From assembly GCA_910588015.1 (NCBI GenBank), contig CAJUOK010000003.1:48193-112192 (forward strand): a stretch of DNA of 64,000 nucleotides. Reading direction: 5' to 3'. This document shows positions 1-64,000 of this stretch, one piece after another; the stretch's first letter is position 1; the number at the start of each line of letters is the position of its first letter. This DNA is from an uncultured Christensenellaceae bacterium. GTDB lineage: Bacteria > Bacillota > Clostridia > Christensenellales > UBA3700. Both the position numbers and the translations under genes were made by a program. Under the pieces are notes generated by a model. It was given only the letters and a program-made list of their open reading frames with translations. It ran no database searches and was not told the origin of the DNA.

Positions 1-3000
1 GAATCGGGAATCTCTATTTCCGTGAGAGACGCGCAATCGGCAAAAGCTTTATCGCCCACCTTTGTAACGGTATACTTTTTACCTTCGTATTCTACTTCCT
101 CCGCAATAACTACCTTTCCGCTGATTTTTTTCTTATCCTGCTCTCCCACTACCGCGCTGCCGTCGTTTAACAAATAATACTTGACTCCGTCTCTTTCTAT
201 ACCTGCAACGCAGTTCAATACGACCTGTCCGCCTCCTCGCAAATCGCTCCAACCGCTTTCCCATCCGTCGGGAATTTTATTTATTTCGCATAAAATTGCG
301 ACAGGATGTTCGTTAAGGTTAAATGCATTTCTTTCAATAAATTTTACGCTTTTTGGAATATATATTCCGTTGCATTCGCTATGCTCGAAACCGCTGTGAG
401 AGAAAGAATATTCCTTCACGCCGATTACGTCTTTGTCGTTGTATTGCTCGGGTATAACAATTATTTCCGCCTTTCCGGAACTTTTCGTAACCCAATACCC
501 CTCGTTTTCATTGTCATAGGACAGAGATAAGACGTAGCCGCGTCCGACGTACATTGTGGTCAATTCTGCTTTTGACAGTCCTACGACTATCGAACATCCC
601 AAAATAATCAAAAGGCTAAATGCAATATTAGCTCTTGCCACTTTATTTTTACCTACGCACGATGAATTTTTACCCAAACTCACCAATGCCATTATAACTA
701 TAGGCGGAACTACAAAAAAGAGCCCCAAAATAAACCAAATTGCTTGACCTCCGTACATACATACCCAAAATTCCAAAAACGGACTTATTCTCACAATTGC
801 AAGAATCATAGTCACCGTTATTGCTATTGCAAACAACACGGAGAAAGCCACCGCTACTTTATTGCTTCTTTTAATCTTGCGCTTACGCGTCGCCTGTCTT
901 TTTTTCTCGATGCTCTTCGCAACGTTTTCCTTCGCTTTTTGCGGTTGCAACTCAAGTATCCATCCTATGTCGTCTTTGAGTTGTCGACTCTTGGGGGCAG
1001 CCGCAGTGGCGAACGTCAAAGCGTATTGCCAGCGCTCGTCTTTAGTTATGTCATTGTGCAATTTATAAGTGTCTTCTTTTTTCGTGCATTTATAATCACT
1101 GAGTATTTCGTAATATGCGTCGTTTGCTTCATTAAGCAACGCCGAATATACCCTGTCAGCCAAGTTGGCGTCGACTATATCTTGCTTATCCATATAAACG
1201 CATTCGTCGAGATAATCTATGCATATCGGAAATTCGTTGAGCGATTTGATACTGTCCAAAGCGTAATACAAATTAAGATAAAGATTGTCTTGGCTTTCGG
1301 GATTCTTCTCCGTATAACTGTTGACTGCAGTAAAATAATCGTCGTCGCTCAACAGCGAGTCGACGTATCTGACAAGTCCCAACGGATTGGAAAGCGAATG
1401 ATTTACGAGACAGCGGTTGAAATAAGCGTTGTCGTCGTATTTGTCCATATCCAGCAACAAATCGTTGTATCTCGTAATAAAAGACAGTTTATCTTCGGAA
1501 AATAAAGAGTCTATAAATTCGTTGAGGTATCTGACGTATAATTCGTTTTGCTCCTTGGGTATCATCGTCAAAACAAAATCAAACAGCTTGCAACACATAT
1601 CGGTATGCGATTCAACCTTTTGACAGCACAATTCAAACAATTTATCGGCGGCAAATTGGTTGAAACCGTAAGCAAAAAGTTTGTCTTCTACCGCGGAATT
1701 ATTCTGCGCGGCGGAGCAATACGCAAATATTGCGTCGTAATCAAAATTCAAGCTTCCTTCAAAGACTTTCCACAAAGCTCCTTGATGTCCCTCGTCGGCG
1801 CTTAAAATATCCTCGTAATATTTTAAAGCCGCGCTTTTATCGATTGATTCCGCAAATTTGAGATTCATTTCGATATAACGCTCGGTGTCGTCGACGGTCT
1901 TTATAGCGACGTCGAAAATCTCGCTATCGGCGCGCTTGACGGCAAAATCAAACATAACTTTGGTCAAAGCGTCGACTGATTTTTTGGAACTTTCGGGCAA
2001 TTCTATATATTCTTTATAGGCGGAAAAATCCTTTTGCTTTTTTACCTTGTCAAAAAGCGTTTTGTAAAAAGACTTCCTGCGTTCAGATTCGCTAGACGAA
2101 GCTATCGCCTTTTCGAGATTGTCGAATCCCACCGTATTCGAATGAGAAGCGACAAATTCTTCGGCGTCTCTGCTTGCGTTTTCAGCCAAGAACAAATACC
2201 AATAAGCCTCGCTGTTGGATGGATTTTCCGCAACAAGGTTGGAACAAAATCTCTTGACGTTGTCAAAGTCGGCTCGCTTGAGAAAGTCTGCCGCAATGGC
2301 AAGCTTCGCCTTGTCGGATACGGTTATCTCCCCCTGTCCGACAGCTTCGAGCTGACGTTTGGTCACGCCTTGTTTTATGACGCTCTTTTTCTTATAAGAA
2401 GCCGTTGCGTATTCCTTGCGCGACAGCTCGGGAGCGACTTTTTTGGCATACCTGTCGACAAAATCTATTACTCTTTGCAACGCGTCGTAGGTGTTGAATT
2501 TGATACCCTGTATCTTGCCGCCTATGCCCGGCAGTCTCTCCACAATGCTGTCTGTAAATATCACGGTAAGAGAATCGCGCTGTTTTTCTTCTTGACTGAG
2601 CATATTGAGATAACGCGTATACTCGTTCTTTACCCAAGGAGTCTGCAAATAGCTCTCGTCGGTGCACACCAACAGCATACTTTGCGCGCTGTGCAAAGCG
2701 TAAAGTATCAACGCTTCGTAATCCGCGCCCGTCCTGTTCTTTATCTCCTCTTCGGAATAAAACGGCGAATATCCCGCGTCTTGCAATTTGTGATAAAGCG
2801 TATTGGCGATATGACTGTCTTCCGTGTGTCTGCCGCCGTCTTCCGTAACCTTGACGCAAATAAAACAGTCGTAATTGAGTCCGGATTTTTTCAACTCGTA
2901 AAATTGAGCGCGAATACTGTCGATTTCTTTTGCCTTGAGAGTATATTCCTTCTTTTGCTCCGGCGTGGCTAGTTCCAACGCCTTTTTGAAATTCTTGTCC

Positions 3001-3347
3001 TGCAAAAAAGACTTGTCGGTGACGTCGTGAACGATAGGCTGCATTCTGTCGTTGACGTGGTCTTTGAGATACTGCACTTGCGAACTTGCAAGCGCCATAC
3101 CCATATATGCCTCGGGCTCTTTTTTGTCAATTTCCGCCGCCTTTTGATATGCCGTATACGCTTCGTCGAATCGGCAAATGTCAAGTCCGTGCGCGCCCAA
3201 ATTCAAATACTGTTCCGCTTTGGACTGGCTTTTGGGCACAGTGTATACGCTCATACAGAATTCGCAGCGCAACACTCCGTCGACAGCTTTGGAATAATCC
3301 AGCTCTCCTCCGCAATTCTTACATTTATGTATATTATAATTATCCAT
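1..3347 (-). CDS. Large membrane protein with N-terminal zinc ribbon, TIR domain, helical/TPR-like region, 3 TM helices and C-terminal BspA-type leucine-rich repeats. Start codon at 3347; C-terminus lies beyond the window start.
   Basis: Reverse-complement translation from ATG (comp. 3345-3347; AGGGG RBS 7 nt upstream) runs stop-free to coordinate 3, about 1115 codons. N-terminus MDNYNIHKCKNCGG...LRCEFC is a zinc ribbon. Residues ~139-230 (YDCFICVKVTEDGG...LILYALHSAQSMLLVCTDESYLQTPWVKNEY) fit the TIR_2 pattern. Three hydrophobic helices follow around residue 780-880. The C-terminus has YTVTKVGDKAFADCASLTEIEIP-type BspA-like LRR repeats. It is absent from the ORF track, presumably because there is no in-window stop. 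Confidence 0.6.
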   Translation of the reverse strand, partial: MDNYNIHKCKNCGGELDYSKAVDGVLRCEFCMSVYTVPKSQSKAEQYLNLGAHGLDICRFDEAYTAYQKAAEIDKKEPEAYMGMALASSQVQYLKDHVNDRMQPIVHDVTDKSFLQDKNFKKALELATPEQKKEYTLKAKEIDSIRAQFYELKKSGLNYDCFICVKVTEDGGRHTEDSHIANTLYHKLQDAGYSPFYSEEEIKNRTGADYEALILYALHSAQSMLLVCTDESYLQTPWVKNEYTRYLNMLSQEEKQRDSLTVIFTDSIVERLPGIGGKIQGIKFNTYDALQRVIDFVDRYAKKVAPELSRKEYATASYKKKSVIKQGVTKRQLEAVGQGEITVSDKAKLAIAADFLKRADFDNVKRFCSNLVAENPSNSEAYWYLFLAENASRDAEEFVASHSNTVGFDNLEKAIASSSESERRKSFYKTLFDKVKKQKDFSAYKEYIELPESSKKSVDALTKVMFDFAVKRADSEIFDVAIKTVDDTERYIEMNLKFAESIDKSAALKYYEDILSADEGHQGALWKVFEGSLNFDYDAIFAYCSAAQNNSAVEDKLFAYGFNQFAADKLFELCCQKVESHTDMCCKLFDFVLTMIPKEQNELYVRYLNEFIDSLFSEDKLSFITRYNDLLLDMDKYDDNAYFNRCLVNHSLSNPLGLVRYVDSLLSDDDYFTAVNSYTEKNPESQDNLYLNLYYALDSIKSLNEFPICIDYLDECVYMDKQDIVDANLADRVYSALLNEANDAYYEILSDYKCTKKEDTYKLHNDITKDERWQYALTFATAAAPKSRQLKDDIGWILELQPQKAKENVAKSIEKKRQATRKRKIKRSNKVAVAFSVLFAIAITVTMILAIVRISPFLEFWVCMYGGQAIWFILGLFFVVPPIVIMALVSLGKNSSCVGKNKVARANIAFSLLIILGCSIVVGLSKAELTTMYVGRGYVLSLSYDNENEGYWVTKSSGKAEIIVIPEQYNDKDVIGVKEYSFSHSGFEHSECNGIYIPKSVKFIERNAFNLNEHPVAILCEINKIPDGWESGWSDLRGGGQVVLNCVAGIERDGVKYYLLNDGSAVVGEQDKKKISGKVVIAEEVEYEGKKYTVTKVGDKAFADCASLTEIEIPD

Positions 3348-3366
3348 ATTACCCCTGTTTACCGCT

Positions 3367-3699
3367 TCACAAAATGGCGTTTCTGTCGGCAATAACTACT
3401 TTAATCTCTTTTAGTATTTCTTCTGCGTGAGCGTCGGGTTTGCCGTCGGAGGCAACCAAAGCTCTTTTTAGACTTATAATTTGCTTATTTATGGATTTGT
3501 CGTACTCTACAACCTGCGATTTGTCGGAAGGACGCAGATACTTGAGTTGCTCTGCCGTAGCTGCAAGCTTTTCTTTAAACTCTTGACTGTCGCTTATCTC
3601 CTCTATTGCCACGTTGATAAACGACGCGTTGGTCGCGATAAGTTCTCTGTCTTCCTTGATTTTGTCTAAAGAATTGCCTCTCTTTTTGAAAAAACACAT
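3367..3699 (-). CDS. Hypothetical small protein (110 aa), likely co-transcribed with the flanking genes.
   Basis: ORF in track; 10-20 nt gaps to both neighbours on the same strand. Confidence 0.4.
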   Translation of the reverse strand: MCFFKKRGNSLDKIKEDRELIATNASFINVAIEEISDSQEFKEKLAATAEQLKYLRPSDKSQVVEYDKSINKQIISLKRALVASDGKPDAHAEEILKEIKVVIADRNAIL

Positions 3700-3709
3700 A
3701 TCCGCCTCC

Positions 3710-4735
3710 TTAAATCAACTTTCTGCCGCAACCGCAGCAAAACGCCGAATCATAGCCGTTGGCTTTGCCGCAATCGGGACAAACCACGGGATTTTTGCTT
3801 ACTCTCTTGCCGCACTTGGAGCAAAATACCGCCGTAGGCTCGTGCTCCGCTCCGCAATGCGGACAGACGTTTTGGTTTTGGGACTTTTCGTCTTTTGCGT
3901 TTTGCGATTTAAGCACTTCGTAGTAAGCAAGTTTGTCGTTGAGCTGCATATTGCGAATATACTTTTCTCTCTCCCACTGCTTGTCGTCTATACGCTCTTC
4001 TTCTTTGTATATCTTTTCGACTTTTGCCGCCGCAGCCTCCGCTTGAGCAACGCTTTCGATAGCGCGCACGTCCTCGTCGGACAAATCAAAGTCGGCTATC
4101 TTAAAATTGAGCACGCTCAATCCCCACTGTCTTTCAAACTCGGGACTCAACGCTTCTCCCATACTCTCTCCGATTGCCTTTTTGTTGGCGGTGAATTTGT
4201 CGTAAGTGAGTTTCTTTTGGCTCACCGTGTTTATGAACAAATCGGCGAACTCCGTTGCCACAGTCTCGCTGAACCTGCGTCTGAATTCGTTGAGATTGAA
4301 TTCTTTTTTTACTCCGACGACTTTGCGGAAAAACTGTTCGGGATTGGAGACGCACACGTCGAACTCGCCTCTGGCGCCCACCGAAACGACCTTTTTAGAA
4401 CCTTCGTCGCGATACTTCAGTCTGTTGGGAGTACCCCACTTGATGAGCACTCTGGTATCCTTGGGAATATAAATAACCTCGACCGAAAGTCCCGACTTCC
4501 AATTCTTAATCTCCTTTTTGTCGTCGAAAACGTCGTAAGTTCCACTCTTGTAATATCTCATATCGCCGCCGCCCTTTATGACTATGGCGTCGTGAGTGAT
4601 AGGCACTTCGAGACGCGCTTCCGAATCGGTGACTACGTCGTCGACTCTTACGAAAAGCACTTCGTTGTCGTCGAAATTTGCGTTGCAAAGGTCTTGTTGC
4701 AATTTGATTACCTGTTTTTGTTTTTTACCAAACAT
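3710..4735 (-). CDS. SPFH/band-7-like protein (COG4260-type) with C-terminal tandem zinc ribbons.
   Basis: 341 aa; C-terminus CPHCG...CSKCG...CPDCG...CCGCG gives four CxxC pairs. The N-terminal 250 aa resemble stomatin/SPFH-with-Zn-ribbon proteins. This call is from recall, not a database search. Confidence 0.45.
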   Translation of the reverse strand: MFGKKQKQVIKLQQDLCNANFDDNEVLFVRVDDVVTDSEARLEVPITHDAIVIKGGGDMRYYKSGTYDVFDDKKEIKNWKSGLSVEVIYIPKDTRVLIKWGTPNRLKYRDEGSKKVVSVGARGEFDVCVSNPEQFFRKVVGVKKEFNLNEFRRRFSETVATEFADLFINTVSQKKLTYDKFTANKKAIGESMGEALSPEFERQWGLSVLNFKIADFDLSDEDVRAIESVAQAEAAAAKVEKIYKEEERIDDKQWEREKYIRNMQLNDKLAYYEVLKSQNAKDEKSQNQNVCPHCGAEHEPTAVFCSKCGKRVSKNPVVCPDCGKANGYDSAFCCGCGRKLI

Positions 4736-4865
4736 ATTAATATCCCCGATATTTTATTATTATTTTCAAACGATTTAGACGGCAATTTCAACTTGCATAT
4801 CGCATAAAGTTGAGACTGTCCGGCTTTTTACATTAACGCAATATAAGTCTCGCTGATAATTTATT

Positions 4866-4995
4866 CCAAAAAAAGTATACTTTTACTGACCGAAATATAT
4901 TGCAAAATTATATCACGTGAGATATAATATTATTGAAAAAAATCGCCGTTTCGCGATATATTCTAATGAAGTCAGTAAAAGTATACTTTTTTTAG
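4866..4995. repeat. Perfect 23-bp inverted repeat (AAAAAAAGTATACTTTTACTGAC / GTCAGTAAAAGTATACTTTTTTT) separated by 80 bp that contain a TTGCAA-N17-TATAAT promoter-like sequence and a CACGTG-centred dyad.
   Basis: Read directly: 4868-4890 versus 4971-4993. It sits in the 420-bp AT-rich gap between the chromosomal cluster and the holin end of the phage-like element. Confidence 0.8.
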
Positions 4996-5044
4996 AAATT
5001 GCATAAAATTTTCTATTAAAATCATAAAGACAACAAAAAACAGC

Positions 5045-5072
5045 GGCAAAAAATAATTATGCCGCCGTTTAT
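5045..5072 (-). terminator. Rho-independent terminator downstream of the holin genes (minus strand: GCGGCA-loop-TGCCGC followed by TGTTTTTTGTTG).
   Basis: Reverse complement of 5045-5072 gives a 6-bp GC stem followed by a T-tract; about 90 nt after the holin stop at 5157. Confidence 0.5.
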
Positions 5073-5156
5073 ATTCTCTCGCCTATGTATAGGCGTCCTT
5101 GCCTTCGCGCAAAATACAGAACATATCAATTCTCTTTGCGCGCGGTCTTGCAAATT

Positions 5157-5393
5157 TTATTGCGCGGAGTTTTCGTCTGAATCTTCCTGTTCTTTTTCGG
5201 TAGCCGCCGTGTTTCCGCTTGCTTTGCCGCCGTTCTTTTTGAGAATTCCCGCTACAGCGAGCGCTCCCAAAAATCCCGTGACAATCTCCTGTATTAAAGG
5301 CACGTTGAATTTCAGCGCTACGCTCTGCAATATTGCCATAACGGCGCTTATCAACGATACCCAAAATTCATAACTCTTGAGTTTGGCTTTCAT
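5157..5393 (-). CDS. Holin, SPP1/XhlB-like (78 aa from the ATG at 5393; the track ORF starts earlier at 5432).
   Basis: MKAKLKSYEFWVSLISAVMAILQSVALKF...GALAVAGILKKNGG plus a charged C-tail. AGGAGG RBS 5 nt upstream of the ATG at 5391-5393. Two predicted TM segments. Confidence 0.5.
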   Translation of the reverse strand: MKAKLKSYEFWVSLISAVMAILQSVALKFNVPLIQEIVTGFLGALAVAGILKKNGGKASGNTAATEKEQEDSDENSAQ

Positions 5394-5665
5394 ACGACCT
5401 CCTTTGCCGCGCAATTGACTTTGTCTTGACATAGACTTTCTTCTCTCGCCGAATTTTCCATATACTTGCGAACTGTTCCGTTGACTTCGGCGACTTCTTC
5501 GTCGAGGTCTTTTAAATATCCGAGGTCTTGCGAAAGCGACGTTATCGTTTCTTGATACTTTTTTTCTCTCGTTCTGCTGTCTTTAAGCTCATAGATAAGC
5601 AACACGCAAAACAAAAGCGTCCAGATTCCGTCGCTTATCGCAAGCTCTATAATCTTATCCCACAT
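5390..5665 (-). CDS. bhlA: BhlA/UviB-family holin-like protein.
   Basis: MWDKIIELAISDGIWTLLFCVLLIYELKDSRTREKKYQETI matches the BhlA/UviB N-terminal TM plus coiled-coil pattern. Confidence 0.65.
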   Translation of the reverse strand: MWDKIIELAISDGIWTLLFCVLLIYELKDSRTREKKYQETITSLSQDLGYLKDLDEEVAEVNGTVRKYMENSAREESLCQDKVNCAAKEVV

Positions 5666-5666
5666 A

Positions 5667-6668
5667 TCAATTCTCCTTCTTGGCTATCTCGGTGATAAGT
5701 TTGCCGTAGTAATTGCCGAGATAGTTTTTCAACTGTCCGTTCTGTTGTAGCATTTGCAACGCGGCGTCTCGCGGTATCGACGAATAATACTCCAACGCAA
5801 GGTCGTATCTCTTTTGATAACTCTCGCCTTTTTGTCCGGCATAGCCGTATTTGTCTTCCATATTCTTGATTTCCAAAGCGTCTTTTTGCCTTTTGGCAAG
5901 CTGTTCTTCTATGGCTTTGGTTCTGTCTTCTATATACTTGGCTTCTTTTTCTTTGAGCGTATTGTTGTACTTGTCTATAGCCGCCACTTCTTTGGCTCTC
6001 TTGTCGAGCAAGCGCTCTATTTCGCTGTCGAGACGTTGAGCGTATTCCAAATCGAGATTTTGAATCGCCGTCGCCGCCTCTCCCTGCAATCTTTCAATTT
6101 CGGAATTTAGATTTTTGAGCTCCGCGCTCAATTTATCCTTAAGCGATTTGCTTTCGACTAGGCGCGAAGTTTCAGCGGCGTCGCTCTGACCTTGTTTTAT
6201 AGAAGAACGGTAAAGTCCTTTTTTGATAAGTTCTTTTTCCAATGCCTTTTGAAAATCCGCATAGTCTCTGTCTAGTTGCTCTTGCTTTTGACTATACTCG
6301 TCTTTGGCTACGTCTATCTTGGTTTCGACTCCCTCTTTCTTGGTATTCAAAGCGTCGTCGACTTTTTTCTTTTCGCCGTCAAGCAAGCCGTCGTATTTTT
6401 CTTTGGTTTTGCTCTTTATTCCCTCTTCGTCGTCGCCCGTATATTGCAGATACTCGAAAGTCTGCTCTTCTGGCAACACGTCGGAGAGGTCTTCATATCC
6501 CTCTTCGGGGTCGTATTTTATATTGTTTTTATATTCTTCTTCAAGCTCTCCAAGCTTGTCGTTAAGCTGTTTTTCTCCGTCGGCATACTGCGAAGTATCG
6601 ACTTCTTCGGGGGTCTTTTTTCCCGTAAAAAATTCTTTGACTTTTTTTGTAAAATCGTCCCAACTCAT
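5667..6668 (-). CDS. Coiled-coil, Glu/Lys-rich hypothetical protein (333 aa), phage late region.
   Basis: ORF in track; low-complexity coiled-coil composition. Confidence 0.4.
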   Translation of the reverse strand: MSWDDFTKKVKEFFTGKKTPEEVDTSQYADGEKQLNDKLGELEEEYKNNIKYDPEEGYEDLSDVLPEEQTFEYLQYTGDDEEGIKSKTKEKYDGLLDGEKKKVDDALNTKKEGVETKIDVAKDEYSQKQEQLDRDYADFQKALEKELIKKGLYRSSIKQGQSDAAETSRLVESKSLKDKLSAELKNLNSEIERLQGEAATAIQNLDLEYAQRLDSEIERLLDKRAKEVAAIDKYNNTLKEKEAKYIEDRTKAIEEQLAKRQKDALEIKNMEDKYGYAGQKGESYQKRYDLALEYYSSIPRDAALQMLQQNGQLKNYLGNYYGKLITEIAKKEN

Positions 6669-6692
6669 ATTTAACTCCTTATATTTATGAAT

Positions 6693-7064
6693 TCATTGGC
6701 TTACTTTGGCTGACCTGATTGCGCCGCTCAAACGAATACGCCCCGCCGTTATTCCTCCCGATAGAGCTATCTCTACGTTTCGCCAACCTCTTTCCAAAGA
6801 CAGCGGTCGAATGGTTATCAATCCCAATTGTCTGCCTGCGTTTTTGCCGTCGACAGTCACGTCGCATTGAGCCTCTCCGCCCTGCGACAGCGCTATTGCT
6901 TCAAGCTCCGCCTCGCCGCCTTGAGAATAAACGCGAAGACTTATCTTGCCTGCTCCGTCCGTCAACGGCATAACGAAATAATACGAGGATATTGCCGACG
7001 CAATGTGTCTTTCCAAACTGTCGGATAAATCTGCGACGGTCGATTGGATTTTCTTTATATTCAT
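6693..7064 (-). CDS. Hypothetical phage protein (123 aa).
   Basis: ORF in track, in a tight same-strand series. Confidence 0.35.
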   Translation of the reverse strand: MNIKKIQSTVADLSDSLERHIASAISSYYFVMPLTDGAGKISLRVYSQGGEAELEAIALSQGGEAQCDVTVDGKNAGRQLGLITIRPLSLERGWRNVEIALSGGITAGRIRLSGAIRSAKVSQ

Positions 7065-7073
7065 AATCTCTCC

Positions 7074-8501
7074 TTATTGCAAAAAATCTATCTCGAGTAT
7101 CGGCGGTCTTATCTCTTCGCGCATATTGTCGGAACGAATATAGAATACGAATTTGTCAGACTTGACGTATATATTTACTCTGTTTTCCGTAGGCGACAGG
7201 ATAAATTCGCGCCGCTCCCCGTTTGCCATTATTCCAAGCACGTACTGACAGCAAGCGCTGTATTCCACCGCTCTCACGACTTTAAAAATCGACGGTCTGT
7301 CAAAGTCTATCTCGCCGCTCTGCCAGTATTTTTGATACGGCGCGCCGAAATAAAGTCCGCTGCCGTCCAACTGAACGGGCGAAGCGCAATCTTGCGAAAG
7401 TCCTATGACTTTTCCCTCTCCGTAAGCCCCCACCGTCTTGAGGTCGTAGAGAGATATTCCGCGCATAAATTCCACAGATTTTTCGGCTATGTCCAATATC
7501 AAAATTGTGTTGTTGGCGCGACTTTGCGAAAACACTCCGTAGTCGCACTCTTTCTCGTCTGTAAACGACATTATATAGCGACCGTGGGCGTAACACGCCG
7601 ACGCGTCTTTGAATCCGCCGTCGAACAAACCGTCAACTCCGACGTTGATTTTCGTCACGGCATATCCGTCGAAAAGATATATCCCGTCTTGGCTTGCAAA
7701 GGCTATGTATTCGCCGCATTCTTTGACCGAATCGGCAAATATCTTCCCTCCCGACGCATATACTTTCTTCATAGAAAACTGCGTTTGGTCGGCAAATGCC
7801 GTCAACCTGTAAATGCCGTAATCGCAAAAGATATAGAGATAATTTTCAAAGCTCTTGACGGTGTTGACGCTGCCCAAAGAACCGTCGAAATTTATGTAGC
7901 CGCCTTCTTCCAGTGAAACGTTCCAATTATAAGGGTCGAAATCGTCGCTGAATCTCAAAGAATTTCGCTTTCCCTCGACGACGGCGTATATTCTCTCGTA
8001 ATGAACGCACATATCCAGTATGCGCGCGTCGGCTTGAACGTCGACCAACTCTCCGTCGGCAAGAGCTTTGAGTCCCTTCTCTCCCGAAAGCAAGAGCAAG
8101 TCTTTATCTTCGTAAAGATAATTGACTCCCACGTCGAATATTCCGTCGGTCTCTATATGCTTCCATTGAGTCTCTCCGCAAACCGTATATTCCAATCCCC
8201 CTCGGTGAGACAGCGCAAAAGCCGTTTTGAGTTGTCCGCCCAAGTCGACTTTGGTAACAAAAAGCCTTTTTTTGCCTTCGACTGACGGCATCGGCGGAAT
8301 CGCCGTTTCGTCGACTTCCAACGCGCTTATGCCCAACGGATTGATTAGAATTCCGTTTTTGAATTTAAAATTATACGCGCAATCTACGTAATCGCAAGGC
8401 AGATTTCTCGACGCCTTTGTTTCGTCGAAGCCCTTGAACCCGGACAGCAAAACTCTCTTTCGCCGAGGCTTGGCAAGAGCGTAATTTTTGTCGTAAAACA
8501 T
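7074..8501 (-). CDS. Hypothetical beta-rich phage structural-like protein (475 aa); possible receptor-binding or tail-fibre protein.
   Basis: Repeated G-x-Y-x-F-D-G-like segments (YINFDGSLG, YLFDGYAV, GLFDGGFKD). Lies between a holin pair and small phage-like ORFs. No domain recognised with certainty. Confidence 0.35.
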   Translation of the reverse strand: MFYDKNYALAKPRRKRVLLSGFKGFDETKASRNLPCDYVDCAYNFKFKNGILINPLGISALEVDETAIPPMPSVEGKKRLFVTKVDLGGQLKTAFALSHRGGLEYTVCGETQWKHIETDGIFDVGVNYLYEDKDLLLLSGEKGLKALADGELVDVQADARILDMCVHYERIYAVVEGKRNSLRFSDDFDPYNWNVSLEEGGYINFDGSLGSVNTVKSFENYLYIFCDYGIYRLTAFADQTQFSMKKVYASGGKIFADSVKECGEYIAFASQDGIYLFDGYAVTKINVGVDGLFDGGFKDASACYAHGRYIMSFTDEKECDYGVFSQSRANNTILILDIAEKSVEFMRGISLYDLKTVGAYGEGKVIGLSQDCASPVQLDGSGLYFGAPYQKYWQSGEIDFDRPSIFKVVRAVEYSACCQYVLGIMANGERREFILSPTENRVNIYVKSDKFVFYIRSDNMREEIRPPILEIDFLQ

Positions 8502-8502
8502 A

Positions 8503-9054
8503 TCAGTACCACCTTCTGGGTTTAATTTTGACGTTGCCCTTTTTTCTTACCGCAGTGCGCATATCTTCTTTGAATCTATCCGAATACATAACCGATTGCT
8601 CATACATTCCGCAAATCATACTGTATTCGGCGCATATGCCCAAAGCCAACGTCTTTGCGCCCACCGTCGGAGATATAGGACATTCTTCTTCGATATCTAC
8701 CTCCAACGGCGCGTAAGAATAAAGTACGTCTGCTCTTTTCATATCCTTGTTGGCAACGGCGCAATGCGTCGGCGTGAGATAAAAATTGGATTCCAATCCG
8801 CTGTCAGCGTCTACGACTTTGCGAATTTGCGCAGACTTGTGAAGCAAATTTTCGAGAAAAATTTTTCCGTCATCAACATCCACTCTCTCTTCTTCAAGCA
8901 AAGGCGCATACTCCGCGGCTATTTCTTGGATGACCAAATTGGCGCACTTGACAAGTAATTTCAGCTTGGGATGCTGCGCCGTTTGAGCGTTGACGCTCGC
9001 GTCTTCGTCGCCGAGATACGTCAGGCAAATCCTTATAGCTTCTTTGAGTTGCAT
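8503..9054 (-). CDS. Hypothetical phage protein (183 aa).
   Basis: ORF in track; stop/start abutting its neighbour. Confidence 0.35.
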   Translation of the reverse strand: MQLKEAIRICLTYLGDEDASVNAQTAQHPKLKLLVKCANLVIQEIAAEYAPLLEEERVDVDDGKIFLENLLHKSAQIRKVVDADSGLESNFYLTPTHCAVANKDMKRADVLYSYAPLEVDIEEECPISPTVGAKTLALGICAEYSMICGMYEQSVMYSDRFKEDMRTAVRKKGNVKIKPRRWY

Positions 9055-9069
9055 ATTCCCTCCTCAAGG

Positions 9070-9384
9070 TCACAGGCGCAGACCGCCCATAGCCTTTTCT
9101 ATTATTTCTTGCCTTTTTTGTTCTTCGACGCGGGCGTTGTTGGCGTCGATTTGCGCAAGTATCTTTTCTTTGTTTTTTACACTGCTTTGCACTGCAAAAT
9201 CCAACGCCCTTTTGTCGAGATTCTTATAAGGCAAAACTGCTTGAAAAGACGGAGACTTTGCCGAATTGTGCAATTCGTATCTGCAAGTTCCCCTGTCGTA
9301 ATAGATTTTGTAATTTTCGTCTATGCTCTTTATTCTTGCCGATATATCGAACAAATCGTCGGTTATCTCCGTCAGTCTTTCCAT
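9070..9384 (-). CDS. Hypothetical protein (104 aa).
   Basis: ORF in track. Confidence 0.35.
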   Translation of the reverse strand: MERLTEITDDLFDISARIKSIDENYKIYYDRGTCRYELHNSAKSPSFQAVLPYKNLDKRALDFAVQSSVKNKEKILAQIDANNARVEEQKRQEIIEKAMGGLRL

Positions 9385-9399
9385 AATTGCCTCTTATTT

Positions 9400-9615
9400 T
9401 CAGCTCACGGTGATACCGCTGAGTTTTGCCTGACCGATAGGCTTATCGCATATCATATCGGCGTACTTGACGAGAGTTGCACCGTAAGTTGCGCTGCCCG
9501 CCTTTTGCTTGATGACTTTGCCGTTGTCGCCCTCGAGCCACCGCTTGACCTGTGAGAAGTCTAAACAGAAATAAGGGCGATAGATAAAGGTAAAAACGGG
9601 CATCTCCCACCCCAT
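9400..9615 (-). CDS. Hypothetical small protein (71 aa or shorter); first gene of the late-like fragment.
   Basis: ORF in track; follows a strong terminator. Confidence 0.25.
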   Translation of the reverse strand: MGWEMPVFTFIYRPYFCLDFSQVKRWLEGDNGKVIKQKAGSATYGATLVKYADMICDKPIGQAKLSGITVS

Positions 9616-9621
9616 AAAAGT

Positions 9622-9652
9622 CTAGAAAAAACAAAAAAGGCTGCCCAAGGGA
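9622..9652 (-). terminator. Strong rho-independent terminator ending the cargo operon (minus strand: AGGCTGTCCC-TTG-GGCAGCCT followed by TTTTTTGTTTTTT).
   Basis: Read directly from the reverse complement of 9622-9652; it starts 17 nt after the stop of the 470-aa gene. Confidence 0.6.
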
Positions 9653-9668
9653 CAGCCTAAATTGTGAT

Positions 9669-11081
9669 TTATTTCTTATAAACAGAGAGAGTTTTCGTAA
9701 TATCGGAAGTGAGGTTTTTGCCACTCCTCTTTTTGTCGCTCGATGTTTTTGCCAAGCTGAACCAATATTTACTGCCTTTATAAACCAGTTTGTAGTGGGT
9801 ATTATCGCTCGTAATTTCAAACCCCACACGCTTTAATTCAGCCAGCTCTTTTGCGGAAAGTTCCTCGCCATCCGCAAAGACGGACTTTACCACATCGAGC
9901 ATTTCCTTGCCGTTTCCTATTATTTTATTATGCGCCAACAGGTCAGTTATAAGCTCTTTCTGCCGAGTGTCTTTTGAACCGCAGTTCGACAGTGCCTTCT
10001 GCAAAATCGACACAAGCAAATCGTGCTGTTCACCATCAAAGAACTCTGGAATGGATGAAGGTTCTATTATCGTCTGCACCGCTTCGCTTTTTGTGAGCGC
10101 AGTTTGGAGACTGTTGCACTTTGCGGTCAAAGACATATTTTCTTGAACCAAGGCAGCAATTCTCGCCTCCGCCTTTTTTAATTTTTCATCTAGGGTTTCG
10201 TTATCACCAAGTGCTTCTTCTGCCAAGGCTGCACTCTCTTTCGCTTCCTTTCGAACTTGCTCGGCGTGTAATGCTTCCCATGTAGGCGCATCCGTATCCA
10301 CGGCAGAAGTTACAAAACGCTGAACTTCATTTGCTATCTGCTTATCAAGGGGCGCGCCCAGGTATGCATTCCGCTTCCGAAACTGTCTAGGTCTTCCGCC
10401 CTTGGTGTAAATACAAACTGCACCATTGAAGGGTGTTGCGTGGTTTGCCCTATCTTTCAAAAGCCGAGTGTATTCGTTATCGCAAACCACCACATACGCA
10501 AACCCCGCAAGTTTCTTTGACAGCGTATATTCCTCTATTTCCGTTGCCCGTGTATCGAAGTATGTAGTAGCTAAAACCAACGGAAGCTCATCGTCATATT
10601 CTTCCCGTATTGCTCCCGCTATCCAGTCTATCAGCTCATTCGTAGGTTCAACGGGTTTTGAAGTTATAGGTACTTTCGGCTGTTTAAGGAAGCCGCTATC
10701 AACGAAGGAGCGTATAACATCCGTGCGCATCTCGGGAGCTTCGTCAAAACGAGTAGCATCACGGGAACAGTCAATGTGGAAATAAACTATCTTTCCAACG
10801 GAACTGCATTCAAAGATAATCTCCGTAGTCCAAGTCTGCTCGTGGAACACTTGAGCAATCTTGAAAAGCGTGTAAACTTTTCCGTCTTTTTCTATACGGG
10901 AAGTGTCCGCCGTGCAATACTCCGCTTCCAAGTGTACACCGATTTTATCAGCGCAGGCTTCAAGTTGCTCTGCCACTGCCTTGCACGGTCCAGCCTCTGT
11001 CAACCACTTATTAATAATATTGAAATACTCGCTTTCGGAAAAGGAGTCGACCATTTTAACTTTCGTAGAAACTACACGCAT
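9669..11081 (-). CDS. Hypothetical protein (470 aa), no recognisable domain; start overlaps the stop of the RNase III-like gene.
   Basis: ORF in track; acidic coiled-coil segment in the middle; last gene before the terminator. Confidence 0.5.
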   Translation of the reverse strand: MRVVSTKVKMVDSFSESEYFNIINKWLTEAGPCKAVAEQLEACADKIGVHLEAEYCTADTSRIEKDGKVYTLFKIAQVFHEQTWTTEIIFECSSVGKIVYFHIDCSRDATRFDEAPEMRTDVIRSFVDSGFLKQPKVPITSKPVEPTNELIDWIAGAIREEYDDELPLVLATTYFDTRATEIEEYTLSKKLAGFAYVVVCDNEYTRLLKDRANHATPFNGAVCIYTKGGRPRQFRKRNAYLGAPLDKQIANEVQRFVTSAVDTDAPTWEALHAEQVRKEAKESAALAEEALGDNETLDEKLKKAEARIAALVQENMSLTAKCNSLQTALTKSEAVQTIIEPSSIPEFFDGEQHDLLVSILQKALSNCGSKDTRQKELITDLLAHNKIIGNGKEMLDVVKSVFADGEELSAKELAELKRVGFEITSDNTHYKLVYKGSKYWFSLAKTSSDKKRSGKNLTSDITKTLSVYKK

Positions 11082-12137
11082 CAGTCGTTCCTCGCGTTCT
11101 CGTGATTAAGAATGGAGCGGAGCATTTCGTATGCGGCTAACCGTTTAGCTTCCTTTTTCGAGCTTGCTTCATCATAATAGCAATCTTCATATTCTTCAAT
11201 ACTACATTCGCAAGTCCATACGGGATTACCATCGTCATCGTGGTCTTCTTGGAACTCATAAATAGGAAAAGAGAAATACCCCTTTTGTGCAAGCTCCTGA
11301 AGCTGACTCACTGCCTTCTCGAGAGTGGGTTCATCAATTTCATCTTCCATCGTCCGAAGCAAACCTTGCTCGTCCAAGTAATCATACGCAAGCTCTGCCG
11401 CAGCCATTCTTGCCAGGCTCTTGGAATACCCAAAGCCAACAAACGGCGCACCATTATCTATGCGTAATTCACAAACGATATCCCCTTCGCCTTGCTCCAT
11501 ACGCCTTCTAGTTCCAACTTGTATAGAGCGCATATTGCAGTGATATTCATACCTTGAATTATAGAATTTATAAAACGGCAACTCTCCTACACGCTTCTGC
11601 TGCCACTGCTGAATAATGGAAACATAATCCTGGTCTGTGCCGAAGCCATTTTCCAAGTAACAATCAATGTGGAGCATCATTTCTACCGCATCTTGCATTG
11701 AATCCATATCCCAATCACTGTCAAGGGCAACTGCGCCGAGTATGGCTTCAAACAAGTCCTCTTTTACATTCGTTTTGGACATTATTTTTTCTGTCCCCCT
11801 TGCCCATTATCAAATAATCTGTAAAACCCATCTCATCAATGCGTTCTGCCAACATCTTACTTTCCACAAGGTGCTTCTTGAACTCCGTGAGCTTCCCCTC
11901 ATTGTGTTCACACTCGTACTCTTTGCCATCGTTGATTTCGCCGTAATACTCCGTCAAAACCTTAACGATTACCAAGTCGAGAACCTTATCGCCTATAAAC
12001 TCCAACACTTCATTGTTTTCGCCATCGTGCGTTTCTTGCGTATAACTTTTCCGCGTAAACGCTTGCTGCAACAACAATCTGTTCTTGAACTCGTACCCGA
12101 TTTGTGATTCAATTTCATCGTACTGTTCATCCTTCAT
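11081..12137 (-). pseudogene. rnc-like: RNase III homolog (catalytic domain plus two dsRBDs) split into two overlapping ORFs (11748..12137 and 11081..11782) by a frameshift at a T6/A6 homopolymer (11785-11790).
   Basis: N-ORF: IGYEFKNRLLLQQAFTRKSY...NEVLEFIGDKVLDLVIV is the RNase III signature, ending ...GKGDRKNNVQ. C-ORF: KEDLFEAILGAVALD is the second catalytic motif, followed by two dsRBD motifs (GFGYSKSLARMAAAELAYDYL and EASSKKEAKRLAAYEMLRSI). Removing one A from the A6 run joins the frames with the expected motif spacing. Confidence 0.6.
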
Positions 12138-12399
12138 AATAAAAATACCTCCTGTGTTTTTTCACAGAGGGCATAGAAAGAGCCTGACGAAATATAGACT
12201 ACGCCCTTGTAGCCTCGCCAGGCATCCACTCGATAAATGGTGTTATATAAATCACTCGTCCTTGATTCCAGTCACTTGCATAACAGGTCACAAATCCAAT
12301 ATGCTTTACATCCAACTATTTATGTCGCAATGCCTTCTCTGTACTTTCATTATATCAAACTCGACATAATCCGTCAAGGGGTATGTGCCATATTTCTCA

Positions 12400-12448
12400 A
12401 AATGTAAAAAAGTAAACGTCAAAGGAGTCGGCATTTCTGTCGACCCCT
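12400..12448 (-). terminator. Putative terminator after gene 12470..12949 (minus: AAGGGGTCG-loop-CGACTCCTT followed by a T-rich tract).
   Basis: Imperfect stem around the SalI site, followed by TGACGTTTACTTTTTTAC on the minus strand. Confidence 0.3.
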
Positions 12449-12469
12449 TCTTCATCTTTATGTATGACA

Positions 12470-12949
12470 TTAAAAGTATTCGATGCTGTCCAAGAACTCC
12501 TTAACGTTCGGCATTTCTAAAACCTCAAAGATAGTTTTAGAAAAACTTCCTTTCCTGTTTGCCATCAACTGAACGCTGACAGACACTTGGTTTTGGTTGA
12601 GTTTGTTGCGAGGGAAGTCATACCGTTCTTCGTACATATCACTGTATGCGCCACCATAATAATGCACCGATAACGCTGTACCCTTTCCGCGGGTAATAGG
12701 TTTGAAATCGCCTTTTATATGCAAATCGCAATCTCCTGCAAATTCCTCCATAGCTTCCTTTGCGGTCAACTCGGCATTTTCAAATTCTATGTCGATATAA
12801 ATTATTCCACCTTTTACTACCCGCTTATCCGACTTAAACTCTAGCAGATGCACTCCACAACCCGTAGGCTGAAGAGTAAGGTAAAAATCTTCGGGCAACG
12901 CAAACGAGATGTTTGATGCCACCAATTTACCATTTTTTACTCTTACCAT
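12470..12949 (-). CDS. Hypothetical protein (159 aa).
   Basis: ORF in track. Confidence 0.4.
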   Translation of the reverse strand: MVRVKNGKLVASNISFALPEDFYLTLQPTGCGVHLLEFKSDKRVVKGGIIYIDIEFENAELTAKEAMEEFAGDCDLHIKGDFKPITRGKGTALSVHYYGGAYSDMYEERYDFPRNKLNQNQVSVSVQLMANRKGSFSKTIFEVLEMPNVKEFLDSIEYF

Positions 12950-13094
12950 TTGTGATACTCCATTTTCGATAAAAACAGTCAGGGTTCGATATTCTTTCTC
13001 TTTCTGAAACTATCGCATTTTGATATAATTATTACAATCAGTATCTTCTCCCGCCGTCATTACTCTTTGGCGGCTTTTTTGCTGTTATCGAACG

Positions 13095-13337
13095 CTACAC
13101 AACTTCTGTGACAGTGAGTTGGAACACCTGCCCGTTTTCCATCCTCATCAACACACCCTTTGTGTTCTTCGCAAAAGTGCCGCAAAAATAGTCATCCAGC
13201 AACGGATAAATCTGCATTGCTAAATCAAACCCGTTGATTTTAGTACCTTGCATCGCTGTCTCAAACTGCTCTTTGTCTTCTTCGGTGTGAATGTAAGGTT
13301 TTCCTTCCATAACCTTTAACTCCTTAATTTTATTCAC
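13095..13337 (-). CDS. Hypothetical small protein (80 aa), divergent from the HTH regulator.
   Basis: ORF in track. Confidence 0.35.
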   Translation of the reverse strand: MNKIKELKVMEGKPYIHTEEDKEQFETAMQGTKINGFDLAMQIYPLLDDYFCGTFAKNTKGVLMRMENGQVFQLTVTEVV

Positions 13338-13360
13338 TTTTTTGCGCGCTTCAAGTGTAC

Positions 13361-13408
13361 TTCAATTATACTCTCCCATCGGCGTAACACGCAACTGAAA
13401 ATTGCGCA
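13361..13408. promoter_or_regulatory. Nested inverted repeats: a 9-bp perfect IR (CTCTCCCAT ... ATGGGAGAG) enclosing a CGCAA-N9-TTGCG IR. Candidate operator in the divergent promoter region.
   Basis: Read directly; located 38 nt upstream of the HTH regulator start. Confidence 0.4.
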
Positions 13409-13445
13409 AATGGGAGAGAATAAAATGTAGAAAAAGGACTAGTTT

Positions 13446-13889
13446 ATGGATAATTTGTCGAAACTCTCTGAAATGCTCGATTCGCTAATGTTCGAGCGCG
13501 AATTAAACCTTACGCAACTTGCCAAAGAAATAGGTATCGAAAAAGCAACCTTGAGCCGTTACCTTCACGCTTTAATGACGCCTTCCGTTGAAAATCTCGT
13601 GAAGTTAGCGGATTATTTTCAATGCACTACTGATTACCTATTGGGGAGAGAAAATGAAAACTATCCCTCTGCTTTCAAGCCGTGTCCACCGTTTTCAGAA
13701 CAGTTACTTGTATTGAAAAAACACTTTAACTGCCCTTGGTGGAATTTCTACAAAACCGCGCACATTTCAAGTTCTCGCTTTTATGAGTGGAAGAACGGCA
13801 AACGCACACCAACCCTAGATTGCATAATTTTTCTAGCAGATGGTTTCGGCTGCACTGTGGATTTCATCATTGGAAGAACGAAAATGTAA
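13446..13889 (+). CDS. Transcriptional regulator with two tandem XRE-type HTH domains.
   Basis: LTQLAKEIGIEKATLSRYLHA...VENLVKLADYFQCTTDYLLG, and a second HTH (ISSSRFYEWKNGKRTPTLDCIIFLADGFGCTVDFIIG). It is the only plus-strand gene inside the minus-strand island. Confidence 0.6.
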   Translation: MDNLSKLSEMLDSLMFERELNLTQLAKEIGIEKATLSRYLHALMTPSVENLVKLADYFQCTTDYLLGRENENYPSAFKPCPPFSEQLLVLKKHFNCPWWNFYKTAHISSSRFYEWKNGKRTPTLDCIIFLADGFGCTVDFIIGRTKM

Positions 13890-13901
13890 CTATAGATTTC
13901 T

Positions 13902-13950
13902 AGCCGTGATAAGGGGTGCTTAATCCTCTTACCACGGCTTTTCTTTCTAA
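13902..13950 (+). terminator. Rho-independent terminator after the HTH gene (AGCCGTG ... CACGGCT with a nested stem, then TTTTCTTTCT).
   Basis: Read directly. Confidence 0.45.
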
Positions 13951-14112
13951 TTCCCTTTCCACTCCACCAGATAAATCTGTATGCAGGCTGACATATAGGG
14001 CGGATGTTCCCTGTGGTTTCTTGGGCGTGGATATTTGCACTTACCACGCAGCTCCGGTGCCTTTGGAAAGGGTTATATACTCGCCGTGCAAAGCGAATAT
14101 AGCAAATTTTAC

Positions 14113-14283
14113 TTATCCATCACCTTCATTGACATTATCTTTTTTTTCGATTTCTTTATCAATCGCTTCATCGGCTTTCTTTCTGTTCATTTCCATAAAA
14201 ACTGACACAAGCAGGTCAACAAACGCTTCTTCCGAATTTGGATTATGAAACCGAAAATTAAATTGCTGTTTTTCCTTTTTCAT
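14113..14283 (-). CDS. Small ORF (56 aa), translationally coupled (ATGA) to the macrodomain gene stop.
   Basis: ATG at comp. 14281-14283 overlaps the TGA of the upstream gene. Below the 60-aa track cut-off. Product MKKEKQQFNFRFHNPNSEEAFVDLL... Confidence 0.25.
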   Translation of the reverse strand: MKKEKQQFNFRFHNPNSEEAFVDLLVSVFMEMNRKKADEAIDKEIEKKDNVNEGDG

Positions 14284-14762
14284 AATTTCCAAATTTCAAC
14301 CTGCCACTCATCTTCGGCAAACTCTTCTTCGATTATTCTCTGTACTTTTATCCAATCTCCGCCCGCAAGTCCACATCCAATATGGTCTGGAAATCCAATC
14401 TTAAACCCCTTGCCCCCAAACTTGCCGTGCGCTGAATTATAATCGTTGATTTCCGTTTTCAGCTCAATTAAGCATTTTCGGAAAGCATCGTAATCGGTAT
14501 GAATCACACCCCTGGGTCTATAATCAAACTGCGAATATAGATTAATAATGAAACGGAATTCTTGTTGAATATAAACTACATCAATCTTCCCGAGCCGATT
14601 CCCCTTGGAAGCAAACGAAGTCATAAAAACATCGTAAACCTGTGGATATTTATTTCGTATAGCTTTTGCGATGCCAGCGTTCATCACCCCTTTGCAGTTT
14701 ACCTGGTGGCATATTACATTGCAGTCGCTTGCAAGTAAATCTCCCCTTTTATACGAAACCAC
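14280..14762 (-). CDS. Macrodomain protein of the TARG1/OARD1/DarG type (ADP-ribosyl hydrolase-like), stand-alone.
   Basis: GDLLASDCNVICHQVNCKGVMNAGIAKAIRNKYPQV and IGFPDHIGCGLAGGDW align with TARG1 [27 protein letters not shown]...PRIGCGLDRL. The likely true start is a GTG at 14760-14762, 6 nt after an AAGGAGG RBS; the track ORF extends to 14828. Confidence 0.75.
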   Translation of the reverse strand: MVSYKRGDLLASDCNVICHQVNCKGVMNAGIAKAIRNKYPQVYDVFMTSFASKGNRLGKIDVVYIQQEFRFIINLYSQFDYRPRGVIHTDYDAFRKCLIELKTEINDYNSAHGKFGGKGFKIGFPDHIGCGLAGGDWIKVQRIIEEEFAEDEWQVEIWKL

Positions 14763-14763
14763 T

Positions 14764-15189
14764 TCAATCCTCCTTGGATTCCCACTCTTCTTTATAATAC
14801 CGAATATAGTCCGCCACAAGACGCGCATTAGTTGGCAATGCTGCCCTACACACCTTTTTAAATAGTTCTACGGCTCTTGCATCAAAACAAAAGCCCAGTA
14901 AGCCGTCCAGAAGCCTTGAGACTTCTTCCTCGTCCACTTTATCGCTTCTGCCCAAACGAAGGCACACGTTGGCAACTGTCGGCTCATAAAGCGACACAGC
15001 GGTTTCAACTAACCTTGACCTATTTTCTAGCAGCACTTTGATTTTATTAAGCGCCGTATAAAGACCATAGTTGAAATCGCTATCGGTTGCAGATGTGGAC
15101 TTTTCTCTTTCGATTTCTTGACTCAAATTTTCAAGTACACCAACTACTATTTTTATATTTTCATCTTGCATATTAACCTTGCCGATCAC
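14764..15189 (-). CDS. Hypothetical helical protein (141 aa), coupled to its neighbours.
   Basis: ORF in track; ATGA overlap with the upstream gene; stop is 1 nt before the macrodomain GTG. Confidence 0.4.
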   Translation of the reverse strand: MIGKVNMQDENIKIVVGVLENLSQEIEREKSTSATDSDFNYGLYTALNKIKVLLENRSRLVETAVSLYEPTVANVCLRLGRSDKVDEEEVSRLLDGLLGFCFDARAVELFKKVCRAALPTNARLVADYIRYYKEEWESKED

Positions 15190-15701
15190 CCGTGCAACAA
15201 CTTGTACACTGCATCGAATAAAACACCAAATGTCTCGTTCGTTAACGGGAGCGAAAGCACACGCTCCCCAATTTTGAATTCCACTTCAGATTTCGACTTA
15301 ACCTTTGCTCCTTCTCCAAACTGATGGTTTATCTCATCCAAGTAATCCACAAATGCTTCAAGTTCCTTTTGCTTTTCAATAGTTAGTCCTCGCATATTTT
15401 CTCCTCCATATTTCTTTTTTAATTCTTCAAATACAACTTCGCCGGGGATTAATCGCCCCGCTTTGACCTCATCCATTCCCTTCATTAATTTTTTGTATAA
15501 ATCCACCCGTTCCAAGACTTCCTCTGGCGGAAGTTTAATTGCGAACGGAATACTGCGTGTGTACACAACTTGATAAAGATAAACGGCTATTCCTGTATCA
15601 AGCGATAAGCCAAGCTCCGTGAATATTGTTTTCGCAAGCTCAAGCATATGCTTGTCAATTGTAAAAGTAGCCTTCGTTTTTTCGTTATCCTTCATTCTCA
15701 A
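15186..15701 (-). CDS. Protein with an N-terminal RelB/DinJ-type antitoxin domain and a C-terminal extension (171 aa).
   Basis: ATFTIDKHMLELAKTIFTELGLSLDTGIAVYLYQVVYTRSIPFAIKLP matches the RelB/DinJ ribbon-helix-helix consensus. No cognate toxin gene is adjacent. Confidence 0.5.
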   Translation of the reverse strand: MRMKDNEKTKATFTIDKHMLELAKTIFTELGLSLDTGIAVYLYQVVYTRSIPFAIKLPPEEVLERVDLYKKLMKGMDEVKAGRLIPGEVVFEELKKKYGGENMRGLTIEKQKELEAFVDYLDEINHQFGEGAKVKSKSEVEFKIGERVLSLPLTNETFGVLFDAVYKLLHG

Positions 15702-15987
15702 CCTCTCCTATAATCTCGAATTCCCCCTCGGAATATGTTACGGGACTGAATACAGATTTTCCAAACCCACTATTCCCCATTCGATGTAAATCAACTTCCT
15801 CGGCAACGAAAACTGGCACATATTGTGGGGTATTCTGCTCATACGGAAGAATGATTGCTGAAATCGAAACATAACCTTCAACGACTTTATAACCATCCGC
15901 ACTAACGGGTTCAGACGAAGTTGTGAAGGCATCTCGTGCCTTTACCCTTGCCCGATACTTTTTGATTGTCTTTCCATTAATCGTCAC
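15685..15987 (-). CDS. Hypothetical protein (100 aa).
   Basis: ORF in track; overlaps the downstream gene by 17 nt. Confidence 0.35.
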   Translation of the reverse strand: MTINGKTIKKYRARVKARDAFTTSSEPVSADGYKVVEGYVSISAIILPYEQNTPQYVPVFVAEEVDLHRMGNSGFGKSVFSPVTYSEGEFEIIGEVENEG

Positions 15988-15999
15988 TGCCGTACTCTC

Positions 16000-16665
16000 C
16001 TAATCGGTAATATAAATAAAGCATTTATCTCTGTTCCGCTCGTAAACGAGGAAAGGAATCTCCGCTTTAGCCAACATCTCGTTATTCACTTTTTCATAAT
16101 TGTAGGTTTGAAACCCAGGGTATAACTTTATCAATCTATCCCTTGCCTCTTTTGCGCAAAAGAAATCGGTTGTGTCATCTGCATCAAACAGCTCTTTGAA
16201 CTTGACAAGCAAGCACGGAATTTCAATGACCTCCATAAATCTCTGCTCTTCGTCAACACTGATACGCTCTTCCTTTTCGCCATCTACATAACAAATCTTT
16301 CTCCCATTCATCCAACGAAAATGAACCTTGTTAGATTTTATGCTCTCATCAGAGAACCCAAGAAACTTGTACATTTTTTCTCTGTTGATTTGGCTGATTT
16401 TTACTACCTTTTCCGAAAAAACATCCCTGGGGATTTTCGCTATGCTCTCATCCTTCAAATGAAACCGCATGATAGAATACGGGTTAAATTCGTCCCAATT
16501 ATGACCGTCTCCAAGCAATCGCTCATCATCGGAAACATTAAAATATTTAACCTTTTCCAATTCGGCTGCGGACAGCTTTTCAAATTTATAAATGTGGATA
16601 TCAACACTCATTTTTAATCGTCCTCCACGACAAGCACGTTGATAATTCCGCTGTAATAGGTACAA
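16000..16665 (-). CDS. Hypothetical protein (221 aa; the start may be the internal Met at about 16611).
   Basis: ORF in track. Confidence 0.4.
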   Translation of the reverse strand: MYLLQRNYQRACRGGRLKMSVDIHIYKFEKLSAAELEKVKYFNVSDDERLLGDGHNWDEFNPYSIMRFHLKDESIAKIPRDVFSEKVVKISQINREKMYKFLGFSDESIKSNKVHFRWMNGRKICYVDGEKEERISVDEEQRFMEVIEIPCLLVKFKELFDADDTTDFFCAKEARDRLIKLYPGFQTYNYEKVNNEMLAKAEIPFLVYERNRDKCFIYITD

Positions 16666-17435
16666 GCATCCAAAGCAACTAAACCTTCCTCGGTGTACGG
16701 CTCAAACGCCTTTTCCCAGTTCTTTCTGCTTTTGTTGGGGAACTCCTTATATTTCTGTAAAATGTGCGCCCATCCCCAGGAGCAATGCCAATGACCGCAA
16801 ACTATTGTCTTCCCAGGTTCTTTAATATTATGCTTGTGTGCAAGTTCCATCCCGTTAAACCAACGAGCCTCTTCCCACTGTTCTTCGCTTGCGCTTCGCC
16901 AGTCTGCGTTATACTTGTACTTCGTAGCCTTGGGATTATTAGGATACACGCTTTTTTCAACCATGCAAGGAATCCATCCGTGGACGAAAATATAATGCTC
17001 GGTTTCGAAGTAGTTTTTCATCGCCGGGATGATTGTTTTGATAAACGGCGTGTTCACCATTTTAGTTACAAATTTCAATGGGTTATGCATAACATCATAG
17101 TCCGACATTTTCACGAGCTGTTCGCAAGTGTCAATTGTGCCGTTGCTGTAATGATGCGAATCACGGAACCGAAAGGTATAAAATCCTATATTAATAATCA
17201 AATCAAGAATTAAGTCCTCGTGGTTGCCTTTAATAAGGATAACCTTGTCCATTTCCATCAGTTCCAATATGTACTTCTGAAGCTGAACCGCCTCGGGGCC
17301 TCTATCCATTAAATCCCCACAAACAATCAATTTATGGTTTTCATCTTTGGGGTTGAACCCTTTTTCATTCAGTGCGTTAATCAATTCATAATAATAGCCG
17401 TGAACATCGGCAACAACAAAATACTTCATTCTCAT
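16614..17435 (-). CDS. Calcineurin-like metallophosphoesterase, PPP-family Ser/Thr phosphatase (lambda-PPase-like).
   Basis: Motifs ADVHG, GDLMDRG and GNHE at canonical spacing. Confidence 0.7.
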   Translation of the reverse strand: MRMKYFVVADVHGYYYELINALNEKGFNPKDENHKLIVCGDLMDRGPEAVQLQKYILELMEMDKVILIKGNHEDLILDLIINIGFYTFRFRDSHHYSNGTIDTCEQLVKMSDYDVMHNPLKFVTKMVNTPFIKTIIPAMKNYFETEHYIFVHGWIPCMVEKSVYPNNPKATKYKYNADWRSASEEQWEEARWFNGMELAHKHNIKEPGKTIVCGHWHCSWGWAHILQKYKEFPNKSRKNWEKAFEPYTEEGLVALDACTYYSGIINVLVVEDD

Positions 17436-17439
17436 CCTT

Positions 17440-17898
17440 TCAATTCTTTATATCTTTAAAATTTCCATAGGTACATTTACTTGCACATTCTTTGCAATAA
17501 TAAGTAATATACCCCACAGACTCCTTCGTTGCTCTCTTTCCGCAAATGATGCAAGTTCGCCGTGAAAGCTCAACGTACCTTTTCTGCCAAGCGTAATATG
17601 CATTAGAAACCGATTCTGGGCAACCATTGTCATACCACCGCAAGGTTCCATATTTTTCTTTTATTTGAGTGATGCGATACACATCCAACCCGCCGCCTTT
17701 TACAAGGATTTCTTTGAGTTCTCTACACATCTGCAATCCAAAGGCAATACACCAACCATCTGGCAAATCATCTAGCTCGGTGTATGAATAATCGTAATCA
17801 TCCGGTACATTCCCCGTCCAACGATTCCGTGGCAATAGAAAAGGAAATTCCGCTATGAGAGCCTTATTCTCTTCAATTGCCTCCTTACCGCGCATCAC
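17440..17898 (-). CDS. Cys-rich hypothetical protein (152 aa).
   Basis: ORF in track; C-terminal CxxC...C...C cluster. Confidence 0.4.
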   Translation of the reverse strand: MMRGKEAIEENKALIAEFPFLLPRNRWTGNVPDDYDYSYTELDDLPDGWCIAFGLQMCRELKEILVKGGGLDVYRITQIKEKYGTLRWYDNGCPESVSNAYYAWQKRYVELSRRTCIICGKRATKESVGYITYYCKECASKCTYGNFKDIKN

Positions 17899-19015
17899 TT
17901 CTTACCTCAAAAATATATTTCAAAACAGTGTCCATCGAAGGCTTGTACTCTCTCATTGCTGACACTGCTTCCTCCGCTGTACTATAACCCTGAACCAAAA
18001 TAAAAGCCAGTGTTTTCAACTCTCTTTTATCACCGCCCAACCTAGCCACAATTTGATTATGGTTCGCATCGAATATCTGTACCCAGTCATCGGTTTCCAC
18101 TTTTCGATACCTTATCAGCCAAACATCTGCCGATGCACATAGCAAGAACCTATCGTTATCACGGAGAATAATCTGCGTAAGCAAAGCCGAATGAAACTTC
18201 AAATCATAAGTCTCGCCATTTGAGTCTGTGTATTGCAGTTCAAACCCATCTAAATACCCAAAGGTCTCTTTAAGAAACTGAACTTCTCGAACCAACTCTT
18301 CATTCCGTAAAGAGAACGCATTTTTCTCGTATTGGTACTCATTTGGCAAATCCTCGATAAACTTCGTAAGGTTTTTTTCGCTGCCATACAGCGTTTCCGT
18401 GGTATCTGCATTCAGCTTCGTTTTAATGGTAATTGCGCCATATCTAGGGGGCAATCCATTATCGAATGGATTCTGCATCCACTCATCCAAATCAAAGCCC
18501 CATTTCTCCTCACAAAACTCGTCCCGATATGTTTCTCGAAGCCACGCCATCTTGTCTTTCATTTGGCATATTATGGGGGCAATGTCAAAATCCGAGTAAA
18601 TCTGTGCGCCTTTTAGAATATCTAAAATTTCATTACCCCAAACCCAGGTATCATATTTATCATCGTCATCCAGTTCGCTCCCTACTTTGCTATACGAAAT
18701 CATCAAGCGATCATCTTTTAAGAAATGATTTGTATGCATATTGGGAACGTATTTCAACGCCTTGATTCCCTTGGAAGAAAGATAACCGAACCGTTTATAA
18801 TACCGCCCGTAAACAAACAACTCGGGCAGTTCGGAAGCATACAGCTTCGTTCTCCCATAGTTGGCGGCAAGCAGCGTTCCATCATTGCTTCCCACATACC
18901 GATAATTTCCATCGACACGTTTGAAATCATGTAAAAAATATAAATGACCTCTTACTCTCTTTTTCATTTTTCTACCCATCTCCGAATACATCCTCAAAAA
19001 ACCGATTCCAGTCAA
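17885..19015 (-). CDS. Hypothetical protein (376 aa).
   Basis: ORF in track. Confidence 0.4.
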   Translation of the reverse strand: MTGIGFLRMYSEMGRKMKKRVRGHLYFLHDFKRVDGNYRYVGSNDGTLLAANYGRTKLYASELPELFVYGRYYKRFGYLSSKGIKALKYVPNMHTNHFLKDDRLMISYSKVGSELDDDDKYDTWVWGNEILDILKGAQIYSDFDIAPIICQMKDKMAWLRETYRDEFCEEKWGFDLDEWMQNPFDNGLPPRYGAITIKTKLNADTTETLYGSEKNLTKFIEDLPNEYQYEKNAFSLRNEELVREVQFLKETFGYLDGFELQYTDSNGETYDLKFHSALLTQIILRDNDRFLLCASADVWLIRYRKVETDDWVQIFDANHNQIVARLGGDKRELKTLAFILVQGYSTAEEAVSAMREYKPSMDTVLKYIFEVRSDAR

Positions 19016-19724
19016 GTGCCGATAAATTATTGTATCGCGCTTCTGCTTCCTGTTCCGTTTTATAACTTGTATCTATTACACCTAGCAAGTTCTGTATCGT
19101 TTTTCCTTTAATTTTTAGAACGCCGGGGAAACCCCAAATCATATCCCCCAACGCAACCCACCTTTTATGCGGAATAAGCTCATCCTTATACCTCGGGTTC
19201 GTTGCCGTGACCCAATACACAATATAAAACTGCTTACCTAATTTGACGAGGGCAACTCTACCTACAGCCTTGCTTATACGACATTTATAATAAAAACCAT
19301 ACGAGTTTTCGTATGTATAGCTAATCCTCTCGAATTCGAGGGGTTTTTCCTTTATCAATTTAGTTGGACGAGCAAATCTGGTAACACACTGCCCCGCGTG
19401 ATAGATGATTTTTCTCTCACCTGCAACAAAATGTTCAAAGGTGTTCCGCTCCTCTTCTAACTGTTCCTCGGCAGCATTATCAAGCACGGCTCGAAAATCA
19501 TCCAACGTGCCAAAATATAACTTTGTAAATGAAGTACAGCTCGGGGCTGCGTAATCATCTAGCTCGAAGGCATAGAGTTGCTTTTTAGAGTCCATAATTA
19601 TAATCCTTGCTAAATTATAGCATAATAAAAGTAGCGAAAATCGACACCAATGAAAATGTAATTGAAAATCGCCAAAATGTAAAAAAGTATGCCAAATCAA
19701 CCGACAGTTTATGCCCTTGACCAT
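18972..19724 (-). CDS. Hypothetical protein; the likely start is the internal Met (MDSKKQ, about 19598), preceded by an AAGGA RBS and a TATAAT.
   Basis: ORF in track; a TATAAT -10 is found in the reverse complement of 19625-19640. Confidence 0.4.
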   Translation of the reverse strand: MVKGINCRLIWHTFLHFGDFQLHFHWCRFSLLLLCYNLARIIIMDSKKQLYAFELDDYAAPSCTSFTKLYFGTLDDFRAVLDNAAEEQLEEERNTFEHFVAGERKIIYHAGQCVTRFARPTKLIKEKPLEFERISYTYENSYGFYYKCRISKAVGRVALVKLGKQFYIVYWVTATNPRYKDELIPHKRWVALGDMIWGFPGVLKIKGKTIQNLLGVIDTSYKTEQEAEARYNNLSALDWNRFFEDVFGDG

Positions 19725-19760
19725 CGGTGTATTGCTTTCAATATGTTGTTAGCCGTAGAA

Positions 19761-20126
19761 TTATCGTGAGTTCTTGCGCTTGGAAAGGAAATGATACTCC
19801 CTCATCGCCCTCTTCACCGAACTCGCACATTCAATCATAACCCGACGTTCGTATGGAGAGCAGTCGTGAAATAAGGCATCATATTCCTTAATATCCACAA
19901 CGAGGTAGTCGTTCAAACTCTCCGCCAAAAGCATATCCGTAGTTACCCCCAAGGCATTAGCAATAAGTATGAGCGTGTCAAGGCTCGGACTTTTAATCCC
20001 GCTCTCTATGTAACTGACATAAGTCGGAGTTTTGTCTATAATCTCCGACAACTTTGCTTGCGACAACCCCTTTTTCTTGCGAATTGTCTGAATTCTTTTA
20101 CCCAAAAGAATATAATTGAGTGCCAT
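19761..20126 (-). CDS. cI-like repressor (XRE-family HTH, 121 aa).
   Basis: KKKGLSQAKLSEIIDKTPTYVSYIESGIKSPSLDTLILIANALGVTTDMLL; divergent from a cro-like gene across an operator-bearing spacer. Confidence 0.65.
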   Translation of the reverse strand: MALNYILLGKRIQTIRKKKGLSQAKLSEIIDKTPTYVSYIESGIKSPSLDTLILIANALGVTTDMLLAESLNDYLVVDIKEYDALFHDCSPYERRVMIECASSVKRAMREYHFLSKRKNSR

Positions 20127-20180
20127 TTTGAATTACCTCCAAAAATTTTGTTATCTCAATTATAGTCCGCAGTAGATATT

Positions 20181-20252
20181 ATCGTCTATGGTAGATTTCA
20201 AATATCGCCTATAGATGATAAAATTGTAATGATAATATGCTCCATAGGCGAA
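20181..20252. promoter_or_regulatory. Three operator-like copies of ATCGYCTATRG: 20181-20196 forward, 20204-20219 forward, 20237-20252 inverted. Divergent promoters include TTCAAA-N17-TAAAAT for cro and a TATAAT for cI.
   Basis: Read directly in the 130-bp cI-cro spacer. Confidence 0.45.
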
Positions 20253-20265
20253 GGAGGTGCTTGTA

Positions 20266-20628
20266 ATGGATGAGATTATAGATTCAAACCAACTCAAAGA
20301 AATTGGGCAGCGCATTCGTTCTGCACGACTCGCCGCGGGACTCACACAATCGGATTTAGCCTTCTCCGCAGACATTCGAACTTCGCACATCAGTGATATT
20401 GAACTTGGCAAGAAGCAATTAAGCATCCTTACCTTTTGTAAAATTATAGAAGCACTTCGAGTTTCGGCGGACGAAATCCTCCGCCCCAACACTCCAGAGG
20501 TCAACCGTATTTATCAAAACGAATTCTCGCAGTTGCTTCAAGACTGCACCCCCACGGAAATTGAGTCGCTTCTCAAAATCGTAAAAGAGATAAAAACCTC
20601 TCTGCATAACAAAACTGATAATGACTAG
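20266..20628 (+). CDS. Cro-like / XRE-family HTH regulator (start at the ATG after AAGGAGG; the track begins at GTG 20257).
   Basis: LKEIGQRIRSARLAAGLTQSDLAFSADIRTSHISDIELGKKQLSILTFCKIIEAL. Confidence 0.6.
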   Translation: MDEIIDSNQLKEIGQRIRSARLAAGLTQSDLAFSADIRTSHISDIELGKKQLSILTFCKIIEALRVSADEILRPNTPEVNRIYQNEFSQLLQDCTPTEIESLLKIVKEIKTSLHNKTDND

Positions 20629-20654
20629 GAAGGTTCGCTGTCCTAGTTTTTTTC
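20625..20654 (+). terminator. Rho-independent terminator after cro (CTAGGA-loop-TCCTAG followed by TTTTTTT).
   Basis: Read directly. Confidence 0.55.
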
Positions 20655-20911
20655 TGGGTTCTATTTATTTTAACATCTGCGCGAATTTTCCCGTGAATAC
20701 ATTTGTCAAGTTTTCCCCGTCAAATTCCATCTCTTTTTTGACATTTGTATAATTCTTCATTGAGTGGACGTCTATTCCACTCTTTTTCTTTTTGAAAACT
20801 CAATCTTTTTTGCTTTTTATAAACTAGTGGTTTATGTACTTGACCGCTGGTTTATTCTTTTTTTCCGCGGGTGCTTTTATAATGGTCATAGTTTTAACTT
20901 AAGAGGTAACT

Positions 20912-21565
20912 ATGGCAAACGAAATAAAAAGCACAACCCCTGACAAAACCGATAACCTTGATGCAACCGAGATTGAACTAGTCAATAAATTTAACGAAAT
21001 AGCAAGAACCCCACAATTATTTTTTTCAGCAGATACCTCGTCCGAACGGGCAAAGAAAATCGCACAACACAAAGTGTGGTTGAGTAGCATCCGTCACGAG
21101 TTCCCTAGCCCCGCCACTCATTTTAAGGTCGGTGTTTATATTCGTTATTTCAACCAAACCAAGTACGATGATTACTTGGAAACCCATAAGGCTATGTTTA
21201 TGGACGCCATCTCGCTCTGCCCCAACTGGGAGTTCGTTGGCTACTACATTGATGAAGGATCAACTGCACCCAATATGGAAACCGCTGCCGAATGGTCTCG
21301 GCTTCTCAACGATGCCACGGAAGGAAAGGTTGATTTAATCATCACCCAAAAAGTCTCCAATGTATCAAAGAAAATTCACGAAGTTACCCTTTGCGCAAGA
21401 TTGCTTGCTGCAATGGAACACCCCGTTGGTATCTACTTCCTTTCCGAAGATATTTATACCTTGGCTTCGTATTATCAACACGATTTGAGAGATACATTCT
21501 TTTTACCCAATAACGACACGGAGGCGTTGCCCGAAGGAACAGATAAAAAAGGCTTACTGAAATGA
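20912..21565 (+). CDS. Resolvase-catalytic-domain paralog lacking the catalytic serine; predicted inactive.
   Basis: KVGVYIRYFNQTKYDDY...CPNWEFVGYYIDEGS...GKVDLIITQKVSNVSK aligns with the next gene (RVGIYVRVSTDDVRQ...HPNWTLIKIYPDEGISG...GKLDLIITKSVSRFARN). The motif Ser is replaced by Phe and the SRFAR motif is lost. ATGA overlap with the recombinase start. Confidence 0.55.
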   Translation: MANEIKSTTPDKTDNLDATEIELVNKFNEIARTPQLFFSADTSSERAKKIAQHKVWLSSIRHEFPSPATHFKVGVYIRYFNQTKYDDYLETHKAMFMDAISLCPNWEFVGYYIDEGSTAPNMETAAEWSRLLNDATEGKVDLIITQKVSNVSKKIHEVTLCARLLAAMEHPVGIYFLSEDIYTLASYYQHDLRDTFFLPNNDTEALPEGTDKKGLLK

Positions 21566-23469
21566 TAGATACCCAAAGAAAAGAAGAACGAGAACGGAAA
21601 AAAGATAAAACCCGTAAACGAATGCACGTCGAGATTGACCCCGAGAATTATGAGTACACCCCGGCGAAAAAAGCTATCGATTATTACGATAATAACACAC
21701 CCCAGCGTGTAGGAATTTACGTCCGTGTTTCAACCGATGATGTCAGACAAACCACCTCTTTTGAATTGCAAAAACAATATTATGAGGAATTCGTCCAGAA
21801 GCATCCAAATTGGACGCTCATTAAAATATACCCCGATGAAGGTATAAGCGGTACTTCCCTCCGCCATCGTGATCAGTTCAATCAAATGATTTCAGACAGT
21901 CGAGCGGGAAAACTCGACCTTATAATCACAAAGAGCGTTTCCCGTTTTGCAAGAAATGTCGTTGACTGTATTGGATTGCCCCGCGACCTTGCGGAGCTGA
22001 AACCACCTGTCGGCGTTTTCTTTGAGTCCGAAGCAATCTTCTCGCTCAATGATGATTCACAAATGGCATTGTCTTTCGTTGCTACTATGGCGGAAGAAGA
22101 ATCGCATACCCGTAGCCGCAGTATGGAAACCTCTCTCCGTATGCGATTAGACCACGGTATTCCCCTCACGCCCAAATTGCTCGGTTATATGCACGATGAA
22201 GATGGCAACCTCATAATCAACCCCGAGGAAGCCCCCACAGTCAAGCTCGCTTTTTATATGTATCTTTACGGATATTCCACGCAGCAAATTGCGGACACTT
22301 TCAATGAGCTTCAGCGCAAATCATACCTTGGAAATGTCAAATGGACATCAAGCGGAATTGTGCAGATTTTAAGAAACGAACGGCACTGCGGTGATGTAAT
22401 CACAAGAAAAACTTTCACACCAAACTACCGCGACCACAAGTCAGTGCGAAACCGCGGAGAACGTCCTCAAAGCACATACCGCAAGCATCACGAAGGAATT
22501 GTATCAAGAGATGATTTCATTGCTGTGCAACGGATGTTGGATAACGCCAAGTACCGCAATAAATCATTTCTGCCAGAACTGCGTGTCATTGAAAGCGGCA
22601 TATTGAAAGGCTTTGTGGTAATCAATCCTAGATGGGCAGGGTTCAAAGAGCAAGATTATTATGAAGCAGCGCAAAGCGTGTACAAGCCTAGCAACGAACA
22701 GTCCGATACACTTGAACTTCCCCCGGCAGAAATACCTATCCCCATTGAAGCAGGAGACTTTGATTTGCGAGGCTTTGAAATAACCCGTTCAGAGTTCTTT
22801 GATAGCAACCAACGCCCCAGCATTACATTTGCGGAAAAGAAGATAAAATTCAGCACAGACTGCGTTCGCAAATTCGGTAACAACAACTATGTCGAACTTC
22901 TCATCAACCCTATTGAAAAGAAATTTGCCGTAAGAACCACAACCAAGGAAAATCGTCAAGCGGTTATCTGCTCACAGTTAGATGCAAGAAAATACCTACC
23001 AAAGACAATATCCGCTTCCGCTTTCAGCGATACCATCTTTTCAATTTTCGGTTGGAACCCCGAATGCAAATACCGCATCATCGGTTCACTTTACGAAGAA
23101 GGCAACCAAATCGCCTATATCTTCGACACCGACAATTCCGAGATTTTTTTTAAGTCTTATGTGTTAACAAGCCAGGAAGCAAACGAAGCTGGCGGTAAAA
23201 CAGGTATCCAACCTTATACTCCTTCTGGGAAACGCATCCGTGCAATACCGCAAGAATGGACGAACTCGTTCGGTAAACCCTACTACCAACACGAACAGAC
23301 TCTCGCTGCGTTAGCCGCACAAAGTGAAGCCGATTGGCAAATCCGAATGGAAGGACAGCTCGTTGAGACGGGCAGAAAAATAAATGTGACTGGCTTTGAA
23401 GATTTGAAGCAGTACATAAACCAAGAATTAAATGGCACACTGCCACAGGAGGTAAACCCTAATGAGTGA
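21562..23469 (+). CDS. Large serine recombinase (635 aa) with an extra C-terminal domain (recombinase D).
   Basis: VRVSTDD catalytic motif, KSVSRFARN, recombinase domain; C-terminal about 230 aa homologous to the downstream ORF. Confidence 0.8.
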   Translation: MIDTQRKEERERKKDKTRKRMHVEIDPENYEYTPAKKAIDYYDNNTPQRVGIYVRVSTDDVRQTTSFELQKQYYEEFVQKHPNWTLIKIYPDEGISGTSLRHRDQFNQMISDSRAGKLDLIITKSVSRFARNVVDCIGLPRDLAELKPPVGVFFESEAIFSLNDDSQMALSFVATMAEEESHTRSRSMETSLRMRLDHGIPLTPKLLGYMHDEDGNLIINPEEAPTVKLAFYMYLYGYSTQQIADTFNELQRKSYLGNVKWTSSGIVQILRNERHCGDVITRKTFTPNYRDHKSVRNRGERPQSTYRKHHEGIVSRDDFIAVQRMLDNAKYRNKSFLPELRVIESGILKGFVVINPRWAGFKEQDYYEAAQSVYKPSNEQSDTLELPPAEIPIPIEAGDFDLRGFEITRSEFFDSNQRPSITFAEKKIKFSTDCVRKFGNNNYVELLINPIEKKFAVRTTTKENRQAVICSQLDARKYLPKTISASAFSDTIFSIFGWNPECKYRIIGSLYEEGNQIAYIFDTDNSEIFFKSYVLTSQEANEAGGKTGIQPYTPSGKRIRAIPQEWTNSFGKPYYQHEQTLAALAAQSEADWQIRMEGQLVETGRKINVTGFEDLKQYINQELNGTLPQEVNPNE

Positions 23470-24199
23470 TGATGTAACCAAGAAAGTCGAAATCGAATCC
23501 GTGCCTTATGACATGGGAAACAGCGCACCTACTTTGCGTGAGGACGATGAGCTTTTGGATATGGGTGAAGAGTTTAATTTTGACGATTTCCAAGTCGTGA
23601 GACGAGAATTCTTTGCACATCTCCACGAGCCTTCCGTGTCGTTTAACAACTGCAAGTTCTATGTCAATTCGGCTTGCCTTACAAGGTTTCCCGATTCGGG
23701 CTATGCGCAAGTGCTTGTTAATAGCTCCAAAAAAATACTTGCTCTCCGCCCTTGCAACGAAGGTTCTCGTGACTCTTTTATGTGGTGTACCGATGCCAGC
23801 AAAGGCAAGCGTAAACCCAAGCCTATAACCTGCAAGCTGTTCTTTGCAAAAATCGTTGAGCTTATGGGTTGGAATCCCGACTATCGTTACAAACTGCTCG
23901 GCAAGCTCATCCACGCTAATGGCGAGTACCTTATAGCATTTGACTTGACTTCCACGGAAGTTTATCAGAAGACTTTCCCCGAAGGCACAAAGCCGAAGGT
24001 GTCGAGAACGCCTGTGTTCCCTTCGGATTGGCAAGACCAGTTTGGCTTGCCGTTCAACGAGCATCGTCAGTCTATGCAAATCAATATCTTTGACGGTTAC
24101 GCAATCTACGCCGTTAAGGAAGCAGAAAAAACCGATAACCCCCAAACCAGTAATACCGAGGAAACCCCCTCCCTCACTGTTGCAGTCAGCGAGGAATAA
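23462..24199 (+). CDS. Stand-alone paralog of the C-terminal domain of recombinase D (245 aa).
   Basis: FGWNPECKYRIIGSLYEEGNQIAYIFD...PYTPSGKRIRAIPQEWTNSFGKPYYQHEQT aligns with MGWNPDYRYKLLGKLIHANGEYLIAFD...VSRTPVFPSDWQDQFGLPFNEHRQS. Start overlaps the recombinase stop. Confidence 0.5.
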   Translation: MSDDVTKKVEIESVPYDMGNSAPTLREDDELLDMGEEFNFDDFQVVRREFFAHLHEPSVSFNNCKFYVNSACLTRFPDSGYAQVLVNSSKKILALRPCNEGSRDSFMWCTDASKGKRKPKPITCKLFFAKIVELMGWNPDYRYKLLGKLIHANGEYLIAFDLTSTEVYQKTFPEGTKPKVSRTPVFPSDWQDQFGLPFNEHRQSMQINIFDGYAIYAVKEAEKTDNPQTSNTEETPSLTVAVSEE

Positions 24200-24240
24200 C
24201 CCTTTTCAAAGGAGAATTAAATCATACGGAGGAGATATCA

Positions 24241-24633
24241 ATGATTAAACCAACAACTCCCACAACAATATCCATAGACTTAAAAAAATACAGAATACGC
24301 ATTCACAAATCGACAATTCACTTGCTGGGAGATCCCAAATACATCCAACTGCTCGTTAAACCCGCAAGCAGTCAAGTTGCAATTCGCGCCGTAGAAAAAG
24401 AAACCCGCGGAGACCAGAACTTCAAAGTCGATTCAAAGCGAATGAAATCGGATAATTCATACGAGCTATACAGCCAAACATTTATAACCAAGCTCTGCAG
24501 CATTGTTGAAGGGCTGGAACACAACTACACCTATCGCCTTACGGGTGAAATCATAGAATCACAGAAAGTGGCTTTATTTTCGCTGAAAACCATCAGTCGT
24601 GTCGAGCCTACGGAGACGGACGATGAACAGTAA
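24241..24633 (+). CDS. Hypothetical protein (130 aa).
   Basis: GGAGG RBS; overlaps the next gene. Confidence 0.4.
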   Translation: MIKPTTPTTISIDLKKYRIRIHKSTIHLLGDPKYIQLLVKPASSQVAIRAVEKETRGDQNFKVDSKRMKSDNSYELYSQTFITKLCSIVEGLEHNYTYRLTGEIIESQKVALFSLKTISRVEPTETDDEQ

Positions 24634-25570
24634 GCCGATAATCTTAAAAATAGACAATAACTTCAAAACGCTCATACGTCCGTTACGCAAACAAGAGTAT
24701 CGACAGCTTGAGTCTAACATTCTTCAAGATGGCTGCCGTGAAGCAATTATCACCTGGAACGGTATCATTATTGACGGACACAATCGTTATGAAATATGCC
24801 ATAAGCATCAGATTCCCTTCGAAGTTCACGAGATGGACTTCGAGTCCCGTGAAGATGTTATTGCGTGGATATGCGCCAATCAGCTCGGCAGACGGAACAT
24901 AAGCGAGGAAACCCGCCACTTCCTAATCGGTATGCAGTACGAAACCGAGAAGATGATTGCAGGTAGGAAAAAGCAAGAAGGTGAAAACCCGTTCAGTGGT
25001 CTACCTCTCGAAACAGACTATCATCCCTCCCGCCATGTAACCGCAGAGCGGATTGCAAAAGAAAACAATATTTCTTTCGGCTCGGTTCAAAAATATGCCA
25101 TTTATGCTCGTGCTATTTCCGAAATACAGCGTAAATGTCCCGACTTGGTGCCATTAATTTTATCTGGTAACTGCAGAGTTTCACATAACTACATTGTGGA
25201 TATTTCCAGGCTTTCCCCAGAAGAACTTCAAGAGTTGGCGAAACGTTTAGAAAAGGAAAACAAACCCTACCTTCGGTTCAGCAACACACGAGCAATAATA
25301 CAAGAAAATATTGAGAAAGCACTCAACGCTCCCGTCCAACCCTCTCAACCTTCCGTTAAGGATATGCCGACATTTGACCCTGATGCTTCCGTTACTGAAC
25401 TCACACTTACAATCCCCTCTTGGCTCGGTTCTATGAAACGCACAAACGAGCATACGGATTTCAATATCGTGTCCAATACCGCAAAAGCCAAATTAACTAC
25501 GCTCTTACAGGAGTTCGAAAAAACTCTCGTAGATATGATTTCAAAAATGGAGAAACCTACCGATGAATGA
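24599..25570 (+). CDS. ParB N-terminal (ParB/Srx) domain protein with a C-terminal HTH-like region.
   Basis: IITWNGIIIDGHNRYEICHKHQIP carries the ParBc DGHxR motif. Confidence 0.5.
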   Translation: MSSLRRRTMNSKPIILKIDNNFKTLIRPLRKQEYRQLESNILQDGCREAIITWNGIIIDGHNRYEICHKHQIPFEVHEMDFESREDVIAWICANQLGRRNISEETRHFLIGMQYETEKMIAGRKKQEGENPFSGLPLETDYHPSRHVTAERIAKENNISFGSVQKYAIYARAISEIQRKCPDLVPLILSGNCRVSHNYIVDISRLSPEELQELAKRLEKENKPYLRFSNTRAIIQENIEKALNAPVQPSQPSVKDMPTFDPDASVTELTLTIPSWLGSMKRTNEHTDFNIVSNTAKAKLTTLLQEFEKTLVDMISKMEKPTDE

Positions 25571-26483
25571 ATTTAGCTATTTCGTTCCCAATGTGCATTT
25601 TGAGCAAATACCAATCAAGAACCTTGTATCCAACCAGGAATACCAACGCAATCTCTCCCGCGCTCATATCAATCGTGCTGCGGCACATTTCGATTTATAC
25701 CAAATCAACCCCGTTAAAGTAAGTCGGCGTGATGGCATCAATTATGTATTCAATGGACAGCATACCATAGAAATAGTTGCACTCGTCTCCGGCTCTCGTG
25801 ATACACCCGTTTGGTGTATGATTTACGATGACCTTTGCTACGAACATGAAGCGGACATCTTTGCCAACCAAATGAAATATGTCAAAGCTCTCTCCGCATA
25901 CGAAATTTTTATGGCAAACATCGAAGCGGGCAACGATGACCAGCTTATGATTCGAGACTTGGTCGAGTCATATAACTTAAAGGTCAGTGCCGCCAAAGCA
26001 CCTGGTAATATCTGCGCCATATCCGCTCTTGAGATGATATTCACTCGCTATGGTTACCACTGCCTTAACCGCGTCCTTCGTTTAATCATTGGAGCCTGGG
26101 AAGGCGATGAAAACTCATTCAGCGCAAACATAATGAAGGCGGTTGCTAAATTGGTCATTGTTTATGGCGATATGCTCGATGATGAGATGTTTAAGGAAAA
26201 GCTCGGTGCAATATCCATCAAGTCTCTTTCTCGAACCGCCAAGGAAATACGCTCTGGTTCGCTCGGCTATGCTGAAGCAATGGTAATTGAATACAACGGA
26301 AAAAAGAAAACATCGGCGGGTAGGCTTCCTATCAGTATGCTCTATGCCAAAAGTCTCGCCTCTCTCGATGCGGTTATTGAAAATGAAACGCCCTACGAAG
26401 TCAACGATGACACCGTGGAGAAAGCACGAACCGATGAAACCGATGCTGATGACGATACCGAAGTCAACGATGATGAAGAATAA
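25563..26483 (+). CDS. Second ParB N-terminal domain-like protein (306 aa) with an acidic C-tail.
   Basis: NQEYQRNLSRAHINRAAAHFD...VFNGQHTIEIVAL (DGQHR-like); the stop codon overlaps the 26-bp palindrome. Confidence 0.45.
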   Translation: MNEFSYFVPNVHFEQIPIKNLVSNQEYQRNLSRAHINRAAAHFDLYQINPVKVSRRDGINYVFNGQHTIEIVALVSGSRDTPVWCMIYDDLCYEHEADIFANQMKYVKALSAYEIFMANIEAGNDDQLMIRDLVESYNLKVSAAKAPGNICAISALEMIFTRYGYHCLNRVLRLIIGAWEGDENSFSANIMKAVAKLVIVYGDMLDDEMFKEKLGAISIKSLSRTAKEIRSGSLGYAEAMVIEYNGKKKTSAGRLPISMLYAKSLASLDAVIENETPYEVNDDTVEKARTDETDADDDTEVNDDEE

Positions 26484-26508
26484 ATGCGCTAAAATTTTAT
26501 GCGCATTT
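26483..26508. repeat. 26-bp near-palindromic motif AATGCGCTAAAATTTTATGCGCATTT; an identical second copy lies at 57153-57178.
   Basis: Exact 26/26 identity read in both places; 7-bp arms (AATGCGC/GCGCATT) around a palindromic TAAAATTTTA core. Confidence 0.75.
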
Positions 26509-26516
26509 ACAACTCA

Positions 26517-26578
26517 ACCATAACAGAGAAAAGTCCGCTGTCTCCGCTTGGAAGCATAGTGGACTCTGTTTTTAGTTT
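26517..26578. terminator. Probable bidirectional terminator between the convergent ParB-like operon and recombinase C.
   Basis: CAGAG...AGTCC-loop-GGACT-CTG followed by TTTTTAGTTTTT on plus; T-rich on minus too. Confidence 0.4.
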
Positions 26579-26590
26579 TTATAAATTACC

Positions 26591-28114
26591 CTATTTCTTT
26601 CCCCAGACCTTCTCATAAACCACTTCGTCTATCTCATCCTCCTTGTTGTGATAGTAATAAGTTTTGACCTTGGCAACTTGCCCGTTTGTCAATAAAAACT
26701 CAAAGTTCTCTCTGCCATAAATTGTTATCTTCTTGACAACTGCCTTGAAGATTTCAGGATCGAACTCCGTCAACTCGGTTGGTCGCATAATAACCTTGTT
26801 ATATCTTCGTAGGTCGTTTTCGGCTTCGATATTCATAGCATTTGTACGCAGCAGTTCCTTTCGCCTATCTTCCGCTCTGACGATTTGATTCAACAGTCGG
26901 TTATACTCGCCCTCCACAGGCCCCTCCAACAGCCCCTTGGCTTGAAGTTGAAGGTATGTGCGTTCCTGTGCAAGAAGCCTATCCAACTCGGCGTTAAACG
27001 CCACCAGTTCGCCCGACAAAGGCATCTCTACCAACCGCCGTTTTGTCCCTCGTAAGTCATTGAAAATCCTTATAAAAATGTTCTGCAATGTCTGCAACCG
27101 AACGCTAGGACTTTCACATTTTCGGAAACGCTCTTCATCGTGTCCACCGCAGACAAATCGATATTGCTGTCCATTTGTGAAACGCCTTGTGTAAGCGTGT
27201 CCGCACTTACCACACCGAATTGGAACTCCTTCAAGTGGGTTGTCCCCTTTCGGCTGAAAGACATCTACTTTCGTTTGCTTTTGCCTTACTTCATTTGCTC
27301 TTTCCCAAAGCTCCCTACTCACAATAGGCTCATGGTGGTTTTCAACATAGTATTGAGTTATCTGCCCCGTATTCTTTACCGCTCGACCATTCAGCAAGAC
27401 TCGCTTTTCCATCAAGCAGTCCCCTTTATACTTCTCATTCTTGATATAGTAAAGTATCGTTGAAGGCTTGAATGTTTTCCCCGTTGAGGTTCGTATGCCT
27501 TCTCGGTTCAGCTTTTGGCAAATAAGCGTGGAATGTCCCGTATCCGCATACTCTTCAAATATTCGTTTAATAATAGGCGCTTGAACTGGGTCGGGTACAA
27601 GTTCACCATACTCTAACTTATAGCCGTAGGGTGTGTTAGGGTTTAGTATCATCATCCCCTTTTCATACCTACGCTGAAACCCCCATCGTACCGATTCGGA
27701 AACATCCTCCGCTTCTTCCTGTGCCACGTGTGCCATTGTTACGAGTATGATATTATTCCTATCCTTAAGGGTATCAATGTTTTCTTGCTCGAAATAAACG
27801 GATACTTTTAGTTCTGTCAGCCGAGCGATGGCTCTCACGATGTCAAGCGTGTTCCTTCCAAATCGTTTGATTGACTTGCAGAGTATTCGATCTACAAGTC
27901 CCAGTTCACAATCGGTCAGCATTTGCAAGAAAGCCTCACGCCGATTCAAGTACCTACCGCTTATTCCGTTATCGACGTATATTCCGCAGTTAACCATATG
28001 CGGAGTCGTATCCATTACCTCGTTGAAGTGCCGAATTTGCGATTCCAGACTGACCGTTTGGTCTTCTGTACTAACTCTAACATACGCTGCCGTTCGATAT
28101 CGTTGTTCGCTCAT
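26591..28114 (-). CDS. Large serine recombinase C (507 aa), paralog of A.
   Basis: AAYVRVSTEDQ, KSIKRFGRN, zinc-ribbon recombinase domain (CGKCGH...C), C-terminal coiled coil. Confidence 0.8.
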   Translation of the reverse strand: MSEQRYRTAAYVRVSTEDQTVSLESQIRHFNEVMDTTPHMVNCGIYVDNGISGRYLNRREAFLQMLTDCELGLVDRILCKSIKRFGRNTLDIVRAIARLTELKVSVYFEQENIDTLKDRNNIILVTMAHVAQEEAEDVSESVRWGFQRRYEKGMMILNPNTPYGYKLEYGELVPDPVQAPIIKRIFEEYADTGHSTLICQKLNREGIRTSTGKTFKPSTILYYIKNEKYKGDCLMEKRVLLNGRAVKNTGQITQYYVENHHEPIVSRELWERANEVRQKQTKVDVFQPKGDNPLEGVPIRCGKCGHAYTRRFTNGQQYRFVCGGHDEERFRKCESPSVRLQTLQNIFIRIFNDLRGTKRRLVEMPLSGELVAFNAELDRLLAQERTYLQLQAKGLLEGPVEGEYNRLLNQIVRAEDRRKELLRTNAMNIEAENDLRRYNKVIMRPTELTEFDPEIFKAVVKKITIYGRENFEFLLTNGQVAKVKTYYYHNKEDEIDEVVYEKVWGKK

Positions 28115-28141
28115 TTCTACCTCCTATTTTTGGTATGACAC

Positions 28142-28170
28142 ACATTACCAAAATCACGCCATATAGTCCA
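28142..28170 (-). promoter_or_regulatory. Promoter of recombinase C: CGCTGGACT-N17-TAATGT.
   Basis: Same architecture as five other promoters in the window. Confidence 0.45.
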
Positions 28171-28238
28171 GCGAATTGCCCCAAACAAGCGAAAAGAGCA
28201 GACAGCATTTTGCCATCTGCCCTTCGCTATCAAACGCC

Positions 28239-29852
28239 TCATTCGATTGAATCGGTTATTGTGATGCCGCAACCGAAATCATAGGTTAATTCCTTTCCGT
28301 CAACTGTAACTCGGTTTACAATTTTGCGGAACATATCCCCATCAAACTCCGTCAGTTTTCCTTTCTCTGCAACCATATCCCATAACGCCTGGAATCGGTC
28401 ATTCGTATGTTCAAGGTCAACTACTTGCAGCGAACGCTTTTTCTGCTCTTGCTTTAGTGCTTCTATTTCGGTGATGAGCTGTTCTCTTTCACGCTCCCCG
28501 CCAATAAGGTCTTCGGCTGTTTGAGCAGTTTTAACCGCCTTGACAAGCTGTCTTTCCTTGGAAGCTATCTTCTTTGCAAGTTCATCGTTCGCTTGGTCAG
28601 CAAGCCGTTCGGTCAGCGTTTCTTGAATGCTCTCGGTTATTTTCTTGACCATTCCTTCCTTATCTTCGATGAGCATATTGACCACTCGAACGAAGGAATC
28701 GTACAGCTCCGATTCTTTGACCGCTAACTGTGTGCATACCGAGTTCCCATTCAGTTTGTGGTTTGAGCAAGTCCAAGTTTTTATATACTTATCACCGCAT
28801 TGATACCCGTGCCTACGGAAAATGCAACCGCATTGATAGCAGTACACCTTGCTCGATAAAGGATACTTTGAAGAATAACCGCCCCTACCCGATTTAGTGC
28901 AAGACCGTAAGCTACGGCGGTATTCCATTTCACGCTTTACCCTTTCGAACATCTCATCGCTGATTATTGGCTCGTGGTCATCTTCGACATAGTATTGCTG
29001 CGAGTCGGCAGATGCTGCCCGCTTCTTTTGAACCCAAGGTCTTACGATTGTTTTCTGCAGGAGGGCATCGCCTATGTACTTTTCATTCTGCAACATCCCT
29101 TCTATAGTGCTTTCGTCCCATCTATCCAATCCAGAAGGAGACTTGATGTTCCGCCGCTTCAATTCCTCACTTATCAGTCTGAAACTCAACCCCGAGAGGT
29201 ATAGCTCGAATATGAGTCGTACCACTTCCGCTTGCTCTTTGTTGATAACATACTCGTGGTTGAGGACATCATATCCATAGGTCTTTGCTTTTCTTACAAA
29301 CCCTTGCTCGTTTCTGCGTTGGATACCCCAATTCACGCTATCGCTCAAGCTGTCTGATTCTTCCTGGGCGATTGATGCGTACATTGTCAGCATAAAGTTG
29401 GTTCGCTTATCATCTTGCAGACTGTTGAGCTTTTCCTTTTCAAACACCACGGGGATACGTTTCTCTCGCAACTGCTCTATGATGGTCAAACTGTCCAGCA
29501 CATTTCGAGCGAAACGGCTGACCGACTTGACGAGTATCATATCTATCTTTCCGTCCAGCGCATCTTTTATCATCTCACGAAACTTCGCCCTCTTTTTCAT
29601 ACTTCGTCCCGAGATGCCTTCATCAGCATAAACGCCAACCATCTCCCAGTTGGGGTTGCTTAAAATGAGCCTTGTGTAATACTCCATTTGGGACTTGAAA
29701 CTCGTCTGTTGTTCTTCTCTGCCCGTGGATACCCTGGCATAGGCTGCAACTTTCTTTTTTTGCATTATTATGGGCGAATCATCATCCACAAACAATCGTC
29801 TTGAGTTTGTTGCAGGGATTACCCTTATTTTTCTTTCATCTTTCATCAGCAC
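28239..29852 (-). CDS. Large serine recombinase B (about 510-537 aa), TnpX/TndX-like subfamily, related to D.
   Basis: AAYARVSTGREEQ, KSVSRFARN; start overlaps the end of A. Confidence 0.8.
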   Translation of the reverse strand: MLMKDERKIRVIPATNSRRLFVDDDSPIIMQKKKVAAYARVSTGREEQQTSFKSQMEYYTRLILSNPNWEMVGVYADEGISGRSMKKRAKFREMIKDALDGKIDMILVKSVSRFARNVLDSLTIIEQLREKRIPVVFEKEKLNSLQDDKRTNFMLTMYASIAQEESDSLSDSVNWGIQRRNEQGFVRKAKTYGYDVLNHEYVINKEQAEVVRLIFELYLSGLSFRLISEELKRRNIKSPSGLDRWDESTIEGMLQNEKYIGDALLQKTIVRPWVQKKRAASADSQQYYVEDDHEPIISDEMFERVKREMEYRRSLRSCTKSGRGGYSSKYPLSSKVYCYQCGCIFRRHGYQCGDKYIKTWTCSNHKLNGNSVCTQLAVKESELYDSFVRVVNMLIEDKEGMVKKITESIQETLTERLADQANDELAKKIASKERQLVKAVKTAQTAEDLIGGEREREQLITEIEALKQEQKKRSLQVVDLEHTNDRFQALWDMVAEKGKLTEFDGDMFRKIVNRVTVDGKELTYDFGCGITITDSIE

Positions 29853-31384
29853 ACCTCCGTAACTGCTTTTATGTCAATAGATTGTATTTCATCTTCGCTT
29901 GTTGCCCAGTAGATGATACTCACATATGCTACCTCGCCCGAAGCCAGGTGGAATGCAAGGTGTTCTCTGTCCACTACAACGATTCGGCGTACTATCTGCT
30001 CGAACACTTTTTCATCGAACTCGGTCAGTTTGCCAGTCCGCATTACCGCAGAATTGTAAACCTTCAAATCGTTTTGAGCCTTCACGTTTTGTCCGTTGGT
30101 CTCCAACATAGCCTTCTTCTGTTCTTCTGCCTTGACGATGCGGTTGAGCAGTTTTCTGTACTCTTCCTCAATCTCACCGTGAAGCAATCCCCTAGCTTGG
30201 AGCTGAAGGTATGTCTTTTCTTGGTTGAGCATTCGTGTAATCTCGTTATCGAGTTCTCGAACCTCATCTGTTACTTGCATCTCCATCAAGGTCTTTCGCT
30301 TGCCTTCTATCATATTAAAGATTGCAACGAACACCCGCTCGAGTGTTTCCAACTTGACACTCTCGCTTCTGCAAGCATTCATTCCTCGGCTGCTTTTAAG
30401 GTAGCAACCATACCTTGTTTTCTTATCAGACCGCTTTATTCGTTGAAAGTTATGTCCGCACTTTCCGCACACGATTTTTCCCTTAAACGGGTCGAACTCT
30501 CTGTTCTCGGCTCGAACATACTCCGATGTCTTATGCCTTTCTATCATCCGTTGGCAAGTATCCCATAGCTCTCGGCTAACAATCGGTTCGTGGTCGTTCT
30601 CGACATAGTATTGTTGAGCTTCGCCCATATTCTTTATTTTCTTGCCATCAGCCACCACATACTTTTGGAGCATCGCATCTCCCTTGTACTTTTCATTTTT
30701 GATTATATAAAGGATTGTGCTTGCCAAGAACTGCCGTCCGTGCGCTGTGGTATATCCATCCTTATTTAATCGTCTCGCTATCTCCGCCGTGCCGATTCCC
30801 TTTGCGTAACTCTCATAAATGCGCTTGACGATTTTCGCTTCATCTGGCACGACAACTAATTGCCCATCTTCGTTGAACTTGTACCCGAGAGGTGTATTGG
30901 GGTTGACTATCAACTGCCCTTGCTCGAACCGCTTCTTGAAAGTCCATTTGATTGCTTCGGATTTTTCCTCATATTCCTCTTGCGCTATCTGCGCCATGGT
31001 AACAAGCAGAATATTGTTGCGGTCATTGATGGTATGCAAATTCTCTTGTTCGAAATACACTGGGATGTTCAGCTCTGTCAGCCTTGTAACCGCCCTTATT
31101 GTATCCAAAGTGCATCGTCCAAACCTCTTTATCGATTTGCATAAAATGAAATCAATCTTATGCAACTCCGCATCTTGCATCATCCGCTTGAAGTCCTTTC
31201 TTGCCCCAATGAATCGTCCGCTTATTCCGTTGTCGATGTAGCAACCGCAGTTTACCATTAGCGGGTCTGCATCCATCACTTCATTAAAGTATCGAACTTG
31301 CGATTCCAGGGATACTTCTTGCCCATAGTTTTTGCTGACTCGGCAATAAGCAACCGTTCGTTTTTTTGATTCGTCCATTGGCAT
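29846..31384 (-). CDS. Large serine recombinase A (about 512 aa from ATG 31384; the track GTG start is at 31411).
   Basis: AYCRVSKNYGQE, KSIKRFGRC, CGKCGH zinc ribbon; AGGAGG RBS 5 nt before the ATG at 31382-31384. Confidence 0.8.
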   Translation of the reverse strand: MPMDESKKRTVAYCRVSKNYGQEVSLESQVRYFNEVMDADPLMVNCGCYIDNGISGRFIGARKDFKRMMQDAELHKIDFILCKSIKRFGRCTLDTIRAVTRLTELNIPVYFEQENLHTINDRNNILLVTMAQIAQEEYEEKSEAIKWTFKKRFEQGQLIVNPNTPLGYKFNEDGQLVVVPDEAKIVKRIYESYAKGIGTAEIARRLNKDGYTTAHGRQFLASTILYIIKNEKYKGDAMLQKYVVADGKKIKNMGEAQQYYVENDHEPIVSRELWDTCQRMIERHKTSEYVRAENREFDPFKGKIVCGKCGHNFQRIKRSDKKTRYGCYLKSSRGMNACRSESVKLETLERVFVAIFNMIEGKRKTLMEMQVTDEVRELDNEITRMLNQEKTYLQLQARGLLHGEIEEEYRKLLNRIVKAEEQKKAMLETNGQNVKAQNDLKVYNSAVMRTGKLTEFDEKVFEQIVRRIVVVDREHLAFHLASGEVAYVSIIYWATSEDEIQSIDIKAVTEVC

Positions 31385-31409
31385 ATATCCTCCTTTTTTA
31401 GTATGACAC

Positions 31410-31438
31410 ACATTACCATAGAACCAAAACTATATCCA
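31410..31438 (-). promoter_or_regulatory. Promoter of recombinase A: CGCTGGATAT-N17-TAATGT.
   Basis: Read directly; shares the CTGGA -35 region with the moron-array promoters. Confidence 0.45.
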
Positions 31439-31499
31439 GCGATGTGGCCCCAATATTTAGACTTTTTACGGATTAACCGAGAGATTTCTGCGTGTCCTT

Positions 31500-31538
31500 A
31501 AAGAGTAAAAAAGAGATGTGCGGAAATTACTCCGCACA
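31500..31538 (-). terminator. Rho-independent terminator (minus: GTGCGGA-GTAATT-TCCGCAC followed by ATCTCTTTTTTACTC).
   Basis: Read directly; the stop codon of the upstream small ORF lies in the loop. Confidence 0.45.
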
Positions 31539-31688
31539 CCCACTTTCTATCTCGTATTTCTTTTTTAATTTTGCTTCAATCGAGTCAAATTCCTCGGTGG
31601 TAATTATCCCCTTTCTCATAAGATTAAGGACGATTCCCACCGCACAATTGAACTCGATTGTTTTGACTGCTACCTGTTCACTGTCCAT
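31527..31688 (-). CDS. Small ORF (53 aa) with a strong RBS (GGAAGGAGG), between the PAPS-reductase-like gene and recombinase A.
   Basis: MDSEQVAVKTIEFNCAVGIVLNLMRKGIITTEEFDSIEAKLKKKYEIESGCAE. Below the track cut-off; has its own terminator. Confidence 0.35.
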   Translation of the reverse strand: MDSEQVAVKTIEFNCAVGIVLNLMRKGIITTEEFDSIEAKLKKKYEIESGCAE

Positions 31689-31709
31689 AAACGTCCTCCT
31701 TCCAACCTT

Positions 31710-32543
31710 TCAGTGCGTTGTTTTATCGCTTATTTGCTTCCATCTGAAAGCGGTATTCTTGGGCAGTAAACCACGCTCCTCCATCGAGAAGCGATTGTCG
31801 AAATCGTGAAGGGTATGCCCATCCCCCTTAAACGATACGGGACTATCCGTGTCCCACTTTAAAAGTAATGCCCAATACTCTGGGTAGTTTTTCCTCAACA
31901 ACCGAAGTTGCTCGATTGATTGATTATGGCAGAACCAACATCCGCCCCTGGCAGCACTCGTATAGATGGGACTCAATAAGTCATTCTCTTCGCACCAGGT
32001 TCTGCACATCGCTTCTGTCCAGCCATACTCAACGAGCGGACTGCGCTTCGTTTCCGATAAATTATGATATCTGCGCGGTTCGTCTGCCGCAATGCCGATA
32101 TAGGTAACCGCATCCTTTTGAACCCTTTCCAGAACTCCAACTTTCAACCTTGAATTGCACCAGTTGCCTTTCTGTAAAGGAAACCCGTATATCTTCCCAC
32201 GATTACGGCTTCTCTTGCCGTTGCACACATAATAAAAATAATCTTCATAGCTATGCGGTGCGCTTATGTGTTCAACTGATATGCCGTACTTGTCAAGGAT
32301 TATGGCATCCGCCTTTTTCTTGAATTCCATCATCGGCGGAAGGTCTGCCGGGATGTCTTTGGTTGCCATAATCTCGACGTGTACGATTCTGTCAAGCGGT
32401 AGGCTATTGCGGTGAATAACTTCAAGCATTGCCAAGCTGTCTTTGCCGTAGCTTATGCTTGCTATGTATTCCATACTCGCTCTCCGTCCACTTACTGATT
32501 TTTCAAAAGGTTGATGGTGCTTTCGATTTGGTTCGTCAGCCAC
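31710..32543 (-). CDS. PAPS reductase-like / DndC-like PP-loop ATP-pyrophosphatase family protein.
   Basis: SYGKDS PP-loop and CWFC-type cysteine pairs; overall PAPS_reduct family pattern. Confidence 0.7.
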   Translation of the reverse strand: MADEPNRKHHQPFEKSVSGRRASMEYIASISYGKDSLAMLEVIHRNSLPLDRIVHVEIMATKDIPADLPPMMEFKKKADAIILDKYGISVEHISAPHSYEDYFYYVCNGKRSRNRGKIYGFPLQKGNWCNSRLKVGVLERVQKDAVTYIGIAADEPRRYHNLSETKRSPLVEYGWTEAMCRTWCEENDLLSPIYTSAARGGCWFCHNQSIEQLRLLRKNYPEYWALLLKWDTDSPVSFKGDGHTLHDFDNRFSMEERGLLPKNTAFRWKQISDKTTH

Positions 32544-32872
32544 CCATCAAGGTTGCCGTAGGTCGAGGAGATGTATTCTTTAACATCATCCCCGAGTTGT
32601 GAAAGTGCTATATCCTTCGCCTTTGACAGAGCCGTTTTCTGCGCTTCAGCATTGAAAGAGCCGCTTGCTTTCAAGCTCTCCACATACGTTTGAAATACGC
32701 TTCTAACTGCATTAAGTACGATAGTCGTTGCCGTAGTCAGCAAGGCTGCTGCCTTTTCATTCTTGACCTTTGTGCCGATGTACTGTATGAGCTTCGTTCC
32801 TGCCCAAGTAATAAGCGGTAGCAACACTGTGGTCACTACCACCGAAATCACGTTTATTAAGATGTCGTTCAT
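32492..32872 (-). CDS. Holin (two N-terminal TM helices).
   Basis: MNDILINVISVVVTTVLLPLITWAGTKLIQYIG...ALLTTATTIVLNAV; directly follows the tail-associated genes. Confidence 0.5.
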   Translation of the reverse strand: MNDILINVISVVVTTVLLPLITWAGTKLIQYIGTKVKNEKAAALLTTATTIVLNAVRSVFQTYVESLKASGSFNAEAQKTALSKAKDIALSQLGDDVKEYISSTYGNLDGWLTNQIESTINLLKNQ

Positions 32873-32882
32873 TTTGTACCTC

Positions 32883-33182
32883 CTAGTTGTCCGAAATCTG
32901 CTCGATTAAAAATTCATCAAGCTCTTTGTTTACCGAAGTGTAATCAGCGAGAGCGTGTTTGAGTTCGCCGTTCGTCTTCCCATCACGGATTGCGATGGCG
33001 TTGGCTTCCGTAAGCTCTCCTATCGCCTTGATACTTTTTAAGATGAGAATGTTCTCCTGCCTGTGCGCTTCGTTCCGCTTGTTTTCTTTATCCTCGTGGC
33101 GTTTTATGTACCTTTGCACCAAGAACACCACTACGCCGCTTATAACGCTTGCACATACGCTTATAACGATTGATACAACCAT
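32883..33182 (-). CDS. Small membrane protein (N-terminal TM plus coiled coil), possible lysis accessory.
   Basis: MVVSIVISVCASVISGVVVFLVQRY... Confidence 0.35.
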   Translation of the reverse strand: MVVSIVISVCASVISGVVVFLVQRYIKRHEDKENKRNEAHRQENILILKSIKAIGELTEANAIAIRDGKTNGELKHALADYTSVNKELDEFLIEQISDN

Positions 33183-33184
33183 AA

Positions 33185-33649
33185 TCAGTCCTCCTCAAAT
33201 TCTATGATTTCCGAAAGCAACAGCATATCGGTTGCCGTAGGAAAATCCGCCGCCGTTCTGAAATCGCTTTCACGGATAGTTACGACAGGAATTTCGTCCA
33301 CTTCCGTTTCGTTTAGCTTGGCAATCTCCGCATCGAAGGCGGCTTTTGATTTTGCGTCCTTGAGCTTTAATCTCCCGCCATCTACGAACACAAGCTGTCC
33401 GTTCTCGGTTTTTTCGGCATAAGCGTCAACCGCTTTCTGCTCCTGGGTGGAATAGAACTCATATTCCTCGTCCACCCGTTTTTTCAGTTTGACAAGCTCA
33501 CGCAGTATTTTGTAACTGGTGAAGTGCGTGTCCGTGAGTTTCGCAAGAGCATCTCGCGCTTGCATTACGTTGATAAGTTTCATTTTTTTATCCTCCATTT
33601 TAATTAAGCCAGATTGGTGTATTCGGCACGACTTTGGTTTCAGTAACAT
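33185..33649 (-). CDS. Hypothetical phage protein.
   Basis: ORF in track. Confidence 0.35.
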   Translation of the reverse strand: MLLKPKSCRIHQSGLIKMEDKKMKLINVMQARDALAKLTDTHFTSYKILRELVKLKKRVDEEYEFYSTQEQKAVDAYAEKTENGQLVFVDGGRLKLKDAKSKAAFDAEIAKLNETEVDEIPVVTIRESDFRTAADFPTATDMLLLSEIIEFEED

Positions 33650-33974
33650 TGAGCCAGGCTTCGTACCATTCGTCCAGCTCTGCCTTTTGCGCTTCAGTCA
33701 AGCGGTCATACCACAATGCGCCACGGTTGATAACCGAGAAGCACTCATCTTCTCGCCTATGCCGTAGCGCATTCAGTTCCGACCTTGCTTTGAATTCGTC
33801 TGCTTTTGCTTTGTACTCATCGGTCTTGGTGTAGTCCACAAAGAACAATGCCCCGTTATATCCGTTGACAATTTGATACTTTGTGCTTTCCATCGACTTG
33901 CACTTGTCGTTAAACTTCTCGAAACCATCCTCGATGATTTCTTGGTTCTCGTTTTGTAAATAGTAAATTTTCAT
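33600..33974 (-). CDS. Hypothetical phage protein (124 aa).
   Basis: ORF in track. Confidence 0.35.
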   Translation of the reverse strand: MKIYYLQNENQEIIEDGFEKFNDKCKSMESTKYQIVNGYNGALFFVDYTKTDEYKAKADEFKARSELNALRHRREDECFSVINRGALWYDRLTEAQKAELDEWYEAWLNVTETKVVPNTPIWLN

Positions 33975-33976
33975 AA

Positions 33977-36900
33977 TTAACTCCCGTAAATAAGGCAGAA
34001 AAACCCATTAGATAGTGTGCTGGTGTCGCAGATGACATAAACCGTTGTTCCTGAAATATATACACCATAACGAGACACTCCATTTATGAGATTTTTGTCA
34101 CCGCTCAAACTACCACTCGAGCCAGGCGTACTTTTCTCTCGCGGAATAACTATTGCACCCGAGACGCTCGTCAAACCATGAGTTGAACTTGTTATCGAAA
34201 CACGAGAGTCATTAGCAACACTACTGTAATAAGTCCAGAAGTAGAACTTATGCCCAACAAGGTCATAGGTTTTTCCATTGTAAGCATTTCTTAAGCGCCA
34301 TGTCCCTCCATAGTAACTGTCATACACAAGCTCGGCAAGCGTGTGGCTGGCAAAGCGCAAATATGCGCCCCACTCATACTGCGCTGCATACGGAGATTTC
34401 ATATAGCTTCGGCTGATGCCCAAGATGAACGGAGCTACACTTCCTACCGTTGAGCCTTGGTCTACATAATACGACTGAATGGAATATGTCGTTATGCAGC
34501 CTTCTGCTATCGTAGTATTGCCGTTACTTGAATAACTCGTCCTCTTTTGATAGCTCGGTTGGATTTTTATTCCGCAATAAACGCTCGAAGTGTAAGATGA
34601 GATGGTTATTGCGCTATGCGATAAAGACCATCCTCTTGAACCAAGCGATTCCTGATACCTACTGTAGCAGTTGTTCGCACCAAGGTATGTTGTATAGTTC
34701 CCGCTCGTAATTTGGATTGATGAACCACCGCTTGCGTTGGTAAGACTGCTTGAGTTAATCGTGAACCCACCTATCGTTCCGCTCGTAGCAGTTATCGTTC
34801 CCGAAATCTCTGCGTTCGTTGCATAGAGTTTGCCCGCCGCAGTTACATAGAAAGTTCCTGCACCCAAGCCAATACCATCCGTGCCAAGATAGACTCCTGT
34901 ATTTGCATCGCTGTATGTTGTTTTGGTTTTGTAGATTTTATTGGTCGAAATAGTGAATCCACCTATCGTACCACTCGGCGCAGACAGCTTTCCGCTGAAA
35001 ACCGCCGTTGATGCTTTATCGATTCGCAGCCCCGGCAGATTTATGTAGTAATTGCTGTCGTTATAGTTGGCGGAAATATAGTAGCTACTGTTGCCACCAA
35101 AATACAGATATCCGTCAATCGTGAGGTTTCCTATCGAACCGCTTGTAGCATCTATCGCACCCACCACCGACAGACCAGAGCTTGTTATCGACATCACAGT
35201 GCTTGCGTTCGAATACACATAAAAGCCTGTTGACTTCAACACCCAACCGAAAGACGAGGAACTGCTCCCGTAGGTTTCATCAACCTTCTTCGCCACTTCC
35301 GCCGAAATCTGCGTAGTCGTTTGCTTTAGCGTTGAAAGTTCCGATGTTACAGACACGAGCTTTCCCTCAGCAGTAGTAACTCTTGTCGTAACCGCCGAAA
35401 CACTGCTCGTCAGTCCATCAACGTTACTCTCGAGCGTTGCTTGCTTCGTTGTTAGCGTTTTAACGCTAGCCGTAAGATTACCCACGTTGCCAGCTAAAAC
35501 GCCTACATCCGATGCCAAACCATCCACTGCAGTCTGCGCATTATCTGCCGTGGTTTGAGCTTTATCGGCAGAGGTTTGAGCTTGATTTGCGGAGGTCTGT
35601 GCTTTGTTAGCAGAAGTTTGAGCTTGGTTTGCAGTAGATTGCGCTTGATTCGCTGCCGTTTCTACCTTTTCCACTGTTTCGGTTGTGGCGTAGGCTTTCA
35701 ACACCACTTCGCCAGTATCCAAGTTCCAGAACGATGAATTATCTACAGATGATATCGTCCCAGCCTTGATAATGTTCGCAACCAAAGTCCCCGAGGAAAT
35801 AAAGTCCGCTACTATCCTCCCGTCTGCCGTGATAGCAGTTTCGTAGGGGCCATTGTAACCCTTGCTTGAAAAGCCGAGTCCGTTGACGTTCCAACGCCAA
35901 ACATTCACCGCATCCTCTATCTTCGGTGCATCCAAGATAAGCAATTCATAAGGCTGCCCCGTTTCAGTGTACGTATGCAAAACTACATATCCGCCCGTCT
36001 GTCCTGTCAAAAGGTCAGTTGCTTTGCGGATAGCAGAATTAATCAGCATCGGCACTCTGTTAGCAGAAGCGTTTGCTTTGTCAATGACTTTTTCAAGTTC
36101 CTCGGTACTCTGCTTTATCGTGTTCATAAGGTTTGCCTTTGCCGAACCCAACGAAACAGAAGTGTACTTCTCCGCTAACGTGTTATATACTGTTTTGATG
36201 ACCTTTGCTTTAGCGGTAACGCCCAATACCGAGTGCTTAATGGTTACAGTGTCGCATAGCGATAGCCGTTCCATAACCGCAGCATACTCGGGCTGTTGCC
36301 ACAAAGGTTCAAATGAAATTGTTATGTTTGGAACGGGTGCATCGAGCGAATGGCTTTCAATGTACGAAAGCGTTTTATTTCGAAGCATCTCTTCCGTGAT
36401 TAAAGTCCCATCTTCGAACGAGTCCGTCAAATCAAGGATTAAAGTTTTCTTGTGTAGTAGCTGACTGTTCTCAATGGGGACAGTTGTCTCGGGAAGCGTT
36501 ATCAGCGTTTCCTCATCTTCTTCGTTTTTCATAAAAGCGAACGGCAGCACTTCGGTATAAACCTCACTGTCCTCGCTCTCATGGCTAAACTTCGTCAGGT
36601 TCTTACCGTACTCGATAACGACATCGGTGTGTTCCCCGCGACCTTGATGATGCTTGATTTCAAAGTTGTCCCACTCGTATTCCCCGCCCCACAACGAAAG
36701 CACTGAACCTTCTTCGCCACCCAAACAAGCTCTTATGCTCTTGGGTTTCTTAACGGAAAAGTCCTTTGCTGCAGAATAGTCAGTTTGGAATGTAAAGTTG
36801 TGTGGTGTTGTTGCATTAGCGAGGACATATTCCATCGCCATTTGCGGTGTGATCGCTTTCCGCTCAAATGGCATAATTCCCACACCCGAAAGGTCGTAGG

Positions 36901-37189
36901 AAATATGCTGTGCGTACACAGTTATCGTTCCGTTTATCGGGAGCGATATTTTATAGATACGAAACGCCTGTGCCGCCTTGGTATCGTTCGGCTTCGCTTT
37001 GATTATCCTGTCTTTGCGTATTTCGTTGTACAGCCGACCACTTGACGGATATTGCAGTTTGCACTCGAATGTACCATTGCGTTCTTCCGTAACCTCACAA
37101 GTGAGCGTTTCCGTCAATGCCCCAATTCCAAACGTGCTGAAATCGGTGACATCTGCTTTAAATAAAATCGGTATCATAAGCACACCCAC
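33977..37189 (-). CDS. Tail-associated endopeptidase / tail fibre protein (1070 aa) with collagen-like AQTSAN repeats.
   Basis: Position after Dit; N-terminal Prophage_tail-like region; central repeats TANQAQTSANKAQTSANQAQTSADKAQTTADNAQT; Ser/Thr/Gly-rich C-terminus. Confidence 0.6.
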   Translation of the reverse strand: MGVLMIPILFKADVTDFSTFGIGALTETLTCEVTEERNGTFECKLQYPSSGRLYNEIRKDRIIKAKPNDTKAAQAFRIYKISLPINGTITVYAQHISYDLSGVGIMPFERKAITPQMAMEYVLANATTPHNFTFQTDYSAAKDFSVKKPKSIRACLGGEEGSVLSLWGGEYEWDNFEIKHHQGRGEHTDVVIEYGKNLTKFSHESEDSEVYTEVLPFAFMKNEEDEETLITLPETTVPIENSQLLHKKTLILDLTDSFEDGTLITEEMLRNKTLSYIESHSLDAPVPNITISFEPLWQQPEYAAVMERLSLCDTVTIKHSVLGVTAKAKVIKTVYNTLAEKYTSVSLGSAKANLMNTIKQSTEELEKVIDKANASANRVPMLINSAIRKATDLLTGQTGGYVVLHTYTETGQPYELLILDAPKIEDAVNVWRWNVNGLGFSSKGYNGPYETAITADGRIVADFISSGTLVANIIKAGTISSVDNSSFWNLDTGEVVLKAYATTETVEKVETAANQAQSTANQAQTSANKAQTSANQAQTSADKAQTTADNAQTAVDGLASDVGVLAGNVGNLTASVKTLTTKQATLESNVDGLTSSVSAVTTRVTTAEGKLVSVTSELSTLKQTTTQISAEVAKKVDETYGSSSSSFGWVLKSTGFYVYSNASTVMSITSSGLSVVGAIDATSGSIGNLTIDGYLYFGGNSSYYISANYNDSNYYINLPGLRIDKASTAVFSGKLSAPSGTIGGFTISTNKIYKTKTTYSDANTGVYLGTDGIGLGAGTFYVTAAGKLYATNAEISGTITATSGTIGGFTINSSSLTNASGGSSIQITSGNYTTYLGANNCYSRYQESLGSRGWSLSHSAITISSYTSSVYCGIKIQPSYQKRTSYSSNGNTTIAEGCITTYSIQSYYVDQGSTVGSVAPFILGISRSYMKSPYAAQYEWGAYLRFASHTLAELVYDSYYGGTWRLRNAYNGKTYDLVGHKFYFWTYYSSVANDSRVSITSSTHGLTSVSGAIVIPREKSTPGSSGSLSGDKNLINGVSRYGVYISGTTVYVICDTSTLSNGFFCLIYGS

Positions 37190-37902
37190 CTTGGTATGAT
37201 TTCAATACTCGTTATTGCACCTTCAAACGCTATCGTATTTCTGCCGGGGTAAAGGATAGGAAACCCTTCTCCGCTTACAGTGTCATTCTTCGTTTGCGTA
37301 TCGTGATAGAAATTCATCTGCTCACTGTCAGCTTCCGTAAAACCATTGAGCGTTTTGAAAGTCCATATTTTATTCGAGGTATCCGACTGAATGATAAGTG
37401 TTCCTTCGCCCCTTCCATTTACCTTTATGTACGGCTTTGCATTGAATGGATACGGGTTGATAAGCGTGAGAGTTTCTGTACTTTCTATCTTGCGTTGCCC
37501 TTCGTTCGAATACCTAAACGGATAACAGGAAAAGTAAATCGTGAAAGTTCCTATTCTTCTACACTGCTCGGCAATATCCAGTTTGTTGCTGATTACTGCC
37601 TTGCGGAAAAAGAGCTTGTCGTAGCTATCCGTTAAAACATGGTATCTGTCAGGTTCGGTATAGAGCCACGCCTTTATAGCAGTCAATTTTTCGCCAAGCG
37701 CGTCAATACTCTTTGCCGGCACAAAGCAAGTGTAAGATACAGTTGCGTTCGAAAACCGTCCGCTCGGCACTAGCAGTTCTCCATCCCTACCAGGTATGGA
37801 AACACTGCTGATGTCGTACTTCGGCGCTGAATATATGCTCTTGGACTGTATGCGGATGCCCATATCCGCTGACGATATTCCGTTGTAAGTGAATTGAATC
37901 AT
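37174..37902 (-). CDS. Distal tail protein (Dit, siphovirus tail component).
   Basis: Position between the TMP and the tail endopeptidase; size 242 aa. Confidence 0.55.
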   Translation of the reverse strand: MIQFTYNGISSADMGIRIQSKSIYSAPKYDISSVSIPGRDGELLVPSGRFSNATVSYTCFVPAKSIDALGEKLTAIKAWLYTEPDRYHVLTDSYDKLFFRKAVISNKLDIAEQCRRIGTFTIYFSCYPFRYSNEGQRKIESTETLTLINPYPFNAKPYIKVNGRGEGTLIIQSDTSNKIWTFKTLNGFTEADSEQMNFYHDTQTKNDTVSGEGFPILYPGRNTIAFEGAITSIEIIPRWVCL

Positions 37903-40640
37903 TATGCGAATACTGCTCCTTTTCTTTTCATAAAATTGCCCGCCGTTTCCATTATTTCGTTAGTTAGGTCGGCTATATCCTCGCTCGAATAGTTATTGAA
38001 TTGGTCGATGTAGAGTTGAATGGTTATTCCGCTGTTCCCTGCAATCGCACCGCTTTGCACCCCGCTTGTTACGCTTGAAACATTGAAGTCCGTAGGAACT
38101 CCTGACATATACGCATTTAGGTCATTGAACACCGAATTCAAATCTTCGGTCATCGCATTTGCGCTGTCGATTACATCCCCGGCGGTCTCGTCAATTCCAA
38201 CCGCAAGTCCCTCCATAAGCATATCGCCTATGAACGCCATCTTTTTAGAAGGCGAGTGAATTCCGAAGAAGTTCTTGATTCCATTCCACAGGTTTTTCGC
38301 CCAACCGCTGACCTTATCCCAAATCCATCCCGCAAGGCTCTGAATTCCTTCCCATAATCCACGCACAAGGTTTGCACCGATTTCTACGAATGAACTGATG
38401 CCTTGCGCAAATCCGTTGACGAGAGCTTTGATGATTTGAGGAACTGCCTTCACAAGCTCCACGATTATTTGAGGAAGATTGGCAATCAGCGACAAGAACA
38501 GTTGAATGCCCGCCTGGATAAGTTGCGGAATCGAGCCGAGGATGGCTTCGATAATTCCGTTTATAATTTGCGGAATTGCTTCTACTATCGCCGTTATTAT
38601 TTCGGGCAAAGCCGCCACAAGCGAAATTAAAAGCTGAATACCCGCTTGTATAATCAAAGGAATTGCACCGATAACCGCATCGATTATCCCCGATATAATC
38701 TGGGGTATAGCACCCACAATTGCAAGGATGATGTCTGGCAACGCTCCTATGAGCGCAGTCAGCAATTGTATCCCCGCATCAATAATGAGCGGTATTGCGG
38801 TCAGCACGGCTTCGATTATCCCCGAAATAATCTCGGGAATTACCGCAACAATGGCTTCTATGATTTCAGGCAGTGCCGCCACGAGCGAAGTCAAAAGCTG
38901 TATGCCCGCATCAATTATCTCCGGGATTGCCCCAAGAATAAAATTGACTATTGCTAGAATAATTTCGGGCAGTGCTTTGATGATTATAGGGATTGCATCA
39001 AGGATACCTTGCGCCACTCCCTTTATAAGCTGAAGCACCGCCTTTAAAATCGTAGGCAGATTGTTGATGAGCGTCTTGGCAACTTGCATTATCACTTGCA
39101 CAACGGCTGGTATCAGCTTCGGCATTGCCTTTGCAAGACCCTCGACAAGCGTTTCTATAACTTTCAGCGCCGCATCGATAAACAGCGGAAGTTGGTCGAT
39201 TATTCCGTCCACCAACGCAAGAACCAACTGCAACGCCCCGTCCGCAATCTGCGGTAAGGCGGAAATCAGTCCGTTGAGAATGGTAAAGATTATCTGCGAA
39301 ACTGCGCTCATTATCATCGGCAAATTATCAACGATAGCCTTGCCAAATGAGCCAACAACGGACACTATCAAGTCCAAAATCTGCGGAACATACTGCATCA
39401 CAGTGTTCAGTGCTTTCGGTAAAATATCACTTATGACATCAGCCATTTTACTGATGTCCCCACCACATTCATTTATCCCTTTCGCAAAGTCCCCTAGAAG
39501 GTCAACCCCTGCGCCAGAGAGCTGTGTTAATATGGGAAGCAATACTGTACCGAGAGCGTTCTTCGCTGCTGTTGCGCCCGTGGTTAGTTTTTGAAGTTGG
39601 TCATCGTATGCGCCATAAGCCGAAAGCGTATCGTCCGAAAGGACATAACCCGCCTTTCGGGCTTCTTCGCCAAGCTCTGCCATTTTACCCGCACCCGCCG
39701 TTATTAACGGATTGAGTTCCTGTGCCGACTTGCCGAGTATCTGCATTGCAATAGCATCGCGCTCGGTTTCGTTTTCTATCTTGCCCAGTGCTTCGATTAC
39801 TTCCCAATAAACGGTATCGCTATCTCGAAGATTACCTTCCGCATCCAATGCCGAAACTCCCAGTTTCTCGTAGGCTTCAACAGAGAGCTTCGTTCCATCC
39901 TGTACGGCTTTCATGCTCTTTATCTGCTTCGCCATTGACTTGGTCAGCGTTTCGGTTGAGACATCGATAAGCTCCGCCGCATACATATACTCTTGCAATT
40001 TATCCGTAGCAATGCCTGTTACAGTTGATTCGGTAAGTACAGTATCAGCATAGGCAGCACCTTCCCTTGTCATATCGACCAGTGCTTTGCCCGCCGCTAT
40101 TGCGGCAGCGGAAACGGCAGCAAAGGCGGCTGTAATTGCACCAGCCACACCTTTACATACGCTGCCGAGAGCTTCCATCTTGGGCGAAGATTCGTCCGCT
40201 TGATTACCAGCGTCCTCAATTTCATCGCCCATTTTATCAGCAGATTTTTTCGCATCGTCCATTCCCGAACTTGTGTTATCAAGAGCCGACTTGTTTTGCT
40301 TCAGCTCTTTTTCCATTCCGTTCAGTTCTGCTTGCGCATTATTAAGTTGTACTTGCCAAGCCTGGGTTCGCTTGTCCGTTTCGCCAAATGACGATGCAGC
40401 ATTTTGGAGTGCCGAACGCAAAACTTCAATCTTCTGCTTCTGGGCTTCGATTGACTTTTCCAGCACTTCGTTCCGTGCCGTTAGCGCCTGGGCGGATTGG
40501 TCGTTCTTGTCGAACTGACTATCCACTAGCTTCATTTCCGAACCTAGCACCTTGAAGGCTTGGTTTATCTCGGAAAGTTGAGACTTGAACTCTTTCTCGC
40601 CTTCAAGCCCTATCTTTAAGCCGAAATTCTCCAATGCCAT
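37902..40640 (-). CDS. Tail tape measure protein (912 aa).
   Basis: Long helical protein with about 9 tandem repeats (AIPEIIDAGIQLLTSLVAALPEII...). Follows the G/GT chaperone pair. Confidence 0.75.
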   Translation of the reverse strand: MALENFGLKIGLEGEKEFKSQLSEINQAFKVLGSEMKLVDSQFDKNDQSAQALTARNEVLEKSIEAQKQKIEVLRSALQNAASSFGETDKRTQAWQVQLNNAQAELNGMEKELKQNKSALDNTSSGMDDAKKSADKMGDEIEDAGNQADESSPKMEALGSVCKGVAGAITAAFAAVSAAAIAAGKALVDMTREGAAYADTVLTESTVTGIATDKLQEYMYAAELIDVSTETLTKSMAKQIKSMKAVQDGTKLSVEAYEKLGVSALDAEGNLRDSDTVYWEVIEALGKIENETERDAIAMQILGKSAQELNPLITAGAGKMAELGEEARKAGYVLSDDTLSAYGAYDDQLQKLTTGATAAKNALGTVLLPILTQLSGAGVDLLGDFAKGINECGGDISKMADVISDILPKALNTVMQYVPQILDLIVSVVGSFGKAIVDNLPMIMSAVSQIIFTILNGLISALPQIADGALQLVLALVDGIIDQLPLFIDAALKVIETLVEGLAKAMPKLIPAVVQVIMQVAKTLINNLPTILKAVLQLIKGVAQGILDAIPIIIKALPEIILAIVNFILGAIPEIIDAGIQLLTSLVAALPEIIEAIVAVIPEIISGIIEAVLTAIPLIIDAGIQLLTALIGALPDIILAIVGAIPQIISGIIDAVIGAIPLIIQAGIQLLISLVAALPEIITAIVEAIPQIINGIIEAILGSIPQLIQAGIQLFLSLIANLPQIIVELVKAVPQIIKALVNGFAQGISSFVEIGANLVRGLWEGIQSLAGWIWDKVSGWAKNLWNGIKNFFGIHSPSKKMAFIGDMLMEGLAVGIDETAGDVIDSANAMTEDLNSVFNDLNAYMSGVPTDFNVSSVTSGVQSGAIAGNSGITIQLYIDQFNNYSSEDIADLTNEIMETAGNFMKRKGAVFA

Positions 40641-40646
40641 TTTGCG

Positions 40647-41224
40647 TTCACCTCCTTTTTAGATTCCATCGGGTATGATGTCATCTATGAACACCTCTAC
40701 CTTCGGTTTTGAAATTCCGTAGTATTGCTTGTGGCATTCCCATAAATCCAATAGTAAGCCGAAAGGCATCAGCCAAACTTCGTCTTGCGTTAGGTGTAAA
40801 TGCGCCAAGCCATAATAAAGTAGACGAGTAAACAACTCAACGTCATTTACCCGTCCACCCCGTTTTTTGATTCTTCGCTCTCCACGTTACGTCTTGTACC
40901 TTTGAAAAGACACTGCGTTATCGCATCCTTGAAAGTTGCAAGGTCGGTGGGAGTCGTTAACAACTCCACTTCTTCCTCGGTAAGAAGCTGTTTTTCGTTG
41001 CCCTTGTTGCGAAGATTGAAAATAAGAATCGCTTGATTCGCAAGGGTTACGATAAGCCACACGACTTCGTCAAGTGCTTGTTCAAAGTTCTCACTCTTCA
41101 TCAGCTTCTCGCCCAGGTTTTCCAAACCGCCGTAACGACCAGCGATTGCCTTTGTTGCCTTTGTCGTAAGGATGAGTTCATAATCCTTGCCGCCGATATT
41201 AATGCTTACAGCTCTCTCGTCCAT
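40647..41224 (-). CDS. Tail assembly chaperone pair (G: 40847..41224; GT extension to about 40647 via a -1 frameshift at A_AAA_AAC).
   Basis: Zero frame ends ...EESKNGVDG*. The heptamer AAAAAAC (comp. 40862-40868) sits 4 codons before the stop. The -1 frame continues about 70 codons to a TAA at about 40647, just before the TMP RBS. Confidence 0.55.
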
Positions 41225-42072
41225 CAGTTGCCTCCTCCGCCACTATGACTGCGTGTGGTTGTAGTAGATGTATTGCCTGTCTCTTCTTCATCGTTTCTTT
41301 CCGCTTCGGGTAATCCGCCGAGACCCAAAGGAACATCCGTATCATCTCCCTCTTCCGTTACCCGTCCAGGCTCATCGATAAAACTGCCGCTCCCCGAGTT
41401 ATCTGTTTCCGTTGTAGGTGTCGTACCGCCATTGGTATCCGTTTTATTTGCTGAATTTGCGGCTACTCCGCCGCTTGCTTCGCTGCCTGTCGTGGATGTT
41501 CCATAACTCGGTTCATACACCTCGTCATACCACTTGTTAACTACCGCAGCGTTTTCCGCCGATTCGGTAACCTCTGCTTTCCAAGGATGATTTTTCTTTC
41601 CGTCAAGTTTATTCCTACGAAAGATAGTGCCTTCGATAGTCGGCGTCTGGAAAGAAATCGAATCGCCCTTTGTAGCAAGGTTGGTCGCAGGCACACCGAA
41701 CAGCACTCTGTAAAGCCAATAATACTTATACTTTCCGTTCGCCTTTTTTGCTCTGAAACCTACCGCTACATATTTTGCGGTATCTTCGGAACCCGAAATA
41801 AGCACACCCTTATTGTCGAGCGTTGCTCCAACAAGGTCTGCCGCTACCTCGTGTCCTATATCATCCACGCCGAGCGAGAGTGTTCCGCTTTTGAACTCTT
41901 TGACCGCTTCCGCCTGTCCGTCATCGGCATAGAGCGTGGCTTCGTTGAGTTCAACCGACAAGTCCGCCGAGATTGCTTTTGCAAGCTGCTTCGGCTTTCC
42001 GTAGGTTTCGTTGCCGTTTGCATCCTCGGTAATATCGGCATAGAAAAGTTTATCAAGACCGATTGTTGCCAT
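41224..42072 (-). CDS. Major tail protein (phi13-family-like).
   Basis: Position; MATIGLDKLFYADITEDANGNETYGKP...; Thr/Gly-rich C-terminus. Confidence 0.7.
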   Translation of the reverse strand: MATIGLDKLFYADITEDANGNETYGKPKQLAKAISADLSVELNEATLYADDGQAEAVKEFKSGTLSLGVDDIGHEVAADLVGATLDNKGVLISGSEDTAKYVAVGFRAKKANGKYKYYWLYRVLFGVPATNLATKGDSISFQTPTIEGTIFRRNKLDGKKNHPWKAEVTESAENAAVVNKWYDEVYEPSYGTSTTGSEASGGVAANSANKTDTNGGTTPTTETDNSGSGSFIDEPGRVTEEGDDTDVPLGLGGLPEAERNDEEETGNTSTTTTRSHSGGGGN

Positions 42073-42075
42073 TTT

Positions 42076-42420
42076 TTAGTCCTCCATTATTTCGTAATTT
42101 TTAGCTACGTCGATTGTGTACTGATGGTAGCCTACACCAGTATCAAAACCGTTATATCTCCTACCCGTGATACAGAAATCTGCGGATAGGAGTTTAGCGG
42201 TTATTTTGTTTTTGAGTTTAATATAGTTTTCTTTAGAAAAAAGCGTTATGCGCAGTTCTTGCAAATCGGTCTGCGGCATATCATCTGCGTTAAGCGGAAA
42301 TGTATCCGTCAGCGGTACTAACACGATATAGGTATCGGGTGCTTCGCTCTTGAATACACCCGTCTCTATGGGAATGCCGAGAGCTTTTAACACTTCGTTG
42401 GTATCTTCGAGAATGTTCAT
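42076..42420 (-). CDS. Tail component / tail completion protein.
   Basis: Position and size. Confidence 0.4.
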   Translation of the reverse strand: MNILEDTNEVLKALGIPIETGVFKSEAPDTYIVLVPLTDTFPLNADDMPQTDLQELRITLFSKENYIKLKNKITAKLLSADFCITGRRYNGFDTGVGYHQYTIDVAKNYEIMED

Positions 42421-42827
42421 AGCTTCTTTATCTCCTTTTCGAGCGTGTCAACCATAGTATCGATGCACTGTGATTTGCTTTGACTTTTAGCGGGTTTTAG
42501 AAAAGGTCTTGCTGGCTGATTATATTTCCCGTATTCGAGAATGTTTGCAACCATCGCATTCGAGCTGCCGTCCTTTCTCGGCTCGTCAAAACCGAGCTTT
42601 ATGTTCGGATTGCCTTCTCTGTCCAACCGCACTCCCGACAAACCAAGTGCTGATACAAGCTCTCCTGAACTTTGACCGCTCAATACCGAGTTAAGATTGC
42701 TCCGCGTCTTTTGCAGAACCACTTCGCCACCAGCTTGAAGCACTTTCTCGCTGACCTCGTCCATATGGCTTCCTAACGCAGATATCTTTTTGAGAAAATC
42801 TTCGGGGAGCTTGTATGTGCATTTAGC
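42417..42827 (-). CDS. HK97 gp10-like tail-component protein (the track ORF extends spuriously to 43118).
   Basis: MAKCTYKLPEDFLKKISALGSHMDEVSEK...; gene order. Confidence 0.5.
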   Translation of the reverse strand, partial: AKCTYKLPEDFLKKISALGSHMDEVSEKVLQAGGEVVLQKTRSNLNSVLSGQSSGELVSALGLSGVRLDREGNPNIKLGFDEPRKDGSSNAMVANILEYGKYNQPARPFLKPAKSQSKSQCIDTMVDTLEKEIKKL

Positions 42828-43158
42828 CATTTGATGCCTCCACACGTTTTGCGAGGACTTCCGTGTACATATTCCGCCCTTTGACATTTTCAACGGAAAG
42901 GATATCGTAACGACTGCCTTCGCAGAGAATATAATGCTTTGTAGTAACTTTAAGATTTGGTATCCGCCGAAACCGAAACAGCTCCGTAGCCTCCGTAAAA
43001 GCCGCCAGATTCGCCCAACGTTCGCTTCCGTGCCGACCTTCGACAAACACTCGCATCTCGGCAACAACCGCCACAGTTTTGAAATTAAAGCCTTCTTTGT
43101 CGATGTCTTCCCTTTCAATGCAGAGTTGTGCTTTCTTATTCATTAACCCCAGTGCCAT
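42823..43158 (-). CDS. Head closure / head-tail adaptor.
   Basis: Position; 111 aa. Confidence 0.4.
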   Translation of the reverse strand: MALGLMNKKAQLCIEREDIDKEGFNFKTVAVVAEMRVFVEGRHGSERWANLAAFTEATELFRFRRIPNLKVTTKHYILCEGSRYDILSVENVKGRNMYTEVLAKRVEASNG

Positions 43159-43160
43159 GG

Positions 43161-43487
43161 TTACACCTTCCAGTCTCTATCTAAAATCAAGAGCCGATTT
43201 ACAGTGTTCCAAACCTCCGCTGCCGCTTGGGGAGAGTTAGCGAAAAAGCCTGCCGTAGAGCCATCCCTACTTTCGTAGAAATGGCTGGCAAGCATTACCA
43301 CACCTTGGGTGGTCGTTTCGCTCATTTCGTTGGTTTTATAGTAGTCGCGCTCCAAGTGCTGATAGCTTTCGGCATAGGATATGGCGGCAGCAATGTAAGC
43401 GCAGATGATTCCGTCATCATCGGTAAAGTCGATTATTAAATTTTTCTTGACTCGCTCTAAAATTGCGTTATCTTCCATTACTGCCAC
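43161..43487 (-). CDS. gp6-like head-tail connector.
   Basis: Position after the capsid gene; 108 aa. Confidence 0.55.
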   Translation of the reverse strand: MAVMEDNAILERVKKNLIIDFTDDDGIICAYIAAAISYAESYQHLERDYYKTNEMSETTTQGVVMLASHFYESRDGSTAGFFANSPQAAAEVWNTVNRLLILDRDWKV

Positions 43488-43502
43488 CTCCTATGTGATT
43501 GC

Positions 43503-44712
43503 TTACGAACCCGCCTTAATCTGTAAAATCTTGACGGCTTCGGGAAGCACAAGTCTTGCATCGACTCTCTTGGTTGCCAAGAAGCCAATCTGTCCCCTGT
43601 CTGCATAGAGTTCGTTGAGACGTTTGAAAGTGATGCCCGTTCTGTCCCCAATCCAATAGTAGGAAAGGTCACCGAACGCAATAACCTTCGCACCCGCCGC
43701 TACGCCGGGGATGGAGTTCGTAGTGTACACGGGTCTGCCGAGAAGCGTATCGGGAAGTCCGACTTGCAACGAAGGCTGCCAGATGTACTGCTTGTTCTCG
43801 TCCTTGAGTTTTCTTACCGCCTGGATGGTAGTATCGTTCAAAAGCCATACAGCTTTCTTGCGGTAAGGTGCGCGTAAACTGTGATAAAGGTCGATAAGTT
43901 CGTCAGCCGTAATGGTTGCGCCTGCCGTGGTTACGCCGACTTCGCCGCCTTCCTTCTCATCGAAAATACCGAACGGTCTGTCCGTACCCGTACCCGATAC
44001 AAACGCATCTTCCTCTGCGTTGGAAATCTGCCTCGCAAACTCCTGACTGAAATACGATTCAAGGTCGAATGCCGAGTCGTTCAAGAGTTCTTCCGAAACC
44101 TTAATGAGCGCAGTCAGTTTGTGTGCGCCGATGGACTTCTCGGAAAACTTGTGCGTGGTCTCGGGAATCTGTGCGCCTTCGTCCGTCCACGATGCCGCGC
44201 CGTGCGCCGAGACAACGGGAATCTTGTGTGCGCCCGATGCCGTTTCAAAGACGTGCGCAAGTTTGCGGATAATGAGCGTGTCGTTCAGCCCGTCAACGAG
44301 CGTTCTCTCGAAAGTGTCGGGTACAAGGAAACCGCCATCGGCGTCCGTGCCTTCCGACAAAGCGTTCAAAACATCCGCCGAGGGCATTTTGCTGCGCATA
44401 GCGTTCCAGAAGTTCTTTTTATAACCCTTGGATGCTCTGCCCTTCTTCTCGTCTTCCTCGGCGGTTGCCGTCATAGGCTTGCCCGTCAAAGGTGCTGCAA
44501 CGGGTTTGTTGAGTTCCGCCTCGATTGCTTCCTTGCGTTCTCTGCGCTTGATTTCGGTGGTTAAATCCTCGAGGTCTTTTTCCATCTTGTTGTAGGTGGC
44601 ATCGTCTTCCGCCGAAAGCACACCATTGTCGTTTGCGTGGGTGTCAAGGAACGACTCCATTGCACTCCACAGTTTTGCCCTGCTGTCTCTTAATTCAGCG
44701 ATAGTTTTCATT
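43503..44712 (-). CDS. Major capsid protein, HK97 family (ATG at 44712 with GGAGG RBS).
   Basis: Size and position after the protease; HK97-like sequence pattern. Confidence 0.75.
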
Positions 44713-44728
44713 TTTAATTCCTCCAAAA

Positions 44729-45475
44729 TTAAATAAATTTTTTGATTTTTTGAAGCTCACTCATAAGCTCCGAGATTTTCCGTCCCTGGGGAACGGGTTC
44801 GTCAGTTGTTGCATTTTTTGCAACTACTGACATTGCCTTGTCTTTCGTTACCTTGGCGGTTATTCTGCCCCACAGTGCGTTGTCCGTCTCCTTGGTGGAA
44901 AACATAAACGGCTCGGCGGCGGTTTTCTTTTCGTCTTCCAAAATACCGTCCGCAAAACCAAGCTCTACTGCTTTTCTTACATTCATCCACGTTTCGTTTT
45001 CCATAAGGTGGGAAAGCACTGCTCTCGACTGTCCCGTCTTAATTTCGTAAGCATTGATGATGGACTGTTTCACTTCTTCCAACAGGTCGATGGCTTTCTG
45101 CATATCGTTGTGATCACCGAACGCCGCAGTCGAAGGATTGTGAATCATCATAAGCGCCGTGGGACTCATCAACACCTTCGTTCCAGCCATAGCGATTACG
45201 CTTGCCGCCGAAGCCGCGATTCCGTCAATCTTGACAGTGACTTCCCCTGCATAGTCCATAAGCATCGAGTAAATTTGGCTTGCTGCTACGCAATCTCCGC
45301 CGGGACTGTTAATCCATATCGTGACTGCGCCGCTTCCTGCGTTCAACTCGTCCTTGAACATTTGCGGAGTAATGTCATCGTCAAACCACGACTCATCCGC
45401 TATCGTTCCGTTAAGCTCAAGAACTCTCTCGGGTGTTTCGCCGTCTTGGTTTTTCCAATTCCAAAACTTCCTCAT
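44729..45475 (-). CDS. ClpP-like (S14) prohead protease.
   Basis: GSGAVTIWINSPGGD...AASAASVIAMAG...MMIHNP. Confidence 0.7.
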   Translation of the reverse strand: MRKFWNWKNQDGETPERVLELNGTIADESWFDDDITPQMFKDELNAGSGAVTIWINSPGGDCVAASQIYSMLMDYAGEVTVKIDGIAASAASVIAMAGTKVLMSPTALMMIHNPSTAAFGDHNDMQKAIDLLEEVKQSIINAYEIKTGQSRAVLSHLMENETWMNVRKAVELGFADGILEDEKKTAAEPFMFSTKETDNALWGRITAKVTKDKAMSVVAKNATTDEPVPQGRKISELMSELQKIKKFI

Positions 45476-46733
45476 TGTCTGTCTCCTTTTCGTTATTTTT
45501 ATCTGCATAAGCACCTGCTTTTTCAAGCGGGAGCATATTGCCGTTTACTAGGTATAAGTCCCCGCCTTGCTCGGGCGATAACTTATCCAAGTCCTCAAGT
45601 TCCCGTATATCGTTTGCCGACATCCCGCCGTTCTGCCTTGCGATTGCATATCCGTTCATTCGGCTTTGGTAATCTCCACGCAACAAGCCTTCAAGGTTGA
45701 ATTTGAAGAAGTATCGCTTCTTCTCATCTTCCGAAAGCAGTGAGCGCGAAAGCGACTGTTCCCAACGAACTACCCACGGGTCAAGTGTGTATTTTACAAA
45801 CTCAAGGCTCTGTTGCTCGATATTAGAAAAGCTCGACTTTTCAAGGTCTCCAACCATATGCGGTGGCACTCTGAAAATTCGAGCTATTTCGTTGATTTGG
45901 AATTTACGGGTTTCAAGGAACTGCGCTTGCTCCGGCGAAATGGAAATCGGCGTGTACTTCATTCCTTCTTCAAGGACTGCTACTTTGCCCGAGTTACCGC
46001 TTCCGCCAAATTGCGACTGCCACGCTTCCCGAACCCTAGTCGGGTCTTTAATCGTGCCGGGATGTTCCAACACACCCGAAGGTGCTGCGCCGTTCGCAAA
46101 AAACTTACTGCCAAACTCCTCTGTCGCAATTGCCAAACCGATAGCGTTTTTTGCCATTGCTATAGGACTATACCCCACCAAACCATCAAAACCGAGTCCA
46201 GGAATATGCAAGACATCCTTTGGTTCAAGCACAACGGACGAGCCGTTCATCGTGTTCGGTTCGCAGTCGCTGCGTGTGTAGGTATAATAGAGTTTTCCGT
46301 TCTCGTCCCTATCCACCGACATCTTGTTCGGCATCAATGGATACAACGCAATTATCTCGCCCTTTCCGTTGCGGATTATCTGCGCATACGCATTTCCCCA
46401 AAGTAACAAGTGAGTCATCAGCGTTTCCCTGAAAACGAAAGAACTCATCTCGGGGTTCGGTTCATCGTGTAGCAAGTGGTACAAATTACTGTCGATTGCT
46501 TTCTCTTTCGAGCCGTCTTCCTTGTATCGGTAAAAGTGCAAAGGTAACCCCGCTACCGCTTCCGAAAGAATTCTTACGCAAGCATATACCGCAGTCATTT
46601 GCATTGCGCTGCGTTCGGTTACCGATTTGCCCGAGGACGAATTGCCCATAAAAAAGGTAAAGCTACTACCGACTGTCCTATCTTCGACCTTGGGTGCATC
46701 CCTCGACTTTTTTCTGTTCTTGAAAAGTCCCAT
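45417..46733 (-). CDS. Portal protein, HK97 family.
   Basis: Size 438 aa; position after TerL. Confidence 0.75.
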   Translation of the reverse strand: MGLFKNRKKSRDAPKVEDRTVGSSFTFFMGNSSSGKSVTERSAMQMTAVYACVRILSEAVAGLPLHFYRYKEDGSKEKAIDSNLYHLLHDEPNPEMSSFVFRETLMTHLLLWGNAYAQIIRNGKGEIIALYPLMPNKMSVDRDENGKLYYTYTRSDCEPNTMNGSSVVLEPKDVLHIPGLGFDGLVGYSPIAMAKNAIGLAIATEEFGSKFFANGAAPSGVLEHPGTIKDPTRVREAWQSQFGGSGNSGKVAVLEEGMKYTPISISPEQAQFLETRKFQINEIARIFRVPPHMVGDLEKSSFSNIEQQSLEFVKYTLDPWVVRWEQSLSRSLLSEDEKKRYFFKFNLEGLLRGDYQSRMNGYAIARQNGGMSANDIRELEDLDKLSPEQGGDLYLVNGNMLPLEKAGAYADKNNEKETDNEEVLELEKPRRRNTRESS

Positions 46734-46742
46734 AATCTCTCC

Positions 46743-48341
46743 TTAAATAAAAATTAGCCCACGGCTGTCATAGATTGATTCGGTTGATGCCCCGTTGCGT
46801 ATTGCTCTGTCCAGAGCCATAACGGTTGCAACCGCTCCGTCTATTTTTTCCGTTGACTTTGATTTGTCCATTTTTATGTTCCCGGCAGGGTCTGTGCGAA
46901 CGCATACATTATCCATCATCCAATGCAGCACTGGCTGACCATTGTGGCGGATTTTCTTGCCAAGCACCAAGTTCATCAGTTCTTTGGTTGCAGGACTCAT
47001 ATCCTTAAACCCCTGCCCAAACGGGATGACAGTGAAACCGAGGTTCTCAAGGTTCTGTGTCATTTGAACTGCACCCCATCGGTCAAAGGCGATTTCCTTT
47101 ATGTTGTATTTCTTGCCAAGCTCATCAATGAAATTCTCGATGAACCCGTAATGGATAACGTTGCCTTCCGTGGTCTGTATATATCCTTGCTGTTCCCAGA
47201 TATCATACGGCACATGGTCTTTTGCAACTCTCCGCTCCAAGTTCTCCTCGGGTATCCAGAAGAACGACAAGATGTAATAATTTTCATCCGTATCCGTTGG
47301 CGGAAACACCAACACAAACGCCGTAATATCGGTTGAGGACGAAAGGTCAAGTCCGCCGTAACACACTCTGCCTTCCAAGCTCTCGGGCGAGAAATCCGCC
47401 TTACACGCCTCCCACTTTTCCATTGGCATCCAACGCACCGCTTGCTTTACCCATTGATTCAATCGCAACTGTCGGAAGGTGTTCTCCTCGGCTGGGTTCT
47501 GCCGCGCCGATTCAAACGCCACTCGAACCTTGTCGATGCCTACTGTTATGCCAAGACTGGGGTTCGCTTTTTTCCATACTTTTGGATCCGTCCAGTCATC
47601 ATTTTCGTCTGCCCCATATATTACGGGATAGAAGGTTGAGTCTAGTTTTCTGCCTAGAATAATGTCCTTGGCTTTTTGGTGTGTTTCGTAGCAGATGGAT
47701 TTTGTATCCGTTCCCGCAGTCGTGATTAAAAAGTACAGCGGTTGCATTCGAGCATCGCCAGAGCCTTTGGTCATAACATCAAACAGCTTTCTGTTCGGTT
47801 GGGTGTGCAACTCATCGAACACAACGCCGTGAATATTGAAACCATGCTTGCTGTACGCTTCCGCCGAAAGAACTTGATAGAAGCTGTTCTTCGGCAGATA
47901 GATTATACGCTTGCTTGCCGTGAGTATCTTGCACCGCTTGTTCAAAGCAGGACACATCCGAATCATATCGGCAGCGACTTCAAAGACAATCGATGCTTGC
48001 CCTCTGTCCGCTGCACAACCATAAACTTCGGCTCGTTCCTCACCATCTCCGCAAGTAAGCAAAAGGGCAACAGCCGCCGCCAACTCGCTCTTGCCCATCT
48101 TCTTCGGTATTTCTATGTACGCAGTATTAAACTGCCGATACCCGTTCGGCTTGATGATTCCAAAAAGGTCTCGAATTATCTGTTCTTGCCAATCGATAAG
48201 TTCAAACGGCTCTCCCGCCCATGTGCCTTTCGTATGACATAGGCACTGTATGAAATTGACCGCATAGTCCGCCGCCGACTTGTCATATACGGAGTCCTTG
48301 GCTTTGAACTTGGTCGGCACATATTTCTTTAGCTTTCTCAA
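46743..48341 (-). CDS. terL: Terminase large subunit.
   Basis: 532 aa; Walker A-like KKMGKS; Terminase_1 pattern; nuclease C-terminal half. Confidence 0.85.
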   Translation of the reverse strand: MRKLKKYVPTKFKAKDSVYDKSAADYAVNFIQCLCHTKGTWAGEPFELIDWQEQIIRDLFGIIKPNGYRQFNTAYIEIPKKMGKSELAAAVALLLTCGDGEERAEVYGCAADRGQASIVFEVAADMIRMCPALNKRCKILTASKRIIYLPKNSFYQVLSAEAYSKHGFNIHGVVFDELHTQPNRKLFDVMTKGSGDARMQPLYFLITTAGTDTKSICYETHQKAKDIILGRKLDSTFYPVIYGADENDDWTDPKVWKKANPSLGITVGIDKVRVAFESARQNPAEENTFRQLRLNQWVKQAVRWMPMEKWEACKADFSPESLEGRVCYGGLDLSSSTDITAFVLVFPPTDTDENYYILSFFWIPEENLERRVAKDHVPYDIWEQQGYIQTTEGNVIHYGFIENFIDELGKKYNIKEIAFDRWGAVQMTQNLENLGFTVIPFGQGFKDMSPATKELMNLVLGKKIRHNGQPVLHWMMDNVCVRTDPAGNIKMDKSKSTEKIDGAVATVMALDRAIRNGASTESIYDSRGLIFI

Positions 48342-48433
48342 GTAGCCTTGCCTCCCTTTCTATTTTTGCAAAAGAAAAAGCCGACCTTGTCAGTCGACCT
48401 TTCGTTTGATGTTTTCTTTTTTTCGTTATTCCG

Positions 48434-48757
48434 TCAAATAGCTATCTTGCCCTTTTTAACGTGTCTATCCACTTGCCGTAGGTATTCAATCATATCGTGA
48501 ATTCGGTAGTCCTTGTTTTTGTCGGCTATCAATCGTTCCTGAACCAAGAACCATCTCATCGTTTCCGAAATGTCCGCGCTTCTCGCCAGTATCGCTTTTT
48601 TCAGCTTTTCAGTTACCACCTCGCCACCGCAGTTGGGTTGGACAGCATCGATGTACTCTAGTAGCGTCTCACGAACTTCCGCCGCCTTTATTCCTTTCAC
48701 TTCTTGTGCTTTGTAGTGCATACCCTCACCTCTTGTTTTTATTTTCGTAGTCAGCAA
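48434..48757 (-). CDS. Hypothetical small phage protein.
   Basis: ORF in track. Confidence 0.35.
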   Translation of the reverse strand: MLTTKIKTRGEGMHYKAQEVKGIKAAEVRETLLEYIDAVQPNCGGEVVTEKLKKAILARSADISETMRWFLVQERLIADKNKDYRIHDMIEYLRQVDRHVKKGKIAI

Positions 48758-48923
48758 TCGCTGCTATGATTTCTGCTTTCTCCGCTTCCGAAACACCTGC
48801 GATATCCAACGCTTCACGAGTTCCGCAAAGCGGGCAGATTTCTTGGTGATTATCGAACCTTGAAATCGCAGGTCGCGCCGTGTAGGTCTTTCCGCATTTC
48901 GGGCAAGTCCTGGTCGTTTCCAT
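48726..48923 (-). CDS. Zinc-ribbon small protein (the track ORF extends to 48995).
   Basis: METTRTCPKCGKTY...CPLCG. Confidence 0.4.
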   Translation of the reverse strand: METTRTCPKCGKTYTARPAISRFDNHQEICPLCGTREALDIAGVSEAEKAEIIAAIADYENKNKR

Positions 48924-48933
48924 TCCACACCTC

Positions 48934-49161
48934 CTAGTTGTAATCGTAAGCGATGATGTCAAAGGCATCACGCTGTTCGGTGTTGCTCGGCTCAATGTTC
49001 CAAGCCTTATCGTAGCTCGTTATCACCTTGCCCTTACACTTAATGGTCAGCTTCGCAATTTTTCCGCCCTCAATGCCGTACTTCGATTTTCTGCTGTACT
49101 GCATCCCTTCGTAGTGGTAGCCGTTGTTGTTTACGATTACAAAACCTTTGAACGCTTTCAT
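48934..49161 (-). CDS. Small protein with a GIEGG(K/R)I(A/S)KLTIK motif, paralog of the next gene's C-terminus.
   Basis: YGIEGGKIAKLTIKCKGKVITSYDKAWNIEP versus FGIEGGRISKLTIKNERTGKEVVNYDRGWDIQP. Confidence 0.45.
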   Translation of the reverse strand: MKAFKGFVIVNNNGYHYEGMQYSRKSKYGIEGGKIAKLTIKCKGKVITSYDKAWNIEPSNTEQRDAFDIIAYDYN

Positions 49162-49173
49162 CTCGCCACCTCG

Positions 49174-49617
49174 TTAATTGAAGTTGCGAAGCACCCAGTC
49201 GAGTGCTGCTTGCGCTGACTTGGTCTTGGGTTGAATGTCCCAACCCCTGTCGTAGTTTACGACTTCCTTGCCCGTGCGCTCGTTCTTGATGGTTAGCTTG
49301 GAAATCCTACCGCCCTCAATACCGAACTCCGAACCTTCGTCAAACCGCTTAATCCAAAAGCGGAAGGTGCAGCCCGCAATTTGAAGTCTGCCATCGTTCC
49401 AAGGGCTGTCATCGTTGGGTTTGCGTTCCTCTTGGTAGCAAGGAACATAAAAGGTTTCTTCTTTGCCGTTGATAACCAAGTGGACTGACCTGGGGTTCTG
49501 AAGTCCCCCAGCCGTTCCCGTTACGGAGCCAAGCGAAAGAACCTCGGCGTTTCCGTGCTTCTGCGCTATCTTTTGCAGGCTTGCTATATACTCGTTTAAG
49601 GTTACAAATTTTTTCAT
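49174..49617 (-). CDS. Hypothetical protein (147 aa) with a C-terminal GIEGG-motif domain.
   Basis: ORF in track; AGGAG RBS; own promoter and terminator. Confidence 0.45.
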   Translation of the reverse strand: MKKFVTLNEYIASLQKIAQKHGNAEVLSLGSVTGTAGGLQNPRSVHLVINGKEETFYVPCYQEERKPNDDSPWNDGRLQIAGCTFRFWIKRFDEGSEFGIEGGRISKLTIKNERTGKEVVNYDRGWDIQPKTKSAQAALDWVLRNFN

Positions 49618-49654
49618 TTTGAACTCCTTTTGAGGGGGGCTTCCCTCTCCGTTT

Positions 49655-49790
49655 TGTAGGTGTATATTAACTCTAAAACGAATATATATCCAGTGATATG
49701 CGCCACTATTATGCAGATATTTAATTATTTTTTCGGGTTTTTTGCACTACTCTTTCAACGAAAAAACCACCCTTTCGGGTGGCTCTATTT
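49655..49790 (-). promoter_or_regulatory. Repeat unit R1: terminator hairpin (AGCCACCCGAAAGGGTGG followed by TTTTTT, about 49761-49786) plus promoter CACTGGATAT-N17-TAATAT (49655-49683).
   Basis: Read directly; about 140-bp unit repeated four times between 49.6 and 51.3 kb. Confidence 0.5.
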
Positions 49791-49797
49791 TGCCTTT

Positions 49798-50124
49798 TTA
49801 TTTCTTAATTACGGCGGTGTATCGTGCGTAATCATAACCCTCGCTTTCAACCAGAACGCTGATTTTGCTGCCCCTTGCGGTTACTTTTATGCAATGCCAT
49901 ATTCCGTTTTCGTCCACCTTCATTATGCCGCTGTTCACTTTGATAAAATCCTTATCTTCGAGGAAGTTATCGCAGAACGCTGCGAACTCGGTGGGTGTTA
50001 AAGTAATGGTCTTTTCGACAACAATCTCGCGCTTGGGTTTTTCCCCACTGTAGCAATTAATGCATTCTTTAGCTGCTTCCCAGTCTTCTACGCTATCTGC
50101 CTTTCTTATCATGTATGCTTTCAT
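49798..50124 (-). CDS. Hypothetical protein (108 aa).
   Basis: ORF in track; GAAGGAG RBS; own promoter and terminator. Confidence 0.45.
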   Translation of the reverse strand: MKAYMIRKADSVEDWEAAKECINCYSGEKPKREIVVEKTITLTPTEFAAFCDNFLEDKDFIKVNSGIMKVDENGIWHCIKVTARGSKISVLVESEGYDYARYTAVIKK

Positions 50125-50156
50125 TTCACTTTCTCCTTCGCTTTTTGTATGTGTAT

Positions 50157-50262
50157 ATTAACTCTAATACACATATATATCCAGTGAATTTTGGCATTAT
50201 TTTGAAGAATAATTTATTTATTTTTTAACGAAAAAACCACCCTTTTGAGGTGGTCATTTCCG
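50157..50262 (-). promoter_or_regulatory. Repeat unit R2: terminator (50230-50260) plus promoter TTCACTGGATAT-N17-TAATAT (50157-50185).
   Basis: Read directly. Confidence 0.5.
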
Positions 50263-50286
50263 TTGGTATTTGGTTCGTTCCTGGCA

Positions 50287-50679
50287 TTAGCTTCCGAAAA
50301 GAATTCTGCCCGTTTCGAGAACTTCGTAGTCGTGCAGCACTTCAATGATTCGAGTGATGTCATCGTATTCGTCCTCGGCATACTCGCTCAATTCGTCCCA
50401 CCATCTGCTCCTCAAAACCTCGCGCCTTTCAACCTTTCCAACCGAGCCGAGGTTGCTGTTGTAGGCTTCGGGGTTGTAGGTCGCTGCCTCTGCGTTGAAG
50501 GCATCTTTCAACTTCAACCAAAGTGCGTGTGCCTTGCGGTAGGTCTCGGGGTTCGTTACCCCAGTCTTCTTGGCTACCGAGCCAACTCCAAAGGTGGGGA
50601 ACTTTACCACCGTATCAATGTTTGCGATTACTTCCTCTGCTGTTTTCCATTCGTATTTGTAGGTCTTGGGTGCTTTCAT
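50287..50679 (-). CDS. Hypothetical protein (130 aa from the ATG at 50679).
   Basis: GAAGGAG RBS; the track ORF extends upstream through the repeat. Confidence 0.45.
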   Translation of the reverse strand: MKAPKTYKYEWKTAEEVIANIDTVVKFPTFGVGSVAKKTGVTNPETYRKAHALWLKLKDAFNAEAATYNPEAYNSNLGSVGKVERREVLRSRWWDELSEYAEDEYDDITRIIEVLHDYEVLETGRILFGS

Positions 50680-50711
50680 TTTTGTTTGTCTCCTTCGCTT
50701 TTTGTAGGTGT

Positions 50712-50840
50712 ATATTACCTCTAACTCACTTATATATCCAGTGAATTTTGGCACTATTTCGAAGAATTATTAGTTTATTTTTAGCCTTTTTTTGCACCCT
50801 TTTCTGCAACGAAAAACCACCCTTTCGGGTGGCTAAAGTC
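50712..50840 (-). promoter_or_regulatory. Repeat unit R3: terminator (50810-50836) plus promoter (50712-50740).
   Basis: Read directly. Confidence 0.5.
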
Positions 50841-50864
50841 AAGGATATTACGGGGTCAATGCGA

Positions 50865-51245
50865 TTAGAGCTTGTCGGAACAGTAGGTCTTTCCGCTACG
50901 TAGATCGATGAGAATTTCGACATACCTGTCTCGTTCTGAACCTTCGCTGCCAAGAACGCATTCCTCATAGAAGTCGATGGCTTCCTGCCTGTCGTCAAAG
51001 GTGCGGTCTTTGCCGTAGTTGTGGACGATGACATAGTTCAGCTTTTTGCAGATGTCTTCGCCATATGCAACATTCAAACTGCTGCCGTTGTCCCACTTGA
51101 CCATTATTGAGCCGATGTCATCAACCCCTCTCACTGTCCCTTTGGTGCCGATGGGCGGTGCTTGCTCATCTTCCATTTTTTCAAGCACCACCCTTGCCCC
51201 TACAGGAAACTGCTGACGAAGGCTTTCAAGTTCTCTGGTGTTCAT
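50865..51245 (-). CDS. DUF4314-like small protein.
   Basis: GTKGTVRGVDDIGSIMVKWDNGSSL pattern; call from recall. Confidence 0.45.
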   Translation of the reverse strand: MNTRELESLRQQFPVGARVVLEKMEDEQAPPIGTKGTVRGVDDIGSIMVKWDNGSSLNVAYGEDICKKLNYVIVHNYGKDRTFDDRQEAIDFYEECVLGSEGSERDRYVEILIDLRSGKTYCSDKL

Positions 51246-51263
51246 ATTGCTTCCTCCATTTTT

Positions 51264-51292
51264 AAGTATGCGTATATTAACTCTAAACGGAA
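51264..51292 (-). promoter_or_regulatory. Repeat unit R4: promoter only (CGCTGGATAT-N17-TAATAT), upstream of the DUF4314 gene.
   Basis: Read directly. Confidence 0.5.
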
Positions 51293-51318
51293 ATTATATC
51301 CAGCGATAATTGCAAGAA

Positions 51319-53730
51319 TTATGCTTCTTTTTCATAGAGCTTTGCAATTGCTCTCAACACATATTTGACACAAGGTAATGCCACCCCGTTACCCCACAGC
51401 TTATACTCCGCTGCGTCGGAATACGGGTCTTTTATGTACGAAATAATCTGCGACCTGGTCTTCGGTTTTATTGCACTCCCTGTTGTCAAACGATAGGTTT
51501 CAAACACCTCCGTCCAGAACTCTATATCTTCTTCCATAGGTTCTGCGATGCCAAGGTTGCGACACCAATCGCTAGGGAAACCTTGAAGTTTTGCGCATTC
51601 GGTTGGTGTGAGCCTACGCACGGAATAATCCGCGCCGACCATTCCGTTATGATAGCCGGGGCAAGTGCCGTTCAACACGGTGTTCCCCTTGTTCTTCAGC
51701 ACATACCTACCCACATCACGACTTGCGCTAGGATCGAATCCGTAAGGCTCGACAACCGCCCCCGGACCTTTCGCCATAAGCGGAGGTTCGAGTTCTTCTT
51801 CAAAGGACGGTTTGAACTTTGCGTTTGTACCTTGGTTGAAAGCATCACGCCCCACCCCATAGCTCGGTGCGTTTATGACATTGGGGTCTTTGTAATCCCT
51901 AGCCATAAGCGTAGGCGATTTCTCTTTCTCTACATCAGTGTAGCTTCCCGTTGTCATGCAGTAAACGGCAGGTTCACCACCGTGCGTACAAGTCAAGGTC
52001 GGTGCCTGGTTTTTTGGAACATTGCAAGCCGACTTCCCTCCGCCTTGGTCTACTGCGTAAACTTCATCGCTACTGTCGGAAGGGACGTGTTCTTCCACCA
52101 CGGCAATTCCGCCTTGGTTACAAGTGGGGTTTCCGCCGTTCCCGTCAAGCGTTCTCGAAGTTTCCGCTTCGTAGACTCCGCTGTTAGGGTTGCTCGACTT
52201 CATTGAGTTGCTGTCCTTTGCGCAAATGCCAAAGGTGCGCTGAATCACGCAGTTGAAGTTGTCCTTGTCGGGCATCCGTTGATTGCCACCTGCGTTCTGC
52301 TTTGTGAGCGTGGGCGAAATTTGTCCACCATCCCAATTGCAAGGTTCAAAGAGCGTCTGGTCGTTATTGCAAGCAAGCGTAGCCGATTTGTCTTTTTGAA
52401 TCAACGGCCCCTTGCCACCACCTTCACAGCCACTGCGGATTTTCATCAGAAGCGGAACACTGTTTTTTCTATTTTCAGAATCGACCACAAAAGGCTGATT
52501 GTTTCCACCCATACCATAAGTCGATGCTACTGTAGGTGCAACTTTTAACGGCCCCCTATATCTTGTGTCTTGACTGTGATTCTCATAAACCTCGGGTAGC
52601 TCATTATCAGTTTGTTCTTCGTTTAAAACAAGCGGAACATTCCCTCCGCCTGTTCCCATTCGAGAAGTGAGCGTTTGAACTTTGCCATCCTCTGCAATTT
52701 TTACTCGGCTGTCCGTAGGATGGTTTTCCAATGCCACCGCTGCCGGGACTTTCCCCGCTCGTATCGTGGGTGATGTTTCTTCTTCGTAGCCAATGCTCCT
52801 GGACTGCGCTGAATGCTCGGTATTGAAACCCGCCGCCATAACACACGGAGGATGGTGCGCTTCTGCGCGAAGTGCCGCAACCTTGTCTTTGGTTACGCCC
52901 ATTCGGCTTCCGCCTTGGTCGTTGAGAACCACTCCGTTTCTGCCAGAGGACATTCCGCAGTTCACACCGAGCGTTGCTTCAACATCGCCCGTTACGCTTC
53001 CGTTATACCCATCGAAGCCTGCCGCTCGAGCGCAAGTTTCAGCACCTCTGGCAGTTCCTTCCCTCGTATCGCTGCTCTCCGCAAAATCCCTTGACACGCC
53101 TTCGGACTCAAATAGTATTTTGCCTGCACATTCGCTTCCAAAATCTGCGACAAGGTAGATTCTGCGACGTCTTTGAGGGACTCCGAAGTATTGCGCATCG
53201 ATTGTGCGCCAGGCGAGAGAGTAACCGTTTCCCACGATTTCTCCCGCATAAGTCCACTTCCCGTCTGCAGGTTCAGGTATAAGTATTTCTGGTTCTTTAA
53301 CGGAGCAGACTGCTTCGAGAACCGAGCGGAAGTCTTGTCCCTTGTTGGAGCTGAATGCTCCGGGGACGTTTTCCCAAACAATGAACCTTGGATATTTTCC
53401 ATTTGTTTTACTCCTCATTTCTTTGATGATGCGTATGGCTTGGTAGAAAAGGTTTGACCGCTCTCCGTTTTCCAAACCCGCACGTTTTCCCGCAACAGAT
53501 AAATCTTGGCAAGGCGAACCGAAAGTGATTATGTCCACGGGTTCAACCTCGCCACCATCTATCTTGGAAACATCCCCGTAGTGCTTCACATTGGGGAAGT
53601 GCTTATTCGTTACGGCAATCGCAAACGGCTCGATTTCGGACTTCCACTTGGGTTCAATGCCGCAAAGCACTCCCCCAAGCGGAAAGCCACCCGAGCCATC
53701 AAACAGACTGCCCAGTGTTAACTTCTTCAT
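51319..53730 (-). CDS. DNA (cytosine-5)-methyltransferase, unusually long (803 aa) with an extended multi-TRD variable region.
   Basis: Motif I LFDGSGGF, IV GSPCQDLS, ENV (IVWENVPG), IX-X RRLTPTECAKLQGFP. About 550 aa between ENV and motif IX with Gly-rich linkers and repeated (P/S)TL(T) elements. Confidence 0.85.
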   Translation of the reverse strand: MKKLTLGSLFDGSGGFPLGGVLCGIEPKWKSEIEPFAIAVTNKHFPNVKHYGDVSKIDGGEVEPVDIITFGSPCQDLSVAGKRAGLENGERSNLFYQAIRIIKEMRSKTNGKYPRFIVWENVPGAFSSNKGQDFRSVLEAVCSVKEPEILIPEPADGKWTYAGEIVGNGYSLAWRTIDAQYFGVPQRRRRIYLVADFGSECAGKILFESEGVSRDFAESSDTREGTARGAETCARAAGFDGYNGSVTGDVEATLGVNCGMSSGRNGVVLNDQGGSRMGVTKDKVAALRAEAHHPPCVMAAGFNTEHSAQSRSIGYEEETSPTIRAGKVPAAVALENHPTDSRVKIAEDGKVQTLTSRMGTGGGNVPLVLNEEQTDNELPEVYENHSQDTRYRGPLKVAPTVASTYGMGGNNQPFVVDSENRKNSVPLLMKIRSGCEGGGKGPLIQKDKSATLACNNDQTLFEPCNWDGGQISPTLTKQNAGGNQRMPDKDNFNCVIQRTFGICAKDSNSMKSSNPNSGVYEAETSRTLDGNGGNPTCNQGGIAVVEEHVPSDSSDEVYAVDQGGGKSACNVPKNQAPTLTCTHGGEPAVYCMTTGSYTDVEKEKSPTLMARDYKDPNVINAPSYGVGRDAFNQGTNAKFKPSFEEELEPPLMAKGPGAVVEPYGFDPSASRDVGRYVLKNKGNTVLNGTCPGYHNGMVGADYSVRRLTPTECAKLQGFPSDWCRNLGIAEPMEEDIEFWTEVFETYRLTTGSAIKPKTRSQIISYIKDPYSDAAEYKLWGNGVALPCVKYVLRAIAKLYEKEA

Positions 53731-54991
53731 TTTCGTTTAACTCCTTCACGAGTTCCTTGTAAGGTATCTGCTGTCCGCCACGGATGCAGTAAACGTTCTC
53801 GGCATCGTTGGTGTTCTCCACATACCTGCGCAAGATGACCGATGCGTACTTTTCGTCAAGTTCCATCGTGTAGCAAATGCGGTTAGAAAGTTCGCAAGCC
53901 ATAAGCGTAGAACCACTCCCACCAAAGGTATCCACCACGATTGCGTTTTCCTGCGTTGAGTTCTTCAACGGATAGGAAAGCAAATCAAGCGGTTTACTGG
54001 TGGGATGGTTCTCGTTGCGCTTCGGCTTTTTGAAGTTCCAAATCGTAGTCTGCTTTCTGTCGGAATACCAACTGTGCTTGCCGTTTTTAAGGAAGCCGTA
54101 CAGCACAGGCTCGTGCTGCCATTGATAGTCACTGCGCCCAAGAACGAGCGAGTCCTTAACCCATATGCAGCACCCCGCTAGGTGGAAGCCTGCGTTGGAG
54201 AATGCGTTACGGAAATTCAAACCTTCGGTGTCAGCGTGGAAAACATATCCCGCCGCCCCCGGTTCTGCGTGTGCGACCATATTCTTGAAAGCCGCAAGCA
54301 AGAAGTTGTAAAACTCCTCGTTCTTGAGCGAGTCGTTCTGTATTTTCAGTCCGCTCGATGATGTGAACGATACTCCGTAGGGCGGGTCGGTAAGGATAAG
54401 GTTTGCCTTCTTCCCGTCCATCAGAAGGTTGACATCGGCTTCGTTGGTTGCATCGCCGCAGACAAGTCTGTGCCTTCCGACAACCCACACATCACCACGC
54501 TCAACGAAGGATGCCTTCTCGAGTGCTTCCGTAAGGTCATAGTCATCGTCTTCCACTTCGGCTTTAACGTCCGCAAAAAAGTCTGCGAGTTCCTTTTCGT
54601 CAAAACCCGTAAGACCAAGGTCGAAGTTGAGACCTTCCAACTCCTGCAATTCCACACGCAAGAGTTCTTCATCCCAACCCGCATCAAGCGCCATTCGGTT
54701 GTCCGCCAAAATGTATGCTTTCTTTTGCGCTTCGGTGAGATGGTCAACGAACACGCACGGTACTTCTTTGATGCCTTCCGCTTTCGCCGCCATAACTCTG
54801 CCGTGTCCTGCTATGATGGTCAAATCCCTATCAACGATGACTGGGTTAATGAAGCCGAACTCACGCAGCGAAGAACGCAGTTTCAAAATCTGCTCCTGGC
54901 TGTGGGTTCTGGCATTGTTCGCATACGGCACGAGCTTATCGGTTGCGACAAGCGTGAGTTCGGTAGTCGTATTCATTACACCAACCCCCAC
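53699..54991 (-). CDS. ParB-N-terminal nuclease domain fused to a DNA N6-adenine/N4-cytosine methyltransferase.
   Basis: N-terminal ParBc (IIAGHGR); MTase DPPY motif and SAM-binding region. Confidence 0.8.
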   Translation of the reverse strand: MGVGVMNTTTELTLVATDKLVPYANNARTHSQEQILKLRSSLREFGFINPVIVDRDLTIIAGHGRVMAAKAEGIKEVPCVFVDHLTEAQKKAYILADNRMALDAGWDEELLRVELQELEGLNFDLGLTGFDEKELADFFADVKAEVEDDDYDLTEALEKASFVERGDVWVVGRHRLVCGDATNEADVNLLMDGKKANLILTDPPYGVSFTSSSGLKIQNDSLKNEEFYNFLLAAFKNMVAHAEPGAAGYVFHADTEGLNFRNAFSNAGFHLAGCCIWVKDSLVLGRSDYQWQHEPVLYGFLKNGKHSWYSDRKQTTIWNFKKPKRNENHPTSKPLDLLSYPLKNSTQENAIVVDTFGGSGSTLMACELSNRICYTMELDEKYASVILRRYVENTNDAENVYCIRGGQQIPYKELVKELNENEEVNTGQSV

Positions 54992-55758
54992 TCTGCAAAC
55001 TTCTCGAAACCGCCAAGGTCGAAGATGAACTCCCTAGCAATCTCCACGATTTCGTTATAAGGTTTTCCGTCTATGTACTCGTCCCCGATTGCACAGCACA
55101 GTTCCACAGGTACTCCCGTTTCCTGTGCTTTAATGAATGCATACACATTCACGCTCACATCCGCCTTCGACAAGTCCTTACCATGCAAGCCACCACCCGT
55201 TACCGAGTCCGCCATATCCGAGCCGAGCTTGCGGTTGGTTGCGCCCGTGTCAACATCAGTGCCACCAAACCAATCTCCAAGCGGATTGACCTCTGCCGTT
55301 TTATACTTGCTTGAAAGTTCCGTGCTTCTCGCTTGGCTTTGGCAAATAATGAGCCTTTCGCCATTCAGGATGTATTTCCCGTCAGTGGGATACGCAGCAT
55401 AGATTTCTCTTGCCACTCTTGCGAGTTCTTTCTGTTCCTTTGTAAGCGGTACACCCCTGAATATGCCGTTGTCACCGCAGCGGAAACCATCCGCCTGGTT
55501 CTCTGCGAGATGCTTGTCTTGCGGCACTTCAACATAATCCACAGCGACATTACCCGCAATGCGTTTTACGAGTTCCTTGACTTCCGACGTTGCCAAGCAC
55601 ACCGAACTTTCTGCGATTATATGGCACTTGCCGTGTCCGATAAGGACTTCAACCGCAATCTTGGGATTGTCCTGGTTCTTGTACGCAAGGTCAACTATCG
55701 CTCCCGCAATTCGGTCTGCCACCTTATCGGGATGACTAGGGTTTACTTTTTCAAACAT
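54976..55758 (-). CDS. metK-like: Truncated MetK-like S-adenosylmethionine synthetase homolog (260 aa).
   Basis: SHPDKVADRIAGAIVD versus MetK GHPDKIADQISDAVLD; DTGATNRK...GGGLHGKDLSKADVS versus MetK DCGLTGRK...GGGAFSGKDPSKVDRS. About 120 aa shorter than canonical MetK. Confidence 0.65.
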   Translation of the reverse strand: MFEKVNPSHPDKVADRIAGAIVDLAYKNQDNPKIAVEVLIGHGKCHIIAESSVCLATSEVKELVKRIAGNVAVDYVEVPQDKHLAENQADGFRCGDNGIFRGVPLTKEQKELARVAREIYAAYPTDGKYILNGERLIICQSQARSTELSSKYKTAEVNPLGDWFGGTDVDTGATNRKLGSDMADSVTGGGLHGKDLSKADVSVNVYAFIKAQETGVPVELCCAIGDEYIDGKPYNEIVEIAREFIFDLGGFEKFAEWGLV

Positions 55759-55760
55759 TG

Positions 55761-56303
55761 TTACTTCCTCCTGGTGTTAAGTAATCTTTCCATCAAATCG
55801 TCCTGTGGGTTCGCGCCCGAATAATCAACCGTGCAGTTGTCCTTGACGATTTGATAAATTTCATTCCATTGCCTTATGGCTTGGTTCATGTACTGAATGC
55901 CAATATTAATGAACGGCGAAGGTATCGGCTTACCCGTGGTAGGATGCCTACCGAGCATACCGAGTTGGTTCGTCATCTCCTCGCACTGAATCCATCTCGC
56001 AGCGCAGACAGCGTATCGCTCAATAAGTTGCGGAGACACAATTGCCGTGCATCCTATCTTCTTCAACCACTGCCAAGTTTCAGTGTAGATTTCCTTGGCT
56101 TGCAGTTCACCACCGTCTCTCTGCTTTGCGGAAAGGAACTCGTGGGGTTCGGGCATCTCCACACCTTCTGTGTCGGGAATATCCAGAACCTTAATTGTTT
56201 TGCCACTGCCTTCTGCAAGTTTATCAATGGCAGGCTTCGGCTTTCTGCCAGCACCATTTCTTGCACCGCCTTTTCCGCCGATATTATTCGATTTTGTTGG
56301 CAC
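55761..56303 (-). CDS. terS: Terminase small subunit (P27-family-like).
   Basis: GGARNGAGRKPK N-terminus and position; from recall. Confidence 0.55.
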   Translation of the reverse strand: MPTKSNNIGGKGGARNGAGRKPKPAIDKLAEGSGKTIKVLDIPDTEGVEMPEPHEFLSAKQRDGGELQAKEIYTETWQWLKKIGCTAIVSPQLIERYAVCAARWIQCEEMTNQLGMLGRHPTTGKPIPSPFINIGIQYMNQAIRQWNEIYQIVKDNCTVDYSGANPQDDLMERLLNTRRK

Positions 56304-56473
56304 AAAGCCACCTCCTTTCTCTCGCCCAAAGGCATCGAAATTGTGACCTTTGAGCGGGAATTATTTTGGAAATCAGCTAGGCTTTAATTACCCTTTTGAT
56401 TTCGACGTTTTTGCGTAAGAAACCCCACGCCGATGCCCAAATAAAAAATCGTAGAGATTTGACCGCCCTACCC

Positions 56474-56869
56474 CTAACGCTCGGAAGGATGACGGTCACC
56501 AAGTTCGATATGGATTTTATTGTGGCAACTTCTGCACAAACTCATTAAGTTGCTGTCTGCATTCGAGCCGCCTCGGTTGACGGGTAAAATGTGGTGAACT
56601 TCTTCCACAGGTGTCAGCCGCCCTTCTGCAAGGCATCTCTCACAAAGCGGATGCGCTTTGACGTACCTTGCACGGATGCGCTTCCATTCTCGTCCATACT
56701 TCTTGTTGTGGTCGGAACTGCGCTGATATTTGTTGTAGCTGTTCACCGCCTGGCTCTTGTGCTTTGCACAGTAGGTTTCGTCCGTAAGATTTGGACAGCC
56801 AGGGAAGGCGCACGGTTTTTTCGGTTTGTGCGGCATACTGCCCTCCTTCATAGTTCGCGAAAAAAACAT
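56474..56869 (-). CDS. HNH endonuclease.
   Basis: CxxC ... HHILPVNRGGSNADSNLMSLCRSCHNKIH. Confidence 0.75.
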   Translation of the reverse strand: MFFSRTMKEGSMPHKPKKPCAFPGCPNLTDETYCAKHKSQAVNSYNKYQRSSDHNKKYGREWKRIRARYVKAHPLCERCLAEGRLTPVEEVHHILPVNRGGSNADSNLMSLCRSCHNKIHIELGDRHPSER

Positions 56870-56925
56870 CTCCTATTATGGAGAGCAGAATTATCTGTTC
56901 TACTACCACAATAGGAGGTGCCGTT

Positions 56926-57105
56926 ATGGACACGATTTTTGAAATAAAAATCAAGTCGTTAGAAGTTGCTATTGATAGACAAGCGTTGCGTATTCTGCAC
57001 AACGGAAGCCAGGTATTCAAAATCAGCCACATTGAAATCAAATCACTGGCTCTGCTCGTCATCAATAAGGTAAAGCAACTTCAAGAAAGCAAAGAAATCC
57101 AATAA
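56926..57105 (+). CDS. Small plus-strand ORF (59 aa) with an AGGAGG RBS.
   Basis: ATG at about 56926 after ATAGGAGGTGCCGTT; followed by a hairpin and the 26-bp palindrome. Confidence 0.3.
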   Translation: MDTIFEIKIKSLEVAIDRQALRILHNGSQVFKISHIEIKSLALLVINKVKQLQESKEIQ

Positions 57106-57152
57106 ATAATTAAGGGGTGCGGTTAATTCCGTTCCCCTTGATTATTACTCAG

Positions 57153-57178
57153 AATGCGCTAAAATTTTATGCGCATTT
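57153..57178. repeat. Second copy of the 26-bp palindromic motif (see 26483-26508).
   Basis: Identical sequence, downstream of a small plus-strand ORF in the prophage. Confidence 0.75.
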
Positions 57179-57270
57179 CCATTGCATAGAAAAAGGCTCG
57201 TGAGCTTTCGCCCACAAGCCTCTGTGTGATTTTCCACGATACCATTTTAACATAAGGAAAGGTATCTCAC

Positions 57271-57393
57271 AAGTACCATCAAGTGCCACTCAGGCACCAT
57301 ATAAGTACCATTGAGTGCCGACTTTCTAAAATACTGTTCGCATTCAACAATTTTCTACAATCTTGGGAATAAAATTCATACAATCTTGGGAAT
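57271..57393. repeat. Two pairs of direct repeats (AAGTACCATCAAGTGCC at 57271 and 57303; ACAATCTTGGGAAT at 57357 and 57380) in a 340-bp non-coding region.
   Basis: Read directly; iteron- or activator-site-like. Confidence 0.6.
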
Positions 57394-57411
57394 TACTTTG
57401 TGTTTTCAGAA

Positions 57412-57440
57412 AAAACCGCACCCTTTCAAGTGCGGTTCGG
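57412..57440 (-). terminator. Rho-independent terminator after the Phd-ParE operon (ACCGCAC-TTGAAAGG-GTGCGGT followed by TTTTTTCTG).
   Basis: Read directly; the same sequence family as the R1-R3 terminators. Confidence 0.55.
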
Positions 57441-57447
57441 TTGTTGA

Positions 57448-57771
57448 TTAAGTTATCTTCTTCAATACCCTTGTGTAATCTTTCTTGCCATTGAACACAG
57501 CGTTGATATAGACCTTCGCTAAAGACTCATCAACCGTATAGAAAATCAAATACTCTTTATGTACCAGAAACCTATACCCTGAACTCGACAAAGTCCTATC
57601 CTTTGGTATCGCCCCTGACATAGGAAAATCCACAAGTCTTGCACACTGGTCCGTTAGTTCTCTGACAAATCGCTTTGCAATTTCTTTATTCTTTGACTCT
57701 TCTGCGATATAAACTGCAATGTCTCTTAAATCCGATTTCGCTGTATCGGTGAATTCTATCGTATATTTCAT
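57448..57771 (-). CDS. ParE/RelE-family toxin.
   Basis: 107 aa; KYTIEFTDTAKSDLRDIAVYI...; downstream of and overlapping a Phd/YefM gene. Confidence 0.65.
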   Translation of the reverse strand: MKYTIEFTDTAKSDLRDIAVYIAEESKNKEIAKRFVRELTDQCARLVDFPMSGAIPKDRTLSSSGYRFLVHKEYLIFYTVDESLAKVYINAVFNGKKDYTRVLKKIT

Positions 57772-58064
57772 AATTCGATTTTATCAATATCCCTCAAGAT
57801 ATCTTCCACCGCCGAACTCATCGGTTGCACTCTGCCAAGTTTGATATCATCTTGCGCTTGAGCCAAGTGTGCGTAAAGTTGCAATCTTTCTTGCATCTCT
57901 GCTATTTGACGCTGTTGTTCCAAAAAGTCATTATGACTCATCAGCACAGTATCTTCACGCCCATTGACGGTTATCGCCACTGGATGCTGATGCGCTATTG
58001 CCGCTATCTGTGCATAGTTCGTCCTTATATCCTTTGAAGGTCTAATCGAGATTTCTCCGCTCAT
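57768..58064 (-). CDS. Phd/YefM-family antitoxin.
   Basis: 98 aa; IRTNYAQIAAIAHQHPVAITVNGREDTVLMSHNDF. Confidence 0.65.
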   Translation of the reverse strand: MSGEISIRPSKDIRTNYAQIAAIAHQHPVAITVNGREDTVLMSHNDFLEQQRQIAEMQERLQLYAHLAQAQDDIKLGRVQPMSSAVEDILRDIDKIEL

Positions 58065-58244
58065 AATTTCACCTCGCTTTATTTGGTAGTCATATTATAC
58101 CCTAATTTGACAACCTTGTCAATAGTATTTTATGCAAAAAACAAAAAAATAAGCACCGCATAACAGATTAAACGAGAATCTCTCATCGCCCCTGCCTCAA
58201 ACGGTGCTTAAAAATAGTATATTCAAAAACGACAACTATGTCAA

Positions 58245-58727
58245 TCATTCTGGAACTACTATTTTGCTTATTGCCTCCCTATGCCATCGCATTGCAGTCG
58301 TCTTTGCGATAGAGAGTTTTGCACAGACCATCCCCCACTCTAAATCTTGCAAATATCGAAGTATCAACAGTGCCTTGTAATCTTCGTTTGACAATTCTTC
58401 GATTACGCTTGTTATTTCGGCTTGAAGATTATCACGCTGTTCTTTCAGCTTTTCAACTTTCTCTTCAAGTTCGAGAACCTTATGCACCATTTTCGTAAAC
58501 GGCGCATCAGTGCTTCGACTTCTGCTTACCCTCGGTTCGTCATTTGAGGAACTTGACGGAGAGCAAGACAGTTCTCTATAAAAGCCGATATTCGTTTCTA
58601 GCTTTGCTATCTGCCGCCCAAGCACTGCTGCCTGCGACAAGTATTCCTCCTTTGTCATTACTTCTCTAACTCCTTCAATTTTGCTATGAACTTCGATTGC
58701 GGAATAATCGATAAATCGAGAAACCAT
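58245..58727 (-). CDS. Phage transcriptional regulator with a sigma-70 region-4-like HTH (ArpU/DUF1492-like); candidate late activator.
   Basis: C-terminus YKALLILRYLQDLEWGMVCAKLSIAKTTAMRWHREAISKI. Confidence 0.4.
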   Translation of the reverse strand: MVSRFIDYSAIEVHSKIEGVREVMTKEEYLSQAAVLGRQIAKLETNIGFYRELSCSPSSSSNDEPRVSRSRSTDAPFTKMVHKVLELEEKVEKLKEQRDNLQAEITSVIEELSNEDYKALLILRYLQDLEWGMVCAKLSIAKTTAMRWHREAISKIVVPE

Positions 58728-58891
58728 CCACTTTTTGCAAAGTCCATTATGCTCTCCATTTCTGCTTCGGCTTTTTTCCGCATTATCGAGCCTTCGGGGT
58801 AGGTCTTATGTATTTTCACGCACTGTTTATAGTCCGTTAGTGCTTGCATCACGATTGCTGCCGCCAAACCTCTAACTCCTACGCTATCCAT
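58658..58891 (-). CDS. Hypothetical small protein.
   Basis: ORF in track. Confidence 0.3.
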   Translation of the reverse strand: MDSVGVRGLAAAIVMQALTDYKQCVKIHKTYPEGSIMRKKAEAEMESIMDFAKSGWFLDLSIIPQSKFIAKLKELEK

Positions 58892-59354
58892 TGTTGATAA
58901 CCTCCTCCGTGAATTTGCCTAGCTGATTTACTTCAATGAGTATTCCACATTCGTCTTCGTACACCCAGCTCTTTTCCGCAGTCTCTCTTACAACCTGCGC
59001 ATCGTCTATCCAAAACCCTACTTCCGTCATACAGTCCTTGAGCATTTTTTCGAGATTGTCGGTATCGGGTTTCGTTATCCGCCACTCGTTAGCCTTATGC
59101 GACTTGCCTTTCGGAAACCGCCACGAGACTTTCAGCTCAATTGCACCCTCCATCGGTTCTTGCGGTTTGAAAGGTCGCAAATGCCGGATTATTTCCGCTT
59201 GCGCAACCTTGACATTTTCGGGTTTATAGAAAAAAGGTCTACCGCGCACTATTTTGACCTTGCGTTCTTGCGCCGTTACTGTCGGCGGAATCATAAAGAG
59301 AAAAATCTTCATTTCTGTTGCCTCCTTGTTTTTTTCAGAAAGGTTAAGAGCCAA
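58884..59354 (-). CDS. rusA: RusA-like Holliday junction resolvase.
   Basis: KPDTDNLEKMLKDCM (D-x-D-N motif); size. Confidence 0.6.
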   Translation of the reverse strand: MALNLSEKNKEATEMKIFLFMIPPTVTAQERKVKIVRGRPFFYKPENVKVAQAEIIRHLRPFKPQEPMEGAIELKVSWRFPKGKSHKANEWRITKPDTDNLEKMLKDCMTEVGFWIDDAQVVRETAEKSWVYEDECGILIEVNQLGKFTEEVINNG

Positions 59355-59492
59355 TAAACGGGAGGTGCTTGGGGATAGGACGGACTTTGAGTCCTATCCT
59401 ACAACCCCTCTCCGTATTGGCGGCGTCAGTTGCTATTTATAAGCCCTTTCTGCCAGTTTTTTCTGCCGCCAAAATTGCGCCTTCTGCCAATA

Positions 59493-61493
59493 TCACTTTT
59501 TGCGAGTTATTAAGCCTTTATGAGTCGCATATTCATCTGCGAATTCCGTAACTCTCGCTCGTACCGTCCGCTCGGCTATACCCAAGTATTCCGCTATTGT
59601 CGATGCCGGGCAAGTTCCATCAATTGAAACGTTTATATCAAAGGCTCTGTCGAACTCCTCCTTACGAAGCTCTGGTGTCTGCTTGCGCTTACCGCTCTTT
59701 GTAAGATTACTTTTGGGGTCTCCTTCGCTATATAAGCCGCCAAGTATGCCTTGCTCATCAACTCGGTGAATCGGGTATTCGAACCAGAAGTTGCGAGGCT
59801 TGAAGTTCGGGAACTCTCGAAGTGAGCATTCTAATCGCCAAGCCGTAGAGTTGAGATTATCGGCATTTTCGTTCAAGAACTCTTCGCTAGTTTCGAGCTG
59901 AATCATATCGAGTTGCGCATCGGGGTCTCTTGCGAAAACTCCACTGCCGGATGCTCTGTCCATTGCCTTTTTATAGCCTTGCGCGCCCTTCGAATGGTGA
60001 TGGCAGTAAATTGTAGCGCATCCAGAAACTTGGCAGATTTTATCAAACTGATTACAGAACTGCCCCATTTCAGAAGCGTTATTTTCATCCCCAGTAATGA
60101 CTTTATAAATGGGGTCGATTATGACCGCATCAAAGTGCTGACTGCTTACCCTTCGCAGCAGTTTCGGTACAAGCTTGTCAAGCGGTACGGCGTGACCGCG
60201 CAAATTCCAGATGTAAATATCATTTGGGTATTGCGGCTTGATATTCTGTGCCTTATAAATTTCCGAAAAGCGGTTGATGCACGATGCAGGGTCTATTTCG
60301 AGATTGACATATATGACCTTGGATTTCTTACACTCGAAACCGAGCCATTTCTTGCCTTCCGCCATTGCCACAGCAAGCTCCATCAATAGAAACGACTTAC
60401 CCGCTTTGGACGAACCCGAAATGAGCATTTTATGTCCGCAACGCAGAACGCCCTTGATGAGTTCGTCCGGCAGCTTCGGCGGATTTTCGAGTGCTTCACC
60501 GAGTAGCGTGAAAGCGGGCAATTCGTCATCCGCACCTTCGACATAGTCGAGCCAATCTACCCAAGACCGCCTTCCTATATTCGTTGCAATAAGCGTTTGC
60601 ATCTGCCCGTTCCGCGTAACCCCAGGCATACGAGAAAGCCGAGACGGATTTCTGTTCTGCTTGTCTACCTTCAGTCCGTTCTTTTCAAGATAGTCGTAAA
60701 GGAAATCGACACGCTTACGATATTCTTCGTAGTTTTCTGCATCCACCCTCACAATAGCGTGAAGGCTCTTTCCACCAGAGTGCGTGAGCGTTGCAATCGG
60801 TAATTCGAGCTTGCGGTAAAGCGCATCTTGCTCGGGTATCGGCATATCATCGCTTTCTACAAGCGCATAGGAAAACCGAGTAACGTTTTCGTTTTTAACG
60901 CCCATTCCATCAAGCGGATTAAATCGCACCCAGGCACCGCAGTCCTTTTTCCAATCCCCAATGGTTGCACCGAGGTCGTTCGGGTACTTGCGGATTTGCG
61001 CAATAAGTTCCGCTGCCGTGCGGTCATATACGCCCTTGCTCGGCATCCATTTGCCTTCGTTGTCTTTCCAGACATCATTTGAAACATAGCCAACCAGGTC
61101 ATTGGGTTCAAACAAGGTTTCAAGAAACTTTATAAGCTGTTCTGCCGGGGACTGCGTTTTCGGCAATTCGTATGTTACCCCGTCCCCGTCATACTCAATG
61201 ACATCGTTCCAGTCCATACACCCATCGCCTTCAAAGGCGTGAGGTGTGAACCCGCGCTCTTTCGCCATCTGCACTATCGTTCCGCCCGACACTGGTTTTG
61301 CCGAACCCGTGAAAGACTTCCACTTTCTCTCGCACTCGCCAGGCTTATACCGCTTGTCCGCTTGACTCCAACTATCCCAAACAGTCCAGTCGTAGCCTTC
61401 GGTCTTTAACGCCATACCAACCTGCACCCATTCTTCATAAGAAGTCGATGCCGCATCAATGTATTTCAGTGCTTCGAGAATGTTGTTTTCCAT
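59493..61493 (-). CDS. Primase-helicase (PriCT_2 N-terminus, prim-pol domain, P-loop NTPase C-terminus).
   Basis: YEEWVQVGMALKTEGYDW; LTHSGGKSLHAIVRV; GSSKAGKS Walker A. Confidence 0.75.
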   Translation of the reverse strand: MENNILEALKYIDAASTSYEEWVQVGMALKTEGYDWTVWDSWSQADKRYKPGECERKWKSFTGSAKPVSGGTIVQMAKERGFTPHAFEGDGCMDWNDVIEYDGDGVTYELPKTQSPAEQLIKFLETLFEPNDLVGYVSNDVWKDNEGKWMPSKGVYDRTAAELIAQIRKYPNDLGATIGDWKKDCGAWVRFNPLDGMGVKNENVTRFSYALVESDDMPIPEQDALYRKLELPIATLTHSGGKSLHAIVRVDAENYEEYRKRVDFLYDYLEKNGLKVDKQNRNPSRLSRMPGVTRNGQMQTLIATNIGRRSWVDWLDYVEGADDELPAFTLLGEALENPPKLPDELIKGVLRCGHKMLISGSSKAGKSFLLMELAVAMAEGKKWLGFECKKSKVIYVNLEIDPASCINRFSEIYKAQNIKPQYPNDIYIWNLRGHAVPLDKLVPKLLRRVSSQHFDAVIIDPIYKVITGDENNASEMGQFCNQFDKICQVSGCATIYCHHHSKGAQGYKKAMDRASGSGVFARDPDAQLDMIQLETSEEFLNENADNLNSTAWRLECSLREFPNFKPRNFWFEYPIHRVDEQGILGGLYSEGDPKSNLTKSGKRKQTPELRKEEFDRAFDINVSIDGTCPASTIAEYLGIAERTVRARVTEFADEYATHKGLITRKK

Positions 61494-63088
61494 TATGCCT
61501 TCGCTCCTTCGGGTACATATTTAGAGGGGTCAATGCCACGGGGCAAGAACCATCTGTTATTTGCAATTCTTGTTATCATCTTGCTTGCCGCTTCGAAACT
61601 CCAAGTACCCACATGGTAGAAACCGTAACGTTCCAAACAGCGTATCTGCTTCGGCGTTGCAAGTCCCTCAAACTGCCGAGTTTTCAGCTTGTCGATGATA
61701 AGCGTTGCTAAACCACAGTTCGTTACGCTCTCGGGATAGATGCCGTGCATTTCAAGGTAATCGAGCTGCCGTTCCGTGGGCGGAGACATCTCCCAAGCGA
61801 AGGTCGGCGTGTAATTTGCCAAGTCCTCCGCAGCAATCGAAAGCGCATATTGTATGGGGTCAACCAACTTTCTCTGACGCTTCTTCATAGCTTCAAGCTC
61901 ACGAGCAAGGCTCTCTTCCCTTTCACGGATGACATCGCTCTCCGCTTCATCCTCCGCAGCGATTAGGTCGATACCGCTCTCGTTGTCCATCATTTTTTTA
62001 TCGATGCGAGCGGCAATCTGCTCGTCTTTTGAAATAAGCGCCGAAGGTCTACAAAGGTCGTGCCGTTCTGTCATCCAAAGGAAATCAAGCAAAAGAAGCT
62101 CTTTCTTGTTGGGAGACAGTCGCATTCCCCGTCCGACCATTTGTTGGTATAAACTGCGAACCTTCGTAGGTCGTAACACAATGATGCAGTCTACACTGGG
62201 GCAGTCCCAACCTTCCGTCAGCAACATCGAATTACAAAGCACATCGTATTCGCCGTCTTCAAAGTTTTTGAGTATTTTGTCTCTATCTTTGCTTGCGCCA
62301 TTGACCTCGGCAGCTCGGAAGCCGTGAACATTCAACAGCTCACAGAAATTCTGCGATGTTTTGACGAGCGGTAGGAAAACCACTGTCTTTCTGCCCTTGC
62401 AATAGTTCAACATTTCAAGAGAGATTTGGTTTAAGTAAGGTTCAAGCGCACTGCCGATTTCGCCAACAGCATAGTCCCCGTTGGAAAATCCGACATTCGC
62501 AATATCCAATTCCAAAGGAATCATCTGTGCTTTTACAGGGCAAAGGAATTTGTCTCTTACCGCCTGGTTGAGTGTGTACTCAAACGCCTTGCTGTCGAAA
62601 AACTTACCGAGACTCTTTTGGTCTGCTCTGTCCGGGGTTGCCGTAACGCCGAGAACCTTTGCGGTATCGAAATAGCCGAGTATGCGTTGGTAGCTTTCGC
62701 TCATACAGTGATGAGCTTCGTCCACTACTATCAAATCGAAGTAGTCCTTGGGAAACTTCGCCAGCCTTCGCTCCTGACACAACGTTTGCACCGATGCCAC
62801 CGTTACTCGCTCGAATCTGCCAAGCGAAGTTGACTCGGCTTTTTCAAGCGCAGTGTCCAACCCACAAGCGAACTTCAATTTGTCCGATGCTTGGTCGAGC
62901 AACTCTCCGCGGTGTGCAAGGATAAGTGCGCGCTTCCCATTCAAGACACTACTTTCTACTACTTTCGCAAATACTATCTTGTTACCCGTACCCGTAGGAA
63001 GCACAACCAAAGTATGGTTATGCCCCCTTTGGAATTCGTCGGATACGGCTTGGATAGCACTCGACTGATAAGGTCGAAGTTCTATCAT
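61493..63088 (-). CDS. DEAH-box superfamily-2 helicase.
   Basis: LPTGTGNK (Walker A), VVDEAHH, helicase C motifs. Confidence 0.8.
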   Translation of the reverse strand: MIELRPYQSSAIQAVSDEFQRGHNHTLVVLPTGTGNKIVFAKVVESSVLNGKRALILAHRGELLDQASDKLKFACGLDTALEKAESTSLGRFERVTVASVQTLCQERRLAKFPKDYFDLIVVDEAHHCMSESYQRILGYFDTAKVLGVTATPDRADQKSLGKFFDSKAFEYTLNQAVRDKFLCPVKAQMIPLELDIANVGFSNGDYAVGEIGSALEPYLNQISLEMLNYCKGRKTVVFLPLVKTSQNFCELLNVHGFRAAEVNGASKDRDKILKNFEDGEYDVLCNSMLLTEGWDCPSVDCIIVLRPTKVRSLYQQMVGRGMRLSPNKKELLLLDFLWMTERHDLCRPSALISKDEQIAARIDKKMMDNESGIDLIAAEDEAESDVIREREESLARELEAMKKRQRKLVDPIQYALSIAAEDLANYTPTFAWEMSPPTERQLDYLEMHGIYPESVTNCGLATLIIDKLKTRQFEGLATPKQIRCLERYGFYHVGTWSFEAASKMITRIANNRWFLPRGIDPSKYVPEGAKA

Positions 63089-63102
63089 TTAGCACCTCGC
63101 TA

Positions 63103-63582
63103 TTAGAACGGGATGTCCCCATCGTCATCGCAAACGACAAGATTATCGATTGCCGTGAAAAAATCGGGATTGTAATCGTAGAACTTATCGATGTCGTTGA
63201 TGGTTTTTTCCTCGCCGCTATTGTTGGTATAGGTTCTCTGCTTGAAATGCGCTCTGCCCTTGCTGCCGACAACCTTATTCCAGTCCATAACGAGCTTTTC
63301 GCCCGCTTTCTTCTGTCCAATGCAACGGAAGAAGGATGCAATACGCCATTCGAGCGTTCTGTAAAGCAGTAAGTCGAACCTTACCACGCAAACGCCTTCT
63401 TTCGTCTTGACTTGCACGGTAATCGTTGCCTTGTTGCAAGCGGGAACTTTCTGTCCGCCGGGGAATCTGCCGCGCTCGAAGTTTGTAACGATGAAGTTGT
63501 AATCGCCCTCTTCAAGCAATACGAACTCCTGTCCGTCCGATTCGATGGTATCGTTCCAATCCATCATGTTCTTGTCTTCCAT
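63103..63582 (-). CDS. Hypothetical phage replication-module protein.
   Basis: ORF in track. Confidence 0.4.
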   Translation of the reverse strand: MEDKNMMDWNDTIESDGQEFVLLEEGDYNFIVTNFERGRFPGGQKVPACNKATITVQVKTKEGVCVVRFDLLLYRTLEWRIASFFRCIGQKKAGEKLVMDWNKVVGSKGRAHFKQRTYTNNSGEEKTINDIDKFYDYNPDFFTAIDNLVVCDDDGDIPF

Positions 63583-64000
63583 TATTCGTTTCCTCCGTTA
63601 TTGTTTTCTTTGATTGTTTGCACGATTTTTTTGAAATTGGGAATCACCCAACGATTGAAAAATTCGGGAGCGTATTCTTCAAGGATAGTCCCTTCGGGAT
63701 AGTGTCCCTTGGAAACCACAAGGCTTTCAAGCTGACCTTCCGTGATGCCGCTGTCCGCCACGAGTTTCTTGACCTTTTCTACAAGGTTCTCTGCCTTCAG
63801 TTCTTCCTTCTTGGGTGTATTTTTCTTTGTGGGGACATCGGTGAAAAGATGTGCGATTGCCGCAAAGTCAAGGTCAAGCTCGTCGGGAAGGTCAAATCTG
63901 TTTTTCGCATCCCAGCACGGGTTGTGAGTCGTGTACATTACACGCTTGCCGCCTTGCGCTTTCTTTGCGTTATTTTCCGTAGTAACTACGAAAGTCTTAT
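63582..64000 (-). CDS. Hypothetical protein, N-terminus beyond the window end (the reading frame is open to 64000).
   Basis: The frame of the 63582..63938 ORF stays stop-free up to the window edge. Confidence 0.35.
   Translation of the reverse strand, partial: KTFVVTTENNAKKAQGGKRVMYTTHNPCWDAKNRFDLPDELDLDFAAIAHLFTDVPTKKNTPKKEELKAENLVEKVKKLVADSGITEGQLESLVVSKGHYPEGTILEEYAPEFFNRWVIPNFKKIVQTIKENNNGGNE

What the first reader, a model, noticed from the sequence alone, without database searches (positions are those of the whole stretch)
1..4735. TIR-3TM-LRR 'inverted Toll-like receptor' protein in an operon with an SPFH/zinc-ribbon protein
The >1115-aa protein combines a cytoplasmic zinc ribbon and TIR domain, a helical region, three TM helices and extracellular BspA-type LRRs. 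This is the same domain logic as Toll-like receptors in reverse order. It is preceded, with 10-20 nt spacing, by a 110-aa protein and an SPFH/band-7 protein carrying four CxxC pairs. TIR domains in bacteria act as NADases in antiphage signalling, and SPFH proteins organise membrane microdomains. A membrane-spanning LRR sensor coupled to a TIR effector next to two mobile elements is a plausible surface-sensing abortive-infection system. The gene is truncated by the window start.
Basis: partly seen in the sequence, partly recalled or inferred. Interest (0 to 1): 0.75.

Follow-up and report, generated by a model that had tools for sequence, protein, structure and literature searches.

The report
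Membrane-spanning TIR–LRR protein with SPFH partner
An uncultured gut Clostridium carries a three-gene operon for a very large membrane protein with a TIR "immune enzyme" domain inside the cell and leucine-rich repeats outside, a bacterial mirror image of a Toll-like receptor, plus an SPFH scaffold protein; the operon is real and conserved in related bacteria, and nobody has studied what it does.

Summary
On the minus strand lie an SPFH/Band_7_1 protein with four CxxC pairs (3710-4735), a conserved 110-aa protein (3367-3699), and a gene starting at 3347 that runs off the window. Near-identical contigs give its full length as 1870 aa.

11 of 15 distinct loci found through the SPFH gene also carry a Zn-ribbon-TIR gene. 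Relatives add two small proteins, a Cdc48-like double AAA ATPase and a Zn-ribbon trypsin-like protease.

The cassette is chromosomal, not phage cargo. The LRR ectodomain is optional in the family, some paralogues stand alone, and no defence-system model matches.

My best reading (about 0.4) is a membrane-anchored, SPFH-associated TIR NADase switch in a large sensor-variable family. An antiphage role is not shown. It is a new variant of a known kind; interest 0.64.

The parts
1..3347 (-). 5' 60% (codons 1-1115 of 1870) of the Zn-ribbon-TPR-TIR-solenoid-3TM-LRR gene. The window start cuts off its C-terminal end.
   Evidence: ORF and start codon. Full length from L001-L004 and P0001. Pfam.
3228..3347 (-). 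N-terminal zinc ribbon (aa 1-40; C9, C12, C28, C31)
   Evidence: The four cysteines are conserved in at least 90% of 54 and of 48 homologues. Two beta-hairpins appear in both models.
2880..3227 (-). One TPR unit, two beta-hairpins and a long helix (aa 41-156) between the ribbon and the TIR
   Evidence: A1 profile hits consensus TPR proteins at aa 44-86. Secondary structure. 54-55% mean identity across homologues.
2448..2879 (-). TIR domain (aa 157-300), the most conserved part of the protein
2622..2624 (-). Codon of Glu242 in the invariant motif P-W-V-K-N-E-Y-T-R; candidate catalytic glutamate
   Evidence: Translation. W238, V239, N241, E242, Y243 and R245 are invariant in 54 and in 48 homologues. 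The profile alignment to RUN1 TIR (6o0w) places 'WvknE' on 'WCLDE'.
993..2321 (-). Cytoplasmic TPR-like alpha-solenoid (aa 343-785)
   Evidence: Model blocks here have pLDDT 90-97. Foldseek hits are Ctr9, APC subunits and SPY/OGT TPRs. 36% mean identity.
573..992 (-). Stalk helix with a basic cluster (11 K/R in 23 residues) followed by three transmembrane helices (aa 786-925)
   Evidence: Hydropathy and charge counts. Helices 788-851, 868-891 and 900-924 in the model. Sequence.
3..572 (-). Start of the extracytoplasmic BspA-type LRR region (aa 926-1115): the first of five modules and the beginning of the second
   Evidence: LRR_5 partial hit at aa 1093-1114. Full protein scores 355.9 bits in 6 stretches. 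Five 'C..P.GW..W' module caps at aa 1020, 1332, 1460, 1591 and 1842.
3367..3699 (-). ORF110: small helical protein with no TM segment and the N-terminus 'MCFFKK'; a conserved partner of the SPFH gene
   Evidence: Found directly after the SPFH gene in most loci. 26-44% identity over 9 orthologues, with conserved DRELI..N, LKYLxPS and IADRN motifs. No Pfam, PHROG or PADLOC family above threshold.
3710..4735 (-). SPFH (Band_7_1) protein with a coiled coil and a C-terminal double zinc ribbon; no hydrophobic segment
   Evidence: Band_7_1 66.5 bits, Zn_Ribbon_1 34.6 bits, DZR 30.8 bits. 56-74% identity in 10 species. 246 homologous clusters. Maximum KD19 hydropathy 0.49.
3716..3874 (-). Four CxxC pairs (two zinc ribbons) at the C-terminus of the SPFH protein
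   Evidence: C291/294, C305/308, C319/322 and C333/336 are invariant.
4736..5156 (-). AT-rich intergenic region separating the operon from the phage holin genes: a terminator-like hairpin followed by promoter-like hexamers and the GGGGA ribosome-binding site of the SPFH gene
   Evidence: consensus matches only. In L017 a tyrosine integrase gene occupies this position.

Best explanation
This is a chromosomal three-gene operon (SPFH-Zn-ribbon, ORF110, Zn-ribbon-TPR-TIR-solenoid-3TM-LRR) of an uncultured Christensenellales-like gut Clostridium.

The large protein is a membrane-embedded TIR enzyme. About 830 N-terminal residues (Zn ribbon, TIR, TPR solenoid) are cytoplasmic. Three helices cross the membrane. 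About 945 residues of BspA-type LRR modules face outward.

I propose it works as a gated NAD+-cleaving switch. A change at the LRR ectodomain or in the membrane itself is passed through the TM bundle and the long stalk helix to the solenoid. This allows the TIR heads to self-associate. The composite TIR active site built around Glu242 then cleaves NAD+, either depleting it or producing an ADP-ribose-derived signal. The result is growth arrest or another cell-wide response, most plausibly in a biological-conflict (phage or competitor) context.

The soluble SPFH-Zn-ribbon protein, together with ORF110, forms a membrane-proximal oligomeric scaffold that either confines the TIR protein or concentrates it. 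In relatives the same scaffold works with a Cdc48-like double AAA ATPase and a Zn-ribbon trypsin-like protease.

Shown here: the anatomy, the TIR fold, the conserved Glu, the topology by charge bias, the gene linkage and the family size.

Inferred: NADase activity, gating, the role of the SPFH protein, and the conflict context.
For: TIR identity and active site:
- Glu242 and its WVKNE motif are invariant in 54 and 48 homologues. They align with the WCLDE catalytic motif of the NADase RUN1.
- This Glu is the residue critical for TIR NADase activity (PMC7075850, read).
- The N-terminal ribbon-TPR-TIR head is the most conserved part (49-59% identity). The solenoid is at 36%, the TM region at 15%, and the ectodomain is variable or absent.

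Topology:
- K/R counts across 54 homologues are 5.3 before TM1, 0.2 in loop 1, 3.1 in loop 2 and 1.2 after TM3.
- The protein has no N-terminal signal peptide.

Gene linkage:
- Of 15 distinct loci retrieved through the SPFH gene, 11 carry a Zn-ribbon-TIR gene in the same co-directional cluster.
- Five TIR-anchored look-ups also found an SPFH gene alongside.
- 13 exact contig-length matches link the top TIR and top SPFH homologue lists.
- The pair persists at 40% TIR identity in a non-phage context, between lacZ and hrcA-grpE-dnaK.

Conflict-system flavour:
- The head module defines at least 2,599 clusters at 50% identity, always at the N-terminus, with C-terminal parts of very different lengths.
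- Tandem arrays of up to five paralogues occur.
- Cluster partners are an AAA ATPase and a protease carrying the same kind of N-terminal ribbon.
Against: - No biochemical or phage data exist.
- PADLOC gives no hit to the TIR protein. The NCBIfam Thoeris model scores 17 bits against a cut-off of 220.
- The catalytic Glu is necessary but not sufficient, since some non-enzymatic TLR TIRs also keep it (PMC7075850).
- The alignment to RUN1 is weak (E 0.069).
- Many close homologues have no ectodomain, and some have LRR_5 without any TM segment. The LRRs therefore cannot be the universal trigger.
- The loci lie among housekeeping genes, not in recognisable defence islands.
- The SPFH protein is highly conserved (56-74% identity) and occurs with ORF110 but without a TIR gene in L026, L015, L007 and L009. 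That fits a housekeeping membrane function.
- Paralogues P0017, P0033 and P0019 are solo genes.
- Topology rests on hydropathy and charge bias only; no dedicated predictor was available.
Confidence: 0.4

Rival explanations
1. Envelope-homeostasis module. SPFH-Zn-ribbon and ORF110 (with p198, p187, the Cdc48-like AAA ATPase and the protease in relatives) are a housekeeping system for membrane organisation, repair or protein quality control. It would be analogous to YdjI-PspA-YdjG, HflKC-FtsH or stomatin-NfeD. The Zn-ribbon membrane proteins, including the TIR-LRR protein, would be its clients or cargo. The TIR would then act in physiological signalling or as an assembly domain, not in immunity.
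For: - The SPFH protein is much more conserved than its TIR neighbour.
- SPFH-ORF110 occurs without a TIR gene (L026) or with Zn-ribbon-TM-Flg_new surface proteins in its place (L007, L015).
- Flanking genes are housekeeping.
- The AAA ATPase resembles the segregase Cdc48/p97.
- The Band-7 protein YdjI links PspA to a Zn-ribbon membrane protein in B. subtilis (10.1101/2021.02.15.431232).
- No defence-system HMM matches.
Against: - This does not explain why the TIR head, with an invariant catalytic-type Glu, is the best-conserved part of thousands of paralogues.
- It does not explain why TIR paralogues form tandem arrays with variable LRR tails.
- No PspA, Snf7 or other stress-family hit was obtained for ORF110, p198 or p187.
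Confidence: 0.27
2. Surface adhesin or host-interaction protein. The BspA-type LRR ectodomain mediates adhesion to host, mucus or other microbes. The cytoplasmic part only anchors, clusters or regulates display, and the TIR acts as a non-catalytic oligomerisation scaffold. A more exotic version has it packaged into vesicles as a host-directed TIR effector.
For: - There are five LRR_5 modules, the repeat type of BspA-like surface proteins.
- The organism is a gut commensal lineage (record titles).
- Sister cluster genes encode Zn-ribbon-TM proteins with other surface repeats, Flg_new and GLUG.
- The ectodomain length varies greatly between close relatives: 946 residues after TM3 in P0001 against 189 in P0002.
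Against: - Selection is strongest on the cytoplasmic TIR head, not on the ectodomain.
- Many members have no ectodomain at all.
- An 830-residue cytoplasmic domain with a conserved active-site motif is not needed for anchoring.
- There is no secretion signal that would export the TIR.
Confidence: 0.15
3. Prophage moron. The cassette is accessory cargo of the adjacent prophage, sitting after its lysis genes, and acts as a superinfection-exclusion or abortive-infection module for the phage's benefit.
For: - The operon lies 420 bp downstream of phage holin genes in the window, and likewise in L001-L003 and L017.
- A phage-type tyrosine integrase sits directly upstream of the SPFH gene in L017 and L038.
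Against: - In L017 the integrase lies between the phage lysis genes and the SPFH gene, so the cassette is outside the phage.
- A housekeeping aspartyl/asparaginyl-type tRNA synthetase gene (Pfam tRNA-synt_2) follows the cassette.
- Orthologous clusters sit between lacZ and hrcA-grpE-dnaK, next to ABC transporters, or next to rpsL with no phage genes nearby.
- No relative of the SPFH protein or the TIR head was found in 2.9 million IMG/VR contigs, in 50,697 phage records, or, for the SPFH protein, in plasmids.
- The intergenic region has its own terminator-like and promoter-like elements.
Confidence: 0.04

Closest known systems
Animal Toll-like receptors (LRR ectodomain, TM helix, cytoplasmic TIR)
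   Different: - The domain order is reversed (TIR N-terminal, LRR C-terminal).
- There are three TM helices instead of one.
- The LRRs are BspA-type LRR_5 modules.
- A Zn ribbon and a ~440-aa TPR solenoid are inserted.
- The TIR keeps the NADase-type Glu, whereas most TLR-pathway TIRs are scaffolds.
- There is no evidence of common descent of the whole architecture. It is an analogue, not a member.
Enzymatic TIR NADases (SARM1, plant RUN1/RPS4-type TIRs, bacterial ThsB, TIR-STING, TIR-SAVED, SPARTA TIR-APAZ)
   Same: The TIR fold is shared, with a conserved Glu at the start of alpha-C in a W-x-x-x-E context. So is the logic of a constant TIR effector joined to variable sensor parts, and activation by oligomerisation (established knowledge for these families).
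   Different: - This protein is membrane-embedded.
- The operon has no ThsA, STING, SAVED, Argonaute or NB-ARC partner.
- PADLOC TIR models do not hit it, and only 17 bits are reached on an NCBIfam Thoeris model.
- The Zn-ribbon-TPR extension N-terminal to the TIR is specific to this family.
B. subtilis YdjI (Band 7/SPFH) with PspA and the Zn-ribbon membrane protein YdjG; more broadly the SPFH-protease pairs HflK/C-FtsH and stomatin-NfeD
   Same: A soluble Band-7-type SPFH protein is encoded with membrane proteins and Zn-ribbon elements (10.1101/2021.02.15.431232). In relatives the cluster also holds an AAA ATPase and a serine protease. That echoes SPFH-protease partnerships (established knowledge).
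   Different: - Here the Zn ribbons are fused to the SPFH protein itself.
- No PspA homologue was detected.
- The partner is a TIR protein.
- Orthology to YdjI was not tested.
BspA-like LRR_5 surface proteins of oral and gut anaerobes
   Same: The repeat family is the same: LRR_5 at 355.9 bits, arranged in modules.
   Different: Those proteins are usually secreted or anchored adhesins with a signal peptide. Here the LRRs are the C-terminal third-to-half of a polytopic protein with a large enzymatic cytoplasmic part.

Membership tests
TIR domain superfamily (Pfam TIR_2, PF13676) | Profile HMM match above the curated gathering score | tested here: met
   42.5 bits against cut-off 28 for the window protein; 41.6 bits for full-length P0001.
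TIR domain superfamily (Pfam TIR_2, PF13676) | Flavodoxin-like alpha/beta fold with five parallel strands | tested here: met
Catalytic (NADase) TIR domains | Conserved catalytic glutamate at the start of helix alpha-C | tested here: met
   E242 is invariant in 54 and 48 homologues. The profile alignment puts WvknE on RUN1 WCLDE, but at a weak E of 0.069. The role of this Glu is described in PMC7075850.
Catalytic (NADase) TIR domains | Measured NAD+ cleavage or cyclase activity | not testable with these tools
   Needs an enzyme assay. The Glu alone is not sufficient (PMC7075850).
Thoeris and other catalogued TIR defence systems (PADLOC, NCBIfam) | Match to a system-specific TIR model and presence of the cognate partner gene (ThsA, STING, SAVED, Argonaute and so on) | tested here: not met
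   PADLOC finds 0 families for the TIR protein. NCBIfam ThcB4 scores 17.2 bits against cut-off 220. The operon partners are the SPFH protein and ORF110 only.
Toll-like receptors | N-terminal LRR ectodomain, single TM helix, C-terminal cytoplasmic TIR | tested here: not met
   The order is reversed, there are three TM helices, and the repeats are LRR_5 type. The protein works like a TLR in layout only.
SPFH / Band 7 (Pfam Band_7_1, PF13421) | Profile HMM match above the gathering score | tested here: met
   66.5 bits against cut-off 24; Band_7 also scores 32 bits against 23.6.
SPFH / Band 7 (membrane-anchored stomatin or HflK type) | N-terminal TM helix or hairpin anchoring the SPFH domain | tested here: not met
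   There is no hydrophobic segment; the maximum 19-residue Kyte-Doolittle value is 0.49. This fits a soluble or peripheral protein, as reported for YdjI.
BspA-type LRR (Pfam LRR_5, PF13306) | Profile HMM match above the gathering score | tested here: met
   Only 20.7 bits (below 27.7) in the truncated window copy. The 99%-identical full-length P0001 scores 355.9 bits in 6 stretches.
Opposite-side topology (TIR in, LRR out) | An odd number of TM helices with positive-inside charge bias | tested here: met
   Three helices are present. K/R counts are 11 before TM1, 0 in loop 1 and 4 in loop 2 for this protein. Family means are 5.3, 0.2, 3.1 and 1.2. This is a heuristic only; no dedicated predictor or experiment was used.
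Prophage-encoded accessory (moron) gene | Located within prophage borders and found in phage genomes | tested here: not met
   An integrase lies between the phage genes and the cassette in L017. Phage-free loci exist. There are no hits in IMG/VR or INPHARED.

The most novel reading that the evidence does not exclude
The operon may be one member of an unrecognised, membrane-centred immune-like system of gut Clostridia. In this reading a constant Zn-ribbon-TPR-TIR head (at least 2,599 clusters at 50% identity) is joined to hypervariable sensor tails. These tails are LRRs displayed outside the cell in the 3TM forms and LRRs inside the cell in the TM-less forms. That would be a bacterial parallel to having both TLR-like and NLR-like receptors. 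The receptors would be organised by an SPFH scaffold and serviced by Cdc48-like or Vps4-like AAA ATPases, possibly ESCRT-III-like small proteins, and a Zn-ribbon protease.
Probability: 0.2. Interest if true: 0.9.

Novelty: new variant of a known kind. Interest (0 to 1): 0.64.

Why it matters
TIR domains are the shared currency of innate immunity in animals, plants and bacteria. All characterised bacterial TIR systems sense events inside the cell. A bacterial protein that couples surface LRRs through the membrane to an enzymatic-type TIR would show that the Toll-like receptor layout arose independently in bacteria. It would also open the question of whether bacteria sense threats before entry.

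The family is large, confined to poorly studied and mostly uncultured gut Clostridia, and missed by current defence-system catalogues. Its conserved link to an SPFH scaffold, and in relatives to a Cdc48-like ATPase and a protease, would connect membrane microdomains to TIR signalling.

Even the sober alternative would be new biology for both families: a membrane-homeostasis system using a TIR enzyme.

Tried and rejected
- Single-sequence PDB search with the TIR segment gave only a spurious HEAT-repeat hit. A profile of the first 960 residues hit only TPR proteins. Foldseek on the 960-residue model returned only TPR solenoids. A separate TIR-only alignment and a 330-residue model were needed.
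- PADLOC, PHROGs and NCBIfam gave nothing informative for the three proteins.
- The ORF110 hit to BcrAD_BadFG (23.6 bits, below cut-off 31.5) and the weak LmuB and Cas12f hits were set aside as compositional or Zn-ribbon artefacts.
- Eight literature searches found no paper describing a bacterial TIR with BspA LRRs or with an SPFH partner. The Christensenellaceae peptide paper (PMC13114140) concerns human TLR4 TIR, not this protein.
- My idea that p187 and p198 are ESCRT-III-like and that the AAA ATPase carries a MIT domain got no support from Pfam or from a PDB profile search. hhalign shows no relation among p187, p198 and ORF110. I keep it only as a lead.
- Prophage-cargo reading: rejected; the evidence is set out under the rival explanations.
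- There are no tRNA genes in the window that could mark an att site.
- The afdb50 fold library was unavailable.
- The word-indexed search found only 3 ORF110 relatives. Its conservation had to be shown by iterative HMM search on the fetched loci.

Full report
**What is in the window**

All three genes lie on the minus strand.
- An SPFH gene occupies 3710-4735 (341 aa).
- After a 10-nt spacer comes a 110-codon ORF at 3367-3699.
- After a 19-nt spacer a large ORF starts at ATG 3347, preceded by AGGGG. It stays open to the first base of the window, which gives 1115 codons.

The window therefore cuts off the C-terminal end of the large protein. An exact-sequence look-up of the SPFH protein found nine contigs. 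Four of them hold the whole downstream gene, and it is 1870 aa long (P0001, 99% identical over the shared part).

**Anatomy of the large protein**

Pfam TIR_2 matches residues 175-288 at 42.5 bits, against a gathering score of 28.

An AlphaFold2 model of residues 1-960, built on 54 homologues, has mean pLDDT 87.7. In order it shows:
- a zinc ribbon at residues 1-40, with C9, C12, C28 and C31 conserved in at least 90% of sequences;
- one TPR unit and two beta-hairpins at 41-110, followed by a long helix;
- a TIR domain at 157-300;
- a poorly ordered linker;
- a TPR-like solenoid at 343-785, which Foldseek matches only to TPR proteins such as Ctr9, APC subunits and SPY;
- a 60-residue helix that runs into TM1, two further TM helices, and then beta structure.

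In the full-length protein LRR_5 scores 355.9 bits in six stretches. The region after TM3 consists of five modules, each closed by a 'C..P.GW..W' motif. Only the first module and the beginning of the second fall inside the window, which explains the sub-threshold 20.7 bits there.

**Catalytic residue**

W238, V239, N241, E242, Y243 and R245 are invariant in two alignments of 54 and 48 homologues. The codons were verified in the window.

A TIR-only profile searched against PDB sequences finds the NADase RUN1 (6o0w) as its best hit. The E-value is weak (0.069), but the alignment sets 'WvknE' on RUN1's 'WCLDE'. The Glu at this position is the residue needed for NADase activity in SARM1, plant and bacterial TIRs. 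It is not sufficient on its own, because some non-enzymatic TLR TIRs keep it as well (PMC7075850).

The head region (ribbon, TPR, TIR) is the best-conserved part of the protein, at 49-59% mean identity. The solenoid is at 36% and the TM region at 15%. The region after TM3 is often absent.

**Topology**

The only strongly hydrophobic segments are at about 831-853, 862-892 and 908-925. The 23 residues before TM1 hold 11 K/R. Loop 1 holds none and loop 2 holds four. Across 54 homologues the means are 5.3, 0.2, 3.1 and 1.2.

The protein has no N-terminal signal peptide and 830 soluble residues before TM1. This gives N-in, C-out: the TIR is cytoplasmic and the LRRs are outside. This is a heuristic result, not an experiment.

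**The partner genes**

The 341-aa protein matches Band_7_1 (66.5 bits, cut-off 24) and carries a C-terminal double zinc ribbon. Its four CxxC pairs are invariant in 11 orthologues that share 56-74% identity. It has no hydrophobic segment. At least 246 homologous clusters exist, all from Clostridia metagenome-assembled genomes where a source names them.

ORF110 has no family assignment. It is nevertheless a real, conserved gene. Iterative HMM searches find it directly after the SPFH gene in most loci. Nine orthologues share 26-44% identity, with conserved 'DRELI..N', 'LKYLxPS' and 'IADRN' motifs and an 'MCxFKK' N-terminus.

**Gene neighbourhood**

I collected loci through the SPFH gene from species-representative genomes and from metagenomes. 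I then scored all ORFs with profiles for each cluster component.

Of 15 distinct loci with enough downstream sequence, 11 carry a Zn-ribbon-TIR gene in the same co-directional cluster:
- SPFH-ORF110-TIR: the window, L017/L030, L011 and L008.
- SPFH-TIR: L012/L033 and L035.
- A longer cluster: L010, L029, L036, L013 and L014. Here SPFH and ORF110 are followed by a ~198-aa protein (p198), a ~187-aa coiled-coil protein (p187) and a 680-710-aa double AAA ATPase. The TIR gene completes the cluster. All of these loci except L036 also carry a Zn-ribbon-Trypsin_2 protease. The ATPase has a CbbX-like first domain and a Cdc48/p97-like second domain.

Four loci lack a TIR gene. L007 and L015 have Zn-ribbon-TM proteins with other surface repeats in its place. 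L009 has the long cluster without a TIR gene. L026 has only SPFH-ORF110, followed by ribosomal and other core genes.

Look-ups starting from TIR homologues gave the SPFH gene alongside in five cases: P0002, P0004, P0044, P0058 and P0035. Three others gave solo genes among housekeeping genes: P0017, P0033 and P0019. In addition, thirteen exact matches of longest-contig length connect the top-120 TIR and top-120 SPFH homologue lists.

The linkage is therefore strong but facultative in both directions.

**Relation to the mobile elements**

Upstream of the operon in the window lie two holin genes, a DUF7934 gene and other phage-like genes. Further on are serine recombinases and a second prophage-like block. 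Several results argue that the cassette is not phage cargo.
- In L017, whose TIR protein is 61% identical, a tyrosine integrase sits between the holin and the SPFH gene, and a housekeeping aspartyl/asparaginyl-type tRNA synthetase gene (Pfam tRNA-synt_2) follows the cassette.
- Orthologous clusters lie between lacZ and hrcA-grpE-dnaK, next to ABC transporters, or next to rpsL.
- No relative of the SPFH protein or of the TIR head exists in IMG/VR or in the phage collection. None of the SPFH protein exists in plasmids.
- The 420-bp spacer before the SPFH gene has its own terminator-like and promoter-like elements.

A homologous integrase (46% identity) also sits directly upstream of the SPFH gene in L038. 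A phage family therefore probably uses an attachment site near this operon.

**The wider family**

A full HMMER scan with residues 1-330 finds 5,386 cluster representatives at E <= 1e-3 and 2,599 at E <= 1e-30. In all 150 listed hits the match starts near the protein's N-terminus, and those proteins range from 420 to 3,167 aa.

Among about 220 members examined:
- Most close homologues have three TM helices, and many of them end within a few residues of TM3.
- Others have 6-12 TM helices.
- About 40% have no TM segment by my hydropathy threshold. These include proteins such as P0070: head, a second ribbon, a Pro-rich linker and LRR_5.

One contig carries five head-module paralogues in 20 kb. 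Four of them have LRR_5. They surround a p187 homologue and a 390-aa single AAA ATPase.

The pattern is a constant enzymatic head, hypervariable tails, and paralogue arrays. That is typical of conflict or recognition systems. It also shows that the extracellular LRR region is an accretion and not the core of the family.

**How it most likely works**

The shown facts are a membrane-embedded protein with a cytoplasmic, catalytic-type TIR, surface LRRs, and a conserved soluble SPFH-Zn-ribbon partner.

My inference draws on what is established for SARM1, plant TIRs, ThsB, TIR-STING and TIR-SAVED, where self-association activates NAD+ cleavage. I propose that a change at the ectodomain or in the bilayer is transmitted through the TM bundle and the stalk helix. 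That change would permit TIR clustering and NAD+ cleavage or signal production. The SPFH oligomer together with ORF110 would confine or concentrate the protein. Confidence is about 0.4.

The main rival (about 0.27) is that the SPFH cluster is a membrane-homeostasis or quality-control system and the TIR protein is its client or signal generator. Adhesin or host-interaction readings (about 0.15) and the prophage-moron reading (about 0.04) fit the data less well.

**Comparison with what is known**

In layout the protein is the mirror image of a Toll-like receptor, but it fails the TLR membership test on domain order, TM number and repeat type. It is a member of the TIR superfamily and has the hallmark residue of the enzymatic subclass. 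It matches no catalogued bacterial TIR defence system.

The SPFH partner belongs to Band_7_1, the subfamily of B. subtilis YdjI by my recollection (the paper read says only 'Band 7'). YdjI links PspA to a Zn-ribbon membrane protein. No PspA-like gene was detected here.

Eight full-text searches found no description of this architecture or gene pairing.

**Verdict**

This is a new variant of a known kind, namely TIR effector proteins with variable sensor parts. It belongs to a large, unstudied family of gut Clostridia. Interest is 0.64.

Noticed in passing
L010:11380-15575, L029:4082-8163, L036:11400-14627, L013, L014, L038:2793-10121, L007:3541-7625: In relatives the SPFH-ORF110 pair is extended by four more genes. 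They are two conserved small proteins (p198, starting 'MWPFKSKYDKLTREEVV', and the coiled-coil p187), a 680-710-aa double AAA ATPase (CbbX-like first domain, Cdc48/p97-like second domain) and, in all these loci except L036, a Zn-ribbon-Trypsin_2 protease. The window's operon looks like a reduced version of this cluster.
   Followed up: partly
L010:11979-12539 (p187) and L010:12555-14681 (AAA ATPase); L041:8009-9779: The C-terminus of p187 ('..IEKELEELKKKM') reads like an ESCRT-III MIM1 motif. The N-terminus of the AAA ATPase ('NETFNLYYNKAKEC..') reads like a MIT domain. L041 pairs a p187 homologue with a Vps4-sized single AAA ATPase (390 aa). This is a resemblance from memory only. Pfam, a PDB profile search and hhalign gave no support.
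   Followed up: partly
L041:1-19257: A tandem array of five Zn-ribbon-TIR paralogues (1467, 852, 1459, 520 and 1054 aa, the first four with LRR_5) lies within 20 kb, around g337, a p187 homologue and an AAA ATPase. It resembles a receptor-repertoire locus.
   Followed up: partly
Proteins P0070, P0073, P0077 (family members, not in the window): Some family members have the Zn-ribbon-TPR-TIR head, a second Zn ribbon, a Pro-rich linker and LRR_5, with no TM segment. In these proteins the BspA-type LRRs would be cytoplasmic.
   Followed up: partly
window 5157-20500: A phage-like block lies directly upstream of the operon. It holds two holin-type genes (5157-5432 and 5390-5665), a DUF7934 gene (5667-6668), a 475-aa virion or amidase-like protein (7074-8501), NinI-like phosphatases (14280-17435) and an HTH repressor-like gene (13446-13889, plus strand).
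   Followed up: partly
window 21562-23469 (+) and 26591-31411 (-): There are four large ORFs here: one of 635 aa on the plus strand and three consecutive ones of 507, 537 and 521 aa on the minus strand. The 635-aa and 507-aa proteins match the PHROG integrase family; the other two were not scanned and are read as serine recombinases only by size and position. A second prophage-like block with 912-aa and 1070-aa tail-type ORFs follows at 32-64 kb.
   Followed up: no
L017:7336-8256 and L038:175-1107: A tyrosine integrase sits immediately upstream of the SPFH gene, on the same strand, in two divergent loci. The two integrases are 46% identical. This suggests a phage or island attachment site next to this operon.
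   Followed up: partly
window 3681-3699, and the N-termini of ORF110, p198 and SPFH orthologues: The three soluble partner proteins share short hydrophobic-basic N-termini ('MCFFKK', 'MWPFKSK', 'MFGKKQ'). In some species the ORF110 homologue instead has an N-terminal TM helix (L009, L014). These may be membrane-binding tips.
   Followed up: no
L007:7661-10306, L015:11060-13279: At the position held by the TIR gene elsewhere, these clusters encode Zn-ribbon-TM proteins with Flg_new (Listeria-Bacteroides repeat) and GLUG surface repeats and no TIR. The N-terminal Zn ribbon may be the common handle recognised by the cluster machinery.
   Followed up: no

Follow-up and report, generated by a model that had tools for sequence, protein, structure and literature searches.

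The island between an XRE regulator gene (19761-20126) and an intrinsic terminator (9625-9658) in the window, that is, the whole 64,000-nucleotide stretch of DNA analysed here, appears to be the terminal arm of a composite temperate siphovirus prophage of about 65 kb from mouse-gut Christensenellaceae/Clostridia, in which a conserved early operon is followed by a swappable cargo bay. Taken as a whole, the arm is best explained as four zones comprising a backbone operon, a cargo bay and a mobile cassette, a reading that we regard as moderately probable. About 17 minus-strand ORFs and one plus-strand regulator gene lie between the two boundary features, and PHROG and Pfam searches of these ORFs returned no match to any structural or replication family, in agreement with a preliminary description of at least 14 minus-strand genes devoid of such functions. 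That description also regarded the genes as defence or anti-defence cargo read together with a cI-like repressor, as rexAB is with cI in phage lambda. Comparison with about 180 related loci upholds this in part: accessory genes do occupy the prophage end, and the distal ~7 kb, located between the conserved backbone and the prophage-host junction, behaves as accessory cargo; but the proximal 3.5 kb (HTH121, u207, u364, u151 and the PPP phosphatase) is conserved backbone, the regulator falls on the Cro side by the lambda analogy, and the island does not appear to be a single read-through operon. Among the gene products it had listed, the macrodomain, PPP phosphatase, RNase III and tandem-HTH proteins were matched by profiles; the RelB-type protein scored below the curated cut-off, as did the macrodomain against the NCBIfam DarG model. 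PADLOC and profile searches of the ORFs identified a DarG-type macrodomain and a HEC-07-like protein, p470, and left several ORFs without a family match.

The prophage-host junction lies at 9541-9542, directly after CAGGTCAAGCG, and coincides with the break point in relatives: nine of nine near-identical relatives break at window position 9542, with three unrelated types of flank. Beyond the junction, at lower coordinates (the right side), is a resident podophage-like remnant. The near-identical relatives hold siphophage, recombinases and island as one unit. The region from DUF6551 through the serine recombinase LSR635, the HTH pair, and u250 through PPP are all conserved in L055-L059, L061-L080 and L182-L184, and in distant relatives the module is joined to the same phage family (tail protein 80% identical). 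Two bays flank this conserved recombinase/switch module, and the same cassette occurs in either bay. The 17-kb region 9542-26540 contains its own large serine recombinase and a resolvase-like gene, a divergent regulator pair and the ParB-like DUF6551, its GC content is below that of the structural region, and a total of ~65 kb would be large for such a capsid type; it could thus be an independent integrative element (a satellite or mobilisable island) beside the siphophage, with the island as its cargo arm. We consider this very unlikely, as the module always adjoins the tail genes and recombinases of the same siphophage family in close and distant relatives alike, the whole unit ends at the right-hand junction, where the host flanks vary, and the region contains no replication, packaging or capsid-remodelling genes. 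A PICI-like phage satellite was also rejected, given the constant contiguity with the siphophage family and the lack of pri/rep, terS or capsid-remodelling matches.

From HTH121 to the phosphatase (20126-16614, zone A), conservation among relatives points to a backbone operon with its own conserved promoter rather than to cargo. HTH121, a 121-residue XRE/HTH_3 regulator (19761-20126, minus strand; Pfam HTH_3, 3e-17) that heads the rightward arm, is kept in all backbone relatives. It is followed on the same strand by four genes (16614-19595): u207 (18972-19595), u364 (17885-18979), u151 (17440-17898) and a NinI-like Metallophos PPP phosphatase gene (16614-17435; Pfam, 2.4e-16; phrog_246, 2e-29). 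Zone A would constitute a conserved operon of the phage's 12-kb recombinase/switch module, driven by a conserved extended -10 promoter; besides the XRE regulator and the NinI-like Ser/Thr phosphatase it encodes three proteins whose fold is unknown. The genes do not follow the regulator directly, as had been supposed, because a 165-bp gap with a conserved hairpin and promoter separates HTH121 from the next gene. Within this regulatory spacer (19596-19760, minus strand) are two TTACATTTT repeats, a hairpin of 9 bp (19700-19728) and, starting from an ATG at 19595 and going 19 nt upstream, an extended -10 promoter, TGcTATAAT (19622-19614); L061, L055 and L068 have the same elements. The hairpin consensus includes one compensatory pair, which with four sequences is weak support. 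The promoter corresponds to an internal TATAAT previously placed at about 19630 and is more than a chance consensus match, since it persists in relatives whose proteins are only 50-70% identical. Taken together, promoter-like matches showed no enrichment (31 against an expected 26.8).

Judged by gene order alone, zone A most likely serves the early, induction phase and not the lysogen, because it is transcribed in the direction of the replication and late genes, those for helicase, primase, terminase and tail, which lie on the same strand as the island. The arrangement resembles the lambda nin region, in which a calcineurin-like phosphatase (NinI, phrog_246) also belongs to an operon running from a Cro-like regulator towards replication genes, although here the phosphatase's neighbours are without PHROGs relatives.

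HTH121 has a divergent paralogue, HTH123 (20257-20628, plus strand), to which it is 29% identical over 101 residues, C-terminal extension included; three TCGYCTATRG repeats occupy the 130-bp intergenic region. A lambda-type repressor is oriented with the integration genes, away from replication and late genes, and HTH121 is not, whereas HTH123 is co-oriented with LSR635. By this lambda analogy HTH121 falls on the Cro side, because it shares the direction of the replication and late genes, and it looks more Cro-like than cI-like. Candidates for the maintenance repressor are HTH121, HTH123 and, encoded at the phage's far end, a LexA-like S24 protein. Were HTH121 that repressor, as the preliminary description held, the lysogen would transcribe the whole 10 kb together with it, as a defence operon of the rexAB kind. 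Compatible with such an operon are the co-oriented genes between 19595 and 14113, whose junctions are short or overlapping, a prophage-end position typical of lysogenic-conversion genes, the defence-related matches, and two divergent XRE genes with operator-like repeats resembling an immunity switch. Nevertheless, we judge it unlikely. Besides the orientations of the two paralogues, a conserved hairpin and a separate conserved promoter come after HTH121, the first five genes are backbone rather than cargo, and the RNase III cassette has its own promoter (12349-12377) and leader in every context. Moreover, the tandem-HTH gene (13446-13889) is convergent, on the plus strand, so that the island is not co-oriented throughout, contrary to the initial claim. 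Our preferred reading, a backbone operon followed by a cargo bay, retains a likeness to lambda cI-rexAB, to P2/P4-type hotspots and to lambdoid morons in that accessory immunity genes stand at a prophage extremity by the attachment junction and vary in content among otherwise similar phages. It differs from these in that the orientation of the regulator heading the island puts it on the Cro side, the cargo does not appear to be read through from it, and two bays surround a conserved recombinase/switch module, with one cassette found in either.

Everything after the phosphatase gene behaves as a variable cargo bay, the content of which differs among relatives: host genes, MmeI-type restriction-modification, DNA methylases, WYL/HNH, T5orf172, or nothing. 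In the window it begins with overlapping or tightly spaced minus-strand genes (14113-16611, zone B) in the order u203, u100, u169, u141, macrodomain and u56; these co-occur only in near relatives and L061, whereas L055-L059 lack them except for short fragments. The N-terminal domain of u169 (15186-15695, minus strand) is RelB/ParD-like (NCBIfam, 7.8e-10, 38.8 bits against a curated cut-off of 60; Pfam, only 0.0098). The TARG1/DarG-type macrodomain (14280-14762, minus strand) matches phrog_335 (1e-42), PADLOC DarG (3e-17) and NCBIfam DarG (2.2e-15), the last at 56.8 bits against a cut-off of 250 and over only the N-terminal 146 model positions; its closest PDB entries are 2fg1 and 5m3i. Searches of the island ORFs with Pfam, PADLOC and NCBIfam found no DarT (DUF4433) partner, and no RelE/ParE toxin was matched among the island ORFs, including u141 downstream of u169. 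A DarTG system was therefore rejected, as no DarT gene adjoins the macrodomain gene, and so was a RelBE/ParDE system, as no RelE/ParE gene lies beside u169.

Both proteins are thus orphan antitoxin-like proteins, and zone B would represent a variable, translationally coupled extension that encodes them. By analogy with phage AdfN and DarG2-like proteins, the zone B products are most likely counter-defence factors directed against host toxin-antitoxin immunity, such as DNA ADP-ribosylation by DarT. Phage orphan antitoxins that act in this way are described for AdfN (NADAR) against DarTG1 and for a chimallivirus DarG2-like macrodomain (PMC11825919, PMC13309987). The likeness is that a phage operon here encodes a stand-alone DarG/TARG1-type macrodomain, together with a RelB/ParD-like protein, and neither is accompanied by its cognate toxin; the present macrodomain differs in its length of only 160 residues, its score far below the DarG equivalog cut-off and its embedding with two unknown small genes. 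Separately, the macrodomain and the phosphatase are compatible with many other roles.

Zone C (13889-12306) would comprise a divergent regulator and small unknown genes. HTH147 (13446-13889, plus strand), divergent from u80/u71 (13095-13337, minus strand), has two HTH-like regions, one at residues 19-65 (Pfam HTH_3, 3.6e-15) and one at residues 100-145 (PHROG matches). Profile searches gave no family match for u80/u71, for u159 (12470-12949, minus strand) or for u54 (12306-12470, minus strand). The cargo bay of L057/L064 contains a homologue of u159, 58% identical; u54, which overlaps the promoter of the cassette, is perhaps not a genuine gene.

The remaining zone D (12377-9625) has the makings of a self-contained mobile cassette of sigma-70 promoter, leader, RNase III, p470 and terminator, all on the minus strand. 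The promoter (12349-12377) consists of TTGACG, a 17-nt spacer and a TG-extended TATAAT, with 11 of 12 consensus matches, and its -35 and -10 boxes are kept upstream of the leader in every genomic context. The terminator (9625-9658), which closes both the cassette and the prophage arm, is a 9-bp hairpin with six GC pairs (9638-9658) followed by U6GU6 to about 9625; at -18 kcal/mol (z = -4.8 against shuffles) it is as strong as first described, with the coordinates shifted by a few bases from 9622-9652. The RNase III gene (11081-12137; Pfam Ribonucleas_3_3, Ribonuclease_3 and dsrm) has two dsRBD-like regions. The homologue is thus present as had been noted, but in the window it is split by a 5-bp deletion (AACCC, ~11770) into a 129-residue ORF (11748-12137) and a 233-residue ORF (11081-11782). 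In all relatives the gene is intact (353-369 residues), with the catalytic domain, both acidic motifs and dsRBD of a class 1 RNase III, and NNEVLEFIGD and KEDLFEAILGA are invariant in eight relatives. An intact class 1 enzyme in the window was rejected, as the deletion places the two motifs in different ORFs; because RNase III is thereby knocked out, the cassette is probably crippled in the present genome.

Upstream of the RNase III gene lies a structured 5' leader RNA of about 190 nt (12138-12346, minus strand; minimum free energy z = -2.5). A closing helix (GGCAU/AUGCC) is combined with two hairpins that are long and irregular, and the Shine-Dalgarno sequence is sequestered in a further hairpin. 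An alignment of eight distinct leaders contains 60 pairs, 14 of them compensatory, with 97.7% of cells paired; none of 500 shuffles reached the observed covariation and slid controls gave at most 5, with a set of eight to nine distinct sequences from about four lineages and a structure derived from the same alignment. Its covariance model matches only upstream of RNase III-bearing cassettes. The leader of the E. coli rnc operon is an autoregulatory RNase III substrate, and rncO is presumably the name of its Rfam family. A search of Rfam 15 over 9000-21000 on both strands gave no match at E <= 0.1, rncO included, and identity with rncO or another Rfam 15 family was therefore rejected; we conclude that the leader is a previously undescribed structured RNA, absent from Rfam. 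It resembles rncO in that an RNase III gene is directly preceded by a long, structured 5' leader, whose hairpins (~18 bp and ~28 bp) are long enough to be RNase III substrates, which by analogy suggests feedback control. It differs from rncO in its architecture of closing helix, two long hairpins and Shine-Dalgarno-sequestering hairpin, and in serving a mobile accessory RNase III rather than the housekeeping rnc-era operon.

The second cassette gene (9669-11081, minus strand) encodes p470, a HEC-07-like protein of 470 residues. Its N-terminal alpha/beta domain is followed by a thioredoxin-fold domain that lacks CxxC, then by a coiled coil and, at the C-terminus, by a small alpha-beta3-alpha domain in which His429 is invariant. 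HEC-07, an Hma-embedded candidate defence system in PADLOC-DB, is antiviral as a single gene and in E. coli lowered plaquing by orders of magnitude for at least two phages (bioRxiv 10.1101/2024.01.29.577857). As its defining features we took an AdoMetDC-like N-terminal domain, a thioredoxin-like domain without CxxC and a C-terminal RelE-family RNase with a conserved histidine. The HEC-07 profile matched p470 with E = 3.7e-9 across the junction of the N-terminal and thioredoxin-like domains (profile positions 105-258 of 553, ~27% of the model, to residues 81-230). Both proteins have a thioredoxin-like second domain without CxxC and end in a small domain that contains a conserved histidine; HEC-07 and the p470 family alike occur within or beside other defence systems, usually as a single gene. 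Unlike the 553-residue HEC-07, p470 contains an inserted coiled coil of ~65 residues and a helical linker, and one sub-clade of p470 proteins is linked to both a structured leader RNA and an RNase III gene. Its C-terminal domain has an alpha-beta3-alpha (HicA/dsRBD-like) topology and is not demonstrably RelE-like: neither profiles nor Foldseek gave a significant RelE or HicA match, and hhalign against an approximate E. coli HicA sequence reached a probability of 40%.

The recurrence of these genes in other settings points to a pair that is independently mobile between mobile-element hotspots. Another prophage carries the cassette at its end, Mob_Pre elements carry it together with restriction-modification genes, and it also occurs beside GmrSD in the other cargo bay and in IMG/VR viral contigs; its neighbours elsewhere are GmrSD, AbiL-like AAA_21/RloB, type I restriction-modification and toxin-antitoxin genes. 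In some relatives the RNase III partner is replaced by an HNH or LRR-dsRBD protein, and p470 homologues often have no partner. Members of the p470 superfamily lie directly 3' of hsdR in Prosthecochloris, and 5.9-kb Klebsiella plasmids carry one as their sole large gene without a known function. These locations bear on the possibility that the whole island, RNase III and p470 included, is a lytic-phase region for host takeover and counter-defence, with RNase III processing phage transcripts or destroying host immune RNAs, the macrodomain reversing ADP-ribosylation and the phosphatase reversing host kinase signalling. The island does run in the direction of the early and replication genes, NinI-type phosphatases occupy lambdoid early regions (phrog_246), orphan antitoxin-like proteins are present, and viral contigs carry the cassette. 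We hold it to be improbable all the same, because a phage lytic function makes little sense on non-phage Mob_Pre elements, or in the chromosomal type I restriction-modification locus and on the small plasmids that carry p470 relatives; the neighbours of the cassette are defence genes, and it has its own sigma-70 promoter.

Instead, its gene content and contexts indicate that the RNase III and HEC-07-like pair is probably an immunity or addiction module. RNase III may keep expression of the bicistronic mRNA low by cutting the long hairpins in its own leader, while p470 would be the constant sensor/effector, its N-terminal module being of the HEC-07 type and its small C-terminal domain perhaps RNase-like. 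Once infection perturbs the system, the two could guard the lysogen, or stabilise the mobile element, through RNA cleavage. A bolder version, in which an accessory RNase III with two dsRBDs, restrained through cleavage of its own structured leader, senses dsRNA and a HEC-07-type RNase is its effector partner in a new RNA-based antiviral system of bacteria, is put forward only tentatively. If true, dsRNA-triggered immunity would have a mobile counterpart in prokaryotes, switched by a new class of cis-regulatory RNA. The pair might also have no direct antiviral role and act as a toxin-antitoxin-like addiction module that stabilises mobile elements, with the leader or RNase III as antidote; its position beside toxin-antitoxin genes and at the extremities of mobile elements of several kinds, the tight coupling of the two genes, the autoregulation-like leader and the HicA-like topology of the p470 C-terminal domain would fit. 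We give this little credence: p470 homologues often stand alone, HEC-07 is active by itself, and toxin-antitoxin and abortive-infection roles are in any case not mutually exclusive. Furthermore, p470 in the window is intact and identical to that of relatives despite the frameshifted RNase III, which argues against RNase III as an indispensable antidote to a toxic p470.

Nearly all coding in the window is on the minus strand. It carries a temperate siphovirus whose lytic genes run from 64000 down to ~31500 (minus strand) and include helicase, primase, DNA methyltransferases, portal, major capsid protein, large terminase (46743-48341, minus strand), tape-measure protein (37902-40640, minus strand) and a 1070-aa tail protein. 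Next come three large serine recombinases in tandem (31411-26591, minus strand), then a plus-strand operon (20257-26483) that encodes, in order, the XRE regulator HTH123, a resolvase-like 217-aa protein (res217), a 635-aa serine recombinase (LSR635), three unknowns and a ParB-like DUF6551 protein. The island begins with a second XRE gene, HTH121 (19761-20126), divergent from this operon, and continues on the minus strand down to 9669. One prophage so has four large serine recombinase genes, the tandem trio (26591-31411, minus strand) and a plus-strand copy (21562-23469) preceded by the resolvase-like gene; a tRNA scan found no tRNA in the window. Exact-protein look-ups showed that hundreds of assemblies from mouse-gut metagenomes share this arrangement at >98% nucleotide identity, and in these siphophage, recombinases, plus-strand operon and island are never separated, and a genome scan located close relatives in metagenome-assembled genomes of uncultured Christensenellaceae and Clostridia. 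Neither megablast of the island against INPHARED phages nor an IMG/VR scan with peptide patterns of u376 (u plus a number denotes an ORF of that length in amino acids) gave a match. The existence of the island, as set out in the preliminary description, is confirmed; its interpretation is partly supported.

The strong terminator said to close the island proved both real and strong, and the prophage itself ends 84 bp beyond it. In all nine near-identical loci compared (L001-L009, from ~180 related loci numbered with an L), similarity to the window stops at a single base, directly after ...CAGGTCAAGCG (~9542). Beyond that base the loci diverge into three flank types that are unrelated to one another. 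One, which the window also has, is the 3' end of a small conserved gene; another (type B: L002, L004 and L008) falls inside a terminase-like gene that precedes a P22-type portal in a podophage-like prophage; the third consists of ordinary host genes. Because nine loci break at one base into three unrelated flanks, we place the prophage-host junction at 9542. The type B flank, lying within a terminase-like gene, indicates that the phage sometimes integrates into the packaging gene of another prophage, and the set of flanks suggests a serine recombinase with low specificity or multiple sites. The minus-strand genes at 9384-5157 were considered as island members and rejected: they lie past the junction and belong to a resident podophage-like remnant (5157-9384), with ORFs of 104, 183, 475 and 123 aa, a DUF7934 protein, a BhlA-like 91-aa protein and a holin. 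In related loci the same cluster holds a P22/SU10-type portal; portal and capsid genes are absent from the remnant in the window. Two further minus-strand genes, one for a protein of >1,100 aa with a TIR domain and C-terminal BspA-type LRRs that runs off the window (3-3347) and one for an SPFH/band-7 protein with double zinc ribbons (3710-4735), may be additional immunity genes of this remnant.

At the other end of the island, HTH121 and HTH123 are paralogues (29% identity, with a C-terminal extension common to both). The 130-bp region between them (20127-20256) contains back-to-back promoter-like sites, three copies of TCGYCTATRG and a 19-nt tandem repeat. Judged from sequence, the pair is laid out as in a genetic switch, and the TCGYCTATRG and 19-nt repeats are probable operators of a bistable one. 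HTH123 heads the recombinase operon; HTH121 points in the direction of the replication and late genes, which in a circular phage would come after it, on the other side of the attachment site. On conventional reasoning HTH121 would therefore stand on the Cro side. Candidates for the maintenance repressor are HTH121, HTH123 and a LexA-like S24 protein that relatives encode at the far phage end. The island had been proposed to follow directly from a cI-like gene as a single operon driven by cI, an account that the sequence argues against at several points. Besides the predicted Cro-side position of HTH121, a 165-bp regulatory spacer parts this gene from the next. The internal TATAAT noted earlier lies 3' of HTH121 and holds up: a 9-bp hairpin, two TTACATTTT repeats and a TGnTATAAT promoter are kept in relatives with no more than 50-70% protein identity, so the promoter is real and probably regulated. 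Downstream of it, eleven genes with overlapping or very short junctions extend to 14113, where the run stops against a convergent gene, HTH147 (13446-13889). This is the two-HTH regulator, which had been counted among the minus-strand genes and in fact sits on the plus strand. A third unit starts at a strong promoter at 12349-12377.

Prophage ends are familiar sites of cargo hotspots. More distant relatives were collected through homologues of a 364-aa protein and through IMG/VR. They share a 12-kb module at 46-85% amino acid identity, with one arm in the order DUF6551, u323, u130, u245, LSR635, res217 and HTH, and a divergent arm in the order HTH121, u250, u376, u152 and PPP, the NinI-like phosphatase (16614-17435, minus strand). 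On the far side of the module stands the same siphophage family (tail protein 80% identical). Both flanks of the module vary in content among the relatives. The first bay, between DUF6551 and the phage recombinases, contains GmrSD, an AbiL-like AAA_21/RloB pair, HipA with an HTH gene, or an RNase III/p470 pair (p470 being a HEC-07-like protein); in the window it is empty, a 108-bp spacer (26484-26590) between the convergent DUF6551 and recombinase genes. The second bay, after PPP, either gives way at once to host genes or holds MmeI-type restriction-modification, DNA methylases, WYL/HNH or T5orf172 genes, and in the window it corresponds to the distal 7 kb of the island. Since content after PPP varies while the module is conserved, we assign the first 3.5 kb of the island (20126-16614) to the phage backbone and the remainder to cargo. 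The earlier reading of the whole as a defence or anti-defence island thus stands for the distal part, a genuine cargo bay of defence or counter-defence flavour, but not for the proximal part, which by gene order and conservation is backbone on the putative Cro side of the switch. An independent satellite was also considered for the region and was rejected on inspection of the IMG/VR loci. This phage family offers a clean natural case of two bays around a conserved recombinase and switch module, with the same cassette found in either bay, and its layout is an aid to guilt-by-location discovery among gut Clostridia that have received little study.

That cassette, comprising an RNase III gene (11081-12137), the p470 gene (9669-11081) and a leader RNA (12138-12346), all on the minus strand, is mobile and is the most valuable content of the island. 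Homologues of p470 form a tight family of 54 clusters (39-94% identity) within a superfamily that, by profile, numbers 1,854 clusters at 50% identity, almost all of 460-490 aa; family members that have a name in the sources are called hypothetical. The window protein matches no Pfam or NCBIfam model, and tblastn against phages gave no match. In the sub-clade closest to the window, a 353-369-aa RNase III gene lies directly upstream of the p470 homologue in very different settings: in bay 2 in the window; in bay 1 of the same phage family, adjoining GmrSD (L062, L182-184); behind two serine recombinases where another prophage ends (L033/34); and on Mob_Pre elements (L036/37), of which one also has a restriction-modification system and another a UvrD-type helicase. 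The partner can also change, an HNH nuclease replacing RNase III in Pumilibacter muris, and other relatives having HNH fused to the C-terminal half of p470 or an LRR protein that retains the dsRBD; some have no partner gene. Among distant members, one in Prosthecochloris (L140) lies in a type I restriction-modification locus, 31 bp behind hsdR, with toxin-antitoxin genes alongside, and another type (L142, Klebsiella plasmid NZ_CP028803.2) is the sole large unknown gene on 5.9-kb ColE1-type mobilisable plasmids.

PADLOC, run on the island ORFs, matched p470 to HEC-07 and identified a DarG macrodomain, but otherwise returned only HTH models. HEC-07 was found embedded in Hma systems, lowers phage plaquing in E. 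coli, and has a described architecture of an AdoMetDC-like domain, a thioredoxin-like domain that lacks CxxC and an RNase resembling RelE (bioRxiv 10.1101/2024.01.29.577857). An AlphaFold2 model of p470 (mean pLDDT 83) has an N-terminal alpha/beta domain, a coiled coil and a small alpha-beta3-alpha C-terminal domain with an invariant His. There is a faint hint that this last domain is akin to HicA or RelE; its profile found no meaningful match among PDB sequences, and in a Foldseek comparison with the PDB the sole matches were thioredoxins and weak beta-sheet folds. The cassette RNase III appears to have two dsRBDs, and both catalytic motifs are invariant among relatives. The family call made earlier for the window RNase III is upheld, but the gene is frameshifted between the two catalytic motifs by a 5-bp deletion (AACCC, ~11770) relative to all relatives; p470 in the window is intact and identical to that of its relatives. 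A literature search found no RNase III-based antiphage system. The locus points to a candidate two-gene module in which a validated, mechanistically obscure defence family (HEC-07-like) is coupled with an accessory RNase III and a leader RNA that shows covariation, and which deserves experimental testing; should it prove antiviral, bacterial immunity would gain dsRNA processing, together with a tractable regulatory RNA.

In an alignment of the sequences that precede RNase III in every context, the promoter and leader of ~190-210 nt (12138-12346 in the window, minus strand) are better conserved than the proteins. From it RNAalifold predicted 60 pairs, forming an invariant closing helix, two long irregular hairpins and a hairpin that sequesters the Shine-Dalgarno sequence. 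Compensatory changes occur at 14 of the 60 pairs and 97.7% of cells are paired, in 8-9 distinct sequences from about four lineages and with the structure taken from the same alignment; none of 500 shuffles reached the observed values, and slid controls gave at most 5 compensatory pairs. A covariance model recovered the leader upstream of every RNase III-bearing cassette for which sequence was available, including three IMG/VR contigs, and had no match beside p470 homologues without RNase III. The leader has no match in Rfam 15. A relaxed DNA pattern retrieved 38 stretches from IMG/VR, of which the covariance model accepted only three as real, the others being chance. The hairpin lengths are compatible with RNase III substrates. 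The E. coli rnc leader is an analogue for RNase III autoregulation by self-cleavage, and by this likeness we infer that the cassette enzyme would be regulated in the same way; the leader may be such an autoregulatory substrate or a switch sequestering the Shine-Dalgarno sequence.

Elsewhere in bay 2, translational coupling joins four genes, for a RelB/ParD-like protein, u141, the macrodomain and u56, and family and defence profile searches found no recognisable toxin with them. The domain calls of the preliminary description (NinI-like phosphatase, DarG/TARG1-type macrodomain, weak RelB/ParD-like domain, RNase III with dsRBD and two-HTH regulator) were all borne out. Passages in PMC11825919 and PMC13309987 document phage orphan antitoxin-like enzymes that neutralise DarTG, and by analogy our best guess for the four-gene cluster is a counter-defence role. 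Orphan RelB-like and DarG-like genes would carry the orphan-antitoxin counter-defence idea over to temperate phages of anaerobes. NCBIfam had no match for eight of ten scanned island proteins (seven ORFs of unknown function and p470), and no lead was obtained for u203, u100, u80, u159 or u54.

Variable content also occurs at other places in the phage. ORFs of 98 and 107 aa (57448-58064, minus strand) lie in a low-GC patch (0.40) within it and match in size and position a Phd/YefM-ParE toxin-antitoxin pair annotated in L019, L020 and L022, loci ~97-98% identical to the window in nucleotide sequence; L018 and L021 have a different insert at the matching site. A third variable region lies at the far phage end, beyond window position 64000, and in L022 comprises Thoeris (ThsA and two ThsB) and GmrSD. 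The same end encodes a LexA-like S24 protein (L018-L022), sometimes followed by a Y-family polymerase and YolD.

Follow-up and report, generated by a model that had tools for sequence, protein, structure and literature searches.

A likely 5-nt deletion splits a mobile-element RNase III gene with two dsRNA-binding domains and spares its 470-aa partner

The DNA analysed here, hereafter the window, is a stretch of 64,000 nucleotides from an uncultured Christensenellaceae bacterium (assembly GCA_910588015.1, contig CAJUOK010000003.1, positions 48,193 to 112,192). Its minus strand carries a gene of the RNase III type that lies in two pieces, followed by a gene for a 470-aa protein. The first open reading frame (ORF1, 11748..12137, 129 aa) is an N-terminal RNase III fragment with the catalytic residues E43, E46 and D50, in the motif NNEVLEFIGD, and E80; after ...NNVQNE it ends in the out-of-frame tail CKRGLV and a stop codon. 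The second (ORF2, 11081..11782, 233 aa), the ATG of which lies 11 nt downstream of AAGGGGGA, is the C-terminal fragment, with D129 and E132 in the motif DLFE (11758-11747) and both double-stranded-RNA-binding domains (dsRBDs). A preliminary description of this DNA had reported such a split, and the two frames, 12137..11748 and 11782..11081, do overlap by 35 nt. An uninterrupted reading frame is absent from the window, where a 5-nt deletion at 11768-11770 splits the gene.

The intact gene is predicted to encode a class-1-type RNase III with a canonical dsRBD and an extra one at its C-terminus. The catalytic signature noticed in the preliminary description is well founded: on the rejoined protein PF14622 scores 66.7 bits (cut-off 35) and PF00636 59.1 bits (cut-off 27), and a family profile, which matches RNase III chains of the PDB at E = 2.4e-24, aligns end to end with the E. 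coli, Thermotoga, Aquifex and Campylobacter structures. Alignment, proposed earlier as a check on the catalytic Asp and Glu residues, finds all six of them (E43, E46, D50, E80, D129 and E132), invariant in 36 family members; in the window, EVLEFIGD is encoded at 12011-11988, E80 at 11900-11898 and DLFE at the position given above. Their counterparts in E. coli RNase III are E38, E41, D45, E65, D114 and E117. Two dsRBDs had also been announced, and the AF2 model (pLDDT 89.7) indeed displays alpha-beta-beta-beta-alpha modules at residues 173-258 and 277-345. The first (11369..11626, minus strand) corresponds to the canonical dsRBD of RNase III, its beta1 and beta2 separated by a variable insert; it is recognized by its AF2 topology, by TIGR02191 (aligned over aa 10-253) and by a profile that aligns with the RNase III of E. 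coli and Thermotoga as far as residue ~258. The second (11108..11314, minus strand), marked by SKKEAKR and GNPVW motifs, matches Pfam dsrm PF00035 (E = 2.6e-16, aa 275-341 of the rejoined 351-aa protein) and, in a family profile search, the dsRBDs of TARBP2, PKR and Loquacious.

Bacterial class 1 RNase III (Rnc; TIGR02191, PF00636/PF14622 plus PF00035) shares the catalytic domain, including the NERLEFLGD-type and DxxE-type motifs and the six acidic residues, and the canonical dsRBD that follows it. By contrast, the family of the window adds a second, C-terminal dsRBD, an insert of ~15 residues in the catalytic domain and the variable insert of dsRBD 1; it resides on prophages or genomic islands, coupled to the 470-aa partner, and its score of 151 bits against the TIGR02191 equivalog cut-off of 166.25 sets it apart from housekeeping rnc orthologues. 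The RNase III proteins of eukaryotic viruses and plants that carry accessory dsRBDs (SPCSV RNase3, for example) likewise join an RNase III domain to dsRBDs and are carried by viruses or tied to virus-host conflict, and plants possess RNase III-like proteins with two dsRBDs. However, no specific sequence relationship was found with these proteins: the best matches of the window family are bacterial, and the hosts belong to another domain of life.

The preliminary description had placed the break at a homopolymer. The run exists as described, T6 on the plus strand and A6 on the minus strand at 11785-11790, and removal of one A does fuse the two frames into a 351-aa protein with Pfam RNase III domains across the junction. 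Yet this is not the true protein, which has 353 aa and reads ...GDRKNNVQNETHVKEDLFEA... where that repair gave ...GDRKIMSKTNVKEDLFEA... The question was settled by 15 near-identical loci (L001-L011, L018, L019, L035 and L059), in all of which the gene is intact, encodes 353 aa and reads through the same A5/A6 run in frame. An intact GAAACCCATG with the same A-run is present in 11 loci and in L035, L018 and L019 encode an uninterrupted full-length 353-residue match, and the A5 variants result from a synonymous AGA/AGG substitution, with no indel. The real difference, as seen in pairwise and multi-locus nucleotide comparison, lies ~20 nt downstream of the run, in non-repetitive sequence: at 11768..11770 (minus strand) the window lacks ACCCA or AACCC, the placement being ambiguous by one base, and with it parts of the Thr-His codons immediately before KEDLFEAILGA. 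Related loci read CAAAACGAAACCCATGTAAAAG and the window reads CAAAACGAATGTAAAAG; the junction is CGAATG in the window and CGAAACCCATG in the undeleted form. Intact alleles contain the A6 run unaltered and read it in frame, so that the lesion must lie elsewhere, and we are close to certain that it is the 5-nt deletion.

An alternative family of explanations would have the frame lost or regulated at the A6 run itself, through homopolymer error, phase variation, transcriptional slippage or programmed ribosomal frameshifting. Arithmetic is in its favour, one A being enough to rejoin the frames, but ORF1 keeps the correct frame for five more codons (NNVQN) beyond the run and matches its homologues there, and the same run is read in frame in the intact alleles. 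The relatives are all single intact open reading frames, with A-runs of identical length or differing by substitution only; because homologues are not split, the joint occurrence of a well-supported T6 and split homologues, named at the outset as one outcome that would overturn the earlier reading, does not apply as it was worded. With a deletion downstream of the run, there is therefore no basis for phase variation, transcriptional slippage or a programmed frameshift, and a sequencing error at the homopolymer, also entertained earlier, is weakened by the surrounding 16.1 kb, where none of 40 runs of at least 6 nt differs in length from the near-identical loci. We consider this whole group of explanations extremely improbable. 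We also considered, and rejected, a +1 frameshift of the prfB kind where ORF1 ends (AGAGGA-CUU-GUU-UGA), as it reads the conserved EDLFEA coding sequence out of frame: a +1 shift at the stop codon (GUU UGA A, with AGAGGA before it) puts VKEDLF out of frame. The product would lose D129, and the resemblance to a prfB-type site is therefore accidental.

A more serious rival is that the 5-nt gap is itself an artefact of assembly or sequencing, the gene being intact in the real genome with no biological event to account for. The deleted allele is unique: no other contig or called protein in very large collections has it, exact look-ups found neither ORF1 nor ORF2 as a called product in the collection, and a pattern scan of IMG/VR for the deleted or the intact allele returned none. 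Furthermore, the rest of the gene agrees base for base with an intact allele. The independent contig of L059 differs from the window over 12,319 bp by one mismatch and the 5-nt gap, L005 over 11,540 bp by one mismatch and the same gap, and restoring ACCCA makes the window gene identical to that of L059, with zero other differences. An artefact would also produce uniqueness and identity of this kind. Against it, the site is neither a long homopolymer nor a repeat, and comparison with the near-identical loci reveals no other indel in the surrounding 16.1 kb, and the assembly is therefore not prone to errors. Nor do short-read or HiFi assemblies typically produce clean 5-nt deletions by mistake. 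All in all, we hold an artefact to be rather improbable and the deletion to be probably real. Being found nowhere else, the allele would represent either a private and very recent inactivation of prophage cargo or, with lower probability, an error of local assembly. The RNase III family at large is under purifying selection (dN/dS 0.04-0.28). The frameshift itself is thus ordinary, a single deletion private to one copy, all other copies of the gene being intact; the technical lesson is that frames which can be rejoined at a homopolymer do not make the homopolymer the lesion, and here it took a near-identical allele to settle the matter.

The split gene and its partner appear to form a self-contained transcription unit. 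In a consensus scan of 9200-14200 the best match is a predicted sigma-70-like promoter (TTGACG, 17 nt, TG-TATAAT; 11/12 matches) at 12349..12377 on the minus strand, ~210 nt upstream of the RNase III start codon. The 5' leader that follows (12138..12348, minus strand) contains a hairpin (12168-12151) that pairs with the AGGAGG ribosome-binding site; the predicted RNA fold of 12130-12345 reaches -59.9 kcal/mol (z = -2.57 against shuffles), and the hairpin may have a regulatory role. Rfam, searched at gathering thresholds over the whole window, returned nothing. At the other end, 11 nt after the stop codon of the 470-aa gene, lies a predicted intrinsic terminator (9638..9658, minus strand), with a 9-bp stem including 6 G-C pairs and then a T run, and near-identity between loci stops just past it. 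Predicted promoter and terminator enclose exactly the RNase III and 470-aa genes. The operon suggested earlier agrees with these predictions, and the start of the 470-aa gene at the RNase III stop is confirmed: base 11081 is both the last base of the stop codon and the first of the start, a 1-nt overlap that provides for translational coupling. A 159-aa gene further upstream was rejected as a third member of the cassette, for its conservation does not extend beyond the closest relatives, and the predicted promoter lies downstream of it.

The 470-aa gene (9669..11081, minus strand) is intact. Its product comprises an N-terminal beta-rich region, a thioredoxin-like domain without CxxC, a coiled coil (aa 268-330), a helical region and, at the C-terminus, a putative HicA-like domain (aa ~410-465, nt 9854-9687). 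Pfam and NCBIfam have no match for it, nor for its 159-, 183- and 104-aa neighbours, and Foldseek of its model against PDB and BFVD returned matches to the thioredoxin fold only, with none for the N- and C-terminal domains at E <= 0.001. A relationship does emerge with HEC-07 (Hma-embedded candidate 7), a single-gene anti-phage system among those that protected E. coli from phages (bioRxiv 10.1101/2024.01.29.577857), protection having been demonstrated for the one HEC-07 representative assayed in E. coli. The PADLOC HEC-07 profile matches the window protein at E = 3.7e-9, with aa 81-230 (nt 10841-10392) on positions 105-258 of 553, and relatives found by the family profile at E down to 4.3e-15, up to positions 38-399; the match stops short of the C-terminal third of the profile and is therefore partial. 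The N-terminal and thioredoxin-like regions and the coiled coil that follows are what the two families have in common in the PADLOC HEC-07 models. HEC-07 is described with a thioredoxin-like fold that lacks CxxC, the counterpart of the partner's second domain, and both proteins end in a small domain, of the RNase-toxin type in HEC-07 and putatively so in the partner. That domain belongs to the RelE family in HEC-07, whereas it appears HicA-like in the 470-aa family, where neither Pfam nor PADLOC gives any RelE hit. Moreover, HEC-07 acts alone, whereas most copies of the 470-aa family follow an RNase III/double-dsRBD gene; the 470-aa family resides in gut Clostridia, in other taxa than HEC-07, the likeness being one of sequence and fold.

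The HicA-like assignment comes from relatives of the window protein. Among 14 C-terminal domains of close relatives, nine match the PADLOC 'HicA-like' profile (best E = 1.5e-7), the window's own domain staying below threshold, and two match Pfam HicA_toxin (E >= 0.11); like the match to the PDB HicA structure 6hpb (E = 1.2), these are not significant. The domain is of HicA size, ~60 residues, and its predicted topology is alpha-beta-beta-beta-alpha: the AF2 model places helices at 410-419 and 447-465 and strands at 421-426, 429-434 and 440-444 (block pLDDT 59 to 84). H429, at the start of the second predicted strand and invariant in 29 sequences, falls on the histidine of Burkholderia pseudomallei HicA, in a weak alignment. 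Unlike the HicA of HicAB, the domain is no free toxin; it is the C-terminus of a 470-aa protein, and no gene for a HicB antitoxin is found among the neighbouring genes.

The earlier placement of the RNase III gene on a mobile element agrees with its genomic context, a prophage or an island, and the family proves to be a large and uncharacterised one from the prophages of gut Clostridia. Neighbours of its members include AbiH and TIR (L016), GmrSD (L036), and Dnd, DpnI and Mrr (L014), and in IMG/VR prophages members come directly after tandem serine recombinases at the prophage end. A search for homologues of the partner adjoining rnc-like genes, recommended in the preliminary description, gave a mixed answer: the pair persists in relatives with as little as 39% identity in the partner and 63% in the RNase III, but L020 and L030 have the partner without any RNase III, alone in the chromosome, and the RNase III family is also found with other partners. 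Since each family exists without the other, their functional coupling is not obligatory.

What would such a cassette do? The favoured answer, which we think somewhat less than evenly probable, is a prophage-borne anti-phage defence module. In its favour are the HEC-07 match and thioredoxin-like fold of the partner, the HicA-like matches of the partner's relatives, the defence genes and recombinases beside family members, and the architecture of L026 described below. The two genes would be co-transcribed and translationally coupled; the RNase III/double-dsRBD protein would recognise or process the dsRNA that arises in infected cells; it would also gate, or feed, an effector, the HicA-like domain that takes the RNase-toxin slot at the C-terminus of a HEC-07 relative. 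In the window, the private deletion shifts the frame right before the second catalytic motif, leaving the first four catalytic residues on the 129-aa fragment and D129, E132 and both dsRBDs on the 233-aa ORF, with the A6/T6 run playing no part in the loss; the nuclease is knocked out next to an intact partner gene. The explanation as a whole, a freshly inactivated prophage cargo RNase III with an intact partner in what is probably a defence cassette, is given an even chance of being right.

The main rival would make the cassette serve the phage rather than the lysogen, as an early module for RNA processing or counter-defence, by which phage transcripts are trimmed or the dsRNA or guide RNAs of host immunity destroyed, as some RNase III enzymes of eukaryotic viruses do. 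RNase III silencing suppressors are known in those viruses, and the cassette has the orientation of the element's early lytic genes. The same element encodes a DarG-like macrodomain and a NinI-like phosphatase with an RNA-ligase-type match, neighbours with a look of phage counter-defence or RNA repair, and in one relative the companion is a Thg1-like protein, an enzyme of the RNA 5'-end repair type. Yet the partner is homologous to a defence protein, carries a putative toxin-type domain and also occurs alone in chromosomes; family members occupy integrase-proximal cargo positions that adjoin restriction and Abi genes; and the cassette is equipped with a predicted promoter and terminator of its own. 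Deposited phages argue in the same direction: among 50,697 GenBank phage records, megablast of 9000-13000 gave no match, and protein searches gave distant rnc matches only for the RNase III and none for the 470-aa protein. We regard the phage-serving module as unlikely.

Should the defence module be the right reading, its most elaborate form would be an undescribed two-component prophage system in which dsRNA of the infecting phage is detected or processed and an mRNA-cleaving effector responds, the pair of dsRBDs, and not the nuclease, being the indispensable sensor, as the variant L026 suggests. ORF2 could then still supply a working dsRNA-binding fragment. This form is doubtful; it would be a bacterial counterpart of dsRNA-triggered antiviral immunity, and the pairing as a defence system would link dsRNA recognition to RNA cleavage of the abortive-infection type in bacteria. 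To be sure, the family deserves attention in its own right. An RNase III with an additional dsRBD is encoded thousands of times on the prophages and islands of gut Clostridia (Christensenellaceae and relatives), with ~2,700 RNase III relatives counted, and the papers and phage genomes searched describe none of these copies; on phage or prophage RNase III, and on a part for RNase III in defence systems, the literature searches yielded no work of relevance to bacteria. Many copies are coupled to a large, unannotated partner family (about 1,900 clusters), related to a validated defence protein and bearing a putative toxin-type RNase domain at its tip. One member, L026, keeps both dsRBDs and the partner while a repeat domain replaces its nuclease domain, a swap that points to dsRNA binding as the function coupled to the partner.

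The RNase III gene is read in the window as two pieces on the minus strand, a 129-aa ORF1 (12137..11748) that carries four catalytic residues and a 233-aa ORF2 (11782..11081) that carries D129, E132 and both dsRNA-binding domains (dsRBDs), with a 35-nt overlap and a candidate Shine-Dalgarno AAGGGGGA 11 nt upstream of ORF2. Deleting one A from the A6 run of the minus strand at 11785-11790 fuses the frames into a 351-aa protein, in which the Pfam RNase III domains PF14622 and PF00636 straddle the junction and dsrm occupies aa 275-341. The 470-aa partner ORF (11081..9669, minus) and the RNase III stop codon share one base in TGATG, the last of the stop and the first of the ORF, and GAGGAA lies 7 nt upstream. 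Overlap, A6 run, frame fusion and start at the RNase III stop were therefore correctly recorded in the preliminary description. Its view that the gene is interrupted at the homopolymer, and possibly switchable, is not supported.

Homologues read ...GKGDRKNNVQNETHVKEDLFEAILGA..., and ORF1 agrees with them through NNVQNE, that is, beyond the A-run, running out of frame only after it. Between the window and the related locus L001 (98% identical), the gene differs by a single 5-nt gap. In ten contigs that encode a 470-aa protein identical to the window's, the 353-aa RNase III gene is always intact, with CAAAACGAAACCCATGTAAAAG where the window has CAAAACGAATGTAAAAG; their A-run, which stays in frame, is A6, or A5 by a synonymous AGA>AGG change. 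Two near-identical alleles, L005 and L059, show one mismatch plus the 5-nt gap over 11,540 and 12,319 bp, respectively. L059 was sequenced in an independent run, and the genes downstream are those of the window; restoring ACCCA in the window gene makes it identical to that of L059. Comparison with related assemblies, as had been proposed, thus finds the split to be peculiar to the window and places it elsewhere than in the A-run: as judged from these alignments, the window has very recently lost 5 nt at 11768-11770, a private deletion. In the metagenome collection, a pattern accepting both alleles matched the intact one alone; in IMG/VR it matched neither. Exact protein look-up returned neither ORF1 nor ORF2 as a called product. 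The gap might alternatively be a local assembly error, but the 16.1 kb over which near-identical loci could be compared contain 40 homopolymer runs of at least 6 nt and no other indel; the window assembly is therefore not indel-prone, and we hold the deletion to be quite probably genuine. With the A5 variants synonymous and the lesion past the A-run, phase variation, slippage and programmed frameshifting find no support, and the break is a private deletion of an ordinary sort. The prfB-like appearance of the ORF1 stop region comes merely from EDLFEA codons read in another frame, and D129 would be lost by shifting there.

More than 2,700 relatives of the rejoined protein were found. Nearly all of the best 120 are single ORFs of ~325-396 aa with an RNase III domain and dsrm, so that homologues are not split as well; the few shorter ones lie on very short contigs. 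The closest relative among the matches listed has 353 aa and 95% identity. Solved structures of bacterial RNase III align end to end with the family profile (C. jejuni, E = 2.4e-24), the alignment reaching residue ~258 for the T. maritima, A. aeolicus and E. coli enzymes, and 36 family members show no variation at the catalytic residues E43, E46, D50, E80, D129 and E132. In the AF2 model (pLDDT 89.7), residues 1-165 form the catalytic domain and 173-258 a dsRBD that carries an insert; a second dsRBD follows at 277-345, in agreement with the two dsRBDs noticed earlier. The score against TIGR02191 is under its cut-off, so that the protein is not the housekeeping rnc; since that alignment covers aa 10-253, the C-terminal dsRBD is the additional one. 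The family evolves under purifying selection (dN/dS 0.04-0.28). No description of it turned up in the literature searched, and deposited phage genomes contain no member of the family or of its partner. Viral-contig variants of 297 aa (L051-L054; e.g. L053 5908-6801) lack the middle dsRBD (residues ~166-255), keeping the C-terminal one alone, and directly follow tandem serine recombinases.

The 470-aa partner has no match in Pfam or NCBIfam; it matches the PADLOC model HEC-07 at E = 3.7e-9. HEC-07, one of the candidates protecting E. coli against phages, joins an AdoMetDC-like domain, a thioredoxin-like domain and a RelE-type RNase (bioRxiv 10.1101/2024.01.29.577857). A partner profile search returned 1,864 clusters at E <= 0.001, the full-length architecture being shared by most of them; in distant members the HEC-07 match spans up to profile positions 38-399 and the C-terminus matches PADLOC 'HicA-like' instead of being RelE-type. 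Close relatives show the HicA-like match in 9 of 14 C-terminal domains (best E = 1.5e-7); the window partner's own domain has no significant match to that model, and comparison with Pfam or PDB HicA was not significant. Both the gene family and its partner are uncharacterised variants of kinds already known, RNase III and HEC-07-like defence proteins, and deserve an experiment.

Adjacency of rnc-like genes to partner homologues, another proposed check, held in part: RNase III or its dsRBD module lies directly upstream in 8 of the 14 assessable genome loci found through the partner, but not in the other six. In two of these six the partner stands alone: L020 (5929-7410), where it lies beside an HTH gene and, by eye, a putative HipA-like kinase pair, and L030 (6001-7407), where ordinary genes flank it in a complete Christensenellaceae chromosome. 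In L016 the pair is still present at identities of 39% for the partner and 63% for RNase III, the lowest at which it is conserved, and adjoins a cI-like regulator, AbiH and a TIR protein. At the end of IMG/VR prophages, two tandem serine recombinases are immediately followed by the RNase III gene; partner and then a GmrSD enzyme follow it in L036, and in L042 non-phage sugar-metabolism genes, probably of host origin, follow directly. The two-dsRBD family also exchanges partners: it is paired with a 222-aa Thg1-like (3'-5' polymerase family) protein in L014 (2383-4059), with DpnI, Dnd and Mrr genes adjoining, and with a 106-aa protein, a DUF2971 protein and a 631-aa protein in L012 (8001-12692). 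L026 has a natural nuclease-less form of the pair, a 303-aa protein (5087-5998, plus) that keeps both dsRBDs but has a leucine-rich-repeat-like domain at its N-terminus in place of the catalytic domain, upstream of a 470-aa homologue (6001-7401).

Two integrative elements lie side by side in the window. The second, a prophage (26.6-63.5 kb), has three tandem serine recombinases (26591-31411) and tail, capsid, portal, TerL, Dcm methylase and PriCT/AAA primase genes. The first, small and prophage-like (~4.9-23.5 kb), has a serine integrase (21562-23469) with an upstream 217-aa integrase-like ORF, and carries the cassette ~9 kb from that integrase and a cI/cro-like pair. Our tentative reading, held at slightly less than even confidence, is that the cassette is prophage cargo that would serve defence, coupling dsRNA recognition to a HicA-like RNase. 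Its main functional rival, a phage-serving role in RNA processing or counter-defence, draws support from a phosphatase gene and a DarG-like macrodomain gene nearby, and seems rather unlikely to us. The latter gene, whose product resembles the DarG antitoxin (14280-14828, minus; 182 aa; PADLOC E = 3e-17, PHROG 335 E = 1e-42), may be a phage anti-DarT counter-defence gene; no DarT toxin was recognised among the neighbouring genes scanned. A 3-kb block holding it and a divergent 147-aa HTH gene (13029-16009; HTH gene 13446-13889) is missing from the otherwise collinear L001. At the far end of the element, a 341-aa SPFH/Band-7 protein (3710-4735, minus) that has a double zinc ribbon at its C-terminus is overlapped by a plus-strand ORF (3614-4807) with no family match.

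Consensus scanning predicts a promoter with a near-consensus extended -10 (12377-12349, minus) and a strong terminator (9658-9638, minus), enclosing exactly the RNase III and 470-aa genes. Near-identity between loci stops just past this terminator: ten loci keep 98.2-99.9% identity to the window between 21076 and a recombination (mosaic) junction at 9426-9542, beyond which they have different, structural-type or host genes, the window's continuation being common to L059-L061 only. The predicted fold of the 216-nt leader is more stable than those of its shuffles (z = -2.57), and a predicted hairpin, CCUCUGUG-AAAAAA-CACAGGAGG (12151-12168 in leader 12138-12348, minus), hides the ribosome-binding site, sequestering the Shine-Dalgarno of the RNase III gene. 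Autoregulatory cleavage is known for E. coli rnc, and by analogy this hairpin, with a longer stem at 12215-12196 in the same leader, could be a target for it.
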